This document shows positions 1 to 64,000 of a stretch of 64,000 nucleotides of DNA, in pieces. Positions within the stretch are counted from its first letter, which is position 1, and every line of letters begins with the position of its first letter. Below the pieces are notes generated by a model. The model saw nothing but the letters and a program-made list of their open reading frames with translations. It did not search any database and was not told the DNA's origin. The DNA comes from Candidatus Iainarchaeum sp. GTDB lineage: Archaea > Iainarchaeota > Iainarchaeia > Iainarchaeales > Iainarchaeaceae. Location of the stretch: the NCBI GenBank assembly GCA_002687735.1, contig NZBD01000015.1, forward strand, positions 54,499 through 118,498, in the 5' to 3' direction. Position numbers and translations under genes: made by a program.

Positions 1-669
1 GATAGTGTCAATGACAACTTAACAGGTTTAACCGTTGCAATACAGAATGCTCCGGCGCCAGTTGCAGGGACTAATGATTCTGGCTCAGGAGACACAGGAA
101 CTGTTGCTCCACAAGAACCAACACCTCCATCGGCTCCGACAATAGATATGGAAGCTCTTTTGGATGATGATGAATTTGAAGGAAATGCTGATGCTCCAAT
201 AACAATTGTTGAGTTTTCAGACTTTGAATGTCCATTCTGCGGTAGATTTTACACAGATACTTTGGGTCAATTAAGGGAAAAATATGTTGAAACAGGAAAA
301 GTAAAAATAATTTTCAGGGACTTTCCATTAAGTTTCCATCCTGAAGCAACACCAGCTGCTGAAGCTTCTGAATGTGCTGCTGATCAGGGGAAATTTTGGG
401 AATTCCATGATCTGATATTCGAAAATCAGACAACTATGAGTGCTGCCTCATATAAACAATGGGCTGCTGATTTAGGTCTTGATACAGAACAATTCAATTC
501 CTGTGTTGATGACGGAACTCATGCTGCTGAGGTAAGAGCTGATTTTGCTGCGGGACAAGCTGCAGGAGTTTCAGGAACACCAACTTTCTTCATTAATGGA
601 CAGAAAGTTGTTGGAGCTCAACCATTCAGTGTATTTGAACAAATAATCGAAGCAGAACTCGCAGAATAA
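1..669 (+). CDS. DsbA-like thiol-disulfide oxidoreductase, 5'-truncated (frame open to window start)
   Basis: Thioredoxin-fold CPFC active site (FSDFECPFCGRF); frame 1 has no stop from base 1, so the N-terminus lies outside the window. Confidence 0.7.
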   Translation, partial: DSVNDNLTGLTVAIQNAPAPVAGTNDSGSGDTGTVAPQEPTPPSAPTIDMEALLDDDEFEGNADAPITIVEFSDFECPFCGRFYTDTLGQLREKYVETGKVKIIFRDFPLSFHPEATPAAEASECAADQGKFWEFHDLIFENQTTMSAASYKQWAADLGLDTEQFNSCVDDGTHAAEVRADFAAGQAAGVSGTPTFFINGQKVVGAQPFSVFEQIIEAELAE

Positions 670-721
670 TTGCGGGTTCCAAATTTCTTTTTTTTAAATA
701 TTTTTTTCTAAAATTAGCTAA

Positions 722-1354
722 TTGAAAAATTTATTAACTAAAAAGCTCTTTTTTTATTGTATGGCCAAAAGACTGAAAAATAAAGGTTTCAAAGCTTCAA
801 CCATTGAGGGGCAAAAAGGTTTCACTCCTTATTTTGCCAAAAGGCCAAAAAGTGGCGCTCAAAGGAATTTTTTAAAAGGTATGCATCAGGCCATTGAAGC
901 TTGGATGATTGATCATCCGGGACAAAGATTTCCAACAAAAGAATTTTCTGAAAAGTTTAATGTGAAACAAACGTCTATAATTCCTATTGCAGAGAAAATT
1001 GAAAAACATCACAAACTCCCGGAAAGAAAAAGAGGAGGTCCAAATTTTATTCTTCCAAAGGAAGTTAACGAAGTAATTGGCGGAATTTATAAAAAAGCAC
1101 AGAATGGGGATGCTATTAATGTATTAGATGTTATAAGAGAAATAGCAAGAAAAACAAAATTGGTTGTTAGTGCTAACGCTATTAGCGTTGAATTAAAAAA
1201 ATTAGAACTTGAACATAAGAAAGGAATTTCTGTTCTATTAAAAGGATTAAAAGGAAAAAGAAAACTAGATTTAAATGATTTAACTAGTTTATTAAAAAAA
1301 GAAGGAATTAAAGCTAAAAGGTTTAGACCAAAACCAATAAGATCTCGGGACTAA
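722..1354 (+). CDS. hypothetical lysine-rich basic protein
   Basis: 210-aa ORF, K/R-rich, no recognisable motif. Confidence 0.4.
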   Translation: MKNLLTKKLFFYCMAKRLKNKGFKASTIEGQKGFTPYFAKRPKSGAQRNFLKGMHQAIEAWMIDHPGQRFPTKEFSEKFNVKQTSIIPIAEKIEKHHKLPERKRGGPNFILPKEVNEVIGGIYKKAQNGDAINVLDVIREIARKTKLVVSANAISVELKKLELEHKKGISVLLKGLKGKRKLDLNDLTSLLKKEGIKAKRFRPKPIRSRD

Positions 1355-1383
1355 AATTAATTCCCACTAATTTCTTTATCCTT

Positions 1384-1447
1384 CCACAGTTGCGGCTGTG
1401 GGCAACGCGTACCATCTTCACCTTGAGGCTCGATGCTACTAACTCAG
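1384..1447 (+). mobile_element. hairpin-headed mini-element copy A (64 bp), flanked by 23-bp direct duplication 1361-1383 / 1448-1470
   Basis: Starts with CCACAGTTGCGGCTGTGG. Flanks TTCCCACTAATTTCYTTATCCTT are duplicated and encode the C-terminus KDKEISGN of the minus-strand gene. The element supplies that gene's TGA stop. Confidence 0.6.
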
Positions 1448-2085
1448 TTCCCACTAATTTCCTTATCCTTTAGAAGCATTTTTCCCATTGTGGTTAGGTC
1501 AATTTTTACTTTACCGTCTTCCCTTTCAATTTCCACAAGGCCAAGTTCTTTCAAACCAGGGTTCTTTTCGTTTCCATAAATGTGATAATTCACAAGGCTT
1601 GGCCCTAATTTGGTTTTTCTGCTTAGCATTTCTAATGAATCAAGAGACCCTTCATTATTCAGAAGCATAAGTATTCTCATTTTTTTATCTGAAAGCATAT
1701 CGTAGTATGAAAATTTCAGCACAGGAAGCAGTTCGATCTGATCATTATCAACATCAAATGCTTTAATGCCGTTTACAAATGCGGCTGCTGTTGCCGCACA
1801 GCTCATTCCTTTTGAAGCAGCGCCTAAATTAATTGTAAGCATCTTGCCCTTTTCCCTTGCTTTAATGTGATTAATAATTTCAAACATTGATTCCATTGAA
1901 TATTTGTTCAGTTCTTCGATTTCCACGGGGATTTTGAATTTCCCAAGATCAGCTTTAACCTTATCAGCTTCGCTTAAGCCTTTAGCGCTTGGGATCAAAA
2001 TTATTTTTTCAGTAGGAAATTCCCGGATTCCCACGAATAATGTTTCAGTGTTCCCGCCCAGAGGAGCAATAATTATAGTTTTCAT
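1444..2085 (-). CDS. Rossmann-like (CARF-like) domain plus C-terminal winged-HTH regulator, Csa3-like architecture
   Basis: N-terminus MKTIIIAPLGG...INLGAASKG Rossmann/CARF-like; C-terminal helix-turn-helix; assignment from sequence pattern only. Confidence 0.35.
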   Translation of the reverse strand: MKTIIIAPLGGNTETLFVGIREFPTEKIILIPSAKGLSEADKVKADLGKFKIPVEIEELNKYSMESMFEIINHIKAREKGKMLTINLGAASKGMSCAATAAAFVNGIKAFDVDNDQIELLPVLKFSYYDMLSDKKMRILMLLNNEGSLDSLEMLSRKTKLGPSLVNYHIYGNEKNPGLKELGLVEIEREDGKVKIDLTTMGKMLLKDKEISGN

Positions 2086-2230
2086 CTAAATACTACTGTT
2101 TTTTAATATTAAAATAATTTGTTGAATCAATTCAAATATATTTGAATCAGTTAATGTAGGTTTTAATTAGGTTCAATCCATAATTAATCTTAATAAGAGG
2201 TAAACTCTGTATATTTGGAGGTTTTTGATT

Positions 2231-2464
2231 ATGAGTGAGGTAACAATTTACACAACGCCGACTTGTGTTTACTGTAACATGGCCAAGGAATTTTTCAAGG
2301 AAAATAAGGTTGAATATAAACAAATAGACGTTTCAACAGATTCGCAAAAGGCCCAGGCAATGTTTGAAAAATCAGGACAGATGGGAGTTCCTGTCATAGA
2401 CATAGACGGAAAAATAATTGTCGGTTTTGACAAGGAATCAATTAAAGAAGCCTTAGGCCTCTAA
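2231..2464 (+). CDS. glutaredoxin/NrdH-like redoxin
   Basis: TPTCVYC motif; GGAGG 10 nt upstream of ATG 2231 (the track start at 2225 is TTG). Confidence 0.8.
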   Translation: MSEVTIYTTPTCVYCNMAKEFFKENKVEYKQIDVSTDSQKAQAMFEKSGQMGVPVIDIDGKIIVGFDKESIKEALGL

Positions 2465-2483
2465 CTTTTTAGGATCTGATTTA

Positions 2484-3392
2484 ATGGAAGAATATGACTT
2501 TATTATTGTTGGGGCTGGTTCCGCTGGTTTGCCTGCCGCAGTTTACGCTGCAAGATTTAAATTAAAAACCTTAATAATAGGCGCTGTGGTTGGAGGTACA
2601 ATAATCAATACACACATTGTTGAAAACTGGCCGGGCATTGTTGAGATTTCCGGCTGGGATTTAATGGAAAAACTAAAAGAACACGTTAAAGCCAATGAAG
2701 TTGAAATTGTAAATGATAAAGTTACTGATATCAAAAAAGAAAACAATTCCTTTATTATTAAAACTCTTGAAAAAGAATTCAGGGCAAAAACAATCCTTAT
2801 TGCAACCGGTTCAGAAAGAAAAAAACTAAACGTTAAAGGCGAAAAAGAATTCACAAACAAAGGAGTTAGTTATTGTGCTGTTTGTGATGGTGCTTTATTC
2901 AAAGATAAAGTTGTAGGGGTTATCGGGGGATCGGATTCTGCAGCAAAAGAAGCATTGTTCTTATCTGAGCATGCAAAAAAAGTTTACATTATTTACCGAG
3001 GTACACAGATCAAAGCAGAACCTATTAATACTGAACGTGTTGAAAAAAACAGCAAGATAGAAATTCTTTACGAAAAAAATCTTGAAGAAATTTTTGGAGA
3101 AAAAATGGTTACCGGAGTCAAGTTCAAAGAAGGCGGAGAATTAAAATTAGGAGGTGTCTTTGTGGAAATAGGCGCAATACCAAATTCTGATTTGGCTGGA
3201 AAATTAGGAGTTAAACTTAATGATAAAAAAGAAATAATTATTGATGCTGAAAGTAAAACCAATGTTTCCGGAGTTTATGCTGCCGGAGATGTTGGAAATA
3301 AACATTTCAAACAGGCAATTACTGGAGCTTCTGAAGGGGTCATCGCGGCTTTTTCAGCTTACGAGCATATTAACAACAAACTATCTGACTAA
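2484..3392 (+). CDS. trxB: thioredoxin-disulfide reductase
   Basis: FAD motif IVGAGSAG, redox CAVCDG, NADPH motif GGSDSA. Confidence 0.85.
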   Translation: MEEYDFIIVGAGSAGLPAAVYAARFKLKTLIIGAVVGGTIINTHIVENWPGIVEISGWDLMEKLKEHVKANEVEIVNDKVTDIKKENNSFIIKTLEKEFRAKTILIATGSERKKLNVKGEKEFTNKGVSYCAVCDGALFKDKVVGVIGGSDSAAKEALFLSEHAKKVYIIYRGTQIKAEPINTERVEKNSKIEILYEKNLEEIFGEKMVTGVKFKEGGELKLGGVFVEIGAIPNSDLAGKLGVKLNDKKEIIIDAESKTNVSGVYAAGDVGNKHFKQAITGASEGVIAAFSAYEHINNKLSD

Positions 3393-3402
3393 GTGAATTA
3401 AC

Positions 3403-4572
3403 TTGACTGAATCTCCTGCACTTGAGTTACACAAAAAACTGAAAGGAAAACTATCCGTTAATTCTAAAATCCCTGTAAAAACAACCACTGATCTTTCTCT
3501 AGTTTATACTCCCGGAGTGGGAGAAATCTGCAAAGAAATAGCAGATTTTCCAGAAAAAGTTTTTGATTATACAATGAAGGGCAACACAGTCGCTATCATA
3601 ACTGATGGTTCAGCTGTTCTTGGTTTAGGAAACATAGGGCCAGAAGCATCTCTTCCGGTAATGGAAGGAAAAGCCCTTTTACTGAAAGAGTTTGCAGGAA
3701 TAGATTCATTTCCTATTGCTTTGAAAACTCAGGACCCTGATGAAATTGTTTCAATTGTAAAAAATATTTCCCCTGTTTTCGGAGGAATTAATCTTGAGGA
3801 TATATCCGCCCCAAGATGTTTTGAGATAGAGGCAAGGCTTCAGGATTTAGGCATTCCGGTGATGCATGATGACCAACACGGAACCGCAATTGTTGTTTTA
3901 GCAGCATTAATCAATGCTTCAAAAGTAGTTGGTAAAGATTTGAGTCAGTTAAAAGTTGTTATTAATGGGGCTGGAGCTGCAGGGAATGCCATTGCTAGTT
4001 TCTTAACCTGCTTTGGTGGAAACGATAATCATGTTTGCAAAAGTGTTAAGGATGTTGTTCTCTGTGATAGTAAAGGGATAATTCACAAAGGAAGAACTGA
4101 TTTAGCTGATTATAAAAAAGAGCTTGTAAAAATCAGTAACAGACAAAACAGTTCAGGTTCTCTTGCAGATGCTATGAAAGAAGCGGACGTTTTTATTGGG
4201 GTTTCAAAAGCAGATCTTGTTAGTGAAGAAATGGTAAAAAGCATGGGTGAAAATTCAATAGTTATTGCGATGGCTAATCCTGTTCCTGAAATAATGCCCG
4301 ATAAAGCAAAAAATGCAGGTGCTAAAATAGTTGCAACAGGAAGAAGCGATTTTCCAAATCAAGTCAACAATGCATTAGCATTTCCCGGAATTTTCAGAGG
4401 TTTATTAGATTCTAAATCAGCAAGAATCACAAATGATATGAAAATCAGTGCGGCGTATGCTTTGGCTAACACAATAGAAAATCCAACTGTTGATCAAATT
4501 CTCCCTAGCATATTTGATAAAAAAGTTGTTGAAAATATTGCTTCTGCAATTAAAAAGGAAGCAAAAAAATAA
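3403..4572 (+). CDS. NAD(P)-dependent malic enzyme (short form)
   Basis: LSLVYTPGVGE and GAGAAG motifs; TTG start. Confidence 0.75.
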   Translation: MTESPALELHKKLKGKLSVNSKIPVKTTTDLSLVYTPGVGEICKEIADFPEKVFDYTMKGNTVAIITDGSAVLGLGNIGPEASLPVMEGKALLLKEFAGIDSFPIALKTQDPDEIVSIVKNISPVFGGINLEDISAPRCFEIEARLQDLGIPVMHDDQHGTAIVVLAALINASKVVGKDLSQLKVVINGAGAAGNAIASFLTCFGGNDNHVCKSVKDVVLCDSKGIIHKGRTDLADYKKELVKISNRQNSSGSLADAMKEADVFIGVSKADLVSEEMVKSMGENSIVIAMANPVPEIMPDKAKNAGAKIVATGRSDFPNQVNNALAFPGIFRGLLDSKSARITNDMKISAAYALANTIENPTVDQILPSIFDKKVVENIASAIKKEAKK

Positions 4573-4582
4573 CGGTTTTTTC

Positions 4583-4951
4583 ATGAAAACAATAGCAATT
4601 ATAGGTGCATCAGTTAACCGGAAAAAATTCGGAAACAAATGTGTAAGAGCCTATAAGCAATTAGGCTGGAAAATATTCCCAATAAATCCTAAAGAAAAAG
4701 AAATTGAAGGGATTAAATGTTATTCCTCTATTAATGAACTTCCCGAAAAGCCGGATAGAGTTTCAGTTTATCTTCCTTCTCAAGTTACTATCTCTTTAAT
4801 CCCTGAATTAAAAGAAGCCGGAATATCCGGAGTAATATTAAATCCTGGAGCAGAATCTGATGAATTAGTAGCTGAATTAAAACAGAACAATATTGAACCG
4901 GTTAAGGTTTGCAGCATCCGTCTCGAAGGAATAGACCCGGATTCACTTTAA
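4583..4951 (+). CDS. CoA-binding domain protein
   Basis: MKTIAIIGAS...KKFG motif of YccU-like CoA-binding proteins; ATG at 4583 inside the longer track ORF. Confidence 0.6.
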   Translation: MKTIAIIGASVNRKKFGNKCVRAYKQLGWKIFPINPKEKEIEGIKCYSSINELPEKPDRVSVYLPSQVTISLIPELKEAGISGVILNPGAESDELVAELKQNNIEPVKVCSIRLEGIDPDSL

Positions 4952-5703
4952 CCAAAAAAATTTACTAATTGTGCAACAATTAAACTAATAAAAAACCCAG
5001 TCACAAAAAATGCAAGCTTTCCTTCCTTTCTGTAAGGAAGCATGTCTCTAATACTTACGTAAAGCAAAGCCCCAAGCACAAGGGAAAATGTAACATAGTA
5101 AAGAGTCCTGTCCGGGTTCAATAAACCTGCAAAAATTACTCCGAGCAACGGAGCAATGGAAAGTAAAATATTGACCATCTGGTTTTGTTTGAAATAAGTA
5201 TCAATATGAGTTAATGATATTGAGGATGATAAAGTATGAAGCACTAAAGCAAAATAAATAACTAATCCAAGCAATATGTTTGTTGACTGGAATGCAAATA
5301 CTATTGCTATTCCAACCACAAAATGGTCAACAAAAAATCCAATTGCATGAACCTCTGCAAGATCTTTCATGAGTTTGTTTTTGTCTTTGATGTGCTGATA
5401 AATAAATTTTTCAGAAATATGGAATGAAACAAATCCGATAATTAAAAGAATAAATATATTATCCCCGATAAAATTTTTCCCTTCAAAGAATTCAGGCATT
5501 AAAAAAACAAAAATCTGAGTAATAAACAACCCTGCTGAAAAACTGATTAGTTCATCATGGAATTTTTCGATTTTATTGGAAAACTTTTCAGAAAAATAAT
5601 GCAATAAGCTTAAAATTGCAGCTAGGGTAATTTCAAGGAAAACCATGGAAAGTATATGTTTTAACTGGTTAAAAAAGCTTATCTGCATTTTCGATTTTTT
5701 CAA
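4948..5703 (-). CDS. ZIP-family metal cation transporter (probable)
   Basis: Multi-TM protein with HAIGFFVDHF and LHTLSSS motifs. Confidence 0.45.
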   Translation of the reverse strand: MKKSKMQISFFNQLKHILSMVFLEITLAAILSLLHYFSEKFSNKIEKFHDELISFSAGLFITQIFVFLMPEFFEGKNFIGDNIFILLIIGFVSFHISEKFIYQHIKDKNKLMKDLAEVHAIGFFVDHFVVGIAIVFAFQSTNILLGLVIYFALVLHTLSSSISLTHIDTYFKQNQMVNILLSIAPLLGVIFAGLLNPDRTLYYVTFSLVLGALLYVSIRDMLPYRKEGKLAFFVTGFFISLIVAQLVNFFG

Positions 5704-5782
5704 TCATTTTTGAATGATTAAACGTAAGTATTTATTTGATTAAAAATGCAATTAATACAGATTAACAGGAGGTGCTTCCAAT

Positions 5783-5815
5783 ATGAATGGTGGTGGTTGT
5801 GGTTGCGGTTATTAA
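5783..5815 (+). CDS. mini-ORF MNGGGCGCGY with canonical SD
   Basis: GGAGGTG 7 nt upstream of ATG; 10 codons, Gly/Cys-rich; lies in the pus10 leader. Confidence 0.2.
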   Translation: MNGGGCGCGY

Positions 5816-5837
5816 AGCAACCCACTAAATTTGTATT

Positions 5838-6815
5838 ATGGAAAAAATCCCTATTAAAGATGATTCAGAAAAACAGCTTTTTGATGCCTTAAAAGAAGCC
5901 TGTGATGGCATAGAGTTCAGTTCTTTTGAGGTAGGTGTTTCTAGTGAATCACTGGAAACTAAATATAAAATAAGACAAAAATCAATAGATTTTGTAAAAT
6001 CTACTTTTAAATCAAAACACGATTCTGAAAATTTTGAAAGCTATATTTTAGTTCATTTTGACAGGGGCTTTATTGAGGTCACTCCTACAAATGTTCTTGT
6101 TGAAGGTTTTTACAATAAATTTTCAAGAGATATTGCTCAGACATTTCATTATTGTTTTAAGTGCAGAGGCAGGGGCTGCAAAAAATGTAATAAAACAGGA
6201 AAACTTTCTGAAGAATCTGTTCAGGAACTAATAGAAAAAATAACTCTCCCCTTATTTGAATCTAAAGAGTCTAAGTTTCATGGCTGTGGAAGAGAAGACA
6301 AAGATGTTTTAATGTTAGGAAAAGGAAGGCTTTTTGTAATTGAATTAGTGGAACCAAAAAAGCGTTCAATTGATCTGAAGAACCTTGAAGAAGAGATCAA
6401 TTCAAAAAACAAGAATAAAATTTCTGTCAGAGGATTAAAGTTTGTTGAAAAGCAAAGAGTTGTCGAAATAAAAAATACTCCTTTCGAAAAAATTTATTCT
6501 GCAAAGTGTTTGTGTTCAGAAATTTCACAAAAAGAACTTGAAACCTTAATTAATAAAAAAATTAAAATTTTCCAGCGTACTCCTGTAAGGGTTGAAAAAA
6601 GAAGAGCGGATAAGAAAAGAGAAAAAACAGCAAAAATACTTAAAGCAAAATTAATTAACGAGAAAGAGTTTTCGTTAGAAATACTTTCATCACACGGCCT
6701 TTATATTAAAGAGTTTATTTCCGGGGACGAAAAAAGAACTGAACCGAGCATTTCTTCCATGCTCGGAAAAGAATGTGTTTGTAAAGAACTTGATGTACTG
6801 GAAATTGTGATTTAA
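5838..6815 (+). CDS. pus10: tRNA pseudouridine(54/55) synthase Pus10
   Basis: Zn-ribbon CFKCRGRGCKKC and catalytic HGCGREDKDVLMLGKGRLF motif. Confidence 0.8.
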   Translation: MEKIPIKDDSEKQLFDALKEACDGIEFSSFEVGVSSESLETKYKIRQKSIDFVKSTFKSKHDSENFESYILVHFDRGFIEVTPTNVLVEGFYNKFSRDIAQTFHYCFKCRGRGCKKCNKTGKLSEESVQELIEKITLPLFESKESKFHGCGREDKDVLMLGKGRLFVIELVEPKKRSIDLKNLEEEINSKNKNKISVRGLKFVEKQRVVEIKNTPFEKIYSAKCLCSEISQKELETLINKKIKIFQRTPVRVEKRRADKKREKTAKILKAKLINEKEFSLEILSSHGLYIKEFISGDEKRTEPSISSMLGKECVCKELDVLEIVI

Positions 6816-7759
6816 AGATCCACAATCCCCTGCTCCGTTACTCGGTAAATGGCTTCTCCGTCAGGCAAAGAAGGGCTGTCAACAAGCTTTGCAACTCTTT
6901 TATCTTCCTTACTTTTTCTTAAGTAAAGCCTTGTTTTGGAAGCGTGTGCAACAACGTTTCCTCCAACAGGTGCGGTTGGATCCCCGAACATAATATCCGG
7001 TCTTTCCATAACCTGATTGGTTACAAGTACGGCTATATTACTCATTTCTGCAAGTTTCTGCAAAGTTCTCATGTGCTTGTTTAGTTTTTGTTGTCTTTCG
7101 GCAAGAGTTCCACGTCCAACAAACTCCGATCTGAACTGAGCCATCAGAGAATCAACGATTAATAATTTCACATTTTTATTTTTCACCATATCTTCTGCGT
7201 TTTCCGCCAACAGCATTTGGTGATCTGAAGTATATGCTCTTGCCACAAAAATATTTTTGAGTGCTTCCTCCGGATCAAGACCTTGAGATTCTGCAATTGC
7301 AACAATCCTTTCAGGCCTGAAACTGTTTTCCGAATCAATGTAAAGGCATGATCCGTCCAGACCTCCTTTTTCTTTTGGAAGCTGTACAGTTACTGCTGTT
7401 TGAAAACACCATTGTGTTTTTCCTGAAGCAAACTTTCCGTAAATTTCTGTAATGCTTTGTGTTTCTATTCCTCCGCCTATAAGATTATCTACTTCTGCAC
7501 TTCCCATAGTTAATTTTCCCACGAGTTTTCTTTTTTCAGCTAAAGCAGATGCAGTTTCATAACCCATTTCCAAAGCTTCTCTTGCAGCTTTGATTGCTTT
7601 ATCAGATGTACCATCCCCCAATCCAGCTATTTCCTTCAATTCCTTTGGGGAAGCAACTGCAATATTTTCCAAAGTTTTGTAGCCTGCAGCAATTAGTTTT
7701 TCACTTGCCTGTGGTCCTACGCCAGGCAAATCTTCGATTTTCTTGATCTCTTTAGTCAT
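6812..7759 (-). CDS. radA: DNA repair and recombination protein RadA
   Basis: HhH N-terminus (LPGVGPQASEKL), Walker A GKFASGKTQ; GGAGG before ATG at 7759. Confidence 0.9.
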   Translation of the reverse strand: MTKEIKKIEDLPGVGPQASEKLIAAGYKTLENIAVASPKELKEIAGLGDGTSDKAIKAAREALEMGYETASALAEKRKLVGKLTMGSAEVDNLIGGGIETQSITEIYGKFASGKTQWCFQTAVTVQLPKEKGGLDGSCLYIDSENSFRPERIVAIAESQGLDPEEALKNIFVARAYTSDHQMLLAENAEDMVKNKNVKLLIVDSLMAQFRSEFVGRGTLAERQQKLNKHMRTLQKLAEMSNIAVLVTNQVMERPDIMFGDPTAPVGGNVVAHASKTRLYLRKSKEDKRVAKLVDSPSLPDGEAIYRVTEQGIVDL

Positions 7760-7796
7760 TTTTGTTTCCTCCTTAAAACCTGTACCTTTACGAGGA

Positions 7797-7821
7797 ACCT
7801 CCGTTGACCTGGAGTTCCACA
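7797..7821 (-). other. GC-rich stem-loop in radA 5' leader
   Basis: Minus strand GGAACTCCAGGTCAACGGAGGTTCC forms an imperfect ~8-bp stem between the TATA element and the SD. Confidence 0.3.
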
Positions 7822-7856
7822 TGAGCACGGTCTTTTCACTAAGTTAGTGTTTTTTG

Positions 7857-7893
7857 ATTTATAAATACTTTTAGGGTTGGTTGCCGGTGTCAG
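7857..7893 (-). promoter_or_regulatory. radA promoter: upstream box CTGACACCGGCAACCAACCC plus TATA (AGTATTTATAAATC)
   Basis: Box is 12 nt upstream of the TATA element; the core CACCGGCAACCAACCCTAAA is also present upstream of nurA. Confidence 0.55.
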
Positions 7894-7895
7894 AA

Positions 7896-8726
7896 TTAGT
7901 TTTTATCCGCAAAAATCCTTGCACTCCAGCCTAAGTGCAGTTCAATGCCGTCTCTTCCTTCTTTAGTATAAGCCCCTTCAATCAAAACCTGATCTCCTTC
8001 AGAGTACTTTTCAACCTCATCACACATTTCATTCCATGCTGTTCCTCTGATTTCATTTACTCCTTCACCAATCATAAAGTTCAGTACTTTTCCTTTTCCC
8101 CTTTCAGTTTCAAATTCTTTTGCTGGGAAAACTCTTTTGATTTCAATTTTAACATTCACATCATTCATGTTTGAATCAAGATCAGTTATGCTCACAATAT
8201 TTTTTTCAATTTCAGGAAGTTCAGCAGCCTCATCTTTTACAAAAGAACTGTTATAATTCAGGTTCAACTGTAAAGCATTATTGTAGCTGGTTACTGCACA
8301 GTTGCTAAGTTTTAATGCAGTTCCTTTCTGGATTCCCATTTCTGAAAATTTATCGACATCCTTATTCCATAAAGTAGCTCGTATCTCTCCAGTATCATCC
8401 AGTAATATCAAACTTTGTAATTTTCCCTTTCTTCCGTTTTTATCAAAACTTTTAGGAGCATAAGCCTGCTTTAACCTTGCAATTACATCAATATTATTCA
8501 TCCCATCTTTCAAAGAATCAATCTTTATTGCTTCAGTGGGTTCGCTGTTCAAGCTAACGCCTAATTCTTTAGCAATCATAAAAGCCGCTCCGGAATCAGT
8601 TAATAATCCTGAAAACTTTTCTTTCTTCTGATCTATAAGCTGTTTAACTTCATCATTACTTTTTCCGCTCGAAGAAGCTATTGTCTCAACTATTTTTCCC
8701 GGTTCTGCTGTCGCATTCATTTCCAT
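7896..8726 (-). CDS. replication factor A / RPA-like ssDNA-binding protein (OB folds)
   Basis: Archaeal RPA-like OB-fold pattern; probable start MEMNATAEP. Confidence 0.6.
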   Translation of the reverse strand: MEMNATAEPGKIVETIASSSGKSNDEVKQLIDQKKEKFSGLLTDSGAAFMIAKELGVSLNSEPTEAIKIDSLKDGMNNIDVIARLKQAYAPKSFDKNGRKGKLQSLILLDDTGEIRATLWNKDVDKFSEMGIQKGTALKLSNCAVTSYNNALQLNLNYNSSFVKDEAAELPEIEKNIVSITDLDSNMNDVNVKIEIKRVFPAKEFETERGKGKVLNFMIGEGVNEIRGTAWNEMCDEVEKYSEGDQVLIEGAYTKEGRDGIELHLGWSARIFADKN

Positions 8727-8921
8727 CCTAAAAATCAAGTGGTTAAAGAATAAATAACTTACTCTCAAGAAAGCTATTTATGCCCGAAAATCCGAAAGAG
8801 AATATTTAGGTAATATTTAGTGGTGGGCCTGAACAAATTAAACCCCTTAAAAAGGTTTCCGAGTCAGACGAGTCAGATTACATTTTTATATGCTTTAGAA
8901 GTTAGTTTATTAGTTGATTTT

Positions 8922-9701
8922 ATGGATGACGGCAAAATCTATAAGCAGATATTAAAAAGAATTCAGGAAAAAGGCGGTCTGGCTTTTACAGTAATAGATC
9001 CCCCTAACCAGGAGCCAGTAACATCTGGAAAACTGGCAAAAGTAGCTGAGGAAGCGGGGATAGATGCTATTGCTGTTGGAGGTTCCGTTGGAGCTCAAGG
9101 AGAACTTTTAGATAATACAATTCTTCAGGTAAAGGAAAATTGCTCTTTACCTGTTATTTTATTTCCCGGGAACATTGCGTCAATCAGCAAGCATGCGGAT
9201 GCAATTTATTTCATGTCAATGCTTAATTCTTTAGACCCTTATTACATTACTGGCGCTCAGACCGCTTCTTCTTATCCTTTGAAAAAAACAGGTTTGGAAA
9301 TAATTCCTACCTCTTACATTATTGTTGAACCAGGCAGAGCTGTAGGTTGGGTTGGAAGAAGCCAGCCAATTCCCAGAGAACTTCCTTATTTAGCAGGAAT
9401 AACTGCTCTTGCCGGAGAATATATGGGTTCAAGGTTAGCAATACTGGAATCCGGGGGAGGAGCCCCGAGCCCTGCCCCAAAAGAAATGATTGCTTACACA
9501 AAAAAACTAATTGATATCCCATTATTAGTTGCTGGCGGAGTAAAGAATGATAAGTATGCTTATGATTGTGTAAAAGCAGGAGCCGATATCGTTCATGTTG
9601 GTACTGCTGTTGAAAACACTTCCACTAATTTTTCTAAAGCAAAAGACGTAATGAAAAAACTAGCTGTTGCTGTTACAAAAGCAGGAAAAGAAAAACAATA
9701 A
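8922..9701 (+). CDS. geranylgeranylglyceryl phosphate synthase
   Basis: PcrB/GGGPS TIM-barrel motifs (AIAVGGS, LVAGGGVK); internal ATG chosen as start. Confidence 0.8.
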   Translation: MDDGKIYKQILKRIQEKGGLAFTVIDPPNQEPVTSGKLAKVAEEAGIDAIAVGGSVGAQGELLDNTILQVKENCSLPVILFPGNIASISKHADAIYFMSMLNSLDPYYITGAQTASSYPLKKTGLEIIPTSYIIVEPGRAVGWVGRSQPIPRELPYLAGITALAGEYMGSRLAILESGGGAPSPAPKEMIAYTKKLIDIPLLVAGGVKNDKYAYDCVKAGADIVHVGTAVENTSTNFSKAKDVMKKLAVAVTKAGKEKQ

Positions 9702-10574
9702 TCAGTTCATTAATCTTCTCAGACTTTCTTTAGTCGAAACTTTAAATTCAAATCCAAGAGACTTAATTTTTTTGTTTGAATAATACCTGTCTCTTATCAT
9801 CCTTTTCAAATAAGCAGAGTCTAATAAAGGCACGATTTTCAAGTAACTATTAACAAAAGCAATAATTTTTCCCAAAAAAAGAGGAACCGTTTTCAAAGGT
9901 CTGTTCATTCCGCTTTCAGTTCTAATAAATTCAGCGAGTTCTTTCAGGGTCATTGCTTCATCATCGCAAAGCATAAAAGTTTCCTCAAAACAATTCTCAT
10001 TGTTAACAGAAAATAATATGGCATTCACAACATTTTCCAAAGAAACAAGCTGCCAATGATTAGAACCATCTCCAATAAGCGGAAAATCTTTCCTTATTAG
10101 TTTTACTATTTTATTCCAATAATCAGTTTTTCCTATTATTATTGCGGGCCTGAAAATAGTTACAGGAAAAATTTCCTGATAAGAAAGAACTTTCTGTTCT
10201 GCTTCCCATTTGCTTCTTTCATATCTTGTTTCAGGATTTGGTTTTGTTTCCTCATTTTTTAATCCGGAGGTTTTCCCAAAAACAGCCACACTGCTTAAAA
10301 AAATAAACTGCTTTACTCCGTTTTCTGATGCGGCTTCCAAAACATTTTCTGTACCTTTAACATTAACATCAAACAAATCAGCCGCGTGTTCATCAAGCGT
10401 TGCTGCACAATGCACAACAATATTTGCACCTTTTATAGATTTTTTGACCTGATCCGCTTTAGTAATGTCACAGTTCTGGCGGTTGCATTCAATAACATCA
10501 AAACGCTTTGCTCTCAGTGCTTTAACAAGCGCATTTCCAACTAAACCATTGCCCCCAGTTACTGCAATTTTCAT
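9702..10574 (-). CDS. NAD-dependent epimerase/dehydratase family protein
   Basis: MKIAVTGGNGLVG Rossmann motif. Confidence 0.7.
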   Translation of the reverse strand: MKIAVTGGNGLVGNALVKALRAKRFDVIECNRQNCDITKADQVKKSIKGANIVVHCAATLDEHAADLFDVNVKGTENVLEAASENGVKQFIFLSSVAVFGKTSGLKNEETKPNPETRYERSKWEAEQKVLSYQEIFPVTIFRPAIIIGKTDYWNKIVKLIRKDFPLIGDGSNHWQLVSLENVVNAILFSVNNENCFEETFMLCDDEAMTLKELAEFIRTESGMNRPLKTVPLFLGKIIAFVNSYLKIVPLLDSAYLKRMIRDRYYSNKKIKSLGFEFKVSTKESLRRLMN

Positions 10575-11614
10575 CTTAAATTCCTCATAACAAGTAATAA
10601 GTCTTTTCCGAGTTTTTTCTTTTTCAAAACTCTTACTTTTATAGGTTTCTTAACTTTAAATGCCTTTAAACCCTGTTTAATTTCCCTGTCAGCAATAATA
10701 AAAACCAATCTATCAAACATTTTTTTCCCTAATAATTCTGAAGCAAGTTTGTTTCCTGGTTCAATCAAAACATTTTTTATTCCAAAAGAATAAAGCTTTT
10801 CAAAAGCATCATCCAAACTAATTCCTTTTTTTGAAGCTTTTACAGTAACAACCTTTGCTCCCTTTTCAAGTAAATTTTTTATTTTATTTTTTGGAATTTT
10901 TTTTGTGCAGAAAATAATTGTATTTCCTTTTTCAGAAAGCACTTTAGAATCCAGAGGAATTCTTGCTTTAGAATCAAGTACAACTCTCACAGGATTTTTT
11001 CCTTTCTTTACGCTTAATTTCGGATCATCTTTCAAAACAGTATTGCTTCCAACAATTATTGCATCATTTTGTTCTCGTAGTTTTTGAACAAATCTGGAAG
11101 ATTGTTTTCCGGAAATTTTCTTTTTCTTTCCGTCTCCGAATGAAATAAATCCGTCAATGCTCATGGCGATTTTTATTGTTATTAATGGTTTTTTCTTTAC
11201 AGAATAATTAGTTATGTATAAGTCGTATAGTTTTTTAGCTTCTTTTTCTCTTGTAATTTTTACTGTAATTCCATGTTTCCTTAATTCTTTAGCTCCGTTT
11301 CCTGATTCTTTGTTAGGGTCTCCTTGAGCAATAAAAACACGCTTAATTCCAGCTTTGATAATAGCTTTTGTGCAGGGAGGTTGCTTTCCATAATGATTAC
11401 AAGGCTCAAGTGTTACAAAAAGATCAGCTCCTTTGGCTTTTTTACCTGCTTTTTTCAAAGCTCCAGCCTCAGCATGTTCATCCCCAAATCTCTTGTGATA
11501 GGCTTTTCCAACTATTTTTTCTTCCTTAACAACAACAGCCCCGACCATTGGGTTTGGCCATGTGTCTTTTCCTTTTTCAGCGGCCTTAATTGCTTCTTGC
11601 ATAAAATTTTTCAT
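10571..11614 (-). CDS. ribD: bifunctional riboflavin biosynthesis deaminase/reductase RibD
   Basis: CMP/dCMP deaminase zinc motif (HAE...PCNHYG) plus C-terminal RibD reductase domain. Confidence 0.75.
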   Translation of the reverse strand: MKNFMQEAIKAAEKGKDTWPNPMVGAVVVKEEKIVGKAYHKRFGDEHAEAGALKKAGKKAKGADLFVTLEPCNHYGKQPPCTKAIIKAGIKRVFIAQGDPNKESGNGAKELRKHGITVKITREKEAKKLYDLYITNYSVKKKPLITIKIAMSIDGFISFGDGKKKKISGKQSSRFVQKLREQNDAIIVGSNTVLKDDPKLSVKKGKNPVRVVLDSKARIPLDSKVLSEKGNTIIFCTKKIPKNKIKNLLEKGAKVVTVKASKKGISLDDAFEKLYSFGIKNVLIEPGNKLASELLGKKMFDRLVFIIADREIKQGLKAFKVKKPIKVRVLKKKKLGKDLLLVMRNLR

Positions 11615-12441
11615 TAAAATCCCCCGGTTAATAAAAAGCCCAGTCCGGGAAAAACAAGCGCTAACAAAACCCCTAGAAAAACAAATACTCCAAACCTTGG
11701 AAGATCCCTATAAACAAAAATTTCTTTAATTCCTTTTTTTTCAAGTTCCTTTTTTTCCTTTTCTCCATAAATTCCTTTGAAACCTTTTCCGAGTTTTTCT
11801 CTTTCTTTTTCACTCATAAAATCAAACGCAATTATTTCATCTTCCTCTATATCTTTAAGATTGATTTTTTTCAGAAAAAATTCTTTCCTGATTCCTTTTT
11901 CAAATGCAATAAAAAGAACACCAAAACTAAGAGGGGTTCCAAACAAAAGCAAATAATTATCAGAAACAAAACCTGTTGTTGAAAGCATAAACAAATAAAC
12001 AATCAGGATAACCAAAAAACCAAGCGCTCTCATAATTCCTTGCTTGTTATACTGAAAGTCAATCCCTTTCCGAAAATATTTAATCATATAATAGACTGAC
12101 AGGAAAATTATTGAAGTTAAAGCAGACAAAAGTACAGCTTGAATAATGAAAACACTATCATTGAAAAATGGCAAAGCCAAAGCAATTCCTGTGTAAAGTT
12201 TTACATCCCCGCCGCCAATTTTACCTGTATAATAAAGGACATAACCAATTCCAAAAACTAATATTCCCAAACCAATTCCGGAAAATTCTTGCTCAAGAAT
12301 GTTCACGAATAAGCCAAAAATAATTAGCGGGATTGTTATCCAATCATAAATGTAGCCGGTTTTAAAATCCACATAAGCCCCGACTCCGGAAGCGAGCAAT
12401 ATTGCTATTTGTCTGAGTAAAATAAGTTCCATGTTTATCAA
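11614..12441 (-). CDS. A24-family prepilin/preflagellin peptidase
   Basis: Polytopic membrane protein with catalytic-Asp motifs (AYVDFKTGYI, GGGDVKL). Confidence 0.65.
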   Translation of the reverse strand: MINMELILLRQIAILLASGVGAYVDFKTGYIYDWITIPLIIFGLFVNILEQEFSGIGLGILVFGIGYVLYYTGKIGGGDVKLYTGIALALPFFNDSVFIIQAVLLSALTSIIFLSVYYMIKYFRKGIDFQYNKQGIMRALGFLVILIVYLFMLSTTGFVSDNYLLLFGTPLSFGVLFIAFEKGIRKEFFLKKINLKDIEEDEIIAFDFMSEKEREKLGKGFKGIYGEKEKKELEKKGIKEIFVYRDLPRFGVFVFLGVLLALVFPGLGFLLTGGF

Positions 12442-13784
12442 CGAATTTTGAATTTTTTCTTTTTAGCAAACATCCCCTGTAACTTTTTCATATTCATTCC
12501 TTTCCCGTCTTCAAACTTTTTAGCATCAACATTGCTGAATTGTCTGAAAACTTTTTTCATTTTCTTAAAATTTTTTATAAGTTCTCTTACATCTTCCTGA
12601 GTAACCCCGGAACCTTTCGCAATCCTCGCAATTCTGCTTTTGTTCATTACATCTGGATTTGTTTTTTCTGTTTTAGTCATTGAATCAATCATAAACCCAA
12701 ACTTATTCAGCTTCTGTTCTCCTACCTCTGCCATTTCTTTTGGTAATTGCTGACTCATCCCCATCATGTCAAGAACCTTCCCCATAGGCCCCATCTTTCT
12801 TGCGGCTTTCATCTGCTGGTAAAAAGTTTCTAAAGTAAATTCTCCTTTCAAAAGTTCTTCAGGGTCTATTTGTTCTTCTTCTTGAACTTCTTTTGCTTTC
12901 TCAAGCAATGATTGCAAATCACCATAACCCATTATGCTGCTTAAATATCTTGTTGCATCAAACTCCTGCAAATCATCCGGCTTTTCTCCAGTTCCGATAA
13001 AATAAACGCTTGAATTTGTTGAATGACAGGCTGCTAATGCTCCGCCTCCTTTTGCTGAACCGTCCATTTTTGTTATTATAACTCCGTTAACCCCAACACT
13101 TTTGTGAAATGCTTCCGCTTGTTTCTTTGCTACTTGTCCGACATCAGATCCAATCACTAACCATTTTTCCTTTGCTTTGAAAACATTTTCAATTGCCTTG
13201 ATTTCTTTTGTTAGATCTTCATCCAAAGCACTTCTTCCTGCAGAATCACAAATAACCAAATCATAATCCTTGAATTCCTTTAAACCCTGCTCAATTATTT
13301 TTACCGCATTCTTTTCTTTTTCATTTCCATAAAAATCCGCTTTTACTTTTTTTGCAATAGTTTTTAGTTGTTCAAATGCAGCTGGCCTGAAAACATCCGC
13401 AGCAATAACTCCAACTTTTAATCCTCTTTTGAGGTACCACTTCGCAAGCTTTCCCGTTGTTGTTGTTTTTCCTGATCCGAATAATCCGACAAGTAAAATC
13501 TTTTTCGGTTTTTCCGGCGGTTTTGCATGCCCTCCAAGAATATCAGCAAGGTTATCATGAGTAGCTTTAATCACATGCTCTCTTCTGCTGATTCCTTTTG
13601 GTAAGTCCTGGAATGCTGCTTCTTCAATCTGTTTGCTTAATTTTAGAACTAGGCTTATTTCCACGTCAGAACTAATGAGTGCTCTTTGGAGTTCCTTTAC
13701 TGCTTCTTTAATAGTTGCCTTATCAATTTCTGAGCTGTTTCTTAGTTTCTCTATTGCTTTTCTTAGGTTTTCTCCAAGACTCAT
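12438..13784 (-). CDS. srp54: signal recognition particle protein SRP54
   Basis: NG-domain GTPase motifs (GLFGSGKTTT, DSAGR, TKMDG) and Met-rich M domain. Confidence 0.9.
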   Translation of the reverse strand: MSLGENLRKAIEKLRNSSEIDKATIKEAVKELQRALISSDVEISLVLKLSKQIEEAAFQDLPKGISRREHVIKATHDNLADILGGHAKPPEKPKKILLVGLFGSGKTTTTGKLAKWYLKRGLKVGVIAADVFRPAAFEQLKTIAKKVKADFYGNEKEKNAVKIIEQGLKEFKDYDLVICDSAGRSALDEDLTKEIKAIENVFKAKEKWLVIGSDVGQVAKKQAEAFHKSVGVNGVIITKMDGSAKGGGALAACHSTNSSVYFIGTGEKPDDLQEFDATRYLSSIMGYGDLQSLLEKAKEVQEEEQIDPEELLKGEFTLETFYQQMKAARKMGPMGKVLDMMGMSQQLPKEMAEVGEQKLNKFGFMIDSMTKTEKTNPDVMNKSRIARIAKGSGVTQEDVRELIKNFKKMKKVFRQFSNVDAKKFEDGKGMNMKKLQGMFAKKKKFKIR

Positions 13785-13858
13785 AGTAATCACTAAAATA
13801 TAATAGATTGTATAATAAAAAAAGAATTAAATAGAGGGGAAAAACCCTCCTTTTGTTA

Positions 13859-14077
13859 TTAAGCCTTTGCTACTTCTTGGATTACTTTCTTTCCTTCAGT
13901 TCCTTCTTGTACTTCTTTCTTTTTGGTTCTGAAATTAGCGTATGGTCTGTATTTTGTTTTAGTCCATGCTTCAGGCTGTTTTTTTCTCATTTTGAACTCT
14001 TGTGCGAGTAGTTTCTGTCTGAACTCTTCGTTTGAATCCATTCCTAAAAGATCGTTTAAAGATGCCATGTGAATCAT
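13859..14077 (-). CDS. hypothetical small basic protein
   Basis: 72-aa ORF between TRAM and srp54 genes on the same strand. Confidence 0.3.
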   Translation of the reverse strand: MIHMASLNDLLGMDSNEEFRQKLLAQEFKMRKKQPEAWTKTKYRPYANFRTKKKEVQEGTEGKKVIQEVAKA

Positions 14078-14475
14078 TCCTCCTTTTTTTCCTCTTCGGG
14101 ACTTTCTTCGGTCTCAGCAGAATCTTCCTTTTGGATATCCTCAGTCTCTTCTTCAGCATCCTCATTAGTTTCTTCTGCATCTGCTTCTTCAGTTTCTGCT
14201 TGTGGTTCTTCGCTTTCTTCTTGGTTTTCCTGAGTTTCTGCCTCACCATCAGCAGCATCAGAATCTCCAATAACTTCCCCAAAGCTTACCTTTCCTCTTA
14301 CCGCATTAATCTTTATTTTTACTTTATCTCCTTTTTGCACGTTAGGCACTATAATTACATAGTTGTTAACTCTAGCGATTCCGTCGCCTTTTTCTCCAAT
14401 CCCTTCGATTTCGACATCATAAATGTCTCCTTCTTTTACAGGAATTGCACCAAATTTTCCTCGTTTTTCGTTCAT
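14074..14475 (-). CDS. TRAM-domain protein with acidic C-terminal tail
   Basis: TRAM beta-barrel (GDIYDVEIEGIGEKGDGIARV...) followed by an E/D-rich tail. Confidence 0.75.
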   Translation of the reverse strand: MNEKRGKFGAIPVKEGDIYDVEIEGIGEKGDGIARVNNYVIIVPNVQKGDKVKIKINAVRGKVSFGEVIGDSDAADGEAETQENQEESEEPQAETEEADAEETNEDAEEETEDIQKEDSAETEESPEEEKKEE

Positions 14476-14651
14476 TTAATTTCCCCCATTTACTTATTTT
14501 TCAAATAACGTGCGGATGCACAACAGAACCTATTCTATCAATATTATACTTCAAGAAGAAGGTTATTTTTGTTGAAATCCAATCCTATATTAATAGGTGC
14601 TTTTAAACTATTTAAAGGAAACCCTTTTTGCTAGAATCAGCGTATATTGCC

Positions 14652-14939
14652 TTATTTTAGCACTTCTAGGGTTCCTTGTTTGCCTGTGCCAAGTTGTATT
14701 TGGCCTCGGAATTCTGAACAGTAACCGTTAGAAATCTTGATTTTATCTCCCTCATTGACCTGATCTGTCTGCTCATTCCATAGACTAAGGCTTACTTCCC
14801 CGGTTTCATCCTTTCCTGCACAGTTACATACTGTTCCGGATCCTTTCTCATTAGCCCATTTCCTGATTTCGCCTTTTGAGGTTATTTCAAGTTCTATTTC
14901 GTCAACTGGTGTTCTTGCTTTTAGTTCTGAAACTTTCAT
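14652..14939 (-). CDS. OB-fold nucleic-acid-binding protein (small SSB/RPA-like)
   Basis: 95-aa OB-fold pattern with CxC pair. Confidence 0.45.
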   Translation of the reverse strand: MKVSELKARTPVDEIELEITSKGEIRKWANEKGSGTVCNCAGKDETGEVSLSLWNEQTDQVNEGDKIKISNGYCSEFRGQIQLGTGKQGTLEVLK

Positions 14940-14984
14940 AAAAAAATCACTTAGATTATTGAAATTCTAAATCTTTTTAAATCA

Positions 14985-15091
14985 ACCGCCACAGTTTCGG
15001 CTGTGGGCAACGACGGTTACATGGCAAGACACAGTCTTGCTATGCCCCACAAACTCAAGTTTGTGAGGGTCTCGTTAAAACGAGATAAGCC
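14985..15091 (+). mobile_element. hairpin-headed mini-element copy B (~105 bp)
   Basis: CCGCCACAGTTTCGGCTGTGGGCAACG head followed by three further GC-rich hairpins, abutting the ftsY stop; possible short TSD AAATCA. Confidence 0.5.
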
Positions 15092-15094
15092 AAA

Positions 15095-16354
15095 TCACAA
15101 AATCCTGTCAATAATAAATTCAGACTTGAATTCCAAAAGGTCTTCATACCTTTGACCAGTTCCCACAAACACAATCGGCTTCTTCAGTTTGTATAATAGA
15201 GAAATCGCTGTCCCTCCTTTTGTATCAGTATCGATTTTTGTTAATACAAATCCATCAATTCCAATGGCTTTATCAAATTCCGATGCTTGTTGTAAAAGTG
15301 CCTGGCCAGTATAAGCTTCTCCAACGTATAATTTCACATCCGGTTTGATAACTCTTTCAATTTTTTTAAGTTCATCAATCAGGTTCTTGTTAGTATCTTG
15401 TCTTCCTGCCGAATCAATTAATACAACATCAATGTTTTTTGCTTCTGCTGCTTTAACAGCATCAAACGCAACAGCTGTTGGATCACTCCCATATTTGTGC
15501 TTTACAACTTTTACTCCGAGTTTTTTCCCGTGCTCTTCCAGTTGATCTATTGCTGCTGCTCTGAAAGTATCTCCGGCTGCCAGAATAACACTTTTTTTAT
15601 TATTCATAAAGTATTTGGAAATTTTTGCTATAGAAGTTGTTTTGCCTGCTCCGTTTGGTCCTAAAAATAAAATCTTTAATGGTTTTTCTTTCAGTGAAAG
15701 CAAATTTATTTTTTCTGTTTCCATTATTTTTTCAAGCGAGCCTTTAACTTCTTTTTTAAGAAATTCTCCGACATCTTCTTTTGCAGAAATTTCCTTCCCA
15801 ATAAGTCTTTCTTTTAATTCTTTCACAATAGCTTCTGCTGTATCCTGTTCAACATCAGATTCTAATAAACTTAATTCGAATTCTTCAAAAAATTCTCCTG
15901 CTTCCTTTTCGGTTATTTTGATTTTCCCGCCAATAAAACCAAACAGTTTTTTTCCCAAACCAACTTTTGCTTTTAATTCTCGTTTCTCATCTTTCCGGAT
16001 TTCTTTTACTTTTTCTTCAGCAGCTTTATCTTCTCCGCCAATAGAAAATTTCTCTTCTTCTATTTCAGGTTCAGAAATTTCTTTTTCAATAACAGATTCT
16101 TCGGCTTTCGGTTCAGTTGGTTCTTCAGTTATTTCTTCTTCAGAAACAGTTTCTTCTTTAGTTTCAACAACTTCCTTAACTTCTTGTTCAATTATTGGTT
16201 TTTCTTTAACTGGTTTGGAAACTTGTTCTTTTTGTTCCTGAACAGGTTTAGGCTTTTCAATTTGTTCAGTTTCTTTTTTTGATTCCTGCTTTTGGAGTTT
16301 TTCCTTTAACTTATCCGTAAAATTAGAGACCTTTTTCTTTAGGAAATCAAACAT
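15095..16354 (-). CDS. ftsY: signal recognition particle receptor FtsY
   Basis: Acidic N-terminal region plus NG GTPase motifs (GPNGAGKTT, DSAGR, TKID). Confidence 0.9.
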   Translation of the reverse strand: MFDFLKKKVSNFTDKLKEKLQKQESKKETEQIEKPKPVQEQKEQVSKPVKEKPIIEQEVKEVVETKEETVSEEEITEEPTEPKAEESVIEKEISEPEIEEEKFSIGGEDKAAEEKVKEIRKDEKRELKAKVGLGKKLFGFIGGKIKITEKEAGEFFEEFELSLLESDVEQDTAEAIVKELKERLIGKEISAKEDVGEFLKKEVKGSLEKIMETEKINLLSLKEKPLKILFLGPNGAGKTTSIAKISKYFMNNKKSVILAAGDTFRAAAIDQLEEHGKKLGVKVVKHKYGSDPTAVAFDAVKAAEAKNIDVVLIDSAGRQDTNKNLIDELKKIERVIKPDVKLYVGEAYTGQALLQQASEFDKAIGIDGFVLTKIDTDTKGGTAISLLYKLKKPIVFVGTGQRYEDLLEFKSEFIIDRIL

Positions 16355-16386
16355 AAGATTAATGTGCTTGCTTTGTTATTTTAGGG

Positions 16387-16833
16387 TTAATTCTGAGCAG
16401 CTCTTTGTTTCTGCGTGTGCTGTCTTCCGGCATTCAATACTTGTTCAAGTTGGTTTACTCTTGCCATTGCCTTTTGCTGGTCTTCAGCAATTTTGCTTAT
16501 AGTTTTATTCATGTTTTTGATTTTATTATCAAGAACCTTAATCAGTTCTTTTGAATTCTTTTCTTTGAAAACATTTCCTGAAAGTGAACTTATTGCTTTT
16601 GATGTTTCATCTATTGTCATATTCATGTAAACGCCTGCTCCAAGATTAATAAGTATTTTATCGCCTTTTTTGTTTTTTTCGATTTCAGTTAAAACATCCT
16701 TAGCAGCCAACAGTTCTGTTTTGAATTCCTGAAACCTTGCTACCTGATCATTGATTTGTGCAAGTTTTTGTTTTTCTTGATTTGCCATTTGAATTAATTG
16801 ATTTCCTGTTAATTGTACTTTTTTTTCAACCAT
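16387..16833 (-). CDS. pfdA: prefoldin alpha subunit
   Basis: Coiled-coil/beta-hairpin/coiled-coil pattern; conserved position next to ftsY. Confidence 0.7.
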   Translation of the reverse strand: MVEKKVQLTGNQLIQMANQEKQKLAQINDQVARFQEFKTELLAAKDVLTEIEKNKKGDKILINLGAGVYMNMTIDETSKAISSLSGNVFKEKNSKELIKVLDNKIKNMNKTISKIAEDQQKAMARVNQLEQVLNAGRQHTQKQRAAQN

Positions 16834-16839
16834 TTTTCA

Positions 16840-17028
16840 TCACTTTTTTTTCTCGCTTATTTCATTAATTGTAATGCGGTGTCTATTAAGCTTGTGTTTT
16901 GAGCCTATCATAGAGAATGCCTTTTCTTTTGCAAAACTTTCATTTATTGCAGTGATTTCCTTTGAAAACTTTTTTTCTTCCTGTTTTTCTTTAAAAATTC
17001 CGTTTACAACAAATATTTTTCCAGTCAT
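16840..17028 (-). CDS. rplX: 50S ribosomal protein LX (L18Ae)
   Basis: 62 aa (MTGKIFVVNGIF...GSKHKLNRHRITINEI); conserved eIF6-LX-pfdA synteny. Confidence 0.65.
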   Translation of the reverse strand: MTGKIFVVNGIFKEKQEEKKFSKEITAINESFAKEKAFSMIGSKHKLNRHRITINEISEKKK

Positions 17029-17696
17029 TCTTCTCCCCTCAATCCTTCATCGATTTTTGATAATTCTATTCCTGATGTAAGCTCTCCAACAATAACTCCT
17101 TTTGAGTTAGCCAATACACTGTTTCCGACAAACAAGTCCCCGTAATTAGCGGTTGTTGCTTCTCCTTTAACCCCAAAAACCTTTTCAAGTTCTTTGAAGT
17201 CATTTTCGTTAATATTTGGGTGTGCGATAAACCCTTTATTTGTTACTGTTACACAAGCCCCTATAACATCGCTCTCAGCAATGTTCATAACCTTGAATTT
17301 AACCCCGAAAAAGTCTTCTAATTCACCCACAACTTTCTCAGAGAACAATGTGCTTGCTATTCCGCCATTGTTGTTCAAAGCCACCAGATTTCCAGTGGCT
17401 GTATAACCGCCAATTTGTAATACTTCAAATCCTTCTTTTTCAAGAGTTTCTATTTCGTGTTTTTCAACAATGCTTGAAACAACTAATTTATTATCAAACC
17501 CTGTTGCAAGAATTCCTAACAATGAGGTTCCTCCAAGGTTTGCTTTAATTGATTTTACTTCTAGTTCCGTTTCTATTTTTTTTAATTCTTTTGGTAAAAC
17601 AGAATTTGGAACCAAAACAAATTCATCAGTTGCAATCCCGAAGATTCCCACATAAGGGCTGCTTCTCAAATTTACCCTTTCGAAATTCAAATTCAA
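17025..17696 (-). CDS. eif6: translation initiation factor 6 (aIF6)
   Basis: Pentameric-repeat eIF6 pattern; conserved synteny. Confidence 0.8.
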   Translation of the reverse strand: MNLNFERVNLRSSPYVGIFGIATDEFVLVPNSVLPKELKKIETELEVKSIKANLGGTSLLGILATGFDNKLVVSSIVEKHEIETLEKEGFEVLQIGGYTATGNLVALNNNGGIASTLFSEKVVGELEDFFGVKFKVMNIAESDVIGACVTVTNKGFIAHPNINENDFKELEKVFGVKGEATTANYGDLFVGNSVLANSKGVIVGELTSGIELSKIDEGLRGEE

Positions 17697-17699
17697 AAC

Positions 17700-18137
17700 C
17701 TACTTTCTTTTCATTTCAACAGCTTTTGCTGCTGTTTCTTTAGCCTTTTTTTCTTCGAGCTTTTCTTTCTTTTCTTGATCAGCTTCAACTTCTTTCTTTG
17801 TTTCTTTTTTTGAGTCCTTTGCTTTCTTCTCTGCGTCTTTTTTCTTCTTTGCCTTTTCTTTCTGCTCTAAATAAACTTTCAATTGTTTTCCTTCCTGCAA
17901 GAAAACAGTAACCTTATCATTCTCTTTAAGTAAAATAGTCTTAACCCTTCTCGGGATATTTTTTGAATTCTTGTGTAATTCCTCATTAACCTCATTGCTG
18001 ATGTTTGTTTGTTTAGCTCTTGTGTGCTTTTTCACAAACCTGTTTATTACATTCAGAGCTTTTCTGATTCTTTTTTTAGGAGGAAACATGAATGCGTTTC
18101 TTAGTCCGATCGTATATTCTGCTTGTTCGCCTTTCAT
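17700..18137 (-). CDS. rpl31e: 50S ribosomal protein L31e with K/E-rich C-terminal extension
   Basis: L31e core (TIGLRNAF...IRKALNVIN) plus ~50-aa lysine-rich tail. Confidence 0.75.
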   Translation of the reverse strand: MKGEQAEYTIGLRNAFMFPPKKRIRKALNVINRFVKKHTRAKQTNISNEVNEELHKNSKNIPRRVKTILLKENDKVTVFLQEGKQLKVYLEQKEKAKKKKDAEKKAKDSKKETKKEVEADQEKKEKLEEKKAKETAAKAVEMKRK

Positions 18138-18421
18138 CGTCTTCCACTATCCTTTTTTCCGGTTCTTCTTTTCTTTAATGTTGTAATTGTTTTTTTACCG
18201 CTTTTTGTTCTTTTAATATTCTTAACTTTCCCCTGTTCTCTTTGCTTCTTTTTGAATAAAGTCCCTAAATCAGTTTGTCTCCAGTGTCTGTTTCCTCTTT
18301 TATTGTAAATTCTTTTTCCTGCTTTTTGCAGTATCCAGACCGGAGCGTTAGTTAAACCTGAACCGATTTCTTTTCTTGCCGAAACCAAAAATTCTTTTTC
18401 TTCTTCAGTTTTTCTTCCCAT
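18134..18421 (-). CDS. rpl39e: 50S ribosomal protein L39e with K-rich C-terminal extension
   Basis: L39e core (MGRKT...NRHWRQTDLG) plus lysine-rich tail. Confidence 0.75.
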   Translation of the reverse strand: MGRKTEEEKEFLVSARKEIGSGLTNAPVWILQKAGKRIYNKRGNRHWRQTDLGTLFKKKQREQGKVKNIKRTKSGKKTITTLKKRRTGKKDSGRR

Positions 18422-18426
18422 AAAAA

Positions 18427-18741
18427 TCACTTTCTTGTAATGTTAATGTCCCTTCGCTTGTTCAATTGTCTTAAAATTTCTTTCACTTGCTCCTCGTTCA
18501 ATTTTCCCTGCACCATTCCTTTTTGCACCAAACCCATAATAGCCTGAAATGCTCTGGTGTATAATTCTTTGTTAACAAGCCTTACATTGCTTAGCCTCTG
18601 TTTTGCTTCCTCTGTTAGGATGCTTTTCAAGATGCTTTGCATTTTGTCTTCCATTTCTAAGGCTTGGTTTTCTTCCTCCTGTTGCTTCAAATATTTTTGT
18701 TTTAATTCATCAAGCTTTTTTTCCTTCAGGTCTTCGCTCAT
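18427..18741 (-). CDS. PDCD5/TFAR19-like DNA-binding protein
   Basis: Conserved position between rps19e and rpl39e; helical K/E-rich protein. Confidence 0.6.
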   Translation of the reverse strand: MSEDLKEKKLDELKQKYLKQQEEENQALEMEDKMQSILKSILTEEAKQRLSNVRLVNKELYTRAFQAIMGLVQKGMVQGKLNEEQVKEILRQLNKRRDINITRK

Positions 18742-19363
18742 GCTTTTCCCCTTTCCCTTCAGGACTTCCTTTGGTCGTAGGTTGTTCTTTTTGTTCTTTA
18801 GGAGCTTCTTTAGCTTCCGGTCTTTTTTCCTTTTGTGCTTCTGCGTTTGCTTTCTGCACTGCTGCTTTCTTTTCCTCTAATCTCCTTTTTGTGTTTGCTT
18901 CTATTCGGTCCATTCTTTCCTGCTTTTGCATTAATTTTTTCTTATTAATTTCATCAACTACTTTCTGAACCTCTTTTGATTTTGTGTAAAGTAGTTTTTC
19001 TCCCTGGCCTGTTACTACTCTGCCTTTCTTGGCTTTCTTAAGCAAACCATTCTTTTCAAGTTGCTGTAAACATACTCTGATAACTTTTCCTGATGCTTTC
19101 TTTTTTGCTTCAGGTTTAACTCCTCTGTTTTTTCTTCCGCCGTAATAAGTTCTCAGGCTTCCGGTTCCTGTTGAACCGTGCTTATAAATCTGATAAAGAA
19201 TACTCGCATTTCTCACAAAAAACCAATCAGGGTTGTTTGGAGTTCTTTCATTATGCGCACCAGTTTTTACATAATTGAATATCTCTGGCTGTTGAACCTT
19301 GCCTTTCAGTTCTTTGGCGATCTCTTCTATCAGCATTCCTGCCGGCACATCAAATATACCCAT
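18710..19363 (-). CDS. rps19e: 30S ribosomal protein S19e with long K/E-rich C-terminal extension
   Basis: S19e core plus ~70-aa low-complexity tail that overlaps the next gene by 32 nt. Confidence 0.75.
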   Translation of the reverse strand: MGIFDVPAGMLIEEIAKELKGKVQQPEIFNYVKTGAHNERTPNNPDWFFVRNASILYQIYKHGSTGTGSLRTYYGGRKNRGVKPEAKKKASGKVIRVCLQQLEKNGLLKKAKKGRVVTGQGEKLLYTKSKEVQKVVDEINKKKLMQKQERMDRIEANTKRRLEEKKAAVQKANAEAQKEKRPEAKEAPKEQKEQPTTKGSPEGKGEKHERRPEGKKA

Positions 19364-19482
19364 TTTTTTTACACCTTTTTTTCTCCTTTCGGAGTTGATT
19401 GTTCAAGCCTGCAAAAGCAGACAAACTTCTAAAAGAAGTAACAATAATTCGCCTTGGAAACCTTTAAAAAGCTTGAGTTTTG

Positions 19483-19779
19483 TCAATTTTTGATTTTCCT
19501 TTCAAAACCACATTCTTTGCATTTTATTGTTTGCAAAGTTCCTGCTTTTATTATTTCAGAATTAGTTCTGTTCAGAAAAGCATTGCATTTTTTACAGTAT
19601 TTTGTTTTCAGTTCGCTTGGAAATCTTGCTCTGGTTTTTTTCCCGATTTCGATTGCTATTCCGATATATCTTTTGCTTCGCTCAGGATGCTTTTTCAGTT
19701 CTTGTTCAGCTAACTCAAACAACCGATAAATTCTTTCAAGACCGATTTGTTGCATTTGTGTGTGTTTCATATGATTCAT
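19483..19779 (-). CDS. rnp4: RNase P protein subunit Rpr2/Rpp21
   Basis: Zinc ribbon CKKC...CKEC with basic N-terminal helix. Confidence 0.65.
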   Translation of the reverse strand: MNHMKHTQMQQIGLERIYRLFELAEQELKKHPERSKRYIGIAIEIGKKTRARFPSELKTKYCKKCNAFLNRTNSEIIKAGTLQTIKCKECGFERKIKN

Positions 19780-19830
19780 CTTTATTTTTAGAATGCGTGT
19801 AGGCAGAATACTTTAGAGTTTCATTATTTC

Positions 19831-20547
19831 TTATTTGTTTTGGTTTTCGTGCAATTCTTTAGAATCCTTGATCAGCTTCTTGAATAAAGAATATGTTTTT
19901 TCTGCATCCTTTTCATCCACTAAAAAATGCATATCAGGAGGACTTGTTATTACTTCTATGTTTATGCCTTTTTTTGCAAGTTTATTTGACATTTCAGCTA
20001 AAATACCATAAATTGCGAATGATTCAAAAGGCATCCTGAAACTCACAAGTGCATTATCTTCTATTGAATAAATTACCTCGTCTTTTAATTCTTCCAGAGT
20101 TTCATGAATCCTTTTTTTCTTTGTTATAACCATTATCTGATCTGCGCCCTGGATTAATACTCTCATTTCACCCATTTTCCAGTCTTCGCTTGAAAACAGT
20201 TTGTCTATTTTGTTAATTACTTCAGGTTTTTTTTTGAAATGCGCATAACACATGTTGTCCTGCAGCATTACTTCGGAATTTGCAAAAGTTTCAAGATAGG
20301 TAGGATCTGGTTCTGCGGGTTTCATTTCATCAGCATATCTTTTGATTGCAACTATTACTGATTCTTCATGAAGTTCTTTTTCTAATTTGATTTCAAGATC
20401 AGGAATAATTTTCCTTGCTAAAGCAGAATAGTTAATCACTCCGTCCACCAAAGAGTTTTTTATGTGGGGGTGTGATTCAATTTCCTTTCGTACAGAATCA
20501 GATAATGAGTGGCCTTTGTTCTTAAACATATAATAGTTTACTCTCAA
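19831..20547 (-). CDS. ACT-domain protein with N-terminal HTH-like region (predicted regulator)
   Basis: C-terminal ACT-like beta-alpha-beta-beta-alpha-beta pattern. Confidence 0.3.
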   Translation of the reverse strand: MRVNYYMFKNKGHSLSDSVRKEIESHPHIKNSLVDGVINYSALARKIIPDLEIKLEKELHEESVIVAIKRYADEMKPAEPDPTYLETFANSEVMLQDNMCYAHFKKKPEVINKIDKLFSSEDWKMGEMRVLIQGADQIMVITKKKRIHETLEELKDEVIYSIEDNALVSFRMPFESFAIYGILAEMSNKLAKKGINIEVITSPPDMHFLVDEKDAEKTYSLFKKLIKDSKELHENQNK

Positions 20548-20771
20548 AACATATAAAAATATTACCGATTTATTTATTTTTGTTAAATTTCAGTTATTTT
20601 AGCTTAAAAGTGTTAAATTTCTGGTTTTTGTGTTTTATTTTTGGCAGATTATAATTTTTGTTCCTTTTTTTTGGAAAAACCTCTTAAACTGCCAGAAATC
20701 CGGCAATACAGCCTTTTTCTGGTCGCCAGCTTTATTAATGAAAAAGGGAGCAATGTGAGTAGTGTTCTTTT

Positions 20772-20876
20772 ATGATTGGTAAAAAATTAAAACAAAAAAG
20801 AAATTTTTCAGATGGGGAATTAAGAATTAATATTGAGGGAGAACCTTTTCCCGCCAGGGTCCGTAAGAGGAGGTAA
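20772..20876 (+). CDS. possible 34-aa basic micro-protein (MIGKKLKQKRNFSDGELRINIEGEPFPARVRKRR)
   Basis: ORF lying inside a GC-rich patch of the 470-bp intergenic region; not verified. Confidence 0.15.
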   Translation: MIGKKLKQKRNFSDGELRINIEGEPFPARVRKRR

Positions 20877-21017
20877 CCGAAAAACAGAATTACTCAGTTA
20901 GTTTAAAAGAAAATAAATACTTTTGGGGGTGTTTATGATGAAAAACCGGGGCTTCGGCCCCAACCATAAACCAAATCTAAAATCTAATTTTTTACGCCTT
21001 AACAAAAATAATTAGTA

Positions 21018-21089
21018 TGCAGCCACGGGGATTCGAACCCCGGCCAAGAGCTTGGAAGGCTCTGATCCTAACCGCTAGACGATGGCTGC
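21018..21089 (-). tRNA. tRNA-Gly (anticodon UCC)
   Basis: 72-nt cloverleaf, acceptor GCAGCCA/TGGCTGC, T-arm GGTTCGAATCC, anticodon loop CUUCCAA. Confidence 0.85.
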
Positions 21090-21971
21090 TTTGACATATT
21101 CTTTATGCGTTGGCACTTTTCTAGTTTCTTTAAAAATCTGGTATTTTATTGTGTGCTTAATATTGCTGGGTTTAATTAGTTTAAAAAAGGTATCCAATTG
21201 TTTCTGATCGTAAATATAAACACTTTTTCCGGACAAACTGGCCTTAAATCCAAGTGAAATCAATGCTTCTTTAATTTGATTAAGAAAATTTGGCGAACAG
21301 CTGATATATTCAACCACTCCGCTATTTTCCCTTTTTCTGTGGAAACTTCCGTCTGTATCAAAAAGTCCTCTAAGATAAGCACAGAGAAGTTTTTCGTTCT
21401 TTAAGATTACTTTTGGAATAAATGTTTTATTTTTTCTATTCCCAATTACAAATTTACATTTTTCTGAAAGAAATAAGACAAGTTCTTTGGAGTAAATCAA
21501 ACACCGAATTGCTCCATTTTTTGTTACAAATGTTGGCTCTAAACCAAATAACTTTTCAAATTTTTTACCAATAACGTTTACAACATAATCATAATCTACT
21601 ATAGCACTACACGTAATTGAGACACGGTTATTTTTACCATAAATGTTACCGTCGCCTGCCATTGCCCCTAGAAATTCTGCTAATCCTTCGTTCAATTCAG
21701 GTTGAGATATTTCTTTTTTCTGAAAATAATTTGATTTTACTATATTTAAAGTATACAATTTTTTCAAATCAAAGTCTGTTTCTATACCAAGAAAAATTAA
21801 TTTGTGAAACCGAATTTTACTGGTTTCTCTTAAATAGTGAAAAATCATCCTTCTTTTTACTTTCAAAATCTTCGCAATTTCGTTCCAATTTAAACCTGAC
21901 TTATTTTTTATTTCTCTTAAAATACTAGCTTGTTTTCCAGAGCCAATATCTACAAATAGAGTTTTTTCCAC
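21075..21971 (-). CDS. free-standing double-motif LAGLIDADG homing endonuclease with N-terminal HTH
   Basis: LAEFLGAMAGDGNI and LRGLFDTDGSF motifs; the last 15 nt of the ORF are the first 15 nt of tRNA-Gly(UCC). Confidence 0.75.
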   Translation of the reverse strand: MEKTLFVDIGSGKQASILREIKNKSGLNWNEIAKILKVKRRMIFHYLRETSKIRFHKLIFLGIETDFDLKKLYTLNIVKSNYFQKKEISQPELNEGLAEFLGAMAGDGNIYGKNNRVSITCSAIVDYDYVVNVIGKKFEKLFGLEPTFVTKNGAIRCLIYSKELVLFLSEKCKFVIGNRKNKTFIPKVILKNEKLLCAYLRGLFDTDGSFHRKRENSGVVEYISCSPNFLNQIKEALISLGFKASLSGKSVYIYDQKQLDTFFKLIKPSNIKHTIKYQIFKETRKVPTHKEYVKAAIV

Positions 21972-21992
21972 TAATATTTTTTCTAATTATTT

Positions 21993-22033
21993 GCTTTTAA
22001 ACACCCTGAAGCCCCTTGTTGCCGGTGCGAACC
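21993..22033 (-). promoter_or_regulatory. promoter of LAGLIDADG gene: box GGTTCGCACCGGCAAC plus TATA (TTTAAAAGCA)
   Basis: Shared GC-rich upstream box 16 nt 5' of the TATA element. Confidence 0.5.
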
Positions 22034-22068
22034 GTTATTGATTAAAACAAAATGTTTCTTAATAGATT

Positions 22069-22701
22069 ATGCAAAAAGGTATTTTTGTTGTGTGGGAGGG
22101 AATTGATGGTTCCGGAAAAGGAACAGTTATTTCCGAAATCAAGAAATTTATTATAAAGAAAGGAATTCCGGAAAATCAAATCATAGTTACTGCCGAACCC
22201 ACTGGCGGCTTTTATGGAAAAAAAGTAAGGGAACTCCTTAACACACATGTAAATCCTGACGTTAATGCTCAGCAGTTTCTTGATCTTTATGTTGCTGATC
22301 GAGAAGAACATCTGAGGAAAGAAATAGTTCCTGCTCTGAAAGAAGGAAAAATAATTCTGTGTGACAGATTCAAGTACAGTACTTTTGTTTACCAATTGCT
22401 TCAAGGAATAGAGTTAGAAAAAATCAATGAACTCCATAGAGGGATGCTTATTCCTGATTTGGTTTTCATTTTAGATCTTCCAGTTGATGTTGCGTTACAA
22501 CGAATCGAGTCTGATTCAAAAAGATCAAAAAAAGAAGTTTTTGAAAAAAAAGAATTTTTGGAAAAAGTACGTCAGGGTTTTCTTTCATTAAAAGAAATTT
22601 TTCCTGATGAAAACATTCATATAGTTGATTCGTCCAAAAACATTAGCGAAGTAACAAAAGAAATAGGATATATTTTATGGGCGAAGATAAAGGATTTATA
22701 G
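22069..22701 (+). CDS. tmk: thymidylate kinase
   Basis: P-loop GIDGSGKGT and DRF/Y motif. Confidence 0.8.
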   Translation: MQKGIFVVWEGIDGSGKGTVISEIKKFIIKKGIPENQIIVTAEPTGGFYGKKVRELLNTHVNPDVNAQQFLDLYVADREEHLRKEIVPALKEGKIILCDRFKYSTFVYQLLQGIELEKINELHRGMLIPDLVFILDLPVDVALQRIESDSKRSKKEVFEKKEFLEKVRQGFLSLKEIFPDENIHIVDSSKNISEVTKEIGYILWAKIKDL

Positions 22702-23186
22702 AAAAGCATAAGCTTGCATTTTTGGCAGTTTCAGGAATAATAATTATAGGCCTGATTTTGCTAATTTTACTTATTATTGTAAGTGTTTTTCTTTTCTTTA
22801 ATTTTTCAAGTTCAGAAACATCTAATACAGGTCTTCCCAACAATTCTCCACTAATAGGTTCTCCAAATAATCCAACTTATAATTCAAACAATCCCGCTTT
22901 ACCAAAATTCGAGGGCTGGGATTCAATTTCAAAAAGTGTTGTTGAACAGGCTTGTTTGATAAAAGCAAAGGAGTTTGTAGGAGATCTTGCATGGGGAGTC
23001 AGTTCCTGTGCGTGCTCTGCTAGTGAATCAGATTCAATAAAATCCTATGGTTGTTCAGTTTCTGCTTTAGACGGACAACACCCGTTTATTGCTGAATGCG
23101 TAAGAGCTGATTCCATTTGCAACATTACTTCCGATCAAGGAGATATAAGTTTGACTTTTTCTGAATTAGAACAATTATCCGGTTAA
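22677..23186 (+). CDS. hypothetical membrane-anchored Cys-rich secreted protein
   Basis: N-terminal TM helix, N/S/P-rich linker, 8 Cys in the C-terminal domain. Confidence 0.4.
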   Translation: MGEDKGFIEKHKLAFLAVSGIIIIGLILLILLIIVSVFLFFNFSSSETSNTGLPNNSPLIGSPNNPTYNSNNPALPKFEGWDSISKSVVEQACLIKAKEFVGDLAWGVSSCACSASESDSIKSYGCSVSALDGQHPFIAECVRADSICNITSDQGDISLTFSELEQLSG

Positions 23187-23198
23187 TCTCATAGAGAG

Positions 23199-23270
23199 TG
23201 CGACCACCGGGAATCGAACCCGGGCCTGAGCCTTGGCAAGGCACAATCATAACCACTAGACCATGGTCGC
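23199..23270 (-). tRNA. tRNA-Gly (anticodon GCC)
   Basis: 72-nt cloverleaf, acceptor GCGACCA/TGGTCGC, T-arm CCGGGTTCGATTCCCGG, anticodon loop UUGCCAA (one U-U mismatch in the anticodon stem). Confidence 0.75.
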
Positions 23271-23335
23271 AAGCTTTTCTTTTTCGTGAAAAAGAAAACC
23301 TTGACCAAAAGAAAAAGCCAAGTCTTTTTGCCAAA
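23271..23335. repeat. palindromic T-rich intergenic module, copy 1 (upstream of tRNA-Gly GCC)
   Basis: TTTTCTTTTTCGTGAAAAAGAAAA inverted repeat plus a second hairpin containing GACCAAAAGAAAAAG; two further copies at 26914 and 52416. Confidence 0.5.
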
Positions 23336-23384
23336 AAAGAAAAGTATTCTAAGAAGAATTCCCCTGCTAAACCTTTTTAAATTC

Positions 23385-25088
23385 TCATTTTTTGAGCAGG
23401 AGAATTGCCATTAAAAGAATGAATATTATTGTTCCACCCGCTACAATTGGAATTCCAGGATCTTCAAACCCAAAATCAGCGGCTAGTTGCTCATAAGACT
23501 TATTTTCTGGTTTTATTTCCTGAATGGTTATAGGTTCTTCTTTTTCAGGAATTGTTATTTCAAATATTTTTTCCTCTGGAATATTTATTTTCAATGTAAC
23601 TTTTCCCGGTCTGATATTTCTAACAACATAAGCAAGATTTCTTTCTTCAAATTCCTGTAAAATAATTTCGTTTTCCTCAACCTGATTTCCTTCGAATAAA
23701 ATTTCAACAAAAACAATCCCTTTTTTATTTCCAAGATTTTCTAAACTGATTTTCAATTCCAGATTATTCCCTGAAATAAAAGGACTCACATCCTTAACTC
23801 GTATATCCGAACCCACATCAGTATATTCTTTTGAAGGAATAACTTTTATTGAATCGCTTATGTTTCCGTCTGGAAGTAGTAAAATCAGACCATAAGTGTA
23901 GAAACCGCTTTCAAAATTTTCATTTGGTGCTCTTGCTTCCCAATTAATTGTTTTGGTTTCTTCCTTTTCAAAGAAAATCAGTTTTTTATTATTGTCAATG
24001 CTGAACTTATCATGTAACACAAGTTCAATCGGCATGATTGCTCTTTCTCCCGAAATATTTTTTATTTCTGCACTAATCTCAAAAATTTCTCCCGGAGGGA
24101 CCTGAGTTGGTATGTTCAGTTTAATATCAGTCAGATTTTCAAAAAATTCAACCGAATTTATTTCAACTTCAGGAAGATTAAGCTTTGTTGTCACTATTAT
24201 TGGTTCTCTGCTCCTTGTAATAGCAACCAAATCAATTGCCTTGTTTGCGTCTGTTGTTTTGGCAATAGTAAAATGAGCAGCATCTAAATAACCCGCTTCT
24301 CCATAAGTTGAATCAACACCAATCCACCCTGTTTTAGGAAGATAAACTTCTAACCACCCATGCAAACCAAACCTTTGACCGTCAAAGCTTATGCCTGTAA
24401 CATACTTTGTTGGTATTCCTTTTATTCTTGTAAAAGCCGCTGTTAAATTAGCGAATTCATCACAAACACCAGCTCTTGAATTGTAAGTGTCTTTTGCTGA
24501 GTAAACTCCAGCATAATAATTTTCAAAATCATATTCAATATTATTGTTCACCCATTCTGTTATTTCTCTTATTGTTTCTATTTGCGAAACTGAATCAAAT
24601 TCTAGTGAAGCTTTGCTTCTCAATTCCTGATCATTAACCTCTATGTAACCTGTCGCTTCCTTAAATTCAGCAAACTCTTCAATCATGTTTTCTAAGTTAT
24701 AATCTTCCCCAAGCCCTAATACAGATTCTCTTTTTACTCTGGCTTTTCTAACAACTTTGAACGTGTTTGTTTCTGCATAATTGTAAAGATCATCGATTTT
24801 GTATTGCGCATATTTCAATCCTTCTCTTTCAATATACTTAGGATCTATTCTTTTTTCCCCAAGTTCCATGTACTCTTCTAAACTAATAAGTTCCTGTTTT
24901 GGTTCTTCTTGCATTGAAAGAAAAAGTAATTCTAATTCATCCCCTCTTGTTATGATTCCAGAAAAGCCCCCCGTTGCTTCGGAGGTTATTGTTACATCCA
25001 TTGTTTTTACAGTTGATGGCCTGAACTCTAACGCAAAAGTACTTGAAGCAAATAGCACAAATAATACTAAAAAAAGTAATTTTTTCAT
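23385..25088 (-). CDS. transglutaminase-like domain surface protein (signal peptide, C-terminal TM)
   Basis: Cys-His-Asp core (RAGVCDEFANL ... LHGWLEVY ... GVDST); N-terminal signal and C-terminal hydrophobic anchor. Confidence 0.6.
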   Translation of the reverse strand: MKKLLFLVLFVLFASSTFALEFRPSTVKTMDVTITSEATGGFSGIITRGDELELLFLSMQEEPKQELISLEEYMELGEKRIDPKYIEREGLKYAQYKIDDLYNYAETNTFKVVRKARVKRESVLGLGEDYNLENMIEEFAEFKEATGYIEVNDQELRSKASLEFDSVSQIETIREITEWVNNNIEYDFENYYAGVYSAKDTYNSRAGVCDEFANLTAAFTRIKGIPTKYVTGISFDGQRFGLHGWLEVYLPKTGWIGVDSTYGEAGYLDAAHFTIAKTTDANKAIDLVAITRSREPIIVTTKLNLPEVEINSVEFFENLTDIKLNIPTQVPPGEIFEISAEIKNISGERAIMPIELVLHDKFSIDNNKKLIFFEKEETKTINWEARAPNENFESGFYTYGLILLLPDGNISDSIKVIPSKEYTDVGSDIRVKDVSPFISGNNLELKISLENLGNKKGIVFVEILFEGNQVEENEIILQEFEERNLAYVVRNIRPGKVTLKINIPEEKIFEITIPEKEEPITIQEIKPENKSYEQLAADFGFEDPGIPIVAGGTIIFILLMAILLLKK

Positions 25089-25148
25089 TGCAAGAATTAG
25101 TGCTTTAATCTATAAATGCTTTTTTAAATCCAAAGACAAAAGCCTAAT

Positions 25149-26036
25149 TCACATTGCCTCAAGTCTTTTGATCCTTTCAGGAATTGGAGGGTGAGTGGAG
25201 AACATTCCATCCATTAATCCTTTTCTGTTTTTCAAAGGGTTATCAATATACAAGTGAGCTGTTGCCTTATTTGCTGCCTCAAGAACTTCCTTATCTCCGG
25301 AGATTTTCTTTAATGCATTAGCAAGCCCATCAGGATTTCTTGTTAATTGAGCAGCACTAGCATCAGCCAAATATTCTCTTTGTCTTGAAATAGCAAATTT
25401 TATCATCATTGCAACAATAGGAGTTAAAATCGCTAAAACAATTCCCCCAACTAATAAAACAATCTGCATCTGTCCGCTTCCTCTATTATCATGCCTTCCC
25501 CACAAAACACTCCTCAAAAGAATATCACTAAGCAATGCACTCAAACCCACAAAGACAACTATCAACATCATAAGCCTAATATCATAATTTTTTATATGGC
25601 TCATCTCATGAGCTATTACTCCTTCAAGTTCCTCGCGATTTAGTTTTTGTAAAATTCCCGTAGTAACAACAATAACCCCATGTTCCGGATTCCTTCCTGT
25701 TGCAAACGCATTCAAAGCAGTATCATTAATCACATATGCTTTTGGTTTTGGGATTCCTGCCGCTAATGCAAGCCCTTCAATTAAGTGAAATAAATAAGGC
25801 TGATCCTGTTTCTTTAATTCCTTTGCACCGGAAATGCTAAGAACAACTTTATCCCCGTAAAAATAATTAAACCCCACAAAAATTACCAGAAAAATTATTC
25901 CAAGAATTATCCCTATCGGTCCTCCCCCAGAGAACCAAACTTCTCCAAGCACCCAGGATAAAAGTGTTATAAAAATAGAAAATCCAATAACAAGAAAAAT
26001 TGTGTTTCTTTTGTTTTCAGATATTTGTTCATACAA
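25149..26036 (-). CDS. htpX: zinc metalloprotease HtpX (M48)
   Basis: HEMSH zinc motif; four TM segments. Confidence 0.8.
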   Translation of the reverse strand: MYEQISENKRNTIFLVIGFSIFITLLSWVLGEVWFSGGGPIGIILGIIFLVIFVGFNYFYGDKVVLSISGAKELKKQDQPYLFHLIEGLALAAGIPKPKAYVINDTALNAFATGRNPEHGVIVVTTGILQKLNREELEGVIAHEMSHIKNYDIRLMMLIVVFVGLSALLSDILLRSVLWGRHDNRGSGQMQIVLLVGGIVLAILTPIVAMMIKFAISRQREYLADASAAQLTRNPDGLANALKKISGDKEVLEAANKATAHLYIDNPLKNRKGLMDGMFSTHPPIPERIKRLEAM

Positions 26037-26073
26037 TTAAATTCCCCCAAAAAAGAAATTAAAGTGAAAGCAA

Positions 26074-26667
26074 TTAATCAAATTTTACTTTCACTGGTTC
26101 TTTTGCAGCTTCTTCTATTTCAAAATAATCTCTTTTTCCAAAACTGAACAATGAAGCTATAATGTTGCTCGGCAAAGTTTCTCTTTTAGTGTTGTATTTC
26201 AGAACCTCGTCATTGTAAAACTGTCTAGTATACGCAATTTTTGATTCGATTCCTGCTAGTTCTTCCTGAAGCATTAGAAAATTTTTATTTGCTTTCAAAT
26301 CAGGGTAAGCTTCTGAAACAGCAAACAAAGATTTTAATGTGCTTGACAAAAAGTTTTCTGCTTCTGCCTGTGCCTTCACTCCTTTTGCTTTTGTTATTGC
26401 TGCTCTTGCTTCTGTGACCTGTTGGAAAGTACTCTTTTCATGTTTAGCATAACCTTTTACTGTTTCAACAAGGTTAGGAACTAAATCAAACCTTCTTTTT
26501 AGCTGTACATCTATCTGACTCCAAGCATTATCAATTCTGTTTTTTAACTGAACAAAACCATTGTATGCAAAAACAAACCAGATAGCGCCAATTATGCCTG
26601 CGATTACGATTGCTCCTCCAATTAATTCTAAAACCATAAATGAAAACCTCCAACAAAATTGGTTCAA
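26074..26667 (-). CDS. LemA family protein
   Basis: N-terminal TM plus LemA helical domain pattern. Confidence 0.65.
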
Positions 26668-26720
26668 AAGTTTATAAATAGCTTAGCATACGAAAAAATT
26701 AAGAGTGGGCCAGGGAGGAC

Positions 26721-26840
26721 CCAAACGCCGTCTGCTCACGGCGGTAGAGCGTCCACCTTCGGTAGGACTAAACTTATGTCCTGCTGCGACCGACGGGAGT
26801 GCAGGACGGCCGTTTGCGGTACTCACGGTCGCAAACGTGA
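26721..26840 (-). repeat. 120-bp GC-rich structured insert between two 15-bp copies of the tRNA-Val 3' end
   Basis: Exact direct repeat TGGGCCAGGGAGGAC at 26706-26720 and 26841-26855. The insert carries a 7-bp stem GTTTGCG/CGCAAAC and a tRNA D-arm-like GCTCACGGCGGTAGAGC. Confidence 0.5.
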
Positions 26841-26913
26841 TGGGCCAGGGAGGACTCGAACCTCCGATCCTCTCCGTGTAAAGGAGATGTCATAGCCACT
26901 AGACCACAAGCCC
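26841..26913 (-). tRNA. tRNA-Val (anticodon UAC)
   Basis: 73-nt cloverleaf, D-arm GTCTAGTGGCTATGAC, anticodon stem TCTCC/GGAGA with loop UUUACAC, T-arm GGAGGTTCGAGTCCTCC. Confidence 0.8.
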
Positions 26914-26985
26914 GACCTTTTTCTTTCTTTGAAAAGAAAGAAAAAGCTCGACCAAAAAGAAAGAAACTTTTTGGCATTATACTTA
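26914..26985. repeat. palindromic T-rich intergenic module, copy 2 (upstream of tRNA-Val)
   Basis: CTTTTTCTTTCTTTGAAAAGAAAGAAAAAG inverted repeat plus CCAAAAAGAAAGAAACTTTTTGG hairpin. Confidence 0.5.
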
Positions 26986-27018
26986 AAACCCTTTGAAAAC
27001 TATTAAAAAGCTTCCAAT

Positions 27019-27276
27019 TCATTTGTTGAAAAATTTTTCTATATAATCAGATTTGCTTAGTACAAATATTATCCTTTTTGCCCTTACAAATACGAATGCG
27101 GAAGCAATTAGGGCTAGTAGTGCGCTGACATACCGTAAAAATGCCTCAAAACTATCGCCTTGGATTATTTGGATTGTAAACCCTTCAACAAATGCAGCTA
27201 TGAATAATCCCACGGCTATTATGGTCATTGCTGAAAAGAATAATAATTCAAAAAGATTCTTTGTTAACAATTTCAT
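27019..27276 (-). CDS. hypothetical small membrane protein
   Basis: 85 aa with two predicted TM helices. Confidence 0.35.
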   Translation of the reverse strand: MKLLTKNLFELLFFSAMTIIAVGLFIAAFVEGFTIQIIQGDSFEAFLRYVSALLALIASAFVFVRAKRIIFVLSKSDYIEKFFNK

Positions 27277-27382
27277 TATATCTCCTATAAATTTTCAAAT
27301 ATAATAACTTAATTGTTTGGTTCTTTTGCTTTTGGGGGAACGTTTATATATAAATTAATTGTATTAATTTCAGGTGTAATTT

Positions 27383-27835
27383 ATGAGAAGACTTATCTAT
27401 CTGAAAATTGCAGGAAGAGATGTACATTTACCTAAACTTATAGGTTCTTTCATTATTTTTGCTGCGTTTTTGTTATTTGTTCAGGCTTCAGCTTCAATGT
27501 TTGATTCTTGGGATTCAGCTAAGGAAGTTGATAGGTGTTTACAATTAGCCGCTGCTAATGAAGCCAGAGTAGAGCCTGATGAAAGTATTTACCCTGAATG
27601 CAGGGAAATGGCCAAGGACTTTTTAGGAATCCCGGTTAGGTCTGATCAGGATGGTTTAAGTCTAAGACAATTTTGGGGTTCTTTGTTGGGTCCGATAGCT
27701 TCAGTATTAATTTGGTTAGCTTTGTTATTTGTTGGTTTAATTCTTTACAGAAGCGGAGAACTTGTTCTCCCTATTGATGAAACAATCAGGGAAATTCCTG
27801 ATGTAAAAAGAAGTTTCAAAAAAAGAAAGAAATAA
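27383..27835 (+). CDS. hypothetical membrane protein
   Basis: 150 aa with two TM helices and a basic C-terminus. Confidence 0.35.
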   Translation: MRRLIYLKIAGRDVHLPKLIGSFIIFAAFLLFVQASASMFDSWDSAKEVDRCLQLAAANEARVEPDESIYPECREMAKDFLGIPVRSDQDGLSLRQFWGSLLGPIASVLIWLALLFVGLILYRSGELVLPIDETIREIPDVKRSFKKRKK

Positions 27836-27870
27836 GTTCTGTTTTTAAAAAAAGAAAATTTTGACAACAA

Positions 27871-29202
27871 CTACAATGCTGTTGCCCTTACTTTATCGTT
27901 GCTTTCTACCTTTCCTTTCTTTGCACCGATAATAAATTTGGTTTCTGCTTTTTCTGCAGCAGTCATAAGTCTTTTGGTTATTACTCCGTCAAAGATTATT
28001 GCATTTACTTTTTTCTTGGTTTTTCCAAGTTCTGTTACAAGGTCTTTAACTTTAACCTCTTTGACCGTTACATTTTTTTCATCAAGCATTTTTGCTTTCA
28101 TTGAACCTTTTAGTTTATCAAGAATTGGTTTGAATGTTTCTGTTTCTTCTTTGGTTAAAACAGAAATAAACCTAGGTCTTCTTGTTTCCCGTGGTTCTCC
28201 TGAATCCATTGGTCTTCTTGCGGGTCTCCGGTCAGTTCTATCACTTCTTTCATTCCTGCCAAAGTTATTCCTAGGGCCTCTGCTCATAGGTCTCCGGTCA
28301 CCAGTCATTGGTCTTGCTCTTTGAGGTCTGTCCCTGTAATTGTTTTCTCGTGAATAACTGGTTTGTTGAGGTCTTTTTTCTCCAAGTTCTTCACTTGTTT
28401 CTACTTTCCTTTTTAATGATTGGAGAATTTCTTTTCTTGTTAGTTCCTCAACTTCTTTCCCATCAGGAGCTTTTGCAATGTAAGCTACCTTTGCAATTTG
28501 TGCAAGTTTTCTTGCGTTTAAGATTCCGCCCCTATCTCCGTCAATGAACACAGTTATTTCTTTGGTTTTACTTAGTTCACTTATTGTCGGAGGGATATTA
28601 GAACCATTCATTCCTATTACATTTTTTATCTGATTTCTAAGCATGTTAATGACATCTGCTCTTCCTTCAACAACTATAATATCTTTACTTGTGTCAATAT
28701 CCGGGCCTGCGGGTAATTTATCCGGACCGTAACTTGATATATCTGATGCCCTTACTTTTTCTCTTAATTCATCCCCAAGCATTTGAGTATCAGGTTTTGA
28801 CTGATCCATCATTTTTTTCAAAAGTTCCTGAGCTCTGTTTTTGATCTCATCTCTTTTGTTTGTTCTGGTATCTTCCATGCTGACTATTTCAAATGATGCC
28901 TCGCTTGGACCTACTTTATCAACACTTTCAATTCCTGCTGCCAATAAACTTGTTTCTGCCATATCCATTGAGGATGGAACCAGTACTTCTCCTTTAGTTC
29001 TTCCCATTGCAGTTTTGTGGTCAATTTCTATTCTTCCAAGCTTTCCGTTTTTCTGAAGCTCTTTAAGATCCATTTCGTCTCCGAGTAAACCTTCACTTTG
29101 TCCGAAAATTGCACCAATTATATCTGGTTTGTCAACTATTCCGTCAATTTCAAATTTTAATTTGATAACGTATTTAACTGTGTTTACGTATGTTTTTGCC
29201 AT
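27871..29202 (-). CDS. dnaG: archaeal DnaG primase (Toprim) with Arg-rich low-complexity linker
   Basis: Archaeal DnaG N-terminus (MAKTYVNTVKYVIKLKFEIDG...) and Toprim (VVEGRADV, DGDRGG); ~60-aa R/P-rich insert. Confidence 0.8.
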   Translation of the reverse strand: MAKTYVNTVKYVIKLKFEIDGIVDKPDIIGAIFGQSEGLLGDEMDLKELQKNGKLGRIEIDHKTAMGRTKGEVLVPSSMDMAETSLLAAGIESVDKVGPSEASFEIVSMEDTRTNKRDEIKNRAQELLKKMMDQSKPDTQMLGDELREKVRASDISSYGPDKLPAGPDIDTSKDIIVVEGRADVINMLRNQIKNVIGMNGSNIPPTISELSKTKEITVFIDGDRGGILNARKLAQIAKVAYIAKAPDGKEVEELTRKEILQSLKRKVETSEELGEKRPQQTSYSRENNYRDRPQRARPMTGDRRPMSRGPRNNFGRNERSDRTDRRPARRPMDSGEPRETRRPRFISVLTKEETETFKPILDKLKGSMKAKMLDEKNVTVKEVKVKDLVTELGKTKKKVNAIIFDGVITKRLMTAAEKAETKFIIGAKKGKVESNDKVRATAL

Positions 29203-29230
29203 TTAATCATCTCCTTTGTTTCACTTAGAA

Positions 29231-29500
29231 TTAGAGTTTGAATGTGTTTTGGAGTTGTTCTTGAGTTATTTCTTTTAGGAGAATTTTTTTCTTTCTGTTT
29301 TTTTCTCCGCTTTTGATTTCTATTTTGGTTTGAAACAATTTCTCAAGCTCTTGGATCAGCTCTTTATTAGCTGCTCCTTTCAATGCTTTTTCTTTTACCT
29401 TGACTCGCAAGGCTTTTGTCCATTGGTTCAGACTAATTCTGAACTCCTTCGAATTTGGAATAACTTCCAAACTCAATTCAATATTTTTCAATTGTTTCAA
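29231..29500 (-). CDS. DUF167 (YggU-like) family protein
   Basis: LEV.P....I ... LKGAANKELI..L ... SG...R.K pattern. Confidence 0.5.
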   Translation of the reverse strand: MKQLKNIELSLEVIPNSKEFRISLNQWTKALRVKVKEKALKGAANKELIQELEKLFQTKIEIKSGEKNRKKKILLKEITQEQLQNTFKL

Positions 29501-29677
29501 GTTGATTAATCACTAATAACTCAATAATTTTTTCAACTGTAAAAACACAAAAACCTAATTCTTGGTTAAGTGTAATTAGTTCCCTTAGGAACTCTAAATA
29601 TAAATCGCCACGGAAATCTATATTAATGTTGCTTTTTTGAGCCTAAAATGGCTTAAAACCGGTTATTTTGGGTTTTA

Positions 29678-29860
29678 CTACACTCTTACAGCTTTTCCTC
29701 TAATTTTTTTATACTTTATTCCATCAATTATAAATTCTTTTCCGTTTGGCATATTTCGTATTGCTGCCTGTATCTTAGCCTTATGCTTGGCAGTAATACT
29801 TTGTCTTCTTTTTGGCCCTGGATTGTGTGATCGTGGAATTTTATCCCCTTTTTTTGACAT
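29678..29860 (-). CDS. hypothetical small basic protein
   Basis: 60 aa, K/R-rich. Confidence 0.3.
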   Translation of the reverse strand: MSKKGDKIPRSHNPGPKRRQSITAKHKAKIQAAIRNMPNGKEFIIDGIKYKKIRGKAVRV

Positions 29861-29920
29861 TATGAAAATTCAGTTTCTTATTTCACATTAAATTAAATAC
29901 TCGCAAATATATATTCTTTC

Positions 29921-30331
29921 TTGATGGCTCGTTACAACAAAGGCGCGAATGCTGAAAGGGAACTAATCAGAATGTTTTGGAAAGAAGGTTTTGCTGTTGC
30001 AAGAACCGCTGGTTCCGGAAAGAATGCTCTCCCAATGCCTGATTTAATTGCTTTGAATAAAAACCGTAAGATCGTGATTGAAGCTAAAGCCTGGCGTTCT
30101 AATTATTTGAACATTAATTTTGAACAAATGGAAGAACTCCTAAAATGGAAAGAAATTGCTAATGCTGAGGTTTTTGTTGCCTGGAAATACCCGAATAAGG
30201 GCTGGTTTTTCATTGATCCTAAGCATTTCAAAAAGAACAAGCATTATTCTCTTTCATTTCCCAAAGCTCAGAAAGTTGGTGTTGTTTTTGAGGTTTTTAT
30301 CGGAACGCAAAGTCAGTTAAGTCAGTCTTAA
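29921..30331 (+). CDS. hjc: Holliday junction resolvase Hjc
   Basis: Hjc-type PD-(D/E)xK: GANAERELI ... PDLIAL ... IVIEAKAW. Confidence 0.8.
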   Translation: MMARYNKGANAERELIRMFWKEGFAVARTAGSGKNALPMPDLIALNKNRKIVIEAKAWRSNYLNINFEQMEELLKWKEIANAEVFVAWKYPNKGWFFIDPKHFKKNKHYSLSFPKAQKVGVVFEVFIGTQSQLSQS

Positions 30332-30359
30332 AAATCCTCCTGAACTTAATTTCTATTGT

Positions 30360-30491
30360 ATGTTGGAACTCGAATTAATTATTGCTCAGCTTGAAAGACA
30401 GTATGAAAAAGAAAAGAGCATAAGAAAGAAAATCAATCTTGAAACTGCTATTAGTGCTTTGAAAGAATACGAGCGATTAAATCAGGAATAA
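30360..30491 (+). CDS. possible 43-aa coiled-coil micro-protein
   Basis: ATG-initiated ORF MLELELIIAQLERQYEKEK... directly after hjc; below the track threshold. Confidence 0.2.
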   Translation: MLELELIIAQLERQYEKEKSIRKKINLETAISALKEYERLNQE

Positions 30492-30506
30492 TTTTTTTTG
30501 CTAATT

Positions 30507-31160
30507 TTAGATCACAGTTGCAACAAAAAGCATTGTCACCGCTATTAATGCCATTATAGTCATTACAATCACAGTGTCAATTGCTAATGGGTTTCCAAAG
30601 TTAACGAAAAATAAAAACGCGTCTCCTATTCCAAATAATATTCCTAGTGCGAGTAAAGAATTTCCAATCAGCTTGTTCCTTCCGCCAATTCCCTTTAGCC
30701 TTACTTCATCCATATCTATCTGAACCTGCCTTACCGCTTCTCCTAATTCATTTAGTTTATTTTTGACACGTTCATTCAGGTCGTTTACTTTATGGATGTT
30801 ATCTCCAATCTGTTCCTGGAATGTTTTGCTCTGCCCTGTAATGTCTTTTTCATATTCTTTTAAATCACTTATAACGGCTTTTGTTAATTGCTGTCTTGAG
30901 TCATCAGCAGTATTCATTGCTTCTTCCTGAATGAATTTTTTTAGTGTTGGTTTTTCCTGTTCAAGTTCACTCTGGACAATTTTTTTTATTTCTCCTTTTA
31001 ATAATGCAAAAGTATCTGCCTGGCCTAAAAGTAAAAGTCGTTTTGCTTTTTCAGGTTCAACTCCTAAATCTTTCAGCGTGCTGATTATTTTTTCTTCGCT
31101 TTCCCCTTCCTTTACCATCTTTTCGATGATTTCTATAATGCTTGTTTCTTGTTTTGCCAT
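30507..31160 (-). CDS. hypothetical coiled-coil protein with C-terminal TM anchor
   Basis: 217 aa, helical, C-terminal hydrophobic segment. Confidence 0.35.
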   Translation of the reverse strand: MAKQETSIIEIIEKMVKEGESEEKIISTLKDLGVEPEKAKRLLLLGQADTFALLKGEIKKIVQSELEQEKPTLKKFIQEEAMNTADDSRQQLTKAVISDLKEYEKDITGQSKTFQEQIGDNIHKVNDLNERVKNKLNELGEAVRQVQIDMDEVRLKGIGGRNKLIGNSLLALGILFGIGDAFLFFVNFGNPLAIDTVIVMTIMALIAVTMLFVATVI

Positions 31161-31162
31161 TT

Positions 31163-31822
31163 TTATTCCACCATTATTACTTGTAATAAACGTTCGTTAG
31201 TATTTGAGGAACTCACATTAAAATAGATTGTGGTTTCCCCTTTCTGAGTTGGTAATAGGGCGTATTGTGTTTTTCCACATTCATCAGGCCCTAAGTTTAG
31301 AATATCTTTTTGAGGCGGTTCTGAAAAGAACCCGTTTTCGTGTTCCTCTTCTACAGTGAACTGCTGTTCTTTTTTCGATTTGTTGCAAATATCAAGTGAA
31401 ACCCTGAATGTTTTTCCAAATAGTATGTCGCTTGGAAAGTTTGCTTTTATTGTTGTTTCTCCTTTTGCCCTTATTGCAATTAATTTTTCAATAGTAGAAT
31501 GATAAGGAGCACTAATAACCAGAGTAACCTGGTTTCGGTTAAGTTCATTTAAATGAAGCAGTATTTTTTCCTGCGGTGCTAAAAATCTGAATGTATTAAA
31601 ATCAATTTCAAAGTTTCCTTCTTTATATTTTACCGAAACATTATGGATTACTCGGTCAGTAGTATTAACCAAGTAAATTTCCTTTTCCCCCTCATCTTCA
31701 TTAAATTCTTCCTGGATTTCTAATCCTCCGACAAACAGGAACAAGTAAACTATTATTATTGAAAATGCCAGATAAATAAACAGGAATATTGTGAGTATTT
31801 TTTTTCTTTGTTCTGGAAGCAT
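31163..31822 (-). CDS. hypothetical membrane-anchored protein
   Basis: N-terminal TM; no recognisable motif. Confidence 0.35.
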   Translation of the reverse strand: MLPEQRKKILTIFLFIYLAFSIIIVYLFLFVGGLEIQEEFNEDEGEKEIYLVNTTDRVIHNVSVKYKEGNFEIDFNTFRFLAPQEKILLHLNELNRNQVTLVISAPYHSTIEKLIAIRAKGETTIKANFPSDILFGKTFRVSLDICNKSKKEQQFTVEEEHENGFFSEPPQKDILNLGPDECGKTQYALLPTQKGETTIYFNVSSSNTNERLLQVIMVE

Positions 31823-31844
31823 AGTTTTAGTAGGCTGTTTTTTC

Positions 31845-32594
31845 TTATAAAACTATTTTTCCACGTTGAAAATCAATTATAAGGATCCTTGCCGCCTCAT
31901 TCATGTTCGGAGTGCCGCCTTTTGCCAGTTTTTTCCGCTTAAATGCAAGTTTTTCTAAAAAATCTTCCCCGTCTTTGGCATTTATTCCATAAAAGCTTTC
32001 GAGTTTTTCAGGGTTGCTTTTCAGTAATTCATTAGCAACTTCTATTCCTGTTCCTTCTAAATCTTCCAGGCTTTGAATGTTTTTTGCTGAAAGCAGAACC
32101 ATAAGAAGTTCATCTTTTTCCTCAAGCGGAATAACTCCCGGACTGTCAATAAGCATTACTTTGGAACTTATTCTCACATACTGCATTCCTTTTGTAAATC
32201 CGGCAATAGCTCCGACTCCTGAACTTTTTTTCCCTTTAAGCATGTTTATTACACTGCTTTTTCCCGTGTTTGGATAACCAACAACTCCTACCTTTACTTC
32301 GTTTTTTCCAGAAAGTTTCCCGATTGCTTCTCTAAGTTTTATTGTTCCCTGTTTCTTTTTTGCAGAAACGAAAACGCTTTTTACTCCAATTAGTTCTTTT
32401 TGTTTCTTTACATTTTCTTCAGAAACAAGATCGGATTTATTCAAAACAAGAAGTAATTTTTTCCCGCTTAATTTAATTATTCGTTCAAGTTCAGCATTCC
32501 TGCTTTTAGTCGGAAACCTAGAATCTATTACTTCAAGTAAGATATCCGCTTCATCAATAACTTTTTTCACTATTTTCAAAAAACCTTTTTTCAT
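31845..32594 (-). CDS. circularly permuted ribosome-biogenesis GTPase (YlqF/RbgA-like)
   Basis: Motif order G4 (LNKSD) before G1 (GYPNTGKSS) and G3 (DSPG). Confidence 0.65.
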   Translation of the reverse strand: MKKGFLKIVKKVIDEADILLEVIDSRFPTKSRNAELERIIKLSGKKLLLVLNKSDLVSEENVKKQKELIGVKSVFVSAKKKQGTIKLREAIGKLSGKNEVKVGVVGYPNTGKSSVINMLKGKKSSGVGAIAGFTKGMQYVRISSKVMLIDSPGVIPLEEKDELLMVLLSAKNIQSLEDLEGTGIEVANELLKSNPEKLESFYGINAKDGEDFLEKLAFKRKKLAKGGTPNMNEAARILIIDFQRGKIVL

Positions 32595-32597
32595 TTT

Positions 32598-32822
32598 TCA
32601 TAACGCTCCTTTAATCACATGGCCCGCTGTATTGAACAAATAAATCCCGCCAAATATTATTATTGCGAAAATTGCAAAAACTCCTGTTGGGTTTGATCCT
32701 GAAAATACATTGTTTATTGTAAAAATCTGATGCAAGCTTAAAAAGAAAGATAATAACACAAAGCTTCCGAAAACAACAAGTAATCCAATTGCTAAAAATA
32801 AGGTTTTCTTTGGATGAATCAT
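32598..32822 (-). CDS. hypothetical small membrane protein
   Basis: 74 aa, two TM helices. Confidence 0.3.
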   Translation of the reverse strand: MIHPKKTLFLAIGLLVVFGSFVLLSFFLSLHQIFTINNVFSGSNPTGVFAIFAIIIFGGIYLFNTAGHVIKGAL

Positions 32823-33178
32823 AGTAACTTTAGTTCTTTTGTGAATTTATTGATTTCTGATTCCGGAACAGGCCCAATTCCTACCGCGGTTGGCTCTCCT
32901 GCGGCTATCTGCGTTCTTCCTGCATCTTTGATTAATGAGCACGGAAAAAGATTTTTCAGTTCCTGAAACAATTCTAATAATTCTTCTTTTGAATTAACTT
33001 TCAGAACAATTTTTGCCTGTCCCTGATTTTTCCATTCCTCAACTGCTTTGGGATCTTTAATAAGTGTTTTTTCGTATGCCTCTAAACTAGCGTGTGAACT
33101 CTGGGCAGCTATTTTCCCTTTCCCCATTCCAAGGTCCTTTCTAAGAATAATAACTTGCTTGTATTCCATGGAAAACAT
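32819..33178 (-). CDS. pth2: peptidyl-tRNA hydrolase Pth2
   Basis: Archaeal PTH2 pattern (KQVIILRKDLGMGKGKIAAQSSHAS). Confidence 0.8.
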   Translation of the reverse strand: MFSMEYKQVIILRKDLGMGKGKIAAQSSHASLEAYEKTLIKDPKAVEEWKNQGQAKIVLKVNSKEELLELFQELKNLFPCSLIKDAGRTQIAAGEPTAVGIGPVPESEINKFTKELKLL

Positions 33179-33250
33179 TAGTTCGGGAGAGAATTTAAGG
33201 CTATCCTGCTCACAGAAATTATACTGCTGAATTTAAGATAAAGAGTAATT

Positions 33251-33754
33251 TTATTGAAAAAGATTCTGCATTGGGCTTGCAGTTGTTTCTTGTTTTGTTT
33301 CGGTTTCAGAAGTTGTTTCTTGGACTGGTGTTTCTTCCGTTGCTTCAGATTCCTGTATTGGTTCTTCTTTTTCTTCAGGTTCCTGTTTGGTTTCTTCAGC
33401 AACTCTGTCTCTCATTTCCGTCGGAGCTATCCCCTTGTAAACGATTTTTTTGGTCATTCCTTTTTCTCCCCATAAGTAGGCTAATGTTTCTTCCTGACCT
33501 TTATTTGCCCAGAGAGTTTTGTCTTTTATTTGGTTTTCACCAGGATTTTTTAAAGTGAATAAAGTGCTATAACCAAGTTTTACCCTGTCGCCCTGTACTT
33601 GTAATACTTTGAAAACAGATTCATCATTGCCATTTCCCTGAATCCTGTCAAACCCTTCGTTTTCTGAAGCAGTATATTCTTCAGTAGCAATGTCTTTTTT
33701 GAACGGCGGAGCCCAGTCTGCTTTAATAGTTTTAACCTCAAAAATTGCCTTCAT
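33251..33754 (-). CDS. hypothetical protein with acidic T/E-rich C-terminus
   Basis: 167-aa ORF, no motif. Confidence 0.35.
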   Translation of the reverse strand: MKAIFEVKTIKADWAPPFKKDIATEEYTASENEGFDRIQGNGNDESVFKVLQVQGDRVKLGYSTLFTLKNPGENQIKDKTLWANKGQEETLAYLWGEKGMTKKIVYKGIAPTEMRDRVAEETKQEPEEKEEPIQESEATEETPVQETTSETETKQETTASPMQNLFQ

Positions 33755-33859
33755 TCTAGGAGTAAGTCTCCCGAGGTTTATATATTTTCTGGTTCGGGAG
33801 GCGTTGTGTAGTAAGTGCTGGTTGATCTGGTTTTTGAAAGCAATAAAGAGTCGAAAAAA

Positions 33860-34985
33860 TTAATTTGATATTAATATCTTGCTTTGAGATAAAGCTGTTG
33901 GTGGGCCATCAGGGTTTTTCTCATCCCATGTTATTATGGCTATATCATATAATCCGTTTTCATATTCGGTAGTGTCTATTAATCCAGTCCAGACATCTCC
34001 TTGATCAGTAGCGAATGATGGAGGCCTCTCAGCTCCAAGAGGAGGCAAGTTTCCGCCTTCAAGGTAATAACCTATAGACTCGGCATCAGCAAACCCATCT
34101 TTTTTAATTGAAAGTCCCCTGTCCAAACTCAAAATATTTCTCACATAAATTTCTAACCGTAGCGTTCTGTATTTCTTCACACAGAGAAGGGTCATTTGCT
34201 TCAGAAGCTACCACTAAATAGCATTTATCTTTTGTCCCTATATTTTGGATAACATTGCATTTTGAATCATCTGCAGATACAATAGCTTCACAGTACAGTT
34301 TATTATCTGAGTTTGATATGTTTTCGCATAGTTGTAAATTACTGTCCTTTCTTGCAAACTCAAAATAACAAGAATCCTTAATATCAATGTCCGTTAATTC
34401 ACCACATTTGCTTGAATCCCCTAATCCAGTAGCCACTTCTTTAGAACAATTGTCTTGTGAATAAAATTCTTCTAAGGGAGGGTCAATTATTTTTCCACAC
34501 AAGGAAAAATCATTTTGTCTTGTTGCAAACGTAAAATAGCACCTATACTTATCTCTTTCACCATTCTCTTCACTAACAGCTAACTCACAAAGAGATGCAT
34601 CATCCAACGATTTTGCTACCTGTACAACGCAATTTTCTTTAGCGTTCTTGAAATTAGTGTCATTAGAAATGTTTTCGCATAAAGAAACATCTCTATTTTT
34701 TTCAGCTAAAACCCAATTACAATGATTTTTAAGCCAAGCACCATTAACTGTATTACAAAATGAGGCATTATTTATTGACTCTTCCTCTATTAATTGTTCA
34801 AGACAGTAAGTTTGGCCTGAAGGAGCATCAATATCATAGCACTCTTGTAGCCCTTGATTATAGGATAATGTTTGTTCCTCTTCCTGCTCTTGAGGAGCAC
34901 CTTGCTCCAAATCCAGGCTTTGAGTCGTACAACCACTCACAAGAACTGCCACCAAAGTAAGCAATCCAATTATTTTCAAATTCAT
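33860..34985 (-). pseudogene. Cys-repeat lipoprotein interrupted by a frameshift (two overlapping ORFs 34104-34985 and 33860-34195)
   Basis: Lipobox LVSGC after the signal peptide; repeated N.S.CE.I ... K..CY modules; the downstream ORF has no internal start and overlaps by 92 nt near an A6 run. Confidence 0.45.
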
Positions 34986-35094
34986 TCTTGAAATTATGTT
35001 TAATTCACTATAAAAAGCTAATCTTTCCTCAAATAGGAACCTCAATGTGTATTATCTACAAAAGCCTAAGTTCACTACATAAGAAACCATTTAT

Positions 35095-35376
35095 CTACAA
35101 CGCCGTAATGAACTGTGTTTTCATCTTGGTTCCTAGTGGCATACCTTGTTTTTTTGCTCTGCTTATTGTTCTTTTTCGCTTTTTTTTAGGGAGTTCTGGT
35201 ATAGAAATTCCTCTTTTTTCCATCCGGCTAATTATAGCAGAAACTGATGATGGACTTGCGTTTTCAAAACCTAGTTTATTGAGTTGTTTTGCTATTCTGT
35301 GTATTGGAATTGGTTTTTCTCTGACAATTTCAAGTATCCATTTTGTTTGGGTTTTTCCCTGAATTTTCTTGAGCAT
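35095..35376 (-). CDS. winged-helix DNA-binding protein
   Basis: 93 aa, wHTH pattern with basic C-terminus. Confidence 0.45.
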   Translation of the reverse strand: MLKKIQGKTQTKWILEIVREKPIPIHRIAKQLNKLGFENASPSSVSAIISRMEKRGISIPELPKKKRKRTISRAKKQGMPLGTKMKTQFITAL

Positions 35377-35408
35377 TAGTTAAATTAGTTTTCTGAATAA
35401 GTTAATGG

Positions 35409-35447
35409 TTTCGCACCGGCAACCAACCCTAAATTGATTTAAAAACC
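35409..35447 (+). promoter_or_regulatory. nurA operon promoter: box TTTCGCACCGGCAACCAACCC plus TATA (GATTTAAAAACC)
   Basis: The 20-nt string CACCGGCAACCAACCCTAAA is identical to the radA upstream region. Confidence 0.55.
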
Positions 35448-35466
35448 TCGAACCTTTGCTTTTACT

Positions 35467-36552
35467 ATGAATATGTCCAAAGTGATTGATTCAGCCGTTG
35501 AAACAATCCATTCAGGAGAGCAAAGAAAAAAGCTGGTTACTGAAAAGCTTACTCCGTTAAAGAATAAAGAATTCTTTTCTCCAGAGCTCCCTGAAAAAGC
35601 ATTAGTGCTTCCGGTTCAAAAGTGGGTTCCTGATTGCACAATCGGAGGCGTTGATTCTGGTTTTGTTGCTAAAAGATTAGCTTCTGTTGATTTGGTTCTT
35701 ATTAGAGCAATGGGTGTTTGTTTTGATTACAAAAACGGAATTGTTGACAAAGCAAATTATTATCCGGGTTATTTTCAGTTTCCGGAACCGCACTTAAGCA
35801 ACAATGCTTTAGAAGAGGATGAAGCCGAACAATCAAAATCTTTAATGCGTTTGAAAGAAGAGGTTAAAGCTTCAAAAAAATTAATAGAAGAACATTCTCC
35901 AAAATATTTGTTTATTGATGGTTCTATTGTTCCTCAGTATCAGGACAAACCCAGAAAAGATTCTAAGTTAACTGATAATTATATCGATATTATTCAGGAG
36001 TTTGAATCGTTTTATGAATTAGCTGAAAAAAATAACTGCACTTTAATTTCCACCGTGGAAGATTCAAGAGGTTCCAGATTTAGGGGGATTATTCAGGATG
36101 AAATTCTTGCAAAAGAAAAAATAGTTGAAAAAGAAAAATTAGAAGGTTTGTTTGATTCTGCTTTTTTAGATTATTTTTTAACAAAAGGAGAACGCTCAAG
36201 CTGTTTCACTTACACTAAAAATATTAAGCAACATCCTGTGCTTTCCGATTTCAGTGAAAAATGGAGCAATCACATTTTCGGTTTGTACATCAAGCCCTCT
36301 AATTACGATAAACCATTGAGAGTTGAATTTATTTCTAAAGGAAATCTGAAAGAAAAAGCTGATGAAGTTGCAAAGGTTGCTTTTGCTTTAAGTTCTTTAC
36401 ACCGAGAATACGCTTATCCAAGCATCCTCATAGAGGCGGACATGCATGCTAAATTGAAGCAGGATGAGATCGAAATTGTTTATAACAAAATAATGGATAA
36501 ATTAGGAAACTCAATTAAATTGAAAATGCGGAGAGACAACAGGCCTTTTTAG
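35467..36552 (+). CDS. nurA: DNA double-strand-break repair nuclease NurA
   Basis: NurA motifs GGVDSG, YLFIDGS and C-terminal YPSILIEADMHAKL. Confidence 0.8.
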   Translation: MNMSKVIDSAVETIHSGEQRKKLVTEKLTPLKNKEFFSPELPEKALVLPVQKWVPDCTIGGVDSGFVAKRLASVDLVLIRAMGVCFDYKNGIVDKANYYPGYFQFPEPHLSNNALEEDEAEQSKSLMRLKEEVKASKKLIEEHSPKYLFIDGSIVPQYQDKPRKDSKLTDNYIDIIQEFESFYELAEKNNCTLISTVEDSRGSRFRGIIQDEILAKEKIVEKEKLEGLFDSAFLDYFLTKGERSSCFTYTKNIKQHPVLSDFSEKWSNHIFGLYIKPSNYDKPLRVEFISKGNLKEKADEVAKVAFALSSLHREYAYPSILIEADMHAKLKQDEIEIVYNKIMDKLGNSIKLKMRRDNRPF

Positions 36553-36574
36553 GTTTTTGCAGGATTTGTTATTT

Positions 36575-36691
36575 ATGCTGTGTCCAAAATGCGGTAATGA
36601 TTCTTTTGAAGATCTTCCTCTTGAAAAAGGAAAACAAAAGAAATGCAAAAAATGCGGTTTTGTAGGAAATCCAATGAGTGATATTACATGA
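36575..36691 (+). CDS. zinc-ribbon micro-protein (38 aa) within the nurA-herA operon
   Basis: CPKC...CKKC; ATGA overlap with the next ORF. Confidence 0.45.
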   Translation: MLCPKCGNDSFEDLPLEKGKQKKCKKCGFVGNPMSDIT

Positions 36692-36870
36692 CTCAGGAAG
36701 GAAAAAAGAAAGTAACTTTCTGTTCAAGCTGCGGTTCTGTAAATATAAAACCAAGTTATGCAATGGGAACAATAGACAACAGAGTTGAGTGTCTGGATTG
36801 CAAAACTTTAGAGTTTCCGATTGAGGCTGAAGAAAAATTCAGGCAGAAATTTTTAGAGGAAAAAAAATGA
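36688..36870 (+). CDS. zinc-ribbon protein (60 aa) within the nurA-herA operon
   Basis: CSSC...CLDC; 4-nt overlaps with both neighbours. Confidence 0.5.
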   Translation: MTQEGKKKVTFCSSCGSVNIKPSYAMGTIDNRVECLDCKTLEFPIEAEEKFRQKFLEEKK

Positions 36871-38408
36871 CTGAAAATGAAGAAATAGGAACTGTAATTT
36901 CTACTCCTGAAGGGCCTTCTCCTAGTTCTTTGGATTTTGTTGTTTACTCAGGAACTTTACACAGAGGAATGTTTATTGAGTTGGATTACAAAGAAGGAAC
37001 TCTTGTAGCGCTAGTCACGGATGTTGTTAAAACAAACCGTTATTTTGAAAGAGTTGAATCAGTTAAAGAATTTGAGAGTTCAGGCACAAAACTTTTCGAA
37101 CAGTTTCCAACTCATGAATGGGAATTCCTTTTAGCAAAAACAAAACCTTTAGGGATTTATAATAAAGGAATGATTAAGCGTTCTTCTTTTCCTCCTTCTC
37201 CGGGAACTAAAGTAAGGGTTGCTACAAAAGAAATTCTCGAAAAGTTTTTAGGTTTAGATTTAGAAAAAGGTTTGATGTTAGGAAATATAGAACATCACGA
37301 TGTTTCAGTAAAATTAAACCTGTCAAGGCTTTTTCAAAAACATTTAGCTATTTTAGCAATGAGCGGAGCTGGAAAAAGTTATGCAATTTCTGTTTTACTT
37401 GAGGAACTTTTGGAAAGAAAAAAAGAGGATGGAAGACTTGCTGTTCTTCTTATGGATGCTCATGGAGAGTACAGGAATTTTGCTGAACCAGTTAAAGGTT
37501 CAGAGTTTAAGGATTTTTCTTCCAAAACAAAGTTTGTAAAAGCATCTGAAATAAGCATTGGGGTTTCTAAACTTTCGGCAGGATCTATTGCGGCAATGGT
37601 TCCTTCAATGTCAGGACCGCAAAAAAGAGATCTTGATAAAGTTTTTATGAGATTAAGAAGTGAAATGAAAGATGGGTTGGGTCCTTTTGATTTTAATGCT
37701 ATAAAATCTGAAATAATGAAAGATTCTGAGATTAAAGAAGCAACAAAACAAGCCTTAATAGGTTGGATTGTTTCCTTAGAACAGTTGAACCTTTTTGGAA
37801 AAACAGATAACCCAAGCATTAATGATTTGGTCAGGCCAGGGGAATTAACAATTATTGATTTGAGTGATGTTGTTGATCTGAAGAAGAAACAAATTATTGT
37901 TTCTTATTTTGCAAGAAAACTTTTCAATGAAAGGCGTAACAAACGCATTTCTCCTTTCACAATGGTTGTGGAAGAAGCGCATCAATTCTGTCCTGAGGGG
38001 GCTTCCAGAGAAGCTGCAATCAGCAGAAGCATTATAGAAACAATTGCAAGAGAAGGAAGAAAGTTTGGAGCTTCAATTTGTTTAATTTCCCAAAGGCCAA
38101 TTAATCTTTCAACAACTGCTTTGTCTCAATGCAACACCCACTTAATTCTAAGAGTAACTAATCCTTATGATCTGAAACATATTGGGGAAACAAGTGAAGG
38201 TCTTGATTCAAGAAGCACTGATATGATAACCTCTTTGAGAACCGGGGAAGCATTAATGGTTGGGGAAGCAGTCAATTATCCTGTTTTTTTTAAGGTTAGA
38301 AAAAGACTTTCTCAGCCTTCTATGCACGAGAAAACTCTGGAAGAGGCTTCTGTTGAGTTTGAGGAAGTAAAGGAAGCTTCTCAAAAGGACATTGAGGATT
38401 TACTCTGA
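36867..38408 (+). CDS. herA: HerA helicase (FtsK-HerA superfamily ATPase)
   Basis: N-terminal HAS barrel, Walker A AILAMSGAGKS, Walker B LLMDAHGE, arginine-finger region. Confidence 0.85.
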   Translation: MTENEEIGTVISTPEGPSPSSLDFVVYSGTLHRGMFIELDYKEGTLVALVTDVVKTNRYFERVESVKEFESSGTKLFEQFPTHEWEFLLAKTKPLGIYNKGMIKRSSFPPSPGTKVRVATKEILEKFLGLDLEKGLMLGNIEHHDVSVKLNLSRLFQKHLAILAMSGAGKSYAISVLLEELLERKKEDGRLAVLLMDAHGEYRNFAEPVKGSEFKDFSSKTKFVKASEISIGVSKLSAGSIAAMVPSMSGPQKRDLDKVFMRLRSEMKDGLGPFDFNAIKSEIMKDSEIKEATKQALIGWIVSLEQLNLFGKTDNPSINDLVRPGELTIIDLSDVVDLKKKQIIVSYFARKLFNERRNKRISPFTMVVEEAHQFCPEGASREAAISRSIIETIAREGRKFGASICLISQRPINLSTTALSQCNTHLILRVTNPYDLKHIGETSEGLDSRSTDMITSLRTGEALMVGEAVNYPVFFKVRKRLSQPSMHEKTLEEASVEFEEVKEASQKDIEDLL

Positions 38409-38457
38409 TTCTTTTTAAAAAGACAATTATTATTAACTAATTCTTCGTTTTTTTTGC

Positions 38458-39597
38458 ATGCCTTTAGAATCAATTCTTTTATTTATTGTAGGGACTATTT
38501 TACTGATTAAATCTGCTGATTTTTTGGTGGATGCTGCCGCAAAAATAGCAAAACTTTTAGGAGTAAGCGATTTAGTAATCGGTCTTACAATTGTTTCTAT
38601 TGGAACTTCACTTCCTGAAATTGCTTCGGCTATTTTTGCTGCTTTTTCCGGAGAACCAAGCCTTGCTATTGGAACTGTAATAGGTTCCAACATTTCTAAC
38701 ATTGCACTTATTCTTGGAATAACAATTTTTATTGCAGGAACAATTAAGGTTGATAAGAAAGCTCTTGAAAAAGATCTTTTCATAATGCTCATGGTTTCTG
38801 TTTTATTCTTTTATTTTTCTTTAGATGGTTTAATTTCTTCATTGGAAGGAGCAATCCTAGTTGTTTTGTTTGTTCTTTATATGATGTTCCTGTTTGGTTT
38901 TATGAAACGCTTTGAAAAAATATTCTCATATGATCGTTTCTTGAAACAATTTTTTGGAACTGAGAAGTTTTCTGTTTTTAATCTTAAAACTTATTTCAAA
39001 ATAATGCAGGCCGGAATTGATCCTTCCACTTATAGAAGACTTCTTGGTTTTGATGGAAAGCAGTTCACGGAAAAAATCGGAACCAGGATTGATAAAGGAG
39101 AAAAAGCCGAGGCAAAAAAACTTTTCGGTAAAGAATTCTTTTCATCACTTATTAATCAATTGATTATTTTAGTTATAAGTGCTTTGGGAGTTGTTTATGG
39201 TGCTCAGATACTGATTGAGGGAGCAATAGGTTTAGCTTCTTTTTTTGATATTCCGAGTTCTGTAATAGGTTTGTTTTTAGTCGCTATTGGAACTTCACTT
39301 CCTGAATTAGGTGTGACAATTTCCTCAGCCAGAAAAGGCTACTTTGATATTTTAATAGGGAATATTATCGGTTCCAACATTGCAAATATACTCTTGGTTA
39401 TTGGCACCACTTCTGTTATTTCAGCTTTGAGTTTTTCTTTTGCAGAAATTTTTATGCCTATGTTTTTTATGCTTACAATTTCCTTAGTTCTTGGGTTTTC
39501 AATCCACAGGAATTATGACATCAATAAAGCAGAAGCTCTTCTGTTTATGGTCTTATATGCTGCTTTTGCATATATTACTTATATTAGCATTATGTAG
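38458..39597 (+). CDS. CaCA-family Na+/Ca2+ exchanger (YrbG-like)
   Basis: Two alpha-repeat motifs (GTSLPE..., GSNI.NI) separated by a cytoplasmic loop. Confidence 0.75.
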   Translation: MPLESILLFIVGTILLIKSADFLVDAAAKIAKLLGVSDLVIGLTIVSIGTSLPEIASAIFAAFSGEPSLAIGTVIGSNISNIALILGITIFIAGTIKVDKKALEKDLFIMLMVSVLFFYFSLDGLISSLEGAILVVLFVLYMMFLFGFMKRFEKIFSYDRFLKQFFGTEKFSVFNLKTYFKIMQAGIDPSTYRRLLGFDGKQFTEKIGTRIDKGEKAEAKKLFGKEFFSSLINQLIILVISALGVVYGAQILIEGAIGLASFFDIPSSVIGLFLVAIGTSLPELGVTISSARKGYFDILIGNIIGSNIANILLVIGTTSVISALSFSFAEIFMPMFFMLTISLVLGFSIHRNYDINKAEALLFMVLYAAFAYITYISIM

Positions 39598-39610
39598 TTC
39601 GCACCGGCAA

Positions 39611-39727
39611 TGCACGCCTCAGAAAAACCAAGGTTTTTCCGAGACCTTTTCCTTTTTTGAATCTTTAATTTATAACCCATTGTGAGCAATGGGTTGGACG
39701 TTAGCGTACCACACAGCCGCAACTGTG
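39611..39727 (-). mobile_element. hairpin-headed mini-element copy D (117 bp), flanked by 12-bp duplication TCGCACCGGCAA (39599-39610 / 39728-39739)
   Basis: Minus strand begins CACAGTTGCGGCTGTG directly after the duplication and carries further hairpins (AACCCATTG/CAATGGGTT; AAAAACC/GGTTTTT). It is inserted into a copy of the promoter box. Confidence 0.55.
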
Positions 39728-39768
39728 TCGCACCGGCAACACACCCCTTGAAAATGCTTTTTAAAGCA
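39728..39768 (+). promoter_or_regulatory. promoter of 498-aa gene: box GTCGCACCGGCAAC plus TATA (GCTTTTTAAAGCAG)
   Basis: Box-TATA-ATG arrangement as at radA and nurA. Confidence 0.5.
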
Positions 39769-39785
39769 GAATCAAAAGTTTTAGT

Positions 39786-41282
39786 ATGCTCCATAATACG
39801 CGATTATTCCTGAGCAGGGTTAACTATGTTCCTGAAAAAAGACAGATCACTGTAGAGTTCTCAAAGAAAAACCAGAAGGCTTCAAAAAAATATTCATTTT
39901 TTCCAAAAATGCATCTTTCACTGAAAAAAATTCCCAAAGAACATTTAATCGAGGCTTTAGGAGATTATGATATAAGAAAACTAAAAATGGATTTTAAGGA
40001 AAACACAGTTACTATTTTTGCAGCAACATTTTCAGACCTGAAAAAAGTTAATAATCTTCTGAATAATTTTTTTAATTTCCGTTCAAATTTAATAGAGCCA
40101 GAAAGACAGTTTTTGTTAGAAAAAAATTGGAGTTATTTTGATTCTTTCGATTTTTCAGATTCAGAGCCTGAACAAATTTACACAACTGAATTTCCTGATG
40201 CTTCAATGGATTTTCTTTCAGATTCTTTCAAAGAAACTATAGCGTCCTTATTGCTGAATAATAAATCTCTTGCCAAAGAAACAATTAACAAAATTGTTTT
40301 TTCCAAGTTGTTGAGAATTCCTTTAATAGGAAGAGAAGAAGATAAATCTCTGGAAGAAATTTTTATTGAAAACATTTTTTTCCTTAGTGGAAAACCAATT
40401 TCTATCGGAAAGTCTGGAAACAAATCTTATTTCAGATCAATTCATAAAAAATCAGTTATTGATTTTTCAAAAATGGTTTCAGTAATGGCTTCAAAGCCTT
40501 TTAATAATCTTGGTTTTGAAACCATTAATTGCAGTTGTTGTAAACCTTGGGATAAGGAAGCAAAAAACATTCTGCCTTCTTCTTTGGTTAAGGTTAATTT
40601 TCTGAGAGAAGCTTTTTACTTTGACTCTGTTTCAAGTAACTGGGCTGAAGCGTATCATTTTTCTAATGAGGAAATGCAGACGCGTGAAAAAAGAAAAAAA
40701 GAATATTTTTTGGATTTTTATCCTTCAGGCCCGTTTTCAAGAAACGCTTCTGCAAACATCATTTTGGCTGATGCATTAAAACTTGAACAGAAAGGTTTGG
40801 TTAGAATAGTTTCTCAGGAAAATCCTTCCTGGTTTTGTCTGAAAAATGAAAGTGCTTTTTCTTTGGAAGTTAATCGTTTGTATGAAGCTTTGCTTACTCT
40901 GGATTCGGTTGTTGAGAATGAGAGTAGTTCTGTTGTTGCTTCTGATGGTTTATTTTTCTCTCAATCCCTTGAATCTAGTCCTGGCTATCATTACAGAAAA
41001 ATTTTGAATAAAACAATCTCAAGACTTTTGGCTTCCTTCCCTAGATTACTTACAAATTCCTCTGGAAGGTTTTTCGATAAGAATTTTGCAATTGCTTTGG
41101 AAGCTATTAATAGTCTTATTTTGAAGGATTTTGAGGAAATTGCCCAGAATTCTAAAACAAGGGTTACTTTTAAGGATTCTAGTGCTTTGGTTGATTCTTC
41201 TTCTTTTATGTCAGCTTCTAAAGAGTTCAGAGAGCTTTATAGAGTTGATAAACGCTTGTTGAGCTTCTCTAAGAGCTTTTGA
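39786..41282 (+). CDS. hypothetical 498-aa protein (shares the promoter box with radA and nurA)
   Basis: No recognisable catalytic motif; CSCC cluster; no Mre11 phosphoesterase motifs. Confidence 0.4.
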   Translation: MLHNTRLFLSRVNYVPEKRQITVEFSKKNQKASKKYSFFPKMHLSLKKIPKEHLIEALGDYDIRKLKMDFKENTVTIFAATFSDLKKVNNLLNNFFNFRSNLIEPERQFLLEKNWSYFDSFDFSDSEPEQIYTTEFPDASMDFLSDSFKETIASLLLNNKSLAKETINKIVFSKLLRIPLIGREEDKSLEEIFIENIFFLSGKPISIGKSGNKSYFRSIHKKSVIDFSKMVSVMASKPFNNLGFETINCSCCKPWDKEAKNILPSSLVKVNFLREAFYFDSVSSNWAEAYHFSNEEMQTREKRKKEYFLDFYPSGPFSRNASANIILADALKLEQKGLVRIVSQENPSWFCLKNESAFSLEVNRLYEALLTLDSVVENESSSVVASDGLFFSQSLESSPGYHYRKILNKTISRLLASFPRLLTNSSGRFFDKNFAIALEAINSLILKDFEEIAQNSKTRVTFKDSSALVDSSSFMSASKEFRELYRVDKRLLSFSKSF

Positions 41283-41345
41283 ATCAGGTTTTTAATCCTT
41301 TGCGTGGAGAAAATAGTAGTAAATCCTGATTTTAAGTGATTTTAT

Positions 41346-41552
41346 ATGAGTGATTTGACAAGATTTGAGGTAACTCGTCTTATAAGTGCTAGGGCATTAC
41401 AGCTTTCGCTAGGTGCTCCCGGAATGATCAAGGCGTCAAAAGAAGCCAGCATGATTGATATTGCTAAGGAAGAATTTGATAAGAAAGTTATTCCTATTTC
41501 AGTTTTAAGAGAATTTCCTGATGGAAGTATTGAAAAAATTGAGGCGAATTAG
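41346..41552 (+). CDS. rpoK: DNA-directed RNA polymerase subunit K (Rpb6 homolog)
   Basis: TRFEVTRLISARALQLSLGAP motif. Confidence 0.8.
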   Translation: MSDLTRFEVTRLISARALQLSLGAPGMIKASKEASMIDIAKEEFDKKVIPISVLREFPDGSIEKIEAN

Positions 41553-41553
41553 A

Positions 41554-41745
41554 TTGGGTAAAGCAGTTCCTCAGAACATTAAAAGTAAGGCAAATATACT
41601 TTTACAAACTTATCCTAACGATATGCCAAGTGATTTTGATTCTATTAAAAAATTTGTTGATTCTTTTGAAATGCCAATGAGTAAATCACAGAGAAATCTT
41701 GTTGCTGGTTTTTTAACCAGAAAAAAGTCTCAATCAAAAACCTAG
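41554..41745 (+). CDS. rps17e: 30S ribosomal protein S17e (TTG start)
   Basis: NIKSKANILLQTYPNDMPSDFD...SKSQRNLVAGFLTR fits the S17e pattern; ATG 41521 would overlap rpoK. Confidence 0.6.
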   Translation: MGKAVPQNIKSKANILLQTYPNDMPSDFDSIKKFVDSFEMPMSKSQRNLVAGFLTRKKSQSKT

Positions 41746-43785
41746 TGCTTTTGTAGGTGCATCTTTTTCTTTTTCTCTTTCTAAAGAGTATAATTTTCCT
41801 GATGCTGCATTTTCCATTTCCTTGTCATGAGTGATAATAAAAATTTGTTCAATCAGTTCCGGCAAATGATTCCTCATTGTATCGCTTAATTCTTTAACTG
41901 CATTTATATCTAAATTATGTGTTGGTTCATCCAGAATAATCCACCCAAGATTTTGAGTTAATACAAGTGAGATTGCAATTCTTAGTGTTATTGCTGCGGA
42001 ACTTCTTTCTCCTCCTGAAAGTATTCCCTCTACTCTTGCCCATTGTTCATTTCTTTGTTTAACCATAACCTCATAGCTTCCGTCTTCCACAATTATTTTT
42101 ACATTCAAAAAATCTTTGTAAGGATAAATTCTCGGCCAAATTTCTTCCATTGCCTGATTAACTGTTTCTACCATCATGTTTCTTAGTTCTCCCTGCGTGG
42201 ATTTTAATGCGGAAGTAAAGATTGCCAGTTTTTCCGTTGTTCTTTCGTTTTCTTTAATCTGAATTCCAAGTGCCTTAATCTGATGTTCTGTTTCCTTTAT
42301 TCTTTTCACACTTTCAGTAAGTTCTTTCAATAATTCTTTTCCGCTTGAAATCTCCGTTCTTAATTCAGCATTCTTTTCTTTTAACCCTAAAAACTCTTTT
42401 TCGTGCTTCTCGTGTTCTTTTTCATCAAATCCTGTCTTTTTCATCATTTCCCTTACTTTTTCCATTTCTTTCTCAAGGTCGTTTTTTTGTTTTTCCTTTT
42501 CACTTAATTCTGAAGCTATCTCTTTTAACCTTTCAAGTTCATTAATTTCCTTTTCAATAACCTCGTTTTTTTCTCCTATTTTTCCAACTTCTTCATCTCG
42601 TTTCTCTAAATCTTTTGTTTCTTTTTCTAAATGTAAACTGAGTTCTTTTGTTTTCTCGTGAATTTTTTCTTCTTCCTCTTTAAGCTCTTCCTCAAGCTTT
42701 TTCTTATCATGTTCACTTAAGGGCCTTTTGCAAATTGGACAATCAGAATCAAGTTTTTGTGCATCAGAAACACTTTTTGAATTGGAATTAAGCAAGTTAT
42801 TTTGAACAGCTATTTCTTCTTTAATTTTAGAAACCTTTCCTTCAATTATCCCGATTTCCTTTTCTATTTTTTCAGTTTCTTTCTCACCCCTATCCAGAAT
42901 TTTCTTATTTTCCTTTATTTTCCCTTCAAGTTCTTCAGGTTTTGTTCCTTTCAATTTTTCTCTGTTCGTTTTCAGCTGCTCCGTTAGAGCTTCTGTTTTT
43001 GCTTTGCTTTGAATCTCAAGTTCTTTCAGGAATTTGTTTTCCTTTTCTTTTTCCTCCAGTTGCTTAAGTATTTTTTCTTTTTCATTGATGTGTTTTTCCA
43101 GTTCAGAATTTTCCTTTTCCTTATCATTCAAGGTTTTTTCCTTTTCACTAATCCGTTTTTCATAATTTTCAAGTTCATTCGGATCGCTTTTGTTTTTTTG
43201 TTCATGTAAAAACTTTTTCCTATCATCAATCGTGCGTTTGAGTCTGTTTGTAAGTGTAACAGAATTAGTTCTTACTTTTTCATATTTATCTAATCCTAAT
43301 AATTCATCAAATTTTTCTTTTCTTTGTGCAGGACTCAATTTCAAAAAAAAGTCAATCTGATTCTGTTCCGAATAAATTGCTCTGCTGAATAGTTCGTAAG
43401 AAACTTCTAGTATTTCCTCGATTTTTTTTGTTGTTTCAGTTGTTTTTGGCCCTGCTATTATTTTTCCGGCTTCTCTTAAAGTTCCTTCATTAATTCCCTT
43501 TCTTTTTACAATTCTCTCAACTGAATATTCTTTATCATTATAATCAAACCCAAGTGTTATTTTTGCTGTTTCCTGTTTGTTTGGTTTTGCCATTATGGTT
43601 TCTTCAAGATTAACCTTGCGCGTAGCTAATGTAGGAAACGTGCCATAAAGCGCAAAAGAAATAGCATCCATTATAGAGCTCTTTCCGGAACCCATTTTTC
43701 CCACAATTACATTAGTGCCTTTGGAAAAATCAAGTTCTGTATTATAATGGGTTTTCCAATTTTCCAGTTTAATGGTTTTTATCAT
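41734..43785 (-). CDS. rad50: DNA double-strand-break repair ATPase Rad50
   Basis: Walker A GKMGSGKSS, coiled-coil arm with zinc hook CPICKRP, signature SGGERS, D-loop LDEPT. Confidence 0.85.
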   Translation of the reverse strand: MIKTIKLENWKTHYNTELDFSKGTNVIVGKMGSGKSSIMDAISFALYGTFPTLATRKVNLEETIMAKPNKQETAKITLGFDYNDKEYSVERIVKRKGINEGTLREAGKIIAGPKTTETTKKIEEILEVSYELFSRAIYSEQNQIDFFLKLSPAQRKEKFDELLGLDKYEKVRTNSVTLTNRLKRTIDDRKKFLHEQKNKSDPNELENYEKRISEKEKTLNDKEKENSELEKHINEKEKILKQLEEKEKENKFLKELEIQSKAKTEALTEQLKTNREKLKGTKPEELEGKIKENKKILDRGEKETEKIEKEIGIIEGKVSKIKEEIAVQNNLLNSNSKSVSDAQKLDSDCPICKRPLSEHDKKKLEEELKEEEEKIHEKTKELSLHLEKETKDLEKRDEEVGKIGEKNEVIEKEINELERLKEIASELSEKEKQKNDLEKEMEKVREMMKKTGFDEKEHEKHEKEFLGLKEKNAELRTEISSGKELLKELTESVKRIKETEHQIKALGIQIKENERTTEKLAIFTSALKSTQGELRNMMVETVNQAMEEIWPRIYPYKDFLNVKIIVEDGSYEVMVKQRNEQWARVEGILSGGERSSAAITLRIAISLVLTQNLGWIILDEPTHNLDINAVKELSDTMRNHLPELIEQIFIITHDKEMENAASGKLYSLEREKEKDAPTKALGF

Positions 43786-43821
43786 TAAAATAATTAGAGT
43801 CTAAAAACAGTTTTAAGACTA

Positions 43822-44085
43822 TTATAAAAGAGTCATTCCGATTTGTTCTACTTCTTCAATGGTAGCCATTTCTTCTAGTTCTTTAGTGGCTTTTTCCATT
43901 GCATTTTCTTCTTTCTCGTTCACAATTACGCCTACTTTAAGAATAACAATTCCAAACCCAATTGGATCATCTTTTATGTCTTTAACTTCTCCAGATTTAA
44001 GGGTCTGAATTTCTTTTTTTGTTTCCTCTAATTTTTCCATGTCCTTAGGAGTAACTTTGTATATGATAAAACTCTTGTCAGGCAT
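43822..44085 (-). CDS. ef1b: translation elongation factor aEF-1 beta
   Basis: 88 aa with GFGIVILKV core, acidic. Confidence 0.7.
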   Translation of the reverse strand: MPDKSFIIYKVTPKDMEKLEETKKEIQTLKSGEVKDIKDDPIGFGIVILKVGVIVNEKEENAMEKATKELEEMATIEEVEQIGMTLL

Positions 44086-44094
44086 TAGTATCAC

Positions 44095-44247
44095 TTATGG
44101 TCCGGTGAATTCGCATTCAGGACATTTATAATCAAGGCTTCTTGTACGGGCTTCCATGCTTCTGGTTAGTCTTTCCCCGCAATTTGGACACTTGAATTCA
44201 ACAAAATCGTCAGTAACGAGCTTGTTTGTTGTTACGCATGTTTTCAT
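44095..44247 (-). CDS. Zn-ribbon RNA-binding protein (COG2888-like), 50 aa
   Basis: CPNCG...CPEC; conserved partner of aEF-1beta; absent from the ORF track (<60 aa). Confidence 0.6.
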   Translation of the reverse strand: MKTCVTTNKLVTDDFVEFKCPNCGERLTRSMEARTRSLDYKCPECEFTGP

Positions 44248-44294
44248 ACTACTATTCTCTAATTAGTTAGCTTTAAAAAGGTTGATTTAGGGTT

Positions 44295-44330
44295 TTCGCA
44301 TCGGCAATGATGTCTCGAAAGTATTTAAAG
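44295..44330 (+). promoter_or_regulatory. promoter of DUF5678-like/protease pair: box TTCGCATCGGCAAT (variant) plus TATA (TATTTAAAG)
   Basis: Same box-spacer-TATA geometry; two mismatches to the core. Confidence 0.4.
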
Positions 44331-44369
44331 CAAATATATTTATACATTCATAGAGGTATAATTGTGAGT

Positions 44370-44579
44370 ATGACGATTAATGATTCTTTCAAAACATACG
44401 AATTCTATGCAAATGCTGATTTATCTAAATATGCGGGTCAATGGGTCGCAATAGTGGATAATAAGGTTGTGGCACATGGAAAGAATGTCAAGAAAATATT
44501 GAAAGAAGCAGAGAAAGAAGCCCCTAAAGCCATTCCGTTTATAGCAAAAGTGCCTCTTAGAGATATTCTTCTCTGGTAA
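44370..44579 (+). CDS. DUF5678-like small protein (tentative family assignment)
   Basis: YAGQWVAIVDNKVVAHG pattern (from memory, unchecked); start reassigned downstream of the TATA element, so the track's 44307 start is a spurious extension. Confidence 0.5.
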   Translation: MTINDSFKTYEFYANADLSKYAGQWVAIVDNKVVAHGKNVKKILKEAEKEAPKAIPFIAKVPLRDILLW

Positions 44580-44995
44580 TGTGCATGTCTTTTAACTTTA
44601 AATATAGAAAAGAAAAATTTGAAGGAAAAACCAGATATTTTCCAAAAGTTGTTATAAGTCTTTACAATAAAGGCATCAAATTCGATTACCCTGCATTAAT
44701 TGATTCTGGAGCAACAGATATTTTTATTCCAAAACAGATTGCTGAAGCTCTTGATCTTGATTTTAAGGAAGAAGATATTGCCAGCAGTTGGAATGGTGAT
44801 TTTAAGGTTTGGAGTTCTAATATAGGAGTTATTTTGGGAAAAGGAAGTCAGACTTTTAGAAGAGTTTTACCGTGCCTTATTCCAGATAGTGAAAATCCCA
44901 ATCAGGAAGTAATTTTAGGAAGAGTATTATTCAAATTCTTTGAGGTTACATTCAACGAACAAAAAAGAATCACAAAGCTTAAAAAAATACAGTAA
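44579..44995 (+). CDS. retropepsin-like (clan AA) aspartic protease
   Basis: ALIDSGAT active-site motif; TAATG overlap with the upstream gene. Confidence 0.55.
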   Translation: MCMSFNFKYRKEKFEGKTRYFPKVVISLYNKGIKFDYPALIDSGATDIFIPKQIAEALDLDFKEEDIASSWNGDFKVWSSNIGVILGKGSQTFRRVLPCLIPDSENPNQEVILGRVLFKFFEVTFNEQKRITKLKKIQ

Positions 44996-45078
44996 ATCAA
45001 TTTTTTCAAAAATATTACTTTTAAGCAGAGGAAACAAATATTAAATAACGAACTAGACCTTAATATGTTCTATTCAAA

Positions 45079-45151
45079 GGGCCTGTAGCGTAATGGATAA
45101 CGCAGTTGCCTTCGGAGCAAAAGATTGGGGGTTCGAGTCCCTCCAGGCCCT
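45079..45151 (+). tRNA. tRNA-Arg (anticodon UCG)
   Basis: 73 nt, acceptor GGGCCTG/CAGGCCC, D-arm GCGTAATGGATAACGC, anticodon loop CUUCGGA (G37), T-arm GGGGGTTCGAGTCCCTC. Confidence 0.8.
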
Positions 45152-45413
45152 TAACCTTTTTCTTTTAGTTTTTTCCTTTCCTTCATTGTTTCTTCAAAAT
45201 TCACTGGTGGTTGTGGTGGACGATCCGGCCAATCTTTTCTAGCAGGTTCAACAAAATTTCTCTGTAAAAAATCGGATGTCTTTTTCAAAATTTTATCTCC
45301 TTTTTTTGTTCTTGTTCAGTCTAATCTTCTTTGATCAATTAATTCCCTTAGATTGTGAACTTTATTTCTAATTCCAAAGCCTCTTTCAAGAAACTTAAAT
45401 CTTGGAAATCTCA

Positions 45414-46802
45414 TCAGTATTCCTCGAATTCTTCTTTTCCTTTCAGATAGGTTGAGAACCATGCTTTGAATTCCTTGTTTTTCCTATATTTTTCAAGCAC
45501 TTCTTTATCACTCAAAACTTTTGCTTTTTTATTAAGTGCTTTTCTGATCCCTGCTTTTTCACTCTTCTTAAGTTTCTTCAAAATTTCTTTCAAATACTCC
45601 GTTGCTTGATCATGTTCTCTTTCTATTTCCACAACCCATCTTCCTTTCTCAATTCTCGGGCCACTAAGTGCTTTCTTATGCGTTTTCAGGAACTGTTCTG
45701 AATGCTCTTCACTAGTAACCCAAGGCCCTGTTCTTTTCTGGGCTTTTTCCAATTTATTCGCTTCCAGATCAAAAACAAGAATAATTTCCTTTTCCTCATC
45801 ACTCCAAGCAGCGTTCCTTAAAAGCTCAAAATCTTTTTCCCCCAAAGCAGAAACAATTTTTTTCCCTAATCTTCTTATCTGCCCCCATAAAATATCTGAA
45901 AGTTCCTTTGCAGGATAACCTATCTGAACAATAATAAGCCCTTCTTTCTCAACAAGTTTTTTTGCTTTTCCCGAATCGAGAGTTTTTGTTTTTGCTCCGA
46001 AGAAAAATTTTGAAGAAGGTTTTTTCAAAAAAGCCCTTGTTGCAGCAACTATTCTTGCGTATTGATTAACACTTAATGCCGCTGCAACGTTCCTTTTAGA
46101 ATCAACAGGATCAACTATAATCAAAGAAGAATCAAATTTCTTCAAAGCTTCTTTTTTGTTAAGTTGTTTTTCAATATCTATTATTTCATGTTCCTGCCAT
46201 TTGGTCATTGCTTGTATTGTTTTCTTAAAAGAACCATAATTAACAATCAATAATTCAGTTACATATCCCGGAACCGAACTCACTTTCAAATCAGCACCAT
46301 AAGCTTTTATTCCTTTCAAAAACTGTTTAAGCAACCTAACCTCATTGCATAATTCAGGAGTTAATTTTTTTTGCAAATATTTATTATGAAAGCTTGTTCT
46401 ATCAACTGCACTCCGTAATTTTTGTGTGTCTTCTATTGAATATGCAGGAACTATTTCCACATCAAATCCTTTAATCACACCGCGGATATAAGGGTGTTCG
46501 GAATAAGCTTTTTCCCATTTGTGACCACGGAACACATTTTTACCAATTCTAAGCCCTTCTTTTTCAAATTCTTCTCTTGAAATTTTTTCAGGAAAAAACA
46601 CAAAAATATCAAGATCGTTATCTCCGCGTAAATGCGTGTTTCTTGCATTACTTCCCACTAATTCTACGCCAATATGTTTTCCTTTGATTTTTGTTATTTT
46701 TTTTATTATTTCAGTTGCCAGTGCCTCTTGTTTAATCCTCTCAGTTTTTGAGGGAGTAATTCTTTTGATTACAGTGTTTAATATCTTGTTCATCCTAACC
46801 AC
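45414..46802 (-). CDS. cca: CCA-adding tRNA nucleotidyltransferase (archaeal class I)
   Basis: Pol-beta NTase motif GSNARNTHL...DNDLDIFVFF and archaeal CCA body. Confidence 0.8.
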   Translation of the reverse strand: MVRMNKILNTVIKRITPSKTERIKQEALATEIIKKITKIKGKHIGVELVGSNARNTHLRGDNDLDIFVFFPEKISREEFEKEGLRIGKNVFRGHKWEKAYSEHPYIRGVIKGFDVEIVPAYSIEDTQKLRSAVDRTSFHNKYLQKKLTPELCNEVRLLKQFLKGIKAYGADLKVSSVPGYVTELLIVNYGSFKKTIQAMTKWQEHEIIDIEKQLNKKEALKKFDSSLIIVDPVDSKRNVAAALSVNQYARIVAATRAFLKKPSSKFFFGAKTKTLDSGKAKKLVEKEGLIIVQIGYPAKELSDILWGQIRRLGKKIVSALGEKDFELLRNAAWSDEEKEIILVFDLEANKLEKAQKRTGPWVTSEEHSEQFLKTHKKALSGPRIEKGRWVVEIEREHDQATEYLKEILKKLKKSEKAGIRKALNKKAKVLSDKEVLEKYRKNKEFKAWFSTYLKGKEEFEEY

Positions 46803-46850
46803 GGTTACGTTTTATATAGTATAAATCTGTACTATAAATAGCTATTCTAA

Positions 46851-48428
46851 GTGGTTTTAATGGCATTTCAGTTTGCGGAAAAGAAAGGAAACAAGATTGA
46901 TTCTTATGGTCAGACGGTTATCTATGAAGGGTTCCCTTTTTTCTTTTATGATGTAAAAGAACCAAGTTTTAATGAGGAAGAAAATATTATGAATGAATCC
47001 CTGACCAACCTTATTACTGGTCGTTGGAGTTTTGATGAGGTTCAGGGGCAGTTAGAAAAGCTGTTTTCAAAGCAGTTTATGGAACAGTTCAGGGAAAAAA
47101 TCATCAAGCCAGTAACTTACAGTGATGCTTTGGAATATTTACTGCCAACCGATGATTATAATACTCTAAAATTGACTCTTATAACTTTATTCAAGGAATT
47201 TTTGCCGAGTGTAAAAAACCATTCATTATTAGCAGATAAAATCCTCGGGGACTCGATTGGTTATGGGAAAATAAACTCTTTTGTTTTGGATGAAAGTTTA
47301 GAAGAGGTAATGGTTAATGGTTATGATAAGAGTGTTTTTGTTTTTCACAAAAAGTATGGCCACTGTAAAACTAATGTAGATTTTGTTAACAAAAAATCTC
47401 TTGATTCTTTGTTGCAAAAAGTTGCTCACACTGTAGGAAAAAATTTTGATGCTGACACTCCTTTATTGGATGCACGCCTTCCTGATGGTAACAGGGCTAA
47501 TGCCACATTTCCTTATGTAACTCCGTTTGGTCCAAGTCTTACAATCAGAAAGTTTTCCAGTGTTCCTCTTAGTATTATTGATTTAATTGCTAACAATACT
47601 GTTTCAAGTGAGCTTGCAGCATTTCTTTGGGTTATGGTTGAGGGAATGGGTGTTGAGCCAATGAACATTATTATTACTGGGGGGTCGGGTTCCGGAAAAA
47701 CAACAACCCTGAATGCATTGACTGCTTTTGTAAGGTATCCTGAAAGAATTATTTCTATTGAAGATACTCTTGAACTGCGTTTGTTGGGACGACAAAATTG
47801 GGTTCAGATGGAATCCAGGCCTGCAATGAAAGGACAGGAAGGTATCACTATGGATGACTTGTTAAAGAACGCCATGAGGATGAGGCCTGATAGGATTGTT
47901 GTTGGAGAGGTAAGAGGAAAAGAAGCAGAAACTCTCTTTGTTGCAATGGACACTGGCCACAAAGGATCTATGGGAACATTACATAGTAATTCTGCTAAGG
48001 AAATGCTTCTAAGGCTGCAGGCAAAACCAATGGGAGTTCCTGATGCATTGATTCCTTTGCTTAATCTTATTGTTGTGCAGTACCGACTTTATGTTAAAGG
48101 AAAAGGAATTCAGAGAAGAATCATTTCTGTTACTGAGGTTAGTTCTATGGACAAGCATGCTTTGCTTAGCAATGTTTATGAGTGGGATCGCAGAGCTGAT
48201 CTTATAAGAAGAACCGATGTTCCGATGAAACTTATTGAGATCTTATCTGAAAAAACATTAAAATCCAAAAAAGAAGTTGAGATGGAAGTTAATGTCAGGA
48301 AAAGGATTCTTGAGTGGATGCTGAAAAACGAAATCCATACTCAACCGGAAGTTGAGGTTGTTATTCAACAGTATTATTACAATCCGGAAGGTCTTTTAGA
48401 AAAGGTTCTTGCTGAAGAGCCTCAGTAA
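46851..48428 (+). CDS. type II/IV secretion-family ATPase (FlaI/PilB-like)
   Basis: Walker A GGSGSGKTTTLNAL, Walker B, His-box region. Confidence 0.75.
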   Translation: MVLMAFQFAEKKGNKIDSYGQTVIYEGFPFFFYDVKEPSFNEEENIMNESLTNLITGRWSFDEVQGQLEKLFSKQFMEQFREKIIKPVTYSDALEYLLPTDDYNTLKLTLITLFKEFLPSVKNHSLLADKILGDSIGYGKINSFVLDESLEEVMVNGYDKSVFVFHKKYGHCKTNVDFVNKKSLDSLLQKVAHTVGKNFDADTPLLDARLPDGNRANATFPYVTPFGPSLTIRKFSSVPLSIIDLIANNTVSSELAAFLWVMVEGMGVEPMNIIITGGSGSGKTTTLNALTAFVRYPERIISIEDTLELRLLGRQNWVQMESRPAMKGQEGITMDDLLKNAMRMRPDRIVVGEVRGKEAETLFVAMDTGHKGSMGTLHSNSAKEMLLRLQAKPMGVPDALIPLLNLIVVQYRLYVKGKGIQRRIISVTEVSSMDKHALLSNVYEWDRRADLIRRTDVPMKLIEILSEKTLKSKKEVEMEVNVRKRILEWMLKNEIHTQPEVEVVIQQYYYNPEGLLEKVLAEEPQ

Positions 48429-49019
48429 TTATTCTAAATTTTTTCTGAATGTTTTTTCAAGTTTTTCAAGTCGTGCATAATTTTTCCTGACCAATTCATT
48501 TGCTTCTTTTAACACTTTCAATAATTGTTTCTTGTTTATAAGTTCTTCTTCCCCGTTTTTAGCTGGAAATTCCATTCTTTCTGTTCCCTGTAATTCTATC
48601 ATGAATTTTCCTTTTTCGGCAAGCATTATTCCGCCTCTTTTGACACCTGCTTCTTTCATTGCTTTTAAGATTGCGTTTGATTTTTCTAAATCAGCACACC
48701 CAATATGTAAAATAAAAGGATCGACTTTGAACCATAGTTTTCCTTTTATTTTTTCATTAAAACCTTCCTCAAGTTCTTCTTTTGTGATTTCCCTGTGCCA
48801 TTTTCTGTGGAAAAAATTATCTATTTTCCTGTCGCTTCTTTTTTCAAGTAATATTATTCTTCCGCTGCAGCAGCTGGAAGTATAGTAATTTTTTGTTGAA
48901 ATCACATAATCACAAAGCCCCTGCATCTGCTCATCAACCTTTCCTTGGCTTAAAGCTGTTTGGTAGGTTTGTGTGTGTCTTTGTTTTATCATCTCAAATC
49001 TGGTTGGCTTAGCATTCAT
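48429..49019 (-). CDS. tRNA wybutosine-synthesis protein Taw3/TYW3-like
   Basis: SSCCSGRI signature motif. Confidence 0.55.
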   Translation of the reverse strand: MNAKPTRFEMIKQRHTQTYQTALSQGKVDEQMQGLCDYVISTKNYYTSSCCSGRIILLEKRSDRKIDNFFHRKWHREITKEELEEGFNEKIKGKLWFKVDPFILHIGCADLEKSNAILKAMKEAGVKRGGIMLAEKGKFMIELQGTERMEFPAKNGEEELINKKQLLKVLKEANELVRKNYARLEKLEKTFRKNLE

Positions 49020-49062
49020 GTAAAGTCCTCTTTTTTGGCCTCTTATAGGCTTTTTTTACCAA

Positions 49063-49914
49063 TTGTTTTATTTATTCTTCTGCTATAATCCTATTTTGGG
49101 GGAATCAATTTTGTTTAAATATATTGCCATATTAAGCATGTTTTTATTGTTAGTCTCATTGGCTTTTGCTGAGGTTAACGTTCTTTATCCTGTGGAAGCA
49201 ACCCTTCAAAGCGGCAATACTATCCAGGCTGGTTCAGTAAGTCCTAATCAGGTTTTTGAATTGATTTTTTCAGATAATTCAGGTTATGGTTTTGAATGGG
49301 ATGCTATTACAATTAATGAAGCTTCTTTGCCTTCAGGCTGGAAGATTGTTTCTCAGAATATTACTGATACTTCTTTGATAATAAACATCAGTGTTCCTAA
49401 AAATGCCCAGCCAAACTTTTATGTTCTTGAATTTTCATTAGCAAACAGTAACAATCCTATTGTGAAGGATTCAATTAGTGTTAGTGTTGTTGTAAAACAA
49501 AATTTACTGGATGTTTCTTTTGCAAGGCCTCCAATAGAAGATGTTTCTGTTGTGGGTGAATCTGTTTTTTACAAAGGGATTGTTTCTAATTCCTCAATTG
49601 CCTATCAAAAAATTGTTTTTTCTTCTGATGTTCCATCAAATTGGTTTGAACGCGTTGTTTTTGAAGCAGAGCCAAACAGCTTGAGAGAGGTAGAACTTGA
49701 ATTAAATCCTAAGTCTTACGGGAAACATTCTTTTTCTTTCCAAGTGTTGGATGAAGAAGGCACAATAATTAAAAGTTATTCTTCAGAATTAAACGTACGC
49801 CCTACTCTGAAAGGAAAGTTCAGTTCTGCATTATCCGGTTTTCCTTTCTTTACTTTCAGTTTGGTTCCATTCCAGTTATTAGATTCTTTTGTTTCCTTAA
49901 TTTTGCCTAATTAA
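49063..49914 (+). CDS. hypothetical secreted/surface protein
   Basis: N-terminal signal/TM and C-terminal hydrophobic segment. Confidence 0.35.
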   Translation: MFYLFFCYNPILGESILFKYIAILSMFLLLVSLAFAEVNVLYPVEATLQSGNTIQAGSVSPNQVFELIFSDNSGYGFEWDAITINEASLPSGWKIVSQNITDTSLIINISVPKNAQPNFYVLEFSLANSNNPIVKDSISVSVVVKQNLLDVSFARPPIEDVSVVGESVFYKGIVSNSSIAYQKIVFSSDVPSNWFERVVFEAEPNSLREVELELNPKSYGKHSFSFQVLDEEGTIIKSYSSELNVRPTLKGKFSSALSGFPFFTFSLVPFQLLDSFVSLILPN

Positions 49915-51616
49915 GAATTTTCCCCATATAAATTCCGTCTCTTTTGTAACCAAGTTTTTCCAAATAGTATTCTCTAGCCCCAACACCACTTATAACTAGT
50001 AATTTATCCGCGCTGAATTTTTCTTTTGCAATTTTTTCAGCTTGTTCCATTAACTTTTTACCAAAACCTTTGTGTTGTGTGCTTTCAGAATCTGTTTTCC
50101 CTATCCCGACTTCCGAACCAAGAACATGCAGTTCTCTTATTACACAAGTTTTTTCCGTGAACTCTTCCCTGAACGGTTTCCATGGTTTTCTTAACCTGCA
50201 AAACCCAACAATCAATTCGTTCTTTGTATCCTCAAATGAAATAAAAACTTCTTTTCCTTTACTTGCTTCGTATTCCTTTTCAACTAATTCAACCTTTGAA
50301 TAATCTGTTTCTTTTCCTTTTCCTTGGTTTATACCCGATTCTCTGCATCTTATGCATTTGCACTTAATTCCTTTTCCTTTTGCTTTTTCCTCAATTATCT
50401 GCCTTAAATTATTCTTATCAACCCCGCCTTTGGAGTATTTTGTCGGTATATCTCTTTGTACACGGTGTACTCTTGTGTAAGAAGGAAAATATTTTTTTGC
50501 TTCAGAAATAATCTCTGCAGCCTCTTCAGTATCTAACGGAGTAAATTTTCCATTTTCATAAAGTTTTTCCAATGCAGTTCCTGGCATAACCATGCAAGGG
50601 TAAATTTTCAATCCATCCGGTTTAAAATCCGGGTTTTCAAATAGTTCCTTAAACATTTCAACATCCTTTTCTTTAGAACTCAAAGGCTGCCCCGGCATCA
50701 TGTGATAAGTTACTTTCAATCCCGAATCTTTCAAAAGCCTTGTTGCTTCTATTGTATCATCTATTGTATGTCCTCTGTTTGTGTATTTCAGAACATCATT
50801 GCTTGTGCTCTGAGCCCCAAGTTCAACCCTTGTGGTTCCTAGCTTTAACATCCGGTCAATTTCTTTTTCTTTACACCAATCAGGTTTTGTTTCAATGCAC
50901 ATTGTAACTATTCTCACATTTGCTTTCTCATTCCTCAAATGTTCTTTCTCAACAATAGGTTCATGCTTTTGTTTCAATAATTTTTCTTTCAGGTTTTTGT
51001 TAAATCCCTTATTTTGTTTTGAAAAAAATTCATTGAACTTTTCGGAATCGAATTTCCCTTTTGGGAACATGTTTTCTGAAAAATCATTTACCGCTTGGAA
51101 TGCTTCGGAAATAAATTTCTCCTGATACTCAAAAGGAAAACTTGGAAAAGTTCCTCCCATAATTATTAATTCCAGTTTTTGCGGATTGTGAGCGGTAGAA
51201 TAATACTGTGACAACCTGTTCATTGTCTGGAGATAAGAATCATAAGAATTGCTTATTGCCCGCATTGTTGCAGGTTCGTTTCCAGTGTAGCTTTGCGGAA
51301 CATCCCCAAAAAAACTATCAGGACCGCCAGGACAATAAATGCATGTTCCATGCGGACATTTTATTGGTTTAGTCATTATTGCTATTGGTGCAACTCCTGA
51401 AAGTGTCCTTAATGGTTTTATTGAAAGTATTTTGCTTAATTTTTTTGATGGCTTTTTTGAATGGCTTAAAATATCCGGATTGGACGGAACCTCATTTAAG
51501 CCCACTTCTTTTCCAATCTGTAGCTTGAATTTATTCAGCTCGTCTTTAGTGTTAATCCTGTTCTTTTCAACTGCCTCAATTATTTGGGTGCAGAATTGCT
51601 GTAATTTTGTTGTCAT
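49907..51616 (-). CDS. elp3: Elp3-family tRNA uridine(34) acetyltransferase (radical SAM plus GNAT)
   Basis: CPHGTCIYCPGG radical-SAM cluster motif; C-terminal GNAT. Confidence 0.8.
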   Translation of the reverse strand: MTTKLQQFCTQIIEAVEKNRINTKDELNKFKLQIGKEVGLNEVPSNPDILSHSKKPSKKLSKILSIKPLRTLSGVAPIAIMTKPIKCPHGTCIYCPGGPDSFFGDVPQSYTGNEPATMRAISNSYDSYLQTMNRLSQYYSTAHNPQKLELIIMGGTFPSFPFEYQEKFISEAFQAVNDFSENMFPKGKFDSEKFNEFFSKQNKGFNKNLKEKLLKQKHEPIVEKEHLRNEKANVRIVTMCIETKPDWCKEKEIDRMLKLGTTRVELGAQSTSNDVLKYTNRGHTIDDTIEATRLLKDSGLKVTYHMMPGQPLSSKEKDVEMFKELFENPDFKPDGLKIYPCMVMPGTALEKLYENGKFTPLDTEEAAEIISEAKKYFPSYTRVHRVQRDIPTKYSKGGVDKNNLRQIIEEKAKGKGIKCKCIRCRESGINQGKGKETDYSKVELVEKEYEASKGKEVFISFEDTKNELIVGFCRLRKPWKPFREEFTEKTCVIRELHVLGSEVGIGKTDSESTQHKGFGKKLMEQAEKIAKEKFSADKLLVISGVGAREYYLEKLGYKRDGIYMGKILN

Positions 51617-51671
51617 GACTCAATTTTTTTCCCTGAAAAGGTTTTTATTGAGTGTTAGCGTTCTTTTTTGG

Positions 51672-51974
51672 ATGACTAATGCCGAACAGGAATTTGTGGA
51701 TTATGTGCAGAAATATCCTGAATGCTATGCTATTGCACAATCTGAGATATTCATGAAATTCTTAAAGCTCATTTCAGAGTCCCCTAGGTCAATTTCTGAG
51801 TTTTTAACAGCCATTCCGAATATTGAGGATTTTGATTTACAGCTTATTGTTCTTGCTTTAGAATCCGCAAAACTCACTAAAAAAAGTAGAAGTATTCAAA
51901 CTGAAGTATATTATCTCACGGATAAGGGAAAAACTCTTCTAACTAAGTATAAAAATGCAAAAAAAGGCCTTTAA
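51672..51974 (+). CDS. hypothetical 100-aa protein
   Basis: Internal ATG of a track ORF that otherwise overlaps elp3 on the opposite strand. Confidence 0.3.
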   Translation: MTNAEQEFVDYVQKYPECYAIAQSEIFMKFLKLISESPRSISEFLTAIPNIEDFDLQLIVLALESAKLTKKSRSIQTEVYYLTDKGKTLLTKYKNAKKGL

Positions 51975-52064
51975 GGGGGGCTTTAAACATGCTTTACTGC
52001 GTTCTCTTTTATAAATATATTATATAATATACTATATATTAACACTCAAGGATGGGGGATTTTT

Positions 52065-52412
52065 TTGGGGAAAATATTATTAGCGGTACTTGGCATAGGA
52101 AAAGGCACTTGGGGGCATGTAGCTAGGCTTATCTCAGAGGAAGAATGGGATAAAATTATTCTGATTTCTAATGAATGGGGCAAGGAAAATTTTGCTCCTG
52201 CGAAAGAATGTGACTGGATTATTGTTAATAACCGCGCTGGTTTTGAAATAATTAAGGATGAAATAAAGAAACAGCTTCCTGATGGCGAATTAGCAGTTTC
52301 ACTTATCAGTGGTTCAGGAAAAGAACATATGGCTGTTCTTGCTGCTTTGAAAGCAAAAAAATCAAAATATGAAACAGTAATCCTGACTGGTGAAGGAACG
52401 AAATATTATTAA
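52065..52412 (+). CDS. minimal Rossmann-like (CARF-like) single-domain protein
   Basis: KILLAVLGIGKG ... IILIS ... VSLISGSGKEHMAV pattern, similar to the N-domain of the 1444-2085 protein. Confidence 0.3.
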   Translation: MGKILLAVLGIGKGTWGHVARLISEEEWDKIILISNEWGKENFAPAKECDWIIVNNRAGFEIIKDEIKKQLPDGELAVSLISGSGKEHMAVLAALKAKKSKYETVILTGEGTKYY

Positions 52413-52415
52413 TCA

Positions 52416-52475
52416 CACTTTTTTCTTTTCGTGAAAAGAAAAAACTGTACCAAAAAGAAAAGCAAGCTTCGCATA
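52416..52475. repeat. palindromic T-rich intergenic module, copy 3 (no tRNA attached)
   Basis: TTTTTTCTTTTCGTGAAAAGAAAAAA inverted repeat plus GTACCAAAAAGAAAAG. Confidence 0.5.
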
Positions 52476-52506
52476 ATGTTTTAATTTCTTTGAACTAATT
52501 TCTTTA

Positions 52507-52875
52507 ATGCCTGATTTAATTTTTTTGTTAGTTTTAGTTGCTGCAATAATTTTATTTCTTTTAGTTCTGTTTTTGCTTTCGAGATTAAGTTCTTTAGAAC
52601 AAAGATTAAGTGAATTAAAGTTTTCCAAATCCTCCCAATCTGTTAAGTACGGTAAAATGACCGAACAGTTCATTCCTTTCACAAAAGATTTTCCTTTTAA
52701 CCCTGATAATTTTCGTTTTTTGGGAAACCCGATTGACGGAGTTATTTTTGAGGAAGATAAAGTTATTTTTGCAGAATTCAAAACAGCTTCTTCTCAGCTT
52801 TCACAAAAGCAAAGAAATATTCGTGATTTAGTTAAATCGAAAAAAGTTGAATGGTTTGAGTATAAATTAAAGTAA
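52507..52875 (+). CDS. membrane-anchored protein with PD-(D/E)xK-like motif
   Basis: N-terminal TM, then IDGVIFEEDKVIFAEFK (D...E.K pattern). Confidence 0.3.
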   Translation: MPDLIFLLVLVAAIILFLLVLFLLSRLSSLEQRLSELKFSKSSQSVKYGKMTEQFIPFTKDFPFNPDNFRFLGNPIDGVIFEEDKVIFAEFKTASSQLSQKQRNIRDLVKSKKVEWFEYKLK

Positions 52876-53259
52876 TTACTTTTCCTTAGCTTTTTTAATC
52901 TCTTTGTAAAATTGTTCTTCCTCAACAACCTGTTCCAGAGTTTTACTTTCAATTGTTTGCTTTACAATTGAATTAATAAAACCAAGAATAAGAATTAATC
53001 CTAAAAACACATAACCTATTGTGAAAAGTTTTCCAAGATTAGTTTGTGGCGCTAAGTCCCCATACCCTACAGTGGTTAGTGTTATTACCGTAAAGTACAA
53101 AGAATCCAGTAAACTCCATTGCTCTACTTGATTATAAAAAATAGTCCCAATTCCAAGGGTCACGGTTAGTAAAAGTATTAATGCTTCTGTTTCTGCCCCC
53201 CTAAAACCTCGCCAGACGGCTTTAACAAAAAATATTGCTTTTTCGATAAATGCTTTCAT
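52876..53259 (-). CDS. two-TM potassium channel (KcsA-like pore only)
   Basis: Selectivity filter TTVGYGD. Confidence 0.75.
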   Translation of the reverse strand: MKAFIEKAIFFVKAVWRGFRGAETEALILLLTVTLGIGTIFYNQVEQWSLLDSLYFTVITLTTVGYGDLAPQTNLGKLFTIGYVFLGLILILGFINSIVKQTIESKTLEQVVEEEQFYKEIKKAKEK

Positions 53260-53306
53260 TTTGAACGTTTAAAGTATGTGTTTTGTCAGATTTAAAGGTT
53301 GCCTTG

Positions 53307-54347
53307 TCATTTCCAGTCTGATTTATACCTGAGAACAGCAGCAATTCCGCCAAATCCAAGTATTTTTTCCCCTGCTTCGTTTTTGCCTGAAATAAAAATA
53401 ATCTTCCCATGTAATTGTTCAGCTTTATCAAGTATTTGTTCTGTTTCTTCTCTTTTTTCTGAAAGCATTTTTTCATGAACCACCAGCTCATCAACAGCAC
53501 CAGAATCAATTGCTTTTTTTACTTCCTCAAAACCAATTGCACTTAAACCATTTGAAACCCCGACGAGAATTTTTTCAACAGCTTTAGTTTCTTCAGCTGC
53601 ATGGAACCCTTCAATAAGCTGGTCTATTTTTCCGCTTTTTATAAGTTCATTTAAACCTGTTATTCCAACTGAATTTGTTGATTCAAAGTTTGGTTTTAGT
53701 TTTGAGTTTTTTTCTTTTAAGAATTTTTCAAAATTTTGTTTCTCAAAACCAGGGCCGGCTATAACGATTTTTTTAGGCTCCAGTTCAGTGAGTTTTTTCA
53801 AAAGTTCATCAAAGTAAGGGTTTCCTTTTTCGGCGTTCTCAAATCTTTTGCCGCCTTTTTTTCCAAGGATTTTTGCTTTCTTAGCAAGTCCAGAATCTTT
53901 CAGGAAAGCAAGTTCTGCTTCCTCATCATCCATAACAACTAATAGCAAATTTTCTCTGCCGGATGCTTTTTTTGCTCTCTCAAGCCTGTCAATATGGTAC
54001 TTTTTCAGTGCTTTTTTTGTAATCCTTATTTTTTCTCCTGCCTCAGCTTCAATAGTGTGATGGCTTTTCAATTCCACTAATTCTGTTGGTTTTGCAGAAA
54101 CAACAATTCCCTGAATTCTTAATTGATTTGTTGTTTCATGGAACTCTGCTTTTTCAACTTCCAGTTCCACAAAAATTTTCTGCTTGAAAGCTTTTTCTCC
54201 TTCATTTTTTGGCTTGATTTTTCTTTCAGACTCACCGCTAACCAAATCTCCCCGCTCTATGAGTTTTTCAATATGCCATAAGTCATCAAATGAATCAGGA
54301 ATGACTTCGAAATAATTGTTTTTCTGATCAACTTTGAGTATTTTCAT
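53307..54347 (-). CDS. pelA: Pelota/Dom34 ribosome-rescue factor
   Basis: Pelota N-terminal and eRF1-like domains. Confidence 0.8.
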   Translation of the reverse strand: MKILKVDQKNNYFEVIPDSFDDLWHIEKLIERGDLVSGESERKIKPKNEGEKAFKQKIFVELEVEKAEFHETTNQLRIQGIVVSAKPTELVELKSHHTIEAEAGEKIRITKKALKKYHIDRLERAKKASGRENLLLVVMDDEEAELAFLKDSGLAKKAKILGKKGGKRFENAEKGNPYFDELLKKLTELEPKKIVIAGPGFEKQNFEKFLKEKNSKLKPNFESTNSVGITGLNELIKSGKIDQLIEGFHAAEETKAVEKILVGVSNGLSAIGFEEVKKAIDSGAVDELVVHEKMLSEKREETEQILDKAEQLHGKIIFISGKNEAGEKILGFGGIAAVLRYKSDWK

Positions 54348-54418
54348 AATAATTCATGTGGCTGTAAACAGTTAAAAAACCTTAGAACAGAATTCTAAGA
54401 TGGCAAGAATAGCAGTAT

Positions 54419-54500
54419 CAGAACCACAGTTGCGGCTGTGGACGCCCTTCGGGCGGCGTCCATCTCGCTTGGGCTCGATAGGACTTGGAAGGGATTAGTA
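54419..54500 (+). mobile_element. hairpin-headed mini-element copy C (82 bp), flanked by exact 19-bp duplication ATGGCAAGAATAGCAGTAT (54400-54418 / 54501-54519)
   Basis: CCACAGTTGCGGCTGTGG, then GACGCCC-TTCG-GGGCGGCGTC stem, then CCATCTCGCTTGGGCTCGAT as in copy A. The duplication contains the ABCE1 start codon. Confidence 0.6.
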
Positions 54501-56279
54501 ATGGCAAGAATAGCAGTATTGGAAAAGGATCGTTGTATCAACAAAGAGGGCTGTAATTTCATTTGTGGCAATGTTTGTCCTGTAAATAGAGCCGGTAAGG
54601 AATGCATTTCCCTAGATGAGGAAACAAACAAGCCGGTTATAAGTGAAGACCTCTGCATAGGCTGCAATATTTGCGTAATCAAATGCCCGGTTGATTGTAT
54701 TTACATTGAGAATCTTGTGCAGGAACTAAATGAGGAGCCGGTTCAAAGATTTGGTGAAAATGAGTTTAGAGTTTACAGATTGCCTCTTATAAGAGAAGGA
54801 GAAATTGTAGGTTTGATTGGAAGAAACGGTATTGGAAAAAGCACTATTCTAAATATCCTTTCAGGTCAGTTAGTGCCGAATTTAGGGGATTATGAAAACG
54901 AACCAAATTATGATAAAGTAATGAATTTTTTCAAGGGAAGAGAATTACAGGATTACTTTTCTTCATTAAAAGAAAAATCAATAAAAGTTTCTTTCAAACC
55001 ACAGAACATCAACGATATCCAAAAGGCTTACAAAGGAAATGTAAATGATTTGCTGAAAAAGGTTGATGAAAGAAAAAAACTGAAAGAAATTTCCAAAATA
55101 TTAAGAATTGAAAAAATTCTTGAAAGGGATTTAAAAAGTTTAAGCGGAGGAGAACTTCAAAGAGTTGCTATTGCAGCTGCTGCTTTGAAGGATGCTGATT
55201 TTTATGCGTTTGATGAACCAACATCTTATTTAGATGTTAAAGAACGTTTGAACATGGCTGCATTATTAAGATCTTTAGCAGTTGAAAAGAAAACAGTTAT
55301 TGTTATTGAGCATGACTTAGCAGTTTTGGATTATTTGAGTGATTATGTTCATTTGCTTTATGGAAAAAAATCAGTTTATGGAATTGTTTCAAATTCTAAA
55401 AGTGTAAAAAATGGCATTAATGAATTTTTGGAAGGTTTTGTAAAAGATGAAAATGTGAGATTCAGAAAAGAAGAATTAAAATTTGAGGTTAAGCCTTCAA
55501 CTGATTTTAAACTGAAAAATATTGTTGCAAAGTATCCTTCTATGAAAAAATCTTTTGAGAATTTTTCTTTGGAGGTTGAAGGCGGTGAATTAAGGGAAGC
55601 AGAGGTATTAGGAATTATGGGTCCTAATGGTATTGGTAAAACCACTTTTGTAAAGATGTTGGCAGGAGTTGAAAAGCCTGATGAAGGTTCTATTGATCTT
55701 TCTCTTAAAGTTTCTTACAAACCTCAGTATCTTTCTCCTGAACAAGGAGTTACTGTTGCTGATTTTATTACTTCTCAAAACATAGACCGTGCTGTTTTCA
55801 AACAAGAGGTAGATAGACGTCTTTTCATTAGTGAGTTAGAAAACCATAAATTAGAGGAACTTTCAGGAGGGGAGCTCCAGAAAATTGCAGTAGGAATGGC
55901 CTTATGCAGAAACGATGTTGAATTAGTGCTTTTAGATGAACCAACAGCTTTTGTCGATATTGAGGATCGTCTCAATATGGCTGACACTATCAGGTCTGTT
56001 ACTGATTCAAAAAAGAAAGTTTGTCTGGTTGTTGACCATGATCTTGTGTTTCAGGATTCTGTTAGTGACCGCTTAATGATTTTTGAAGGAGAATCTTCAG
56101 TGAAAGGTTTAGCCAGGAAGCCTTTCACAATGCATGATGGGATGAATCACTTTTTGAAATCCATGCAACTTTCATTTCGACGCGATAAAACAAACGGTCG
56201 CCCTCGTGCAAATAAACCAGGTTCACAATTAGATAAGGAACAAAAAGCCAAGGGCGAATATTACTATTCAGTAGAATAA
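54501..56279 (+). CDS. abce1: ABCE1 (RNase L inhibitor / Rli1 ribosome-recycling ATPase)
   Basis: N-terminal 4Fe-4S Cys clusters and twin ABC cassettes; start at ATG 54501 (MARIAVLEKDRC), not the upstream GTG. Confidence 0.9.
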   Translation: MARIAVLEKDRCINKEGCNFICGNVCPVNRAGKECISLDEETNKPVISEDLCIGCNICVIKCPVDCIYIENLVQELNEEPVQRFGENEFRVYRLPLIREGEIVGLIGRNGIGKSTILNILSGQLVPNLGDYENEPNYDKVMNFFKGRELQDYFSSLKEKSIKVSFKPQNINDIQKAYKGNVNDLLKKVDERKKLKEISKILRIEKILERDLKSLSGGELQRVAIAAAALKDADFYAFDEPTSYLDVKERLNMAALLRSLAVEKKTVIVIEHDLAVLDYLSDYVHLLYGKKSVYGIVSNSKSVKNGINEFLEGFVKDENVRFRKEELKFEVKPSTDFKLKNIVAKYPSMKKSFENFSLEVEGGELREAEVLGIMGPNGIGKTTFVKMLAGVEKPDEGSIDLSLKVSYKPQYLSPEQGVTVADFITSQNIDRAVFKQEVDRRLFISELENHKLEELSGGELQKIAVGMALCRNDVELVLLDEPTAFVDIEDRLNMADTIRSVTDSKKKVCLVVDHDLVFQDSVSDRLMIFEGESSVKGLARKPFTMHDGMNHFLKSMQLSFRRDKTNGRPRANKPGSQLDKEQKAKGEYYYSVE

Positions 56280-56280
56280 T

Positions 56281-57771
56281 TTAGTAATAATACCTATATT
56301 CAACAGTGTATGTTACCTCTGCTTCTCCTTTTGCAGGAACATTCACATTAAACTCTATCTCACTTGAACTCTTTTTATCATATGGGAGTGAATTCTTTGT
56401 AATAGTCCAGCTTGAACCAAGATTTTCTTTAACTATAACATTAACTGCTTCATCTTTCTGGTTTTCCAGTTTAATTTTATACTCGTATTTATAGAATCCT
56501 TTTCCAAAATTTTCAGAGTTAGTTTGTGTTCTTTCTCCAGTAACATCAAATGCATTCCCCAAAAATAATTCTAATTCATCCTCTGTTTTTGTATGATCTA
56601 TTTCATCTTCTCCAACGAACTGTAATTGTCCGTCAGAATCTTTTTTGTAAACTCTCACAATTCCTTTTGGTAAAGGCATTCCTAATCCTTGTGATTCTGA
56701 ATTGTTAAATCTAAGTTTTACCTGAACTTTATTCCCATTACTTTGTCCATCATAAACAAATTCTTTCTGAGATGAAACATTATTTGCGGATAATAATGAA
56801 ATTTGTTTGGTTTCATTATTGTTAATTGTAGTTTTCCTGTCTAAAGTGTACAAATAGTATTCAAATAATGCTTCTTCCCCGAACTGTTTTGGTACAGCCG
56901 CTCCGTCAGACATTGCATATTCAAACACTTCTCTATACTGAGGACTTTCCTGTACTCTATGAATATCCCCTGCAACAAGTTTTAGTTTTGTATCAGGATA
57001 ACCTGTTCCTGAATTATTTGTTATTGTAGTCCAGCCAGTAAAATCCAATGCAGTGTCATCATCATTTACTGTTGCAATATAATCAGCCCTCCAATCAAGA
57101 CCGGTTGTTAAGTAAACGGTTTGAGTTTCTCTGTTTCCTGCCTGTTCTGCGTAAATTTTCCATACTAATGTAGGCTTTGTAAGAAGCCCTCCTGGAAGTT
57201 CTGTGAATTCTATTTTATTAGTATTTGAAAGTGCAATTATTTTTCCATCAGAATTCAATACAATTCCGTCATTAAAACTCAATAGTACGCCAGTGTATTC
57301 TTTTACTTGATCTCCTTCCACAACCTGAACCGTAATTTCCTTATCCAAATACTTTTCCAGAATTTTGTTCTTACTCACAAGGTCGTATTCGTAATTTTGT
57401 TCAACAACAAAAGAACTCGGAAAACTTAAATCCTGAAAGAAAACACTTGTGGCATCTATGCCAGATGCAATATCCTTAAACTGAACCAAATTAATTCCCT
57501 GTTCCAAAAACATCTCTCTGACATCTTTCACCAATGCAAAATCCTGATTATAAACAGTTATTTCACTGGAACCTTTTTCTCCAATATTCTGAGCAGTATC
57601 ATCAAACAACACTACCTCTGGCTTCCCAACAGCAACTTTGTAAGAAACCTCATTAACATTAAAATTTGGCTTTGCTTTTACAGTTATCTGTTCATTGCCG
57701 ATTATGCTGTTTAATCCTATAAGGCCAATAAGAAGAACTATCCCAATTCCAAATACAAGTTTTTTATCCAT
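56281..57771 (-). CDS. secreted DUF4139-like domain protein
   Basis: Signal peptide plus GLDWRADY...GWTTITNNSG pattern. Confidence 0.45.
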   Translation of the reverse strand: MDKKLVFGIGIVLLIGLIGLNSIIGNEQITVKAKPNFNVNEVSYKVAVGKPEVVLFDDTAQNIGEKGSSEITVYNQDFALVKDVREMFLEQGINLVQFKDIASGIDATSVFFQDLSFPSSFVVEQNYEYDLVSKNKILEKYLDKEITVQVVEGDQVKEYTGVLLSFNDGIVLNSDGKIIALSNTNKIEFTELPGGLLTKPTLVWKIYAEQAGNRETQTVYLTTGLDWRADYIATVNDDDTALDFTGWTTITNNSGTGYPDTKLKLVAGDIHRVQESPQYREVFEYAMSDGAAVPKQFGEEALFEYYLYTLDRKTTINNNETKQISLLSANNVSSQKEFVYDGQSNGNKVQVKLRFNNSESQGLGMPLPKGIVRVYKKDSDGQLQFVGEDEIDHTKTEDELELFLGNAFDVTGERTQTNSENFGKGFYKYEYKIKLENQKDEAVNVIVKENLGSSWTITKNSLPYDKKSSSEIEFNVNVPAKGEAEVTYTVEYRYYY

Positions 57772-57837
57772 TTTTTTTCACCTGATTAACTAACTCATTT
57801 CAAATTTAAACTCTTTTCTTTTTCCTTAGGCTTTTCC

Positions 57838-58068
57838 CTAATTCTCCTCAACCAATTGGGACAACCATAAAGTAACAAACACAGCAGCTATTGTGACAAT
57901 AATTGCATATGTTAGCATCGGAAACAAAGTGTTTGGTTCGCCAAAAAATTCTATGAAAAGAGCCTGAATTGCATCATTCCATGCTAATGCTGCAACAAAC
58001 CCAAAAGCGGCAGTAGCTAAAGTCATAAGCCTTTGAAATATTCTTTTTTTCTTGGGTACTAATCGCAT
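57838..58068 (-). CDS. hypothetical small membrane protein
   Basis: 76 aa, two TM helices. Confidence 0.35.
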   Translation of the reverse strand: MRLVPKKKRIFQRLMTLATAAFGFVAALAWNDAIQALFIEFFGEPNTLFPMLTYAIIVTIAAVFVTLWLSQLVEEN

Positions 58069-58148
58069 AACTTCATTAGGAATTGTTCATATTTATTGTT
58101 TTTGGTTTTGCTGTTTCATTCTTAAACTTTTCAATACGCTCCTATATT

Positions 58149-59567
58149 ATGTGTTCGATTATAGGGATTTATTCCAAACAAGGCAGAGACGTTTCTGATT
58201 ATTTGCATACTTTAATGGATTCATTAAAACACAGAGGTCCAGAAGCTTTCGGAATTAAAACCCCCAAAGAAGAATCCAAATCCAAATCATTTAAACAATT
58301 AAAATCCCTGAAAAATCCAGTGGCTCTTGGGCATTGCTTGCTTTCGACAACAGGTTATGGTATACAGCCCATTTCAAAAGGAAATGTTTCGGTTTCCCAT
58401 AATGGCCAGATTTACAATCATAAAAAACTCGTGAAAGAAAAAAATCTTGCTTCTGATTCTGAAGCGATTGTTCATTTTTTTGCAAATGAATTAAAAAAAG
58501 GTTCTTTTGCAAATGCTTTAAAAAAATTCATGAAAAAAGCAGAAGGAGAATATTCTGTTGGTTTGCTTCATAAAAATTCTCTGTATGCTTTCCGTGATCC
58601 AATAGGATTGAAGCCATTGTGGTTTGGTTCTAATGATTCGGTTTTTGCTTTTGCTTCAGAGCCAAGTGCTTTAATGAAAATAGATATCCAGTTCCCACAG
58701 CCTCTGTTGCCGGGGCATATGTTAAAAATAACAAAAAATGGCTTTGAAATAAAAAAAGTTTTTACTGTTGAAAACTTCAGGAAAACAGTTCCAAAGAAGC
58801 ATTCAGCAGAAAATCTAAAATCTGCTTTTGATGAAACAATAGAATCACAAACAATAGGGTTGCAGAAAGCAGCTGTTCTTTTTAGTGGCGGGATTGATTC
58901 TGCTTTAATTGCAAAAGCGGTTGCCGAAAAAGTCTCTGATACAAAGCTTTTTGTTGTAGGAACCAAAAACAGCCAGGATATGGTTACCGCCAAAGAAGTT
59001 GCAAAAGAATTAGGATTGAAATTGGAACAAATTGAGCTTTCCGAGGAAAAAATAAAAAAACTCATGTTTTGTTCAATGAAAATTCTTTCTTTTTTTGATG
59101 AAATGCAAATTGGGATTGCTGTTCCTGAACTCGCTTGTGCAGAAGAAATCAAGAAACAAGGTTACAGAGTCGTTTTTTCAGGTCAAGGCTCAGATGAGGT
59201 TTTTTGTGGTTATAATAATTATATTAGGGTACTTGAGAAGAATAGTTTTTCTGCTGTTGAGGAAGAAATATGGTTTTCTATTTCTAGAATGTGGTCAAGA
59301 AATTTTTATAGGGATGATGCAATAATTGCCAGTGAATCTCTTGAGTTAAGGGTTCCGTTAGTTTCAATGCAGTTTTTGAAACAAGCAATGACTATTCCTG
59401 CAAAAGAAAAAATTAAAAATAAAGAGGATAAAATCAGAAAATGGCCTATTAGAGAAATAGCAAAACTTTACAATATTCCTGATTCTGTTGCTTTAAAACC
59501 TAAGAAAGCTCTGCAGTATGGTTCTGGTTCCCAAAAAATCGTTTCTAAAATCTTGAAAGGAAATTAA
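58149..59567 (+). CDS. asnB: asparagine synthase-like glutamine amidotransferase (Ntn plus PP-loop)
   Basis: N-terminal MCSIIG nucleophile; PP-loop SGGIDS. Confidence 0.7.
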   Translation: MCSIIGIYSKQGRDVSDYLHTLMDSLKHRGPEAFGIKTPKEESKSKSFKQLKSLKNPVALGHCLLSTTGYGIQPISKGNVSVSHNGQIYNHKKLVKEKNLASDSEAIVHFFANELKKGSFANALKKFMKKAEGEYSVGLLHKNSLYAFRDPIGLKPLWFGSNDSVFAFASEPSALMKIDIQFPQPLLPGHMLKITKNGFEIKKVFTVENFRKTVPKKHSAENLKSAFDETIESQTIGLQKAAVLFSGGIDSALIAKAVAEKVSDTKLFVVGTKNSQDMVTAKEVAKELGLKLEQIELSEEKIKKLMFCSMKILSFFDEMQIGIAVPELACAEEIKKQGYRVVFSGQGSDEVFCGYNNYIRVLEKNSFSAVEEEIWFSISRMWSRNFYRDDAIIASESLELRVPLVSMQFLKQAMTIPAKEKIKNKEDKIRKWPIREIAKLYNIPDSVALKPKKALQYGSGSQKIVSKILKGN

Positions 59568-60115
59568 ATTCCGTCCTGTTCTGTGATTCCTGAAATCCGG
59601 TCATCCACTTGGCATATTTCAATTATTTCAATTGGAGCTCCGGGGAGAGTTATATTTGTCGGAACTGCTTGCTTATAAATTTCCACATCTCTTGTTTCTG
59701 TAACCTTGAATCCTTCCACAGAAACAGAACATTCAAGAGTTCCTGTAACATTTAATTGGTGAACGATAGCTCCAGTAATTTCCGGTCCCTCTGAAAATCC
59801 ACATTCAACAAGCGATTTTATGTTAAAATTATTTATTACTTCCTGTAAATATGTTTCAATCCTTGCAATGCCTACAGGAGGAATAAAGTCACATGCTGGC
59901 GGAATTGATTCATCATAATAAGTTTTTGATGTTGCCTTATCAAGAACCCAGATTAAGTTGTTTGTTTTTACATTAACTTCTTTTGCGGCTTCCATTTTTA
60001 TGAAAGAATCATTATTAGTTGTAAGGTTTAGTGATGCGTTTGCAACAAAAATTAATATTGCGATTGCACCAACCGCTACCCATCCGGAAATAAATCCTTT
60101 CATGTTGCCCTGCAT
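59564..60115 (-). CDS. probable archaeal type IV pilin-like protein
   Basis: N-terminal MKGFISGWVAVGAIAILIFVA class-III-like signal/TM; part of a 4-gene cluster. Confidence 0.4.
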   Translation of the reverse strand: MQGNMKGFISGWVAVGAIAILIFVANASLNLTTNNDSFIKMEAAKEVNVKTNNLIWVLDKATSKTYYDESIPPACDFIPPVGIARIETYLQEVINNFNIKSLVECGFSEGPEITGAIVHQLNVTGTLECSVSVEGFKVTETRDVEIYKQAVPTNITLPGAPIEIIEICQVDDRISGITEQDGI

Positions 60116-60381
60116 TCTTTCACCTTGCTGTTTAGAGTATCTGCTTCATCATGCTCAAATAATTCTTTACAGTTTACTATTAATCCTTCTTCAATAGTAG
60201 CAGTTCCATCCGTATAAAAAGCAATTAATGAATTATCTGTTGCTTTTGCACTCAGTAATGACTGCTGAACTTCTCCGGTTGAGGCAATATTAGAAACCGC
60301 CAGTCCTGAAAAAAGAGCTATTATTACAACCATTGCGAGAATCGCATCCGTGCTGAATATCACTCCTTTCATTCTTTCCAC
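60100..60381 (-). CDS. archaeal type IV pilin-like protein
   Basis: MKGVIFSTDAILAMVVI class III signal peptide. Confidence 0.5.
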   Translation of the reverse strand: MERMKGVIFSTDAILAMVVIIALFSGLAVSNIASTGEVQQSLLSAKATDNSLIAFYTDGTATIEEGLIVNCKELFEHDEADTLNSKVKECRAT

Positions 60382-60959
60382 ACCTTTATTGTTAATTCAT
60401 TTATTGTTGAATCGTAAGGGCAATTAGTTCCGCTTGTAATACAATTATCAAAATCATCCTTGTTGATGTTGTTTCCGCTTAAAAATTCTCTTTTAATAAC
60501 CAGAACATTTTCTGCATCTTCTGGAGCATCGTCTGAGCAATCGCCCATTATTAATGGAGCATCTGCATCATTTGTTTCATCAACAAGAGTTATGTAGCAA
60601 CCAAATGTTTCTGGTATCATTAAAAATCTTTTTTGTAATGCGCCTTGAAAATTCGGAGTATCTACACAACCCAATAATTCATAACCCTGGTCATTAAAAC
60701 TTGGGTTCCCTGAATTGCTTGGAGTACAGCTATATTCTCCGAGATAATTGTTTCCTGCATTAATTGCTATTGCTGTTAATTCATTTCTCAATCTTGCTTC
60801 TTTAATTTCATAAGCGCTTAACTCGTAAACATTCAGAAGCATTCCTATTGCTAGCACTGCTAATGTCATTGCTATTAAAAAATCAAGTGAAAATATTTGC
60901 CCTTTTGTTTTTTGTTTTTCCATAATCATTCCTTTGTAATTGTTATTGTATCTCCGCAA
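60369..60959 (-). CDS. archaeal type IV pilin-like protein
   Basis: KGQIFSLDFLIAMTLAVLAIG class III signal (start probably at the internal MEKQ). Confidence 0.55.
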   Translation of the reverse strand: MRRYNNNYKGMIMEKQKTKGQIFSLDFLIAMTLAVLAIGMLLNVYELSAYEIKEARLRNELTAIAINAGNNYLGEYSCTPSNSGNPSFNDQGYELLGCVDTPNFQGALQKRFLMIPETFGCYITLVDETNDADAPLIMGDCSDDAPEDAENVLVIKREFLSGNNINKDDFDNCITSGTNCPYDSTINELTIKVWKE

Positions 60960-61312
60960 TATATTGTTCCGGTAGAAGGTTCAATCTTAATTTTACTTAA
61001 ATCAAGGTCAGTATATTTGCGGTCTGTTCCTGAATCAAGATCCGTAACAGTAATATCGGCATTTGTTGAATTGCCAATATCAACTTCACACTCAATAGAA
61101 TTTGGAATAGTGTACTCCATTTCCGCTCCGTAAGCTTTTACGGATCCAACTGCACTGTAAACATCTAATAAAACAGAATCTAATGCATTTTTAGTTTTCG
61201 ATTCCTGGATTGTTACATTGAAACCTTCCATGTAAGCCTGCATCAAAAGCAGGAACAAAACCGCCGCCAATATAGCCAGCAATAGATCCATGCTTAATTG
61301 TCCTTTTTTCAT
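60926..61312 (-). CDS. archaeal type IV pilin-like protein
   Basis: MKKGQLSMDLLLAILAAVLFLL class III signal. Confidence 0.55.
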   Translation of the reverse strand: MKKGQLSMDLLLAILAAVLFLLLMQAYMEGFNVTIQESKTKNALDSVLLDVYSAVGSVKAYGAEMEYTIPNSIECEVDIGNSTNADITVTDLDSGTDRKYTDLDLSKIKIEPSTGTIYCGDTITITKE

Positions 61313-61359
61313 TGCTATTGAATATACATTCTTTTTATATAAAATTAGCGTCAGACTGC

Positions 61360-62055
61360 TTATTCTAAGTAATAATGATTTATTGCGTTCAGGTTTTCAT
61401 CTAATTCATAAACAAGAGGTTTCCCTGTAGGTATTTCAAGAGAGGGTATTTCTTCATTACTAATATTATCTAAATGCTTTACAAGTGCCCTTAGACTATT
61501 CCCATGGGCAGAAATAAGAATCTTCTTTTTTTGTTTTAATTGAGGGACAATTTCACTTTCCCAATAAGGAAGAACCCTTTCAATAGTGTCCTTAAGGCTT
61601 TCACCCATTGGTTTCTGATCTTCTCTTAACTCAGAATAAATCTCATCATAACTAGGATTGCTTTTATCATCTTTTTCAAAAAGAGGCGGCCTTACATCAA
61701 AACTTCTTCTCCAAACATGAACCTGTTCTTCCCCGTGCTTTTTTTTCATCTCATCTTTATTTAATCCGGTCAAAGCCCCATAATGTCTTTCATTAAGTCT
61801 CCAGCTTTTTTTAACAAGAACATCCAAACCCATTTCTTTCAGACACAATTCTGTTGTCCGGATTCCTCTTTTCAAATAAGAAGTGTAAACAAGATCAAAT
61901 GAATATCCTTTTTCCTTCAGTATTTTTCCTGAATTAATACATTCCTGTATTCCTTTTTCAGAAAGATCAACATCTTTCCAGCCAGTAAACCTGTTTTCCA
62001 GATTCCACTGGCTTTGACCATGCCTTAATAAAACGAGTTTTATTTTTTCCATCAA
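61360..62055 (-). CDS. gpmA: 2,3-bisphosphoglycerate-dependent phosphoglycerate mutase
   Basis: [10 protein letters not shown] catalytic His motif. Confidence 0.8.
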
Positions 62056-62411
62056 ATCACTTTCAGTTGTTCTTGGTTTCCTTTATTATCAAAAGCTCGT
62101 ATTGTATTTAAATCGTAAGGATGGCTTATAATTATGTGTATGTTTCCGAATTTTCTGAATGCATCAAGATCTGCTTTTGAAGGATGATTATAAACTGAAG
62201 GATGGCTATGGATAGTTCCTATAATTTTTTTGTCAAACGGAATTAAATCAGACCTGAAACTTGAAAAGTTTTTTCCGTAAGTGGCCGGAACAATAACCAG
62301 TTCCTCAATAAGTTTGCTTGTTCCGCCAAGCATTGAAAAGAACTCATCAGGATAAACATTCCTTGCTGCCATTATTATTGATTCAACAACCTCTTTTTTT
62401 ATCATAAACAT
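62052..62411 (-). CDS. JAB/MPN (JAMM) metalloprotease domain protein
   Basis: HSHP...S..D zinc motif. Confidence 0.6.
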
Positions 62412-62433
62412 AAATAGATTTCTTTTCTGTTAT

Positions 62434-63603
62434 TTAAAAACCAATTCCGAGATAAAAAAGCATTGTCGGAACCATAAGAAATGACATAACCAAGCTTCTT
62501 TTTGTTTTGCTTGCCAGACCAAATAAAGAAACACCCGTTGCACTCAAAGCCACAATTAAACCAGTTACTCCTGAAAAATGAAACACAACAAAAATCAAAA
62601 ATATTAAAATTCCCTTGCTTATGTTTTGGTAGTTCATTTTTGTAATTTTGATTGCTTTTCCCGCAACAAATTCACTAGTAATTGCAGCCAGACCAATGCT
62701 AATAACCGCTCCTGCAAGCAACACAGGAAAAATCTCCAAATCAATTTCAATAATGCTGTTTAATGCTACTGCCATTCCGGTTCTTGTTTTTCCAATAATA
62801 AAAAGCATCAGCAAACTAAACAATAAATTAGCTGTATTAACGCCGCCTATTATTGTTAAGTAACCCCGCTTACCAATGTTTGTAAAAATTTTTTTTGAAA
62901 CAAAAGCAGCCTGACTCGGGCCTATCCCGGGAAATATTGAAATTAATCCTGCAACAAAACCAGCCAGCAATGCAGTTTTCGAACTTCCTTTTCCAAAACT
63001 TTTTTTTTGTTCGGGTATTTTAGTATTTGAAAAAACCGATTGCAATAAACTCGGGATTGCGAAAAACCCTATTACTAAAGCCAGTACCGGATTTTTTATT
63101 CCTGAATTAAGGGAAATAATTCCTAACGCTGATGAAATCAATATTATAAAAAGTGCATTAGGTTTCTTTTTTTCACTGAGAAATAATAAAAGCAATGTTC
63201 CGAATAAGATTGTTGGAATTATAAGAGGCAGAGTTTCATTGTAATTGTCTGCAAAAGAAAAAAAGAATGGCATTAAAAGTAATGCGGTTATTGAAGCAAA
63301 CAATCCTCCAAAAATAGTAAGTTGTATTGCTTCAAACCCTTTTCCTTGTAATAGCATTCTGTGACCCGGAAGAATACTCAAAAAACTTTCCTCTGATGGT
63401 GCGCCTAATAATATTGTCGGGATCGCGTCAACAAATGAATGGGTGATGCTCATGGAAATTACAAACAAAGCAAACCCAAGATTTTTTTCTAAAGGAGAAT
63501 AAATTGTTATTAATGCAATTGTGTTTGCGTGTAATCCCGGAATTAATCCTGTTGCGGTTCCTGCGATAATCCCTATTAACAAAAAATTTATTTCCTCTAT
63601 CAA
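62434..63603 (-). CDS. DUF112/TctA-like membrane protein
   Basis: GLIPGLH motif; polytopic. Confidence 0.55.
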   Translation of the reverse strand: MIEEINFLLIGIIAGTATGLIPGLHANTIALITIYSPLEKNLGFALFVISMSITHSFVDAIPTILLGAPSEESFLSILPGHRMLLQGKGFEAIQLTIFGGLFASITALLLMPFFFSFADNYNETLPLIIPTILFGTLLLLFLSEKKKPNALFIILISSALGIISLNSGIKNPVLALVIGFFAIPSLLQSVFSNTKIPEQKKSFGKGSSKTALLAGFVAGLISIFPGIGPSQAAFVSKKIFTNIGKRGYLTIIGGVNTANLLFSLLMLFIIGKTRTGMAVALNSIIEIDLEIFPVLLAGAVISIGLAAITSEFVAGKAIKITKMNYQNISKGILIFLIFVVFHFSGVTGLIVALSATGVSLFGLASKTKRSLVMSFLMVPTMLFYLGIGF

Positions 63604-63953
63604 ATTCTCTCAACTTTTTTCACTATTAATTCTAATTCGTTTTTGTAACTGCTGATTTTTGCTGTTACTTTTACTGTTTCATTTTCTTTCAGAATAAGCA
63701 TTTGTTCAGTTTTTGGCTTGAAGTAAACGGATTTTATTCTGGCTTCATTTTCTAAATAAAAGAATGCGTTTTTGTTTCGGATTTCTATTTCCTTAATGAT
63801 TCCAACAATCTTTACATTTTCTCCGATATGCTCTTGGTTTATTTCGCTTATTTTCAGGTTTTTCTCTTCAGGAAGAACCATTGCCAGAATCATTATGCCA
63901 AGTAATGCCAGTCCAAGGCCTATTATTTTAGTTTTTTGAAGATCAAACAGCAT
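63600..63953 (-). CDS. membrane-anchored OB-fold protein
   Basis: N-terminal TM followed by an OB-like beta pattern. Confidence 0.35.
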   Translation of the reverse strand: MLFDLQKTKIIGLGLALLGIMILAMVLPEEKNLKISEINQEHIGENVKIVGIIKEIEIRNKNAFFYLENEARIKSVYFKPKTEQMLILKENETVKVTAKISSYKNELELIVKKVERI

Positions 63954-64000
63954 ACTATTGTTCTAATAGAAAAAGAATAAAAATTCGTTGATTGACGAAT

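Follow-up and report, generated by a model that had tools for sequence, protein, structure and literature searches.

The nurA-herA region and its neighbours

The window, i.e., the whole 64,000-nucleotide stretch of DNA analysed here, belongs to a marine Iainarchaeota (Diapherotrites, DPANN) genome, and the region under study is part of its core genome. On the plus strand, nurA (35467-36552, 361 aa; PF09376 NurA, E 2.2e-13) is followed by znr1 (36575-36691), which encodes a 38-aa CPxCG...CxxCG zinc-ribbon micro-protein, by its tandem paralogue znr2 (36688-36870), a CxxC...CxxC ORF for a 60-aa zinc-ribbon protein, and by herA (36867-38408), which encodes a 513-aa hexameric translocase/helicase (PF01935 DUF87, E 3e-31; NCBIfam HerA models, E 1e-46). 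Next come a gene for a membrane protein of the Na+/Ca2+ exchanger family, which has a TATA of its own (38458-39597; PF01699, E 1.4e-61), a gene for a 498-aa protein termed polBL here (39786-41282), rpoK for an Rpb6-like RNA polymerase subunit (41346-41552; PF01192) and rps17e (41554-41745; PF00833). On the minus strand lies a genuine rad50 (41734-43785, 683 aa), with Walker A, signature and Walker B motifs and a CPIC zinc hook in the middle; two genes precede it on the same strand, one for an aS21/HVO_2753-type Zn-ribbon protein (44095-44247) and one for EF-1beta (43822-44094), so that rad50 comes third. An earlier sequence-only reading of this DNA had rightly called nurA, the two Zn-ribbon ORFs, herA and the opposite-strand rad50, as well as the S17e and EF-1beta genes that flank the latter. 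It omitted the exchanger and rpoK from the interval between herA and rps17e, and it placed the rps17e start at 41521 instead of 41554. In relatives, the position between herA and polBL is occupied by a VTT-domain protein, a NUDIX protein or no gene; the exchanger is a lineage-specific insertion that stands outside the system.

The genes nurA, znr1, znr2 and herA form one co-directional string with a single promoter that carries the box described below. NurA and HerA are a DNA-end resection pair, encoded together with one or two zinc-ribbon micro-proteins. Four-nucleotide ATGA overlaps, previously assigned to all three junctions, are present at znr1/znr2 and znr2/herA, whereas nurA is separated from znr1 by 22 nt to the ATG, or by 4 nt to an alternative TTG. 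The zinc-ribbon ORFs are conserved in relatives, where nurA orthologues show 34-94% identity. Homologues of znr1 were found in 17 species-level loci, each time directly upstream of herA and between nurA and herA, and homologues of znr2 in 6-7 such loci (49-83% identity in L013, L014, L016, L018, L019 and L021); locus L041 contains two alike Zn-ribbon copies in tandem. The exact znr1 sequence is absent from the protein collection, and the gene is uncalled in the public annotation. The zinc-ribbon micro-protein is best read as a conserved component of the HerA operon, and ZnR1 may serve HerA as an accessory subunit or be a factor produced alongside it.

The arrangement herA-mre11-rad50-nurA, which had been taken as the canonical archaeal operon, is indeed missing here, yet it is typical of thermophilic archaea only (PMC7776575), so that its absence is unsurprising in itself. 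As in thermophile HerA-NurA systems, a single promoter precedes nurA and herA, which run in the same direction, and rad50 retains its zinc hook. Unlike the thermophile operon, the window has micro-genes between nurA and herA, and its rad50 is located behind translation genes, under a different promoter, with no adjoining mre11. The claim that the window lacks an Mre11 gene was confirmed by a scan of all frames, none of which contains a GNH[DE] motif, and by a search with an HMM of 12 archaeal Mre11 sequences, which gave no match at E<=10. Similarly, no Mre11 is encoded within 10 kb of rad50 in ~45 related species. The closeness of rad50, which the earlier reading counted as part of an atypical DSB-repair neighbourhood, reflects a synteny that is phylum-wide and also takes in rpoK, rps17e, EF-1beta, aS21, a CCA-adding enzyme and a T2SSE ATPase, and the aS21-EF1beta promoter in front of rad50 has no box. 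As many unrelated neighbours are equally conserved in order, adjacency says little.

The polBL family

The polBL protein matches no Pfam or NCBIfam family, including Pfam DNA_pol_B, and is publicly annotated as a "hypothetical protein". It was formerly described as an unknown with a cluster of cysteines; the C-x-CC cluster is there, but structure and profile searches identify it as homologous to family-B DNA polymerases. When 49 members of the family were combined into a profile, its only matches in the PDB were family-B polymerases (5mdn, Pol alpha, Pol II; E 0.09-1.3), in alignments that cover the motif A region and the region from the fingers to motif C. With the AlphaFold2 model (pLDDT 88.8, pTM 0.88), the top 50 Foldseek matches in the PDB are all family-B polymerases (E ~1e-7, probability 1.0), and a viral structure library gives the same answer. 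Using hhalign, residues 170-275 are placed on residues 331-444 of KOD polymerase, pairing IDFS..NNLGFETINCSCC with a stretch of 26 letters. The N-terminal domain was not aligned by hhalign, and its assignment is based on the global Foldseek match and on our own reading of the sequence. On the strength of the predicted structure, polBL is a degenerate family-B DNA polymerase homologue comprising an N-terminal domain, palm and fingers. It represents an unannotated family of ~500 aa that is confined to Iainarchaeota: polBL is found in 68 species-level genomes, nearly all titled records are from Iainarchaeota/Diapherotrites, and among the best 150 of the 242 clusters at 50% identity, fragments aside, lengths are ~400-550 aa, with no full-length PolB among them.

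The overall fold is that of the family-B DNA polymerases (KOD/Pfu, P. calidifontis PolB, E. coli Pol II), which are the sole structural matches, and it includes the motif A strand with its Asp, the fingers helices and a palm hairpin at the position of motif C. Unlike these enzymes of ~775 residues, polBL lacks the thumb, the catalytic residues of motifs B and C, and ~145-160 N-terminal residues that probably correspond to the exonuclease domain (residue 170 pairs with KOD 331, and residue 488 with 581 of the 783 residues of 5mdn). Across the family, the motif C hairpin has no conserved acidic residue (D+E <=16% at the turn) and motif B has no conserved Lys, Asn or Tyr, whereas the motif A Asp, D226, is kept in 92% of members. 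Because the thumb, the motif B and C residues and the ~145-160 N-terminal residues are gone, polBL is predicted from its sequence to be unable to polymerise. The charged residues D119, E195, E245, R300 and D329 are conserved as well as D226, which speaks against this reading.

A further difference is a palm insert of ~100 aa (pLDDT 91.7 in the model), flanked by the invariant C249/C251/C252 and C351. These four cysteines would form a putative metal site, likely a stabiliser that staples the insert. The same topology, with three Cys after motif A and one ~100 residues later, characterizes the CysX Fe-S motif/P-domain of the Pol epsilon core. The distance of the Cys set from the motif A Asp is presumably about the same in yeast Pol2. 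In both proteins, the cysteines (C665/C668/C677 and C763 in Pol2) flank a palm insert just before the fingers (PMC6582351). Unlike the Pol epsilon P-domain, the predicted fold of the polBL insert gave no P-domain match, and its only consistent structural matches are GINS B-domains (5ghr_B, 2e9x_B, 9moj; probability up to 0.98, E >= 0.19).

A promoter box common to nurA, polBL and radA

The promoters of nurA, polBL and radA have a common architecture, in which CGCACCGGCAA is followed by 15-18 nt and then by TATA. The sequence TCGCACCGGCAA occurs exactly 4 times, and allowing up to two mismatches raises this to 8, where 1.2 would be expected. The nurA box (35411-35422, plus strand) lies 15 nt before the TATA box TTTAAAAA and 45 nt before the ATG of nurA. 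In front of polBL, a proximal box (39728-39739, plus strand) lies 18 nt ahead of TTTTTAAA and 47 nt ahead of the ATG, and a distal second copy (39599-39610, plus strand) is without TATA at the usual distance; such tandem boxes are also seen in loci L013 and L009. The variant TGACACCGGCAA with TATA (7881-7892, minus strand) precedes radA (6812-7759, minus strand; PF08423 Rad51, E 4e-94), whose 315-aa product has its start assigned from orthologues of that length. Elsewhere in the window, an exact box with TATA (22019-22030, minus strand) precedes the gene for a 298-aa HTH + LAGLIDADG protein (21075-21971, minus strand), and the variant TCGCATCGGCAA with TATA (44296-44307, plus strand) precedes DUF5678 (44364-44579) and a retropepsin-like aspartyl protease (44579-44995), both on the plus strand. 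No box is present at rad50, rpoK or rps17e. Within this arrangement polBL is the only gene behind its box promoter, and rpoK, directly downstream, has a separate, box-less one; conserved synteny is what makes rad50, rpoK and rps17e neighbours, and they lie outside the box regulon.

The box upstream of nurA is kept across Iainarchaeota, and 25 loci have one upstream of the polBL orthologue. Over the window and ~1.2 Mb of related loci, 51 sites combine box, TATA and ORF, and 42 of them drive nurA or polBL. The nurA and polBL promoters of one genome have a word of at least 9 nt in common in 48% of loci, as compared with 5% of controls, and the longest such words reach 20 nt. In four other genomes the radA box variant is that of the same genome's nurA, and for three of the four the comparison also included polBL. 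From genome to genome, the box sequence thus changes in step at the nurA, polBL and radA promoters, which, together with the four copies of TCGCACCGGCAA, upholds the earlier proposal of a box common to the 498-aa gene, nurA and radA. Judged by promoter sequence, a conserved switch appears to be common to polBL and to radA and nurA-herA, which are recombination genes. The regulon marked by this box could be one of the cell cycle or of replication instead of a response to damage.

A probable non-catalytic factor in recombinational repair

The 498-aa protein had been suggested as a possible, unrecognised partner of the repair machinery. As regards co-regulation this is reasonable, since polBL has its box in common with nurA and radA; a PolB homologue is, however, no Mre11 stand-in of unknown fold. 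It is very unlikely that polBL takes the place of Mre11 alongside Rad50 and/or HerA-NurA. The lack of an Mre11 gene in the window and within 10 kb of rad50 in ~45 species, and the fact that polBL in most of the phylum is located between herA and rad50, would fit such a role, but the fold is that of PolB and not of a calcineurin-like phosphoesterase, nuclease motifs are absent, and rad50 is not part of the box regulon. Moreover, polBL no longer adjoins rad50 in one clade (e.g., L012, L048, L054), the neighbour in L012 being a pilin-like 742-aa protein, and Mre11 may simply be encoded elsewhere. There is equally scant probability that polBL is a decaying polymerase remnant in a neighbourhood of frozen synteny without functional meaning. 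The equal synteny of many unrelated flanking genes is consistent with this idea, which the conservation of polBL already contradicts: its full length is preserved in at least 68 species and in 242 clusters at 50% identity, 16 residues are invariant at pairwise identities down to ~24%, and its box co-varies with those of nurA and radA.

Caution about catalysis is warranted by archaeal PolB2 (Dpo2), once termed "inactivated PolB" and predicted dead, and later proved to be an active, damage-inducible translesion extender (PMC11791011, PMC8764526). PolB2 is a degenerate PolB whose exonuclease part has decayed and which is linked to the response to DNA damage or recombination (PMC11791011, PMC8764526). 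polBL resembles it in these points, its own link being the co-regulation with radA. With the retained motif A Asp and the invariant D329, R300 and H291, polBL might still be active, as a polymerase or nucleotidyl transferase of an unconventional kind whose active site has been rebuilt, and serve damage tolerance. This is improbable, as PolB2 keeps the second Asp of motif C and a structure fairly similar to canonical PolB (PMC11791011), whereas polBL has neither, nor a thumb, motif B residues or a DNA_pol_B match. In addition, PolB2 is in an operon with iRadA and PPB2, and polBL has no such partner genes nearby. A different precedent is the C-terminal PolB module of eukaryotic Pol epsilon, which has no catalytic residues and is kept as an essential scaffold (PMC7544198, PMC2669801). 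polBL is likewise a polymerase-derived module without catalytic residues, although it is a stand-alone protein in an archaeon, and in the Foldseek comparison with the PDB no sequence or structural affinity singled out Pol epsilon from the general PolB fold. It is conceivable, if rather doubtful, that polBL is a replisome scaffold of this kind, with the box marking a replication or cell-cycle regulon that includes recombination genes. Its place in a core, phylum-wide gene set and the GINS-like matches of its palm insert would agree with this. These matches are non-significant, however, the identified regulon members are radA and nurA-herA, and no recognised replication gene is among the box-bearing promoters found, the Cdc6/Orc1 gene of L010 being absent from them.

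Taken together, polBL is probably a non-catalytic, polymerase-derived factor in a recombination-repair regulon. One regulator would switch on polBL together with RadA and NurA-HerA, and the protein may have been kept as a DNA-binding or protein-binding scaffold that would act in recombinational repair or replication restart in Iainarchaeota.

Fold and family of the 498-aa protein

The 498-aa product of the gene at 39786-41282 (+), here called polBL, has the database entry MAG18350.1, titled 'hypothetical protein [Candidatus Diapherotrites archaeon]'; a 237-kb TARA Oceans scaffold and assembly GCA_002499505.1 encode the identical sequence. It has no match in Pfam (E ≤ 0.1), the DNA_pol_B family included, nor in NCBIfam (E ≤ 0.01), PHROG or PADLOC. 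When a profile of 49 family members was compared with the PDB, only family-B DNA polymerases (PolBs) were matched, weakly (E 0.09-1.3), with sensible alignments that place DFS...N.GfET on motif A and run from the fingers through the motif C hairpin. The AlphaFold2 model of polBL is confident (pLDDT 88.8, pTM 0.88), and its top 50 Foldseek matches in the PDB are all PolBs (E ~1e-7, probability 1.0, query TM 0.35-0.49), including P. calidifontis PolB, E. coli Pol II, Thermococcales PolB and Pol epsilon; a viral structure library likewise returned PolBs. With hhalign, polBL residues 170-275 align onto residues 331-444 of KOD polymerase. Going by its modelled fold, polBL is a member of the PolB superfamily, comprising an N-terminal domain, palm and fingers. 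The notion that it might stand in for Mre11 is not borne out, as the calcineurin-like phosphoesterase motifs (DxH, GDxxD/H, GNHD/E) are absent and both the PDB profile search and Foldseek identify it as a relative of PolB, with no likeness to Mre11.

polBL was located in 68 genomes by a pattern scan across species, each represented by one genome. A collection of 5.8 billion proteins holds 63 homologues, all of them unnamed or 'hypothetical', and among 1.84 billion cluster representatives a profile search yielded 242 family clusters; the best 150 of these 242, fragments aside, are ~400-550 aa in length, and none is a full-length polymerase. Nearly all relatives are titled Candidatus Iainarchaeum or Diapherotrites, placing them in the phylum Iainarchaeota within the DPANN archaea. 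A few polBL contigs are binned as Falkowbacteria, Patescibacteria or Thaumarchaeota (L028, L070 and P0043; such handles denote loci from related genomes carrying polBL or radA). L028 and L070 have the same archaeal neighbours (herA, rpoK, rad50), and their labels thus look like binning errors. No description of the polBL family or of Iainarchaeota repair genes was found in the literature searched, and neither Iainarchaeota nor Diapherotrites is mentioned in a 2014 archaeal polymerase review or in the main text and two supplementary files of a large 2020 PolB survey. The polBL family is an unannotated, phylum-wide addition to the PolB superfamily.

polBL is more reduced than any PolB compared here or in the literature consulted, having no thumb, no catalytic motifs and, apparently, no exonuclease domain. 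Since its residue 170 corresponds to KOD residue 331, some 145-160 N-terminal residues are missing, and these probably made up the exonuclease domain (Exo I-III), of which YFD (D119) is the only remnant. The EPERQFL segment (104-110) may be the counterpart of the helix before Exo I (IPFAKRYLID); this anchor was not confirmed by hhalign, which aligned the N-terminal 165 residues with KOD polymerase only spuriously. At the other end, residue 488 pairs with residue 581 of 783 in the 5mdn chain, indicating that the thumb is absent; the chain stops ~10 residues later. The motif C hairpin is present (strands 460-463 and 466-469), and at its turn positions, where the catalytic Asp of YGDTDS would be expected, Asp and Glu together reach at most 16% in the family. 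The dNTP-binding motif B (Kx3NSxYG) aligns with fingers positions 409-424, which conserve none of its Lys, Asn and Tyr residues. D226, which aligns with the motif A Asp of KOD, is kept in 92% of members, and the remainder of motif A (DxxSLYPS) is degenerate and reads DFS.. in polBL. The best-conserved part of the protein spans residues 226-351, with N241, C249, C251, C252, R300, G315, P316, W349 and C351 invariant and D329 either Asp or Glu in all sequences. To judge from these motifs, polBL is probably catalytically inactive.

The four cysteines in this set are invariant in 49/49 sequences: three come just after motif A, starting 23 residues past D226, and the fourth follows ~100 residues on, before the fingers. 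At the base of its P-domain, Pol epsilon has cysteines in the same 3+1 layout around a palm insert, the CysX Fe-S 'staple' (PMC6582351), which is reportedly found in no other known polymerase (ter Beek et al., PMC6582351; PMC7544198). The invariant cysteines suggest a metal site. Homology of the insert to the P-domain was considered and gained no support: residues 222-362, modelled as a separate domain (pLDDT 91.7), gave no Foldseek match to Pol epsilon, and the best matches, weak but consistent, were GINS B-domains (E at least 0.19). What the polBL insert has in common with the Pol epsilon CysX/P-domain is its topology.

The nurA-to-rad50 block

The gene order of the window was established from an ORF listing and Pfam. 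On the forward strand, nurA (35467-36552; PF09376, E 2e-13) is followed by two zinc-ribbon micro-genes, znr1 (36575-36691; 38 aa) and znr2 (36688-36870; 60 aa), then herA (36867-38408; DUF87, PF01935, E 3e-31), a Na+/Ca2+ exchanger gene (38458-39597; PF01699), polBL, rpoK (41346-41552; PF01192) and rps17e (41554-41745; PF00833). The reverse strand carries a rad50-like SMC/ABC ATPase gene (41734-43785), EF-1beta (43822-44094; PF00736) and an aS21/HVO_2753-type zinc-ribbon gene (44095-44247; NCBIfam). The sequence-only reading had left out the exchanger gene and rpoK; of the ATGA junctions that it described, the znr1/znr2 and znr2/herA overlaps are real, whereas nurA and znr1 do not overlap, with a 22-nt gap between the nurA end and the znr1 ATG. 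An Rfam scan of the window found tRNAs only.

The NurA-domain nuclease and the HerA (DUF87) ATPase are encoded together, a pairing kept across the phylum; the NCBIfam HerA match of the window protein (E 1e-46) falls below the equivalog cut-off. The intervening zinc-ribbon ORFs are conserved in relatives. In 17 species-level loci, the nurA-herA interval holds a homologue of ZnR1 (CPxCG...CxxCG[YF]xG) that immediately precedes herA or znr2-herA, in some cases with the same 4-nt overlap, and ZnR2 is confined to a closer clade (6-7 loci, 49-83% identity). Two alike tandem copies in locus L041 make ZnR2 look like a tandem duplicate of ZnR1, which is not called anywhere in public annotation. The nurA-herA spacer also serves as a landing site for other genes, namely MazE/PIN toxin-antitoxin pairs, a DSP-phosphatase-like 156-aa gene and DUF3850, which differ by lineage in five related loci, and it is a hot spot for insertions within a run of co-directional genes. 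In more than eight related loci, herA itself contains an intein with a LAGLIDADG homing endonuclease (products ~1140 aa); the window herA has no intein.

The identification of rad50 stands, being supported by the ABC motifs and zinc hook and by matches to Rad50 in the PDB (M. jannaschii and P. furiosus Rad50, E ~1e-28 to 2e-28) and in NCBIfam, where the best models are archaeal Rad50 (PRK03918, E 2e-60), at a score below the equivalog cut-off that is in keeping with a short coiled coil. All 45 full-length Rad50 orthologues in the fetched loci have Walker A, the signature motif and, exactly mid-length, a CPxC-type hook, which reads CATC or CLTC in three. The window was correctly said to lack Mre11: there is no GNH[DE] in any frame, and an HMM built from 12 archaeal Mre11 proteins (~400-480 aa) found nothing at E ≤ 10 among all ORFs of at least 60 aa. 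Nor did the motif scan and HMM find Mre11 in 80 related loci (1.26 Mb), and no Mre11-like gene lies within 10 kb of any of the 45 rad50 orthologues. When P. furiosus Mre11 was used as the database query, the matches were dominated by Thermococcales and uninformative about Iainarchaeota. Next to TYW3, loci L009 (20205-20852) and L011 (15006-15647) encode a 213-215-aa Metallophos_2 protein that is absent at that position in the window; it is about half the length of archaeal Mre11 and does not match the Mre11 HMM. The herA-mre11-rad50-nurA operon, against which the window had been judged atypical, is typical only of thermophilic archaea (PMC7776575).

In most loci with enough flanking DNA, the order is nurA-(znr)-herA-(variable insert)-polBL-rpoK-rps17e, followed by rad50, EF-1beta and aS21 on the opposite strand. 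The herA-polBL gap is ~80-110 nt in many species, and the exchanger gene of the window is a lineage-specific insertion. The order is kept across the phylum, but the same synteny extends to PTH2, the CCA-adding enzyme, the T2SSE ATPase and TYW3; with so many unrelated genes equally syntenic, adjacency alone is weak evidence of function. One clade, represented by eight loci, has a rearranged block; in one of these, L012, the 742-aa gene convergent with polBL was considered as Rad50 and rejected, as it encodes a pilin-like surface protein. The block was also considered as an anti-phage defence island. PADLOC does return HerA and SMC-like matches, which are generic, and gives none for NurA, the zinc-ribbon proteins or polBL; that the nurA-to-rad50 block is core and syntenic across the phylum counts against a defence island, and this explanation was rejected.

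The box promoters

The sequence TCGCACCGGCAA occurs exactly four times in the window and, with up to two mismatches, eight times, compared with 1.2 expected. Five copies of this box are intergenic and lie 15-18 nt upstream of a TATA box, in promoters that precede radA, a 298-aa HTH+LAGLIDADG gene, nurA, polBL, and a gene pair encoding DUF5678 and a retropepsin-like protease. A sixth copy stands 129 nt upstream of the polBL box, with no TATA at the usual distance. The box is found at the same place upstream of nurA and polBL across the phylum, with a sequence that differs by lineage (CACCGGCAA, CACCGGAAATCCACTCTC, CACTGGAAATCTAC, GACCGGCA and GCGGCGG-type forms). Within one genome, the nurA and polBL promoters have a common word of at least 9 nt in 48% of loci, compared with 5% of control promoter pairs, and the longest such words are 20 nt. 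Among 51 sites combining box, TATA and ORF in ~1.2 Mb, 25 drive polBL and 17 drive nurA. The radA promoters of four other Iainarchaeota genomes all (4/4) carry the same box variant as the nurA promoter of that genome, a comparison that extends to polBL in three of the four. The suggestion that the 498-aa protein belongs with the repair genes holds for regulation, through a box that co-varies with those of nurA and radA; replacement of Mre11 is not supported.

The aS21-EF1beta-rad50 promoter has no box in any locus read, indicating that rad50 lies outside the regulon, and rpoK has its own box-less promoter, resembling that of aS21. These promoter readings, the box-less rpoK included, indicate that the nurA string and polBL each have a box promoter of their own; polBL is most likely transcribed alone. 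The rpoK (41283-41345) and aS21 (44248-44290) promoters have a common layout, TTTTTAA...GAGAA(A)ATAGTAGT, unlike that of the box promoters; this layout may be a housekeeping promoter type of the lineage. No description of the regulation of DNA repair in DPANN archaea was found in the literature searched.

Several further features of these promoters and their genes were observed. The 298-aa protein (21075-21971, -) combines an N-terminal helix-turn-helix-like segment with LAGLIDADG_3 and has an exact box at 22019-22030 (-). Its homologues are found in eight related loci (38% in L041), several of them just beyond aS21, and the L039 and L041 copies also have a box; the protein is a candidate regulator of the box regulon, its own gene included. 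The DUF5678 gene (44364-44579, +) and the retropepsin-like aspartyl protease gene (44579-44995, +) stand behind a one-mismatch box (44296-44307, +) that is followed by a TATA box. A DUF5678 gene with a box is also present in two related loci, and the rearranged L012 has a small ORF and a protease-like gene near nurA. The protease recalls the protease domain of the eukaryotic DNA-damage-inducible Ddi1. The spacer between the two polBL boxes (39611-39727, +) is predicted to fold at -32.8 kcal/mol (z = -3.8 relative to shuffled sequence); one of its hairpins, with a U-run after it, resembles a terminator for the exchanger gene, and the second is formed by AACCCAUUG...CAAUGGGUU. In the window (6812-7891, -) and in four other genomes, radA has a long leader, with ~100 nt separating its TATA from the start codon of the 315-aa orthologues. 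An RPA-like OB-fold gene adjoins radA in three of four related loci, and has no box in either of the two loci with the upstream region read. The box is likewise absent from both the Holliday-junction resolvase gene hjc (29921-30331, +) and the Toprim (DnaG-like) gene (27871-29202, -), which lie 5-8 kb upstream of nurA.

Possible roles of polBL

To our knowledge, few pseudo-enzymes derive from polymerases, and for a decade PolB2 was misjudged. Predicted to be inactive, it turned out to be a damage-inducible translesion polymerase (PMC11791011, PMC8764526), and polBL might by analogy be thought active. PolB2, however, keeps one motif C Asp (the second) and a structure fairly similar to canonical PolB, whereas polBL has neither motif C nor the thumb; and the PolB2 operon includes iRadA and PPB2, whereas no gene for a RadA-like or small helical partner adjoins polBL in the loci read. 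That a dead PolB module can serve as an essential scaffold is shown by the inactive half of Pol epsilon (PMC7544198). On balance, we favour, with moderate confidence, polBL as a non-catalytic PolB derivative that is kept as a DNA- or protein-binding module with a structural metal site, is under the same switch as RadA and NurA-ZnR-HerA, and would act in recombinational repair or replication restart. The analysis shows directly the fold, which segments and motifs are missing, how the family is distributed and the co-varying box; inactivity, the metal site, the pathway and any physical partner we infer.

A more specific proposal, to which we give little credence, is that double-strand breaks in Iainarchaeota would be processed by a remodelled machinery, in which this dead PolB derivative, with its metal cluster, would be a sensor of DNA ends or primer-templates that docks on HerA-NurA (and ZnR), on RadA, or on both, and takes over part of the Mre11 role, with one dedicated regulator driving the whole set through the CACCGGCAA box.

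Polymerase-derived pseudo-enzymes are informative; the inactive half of Pol epsilon is essential. The organisms are uncultured, yet the proteins can be made in E. coli and assayed. The analysis flags a conserved, unannotated zinc-ribbon micro-protein in the HerA operon and a Cys4 site in polBL placed like the Fe-S 'staple' of Pol epsilon (PMC6582351). Through the promoter box, polBL is tied to radA and nurA-herA in a recombination regulon of DPANN archaea.
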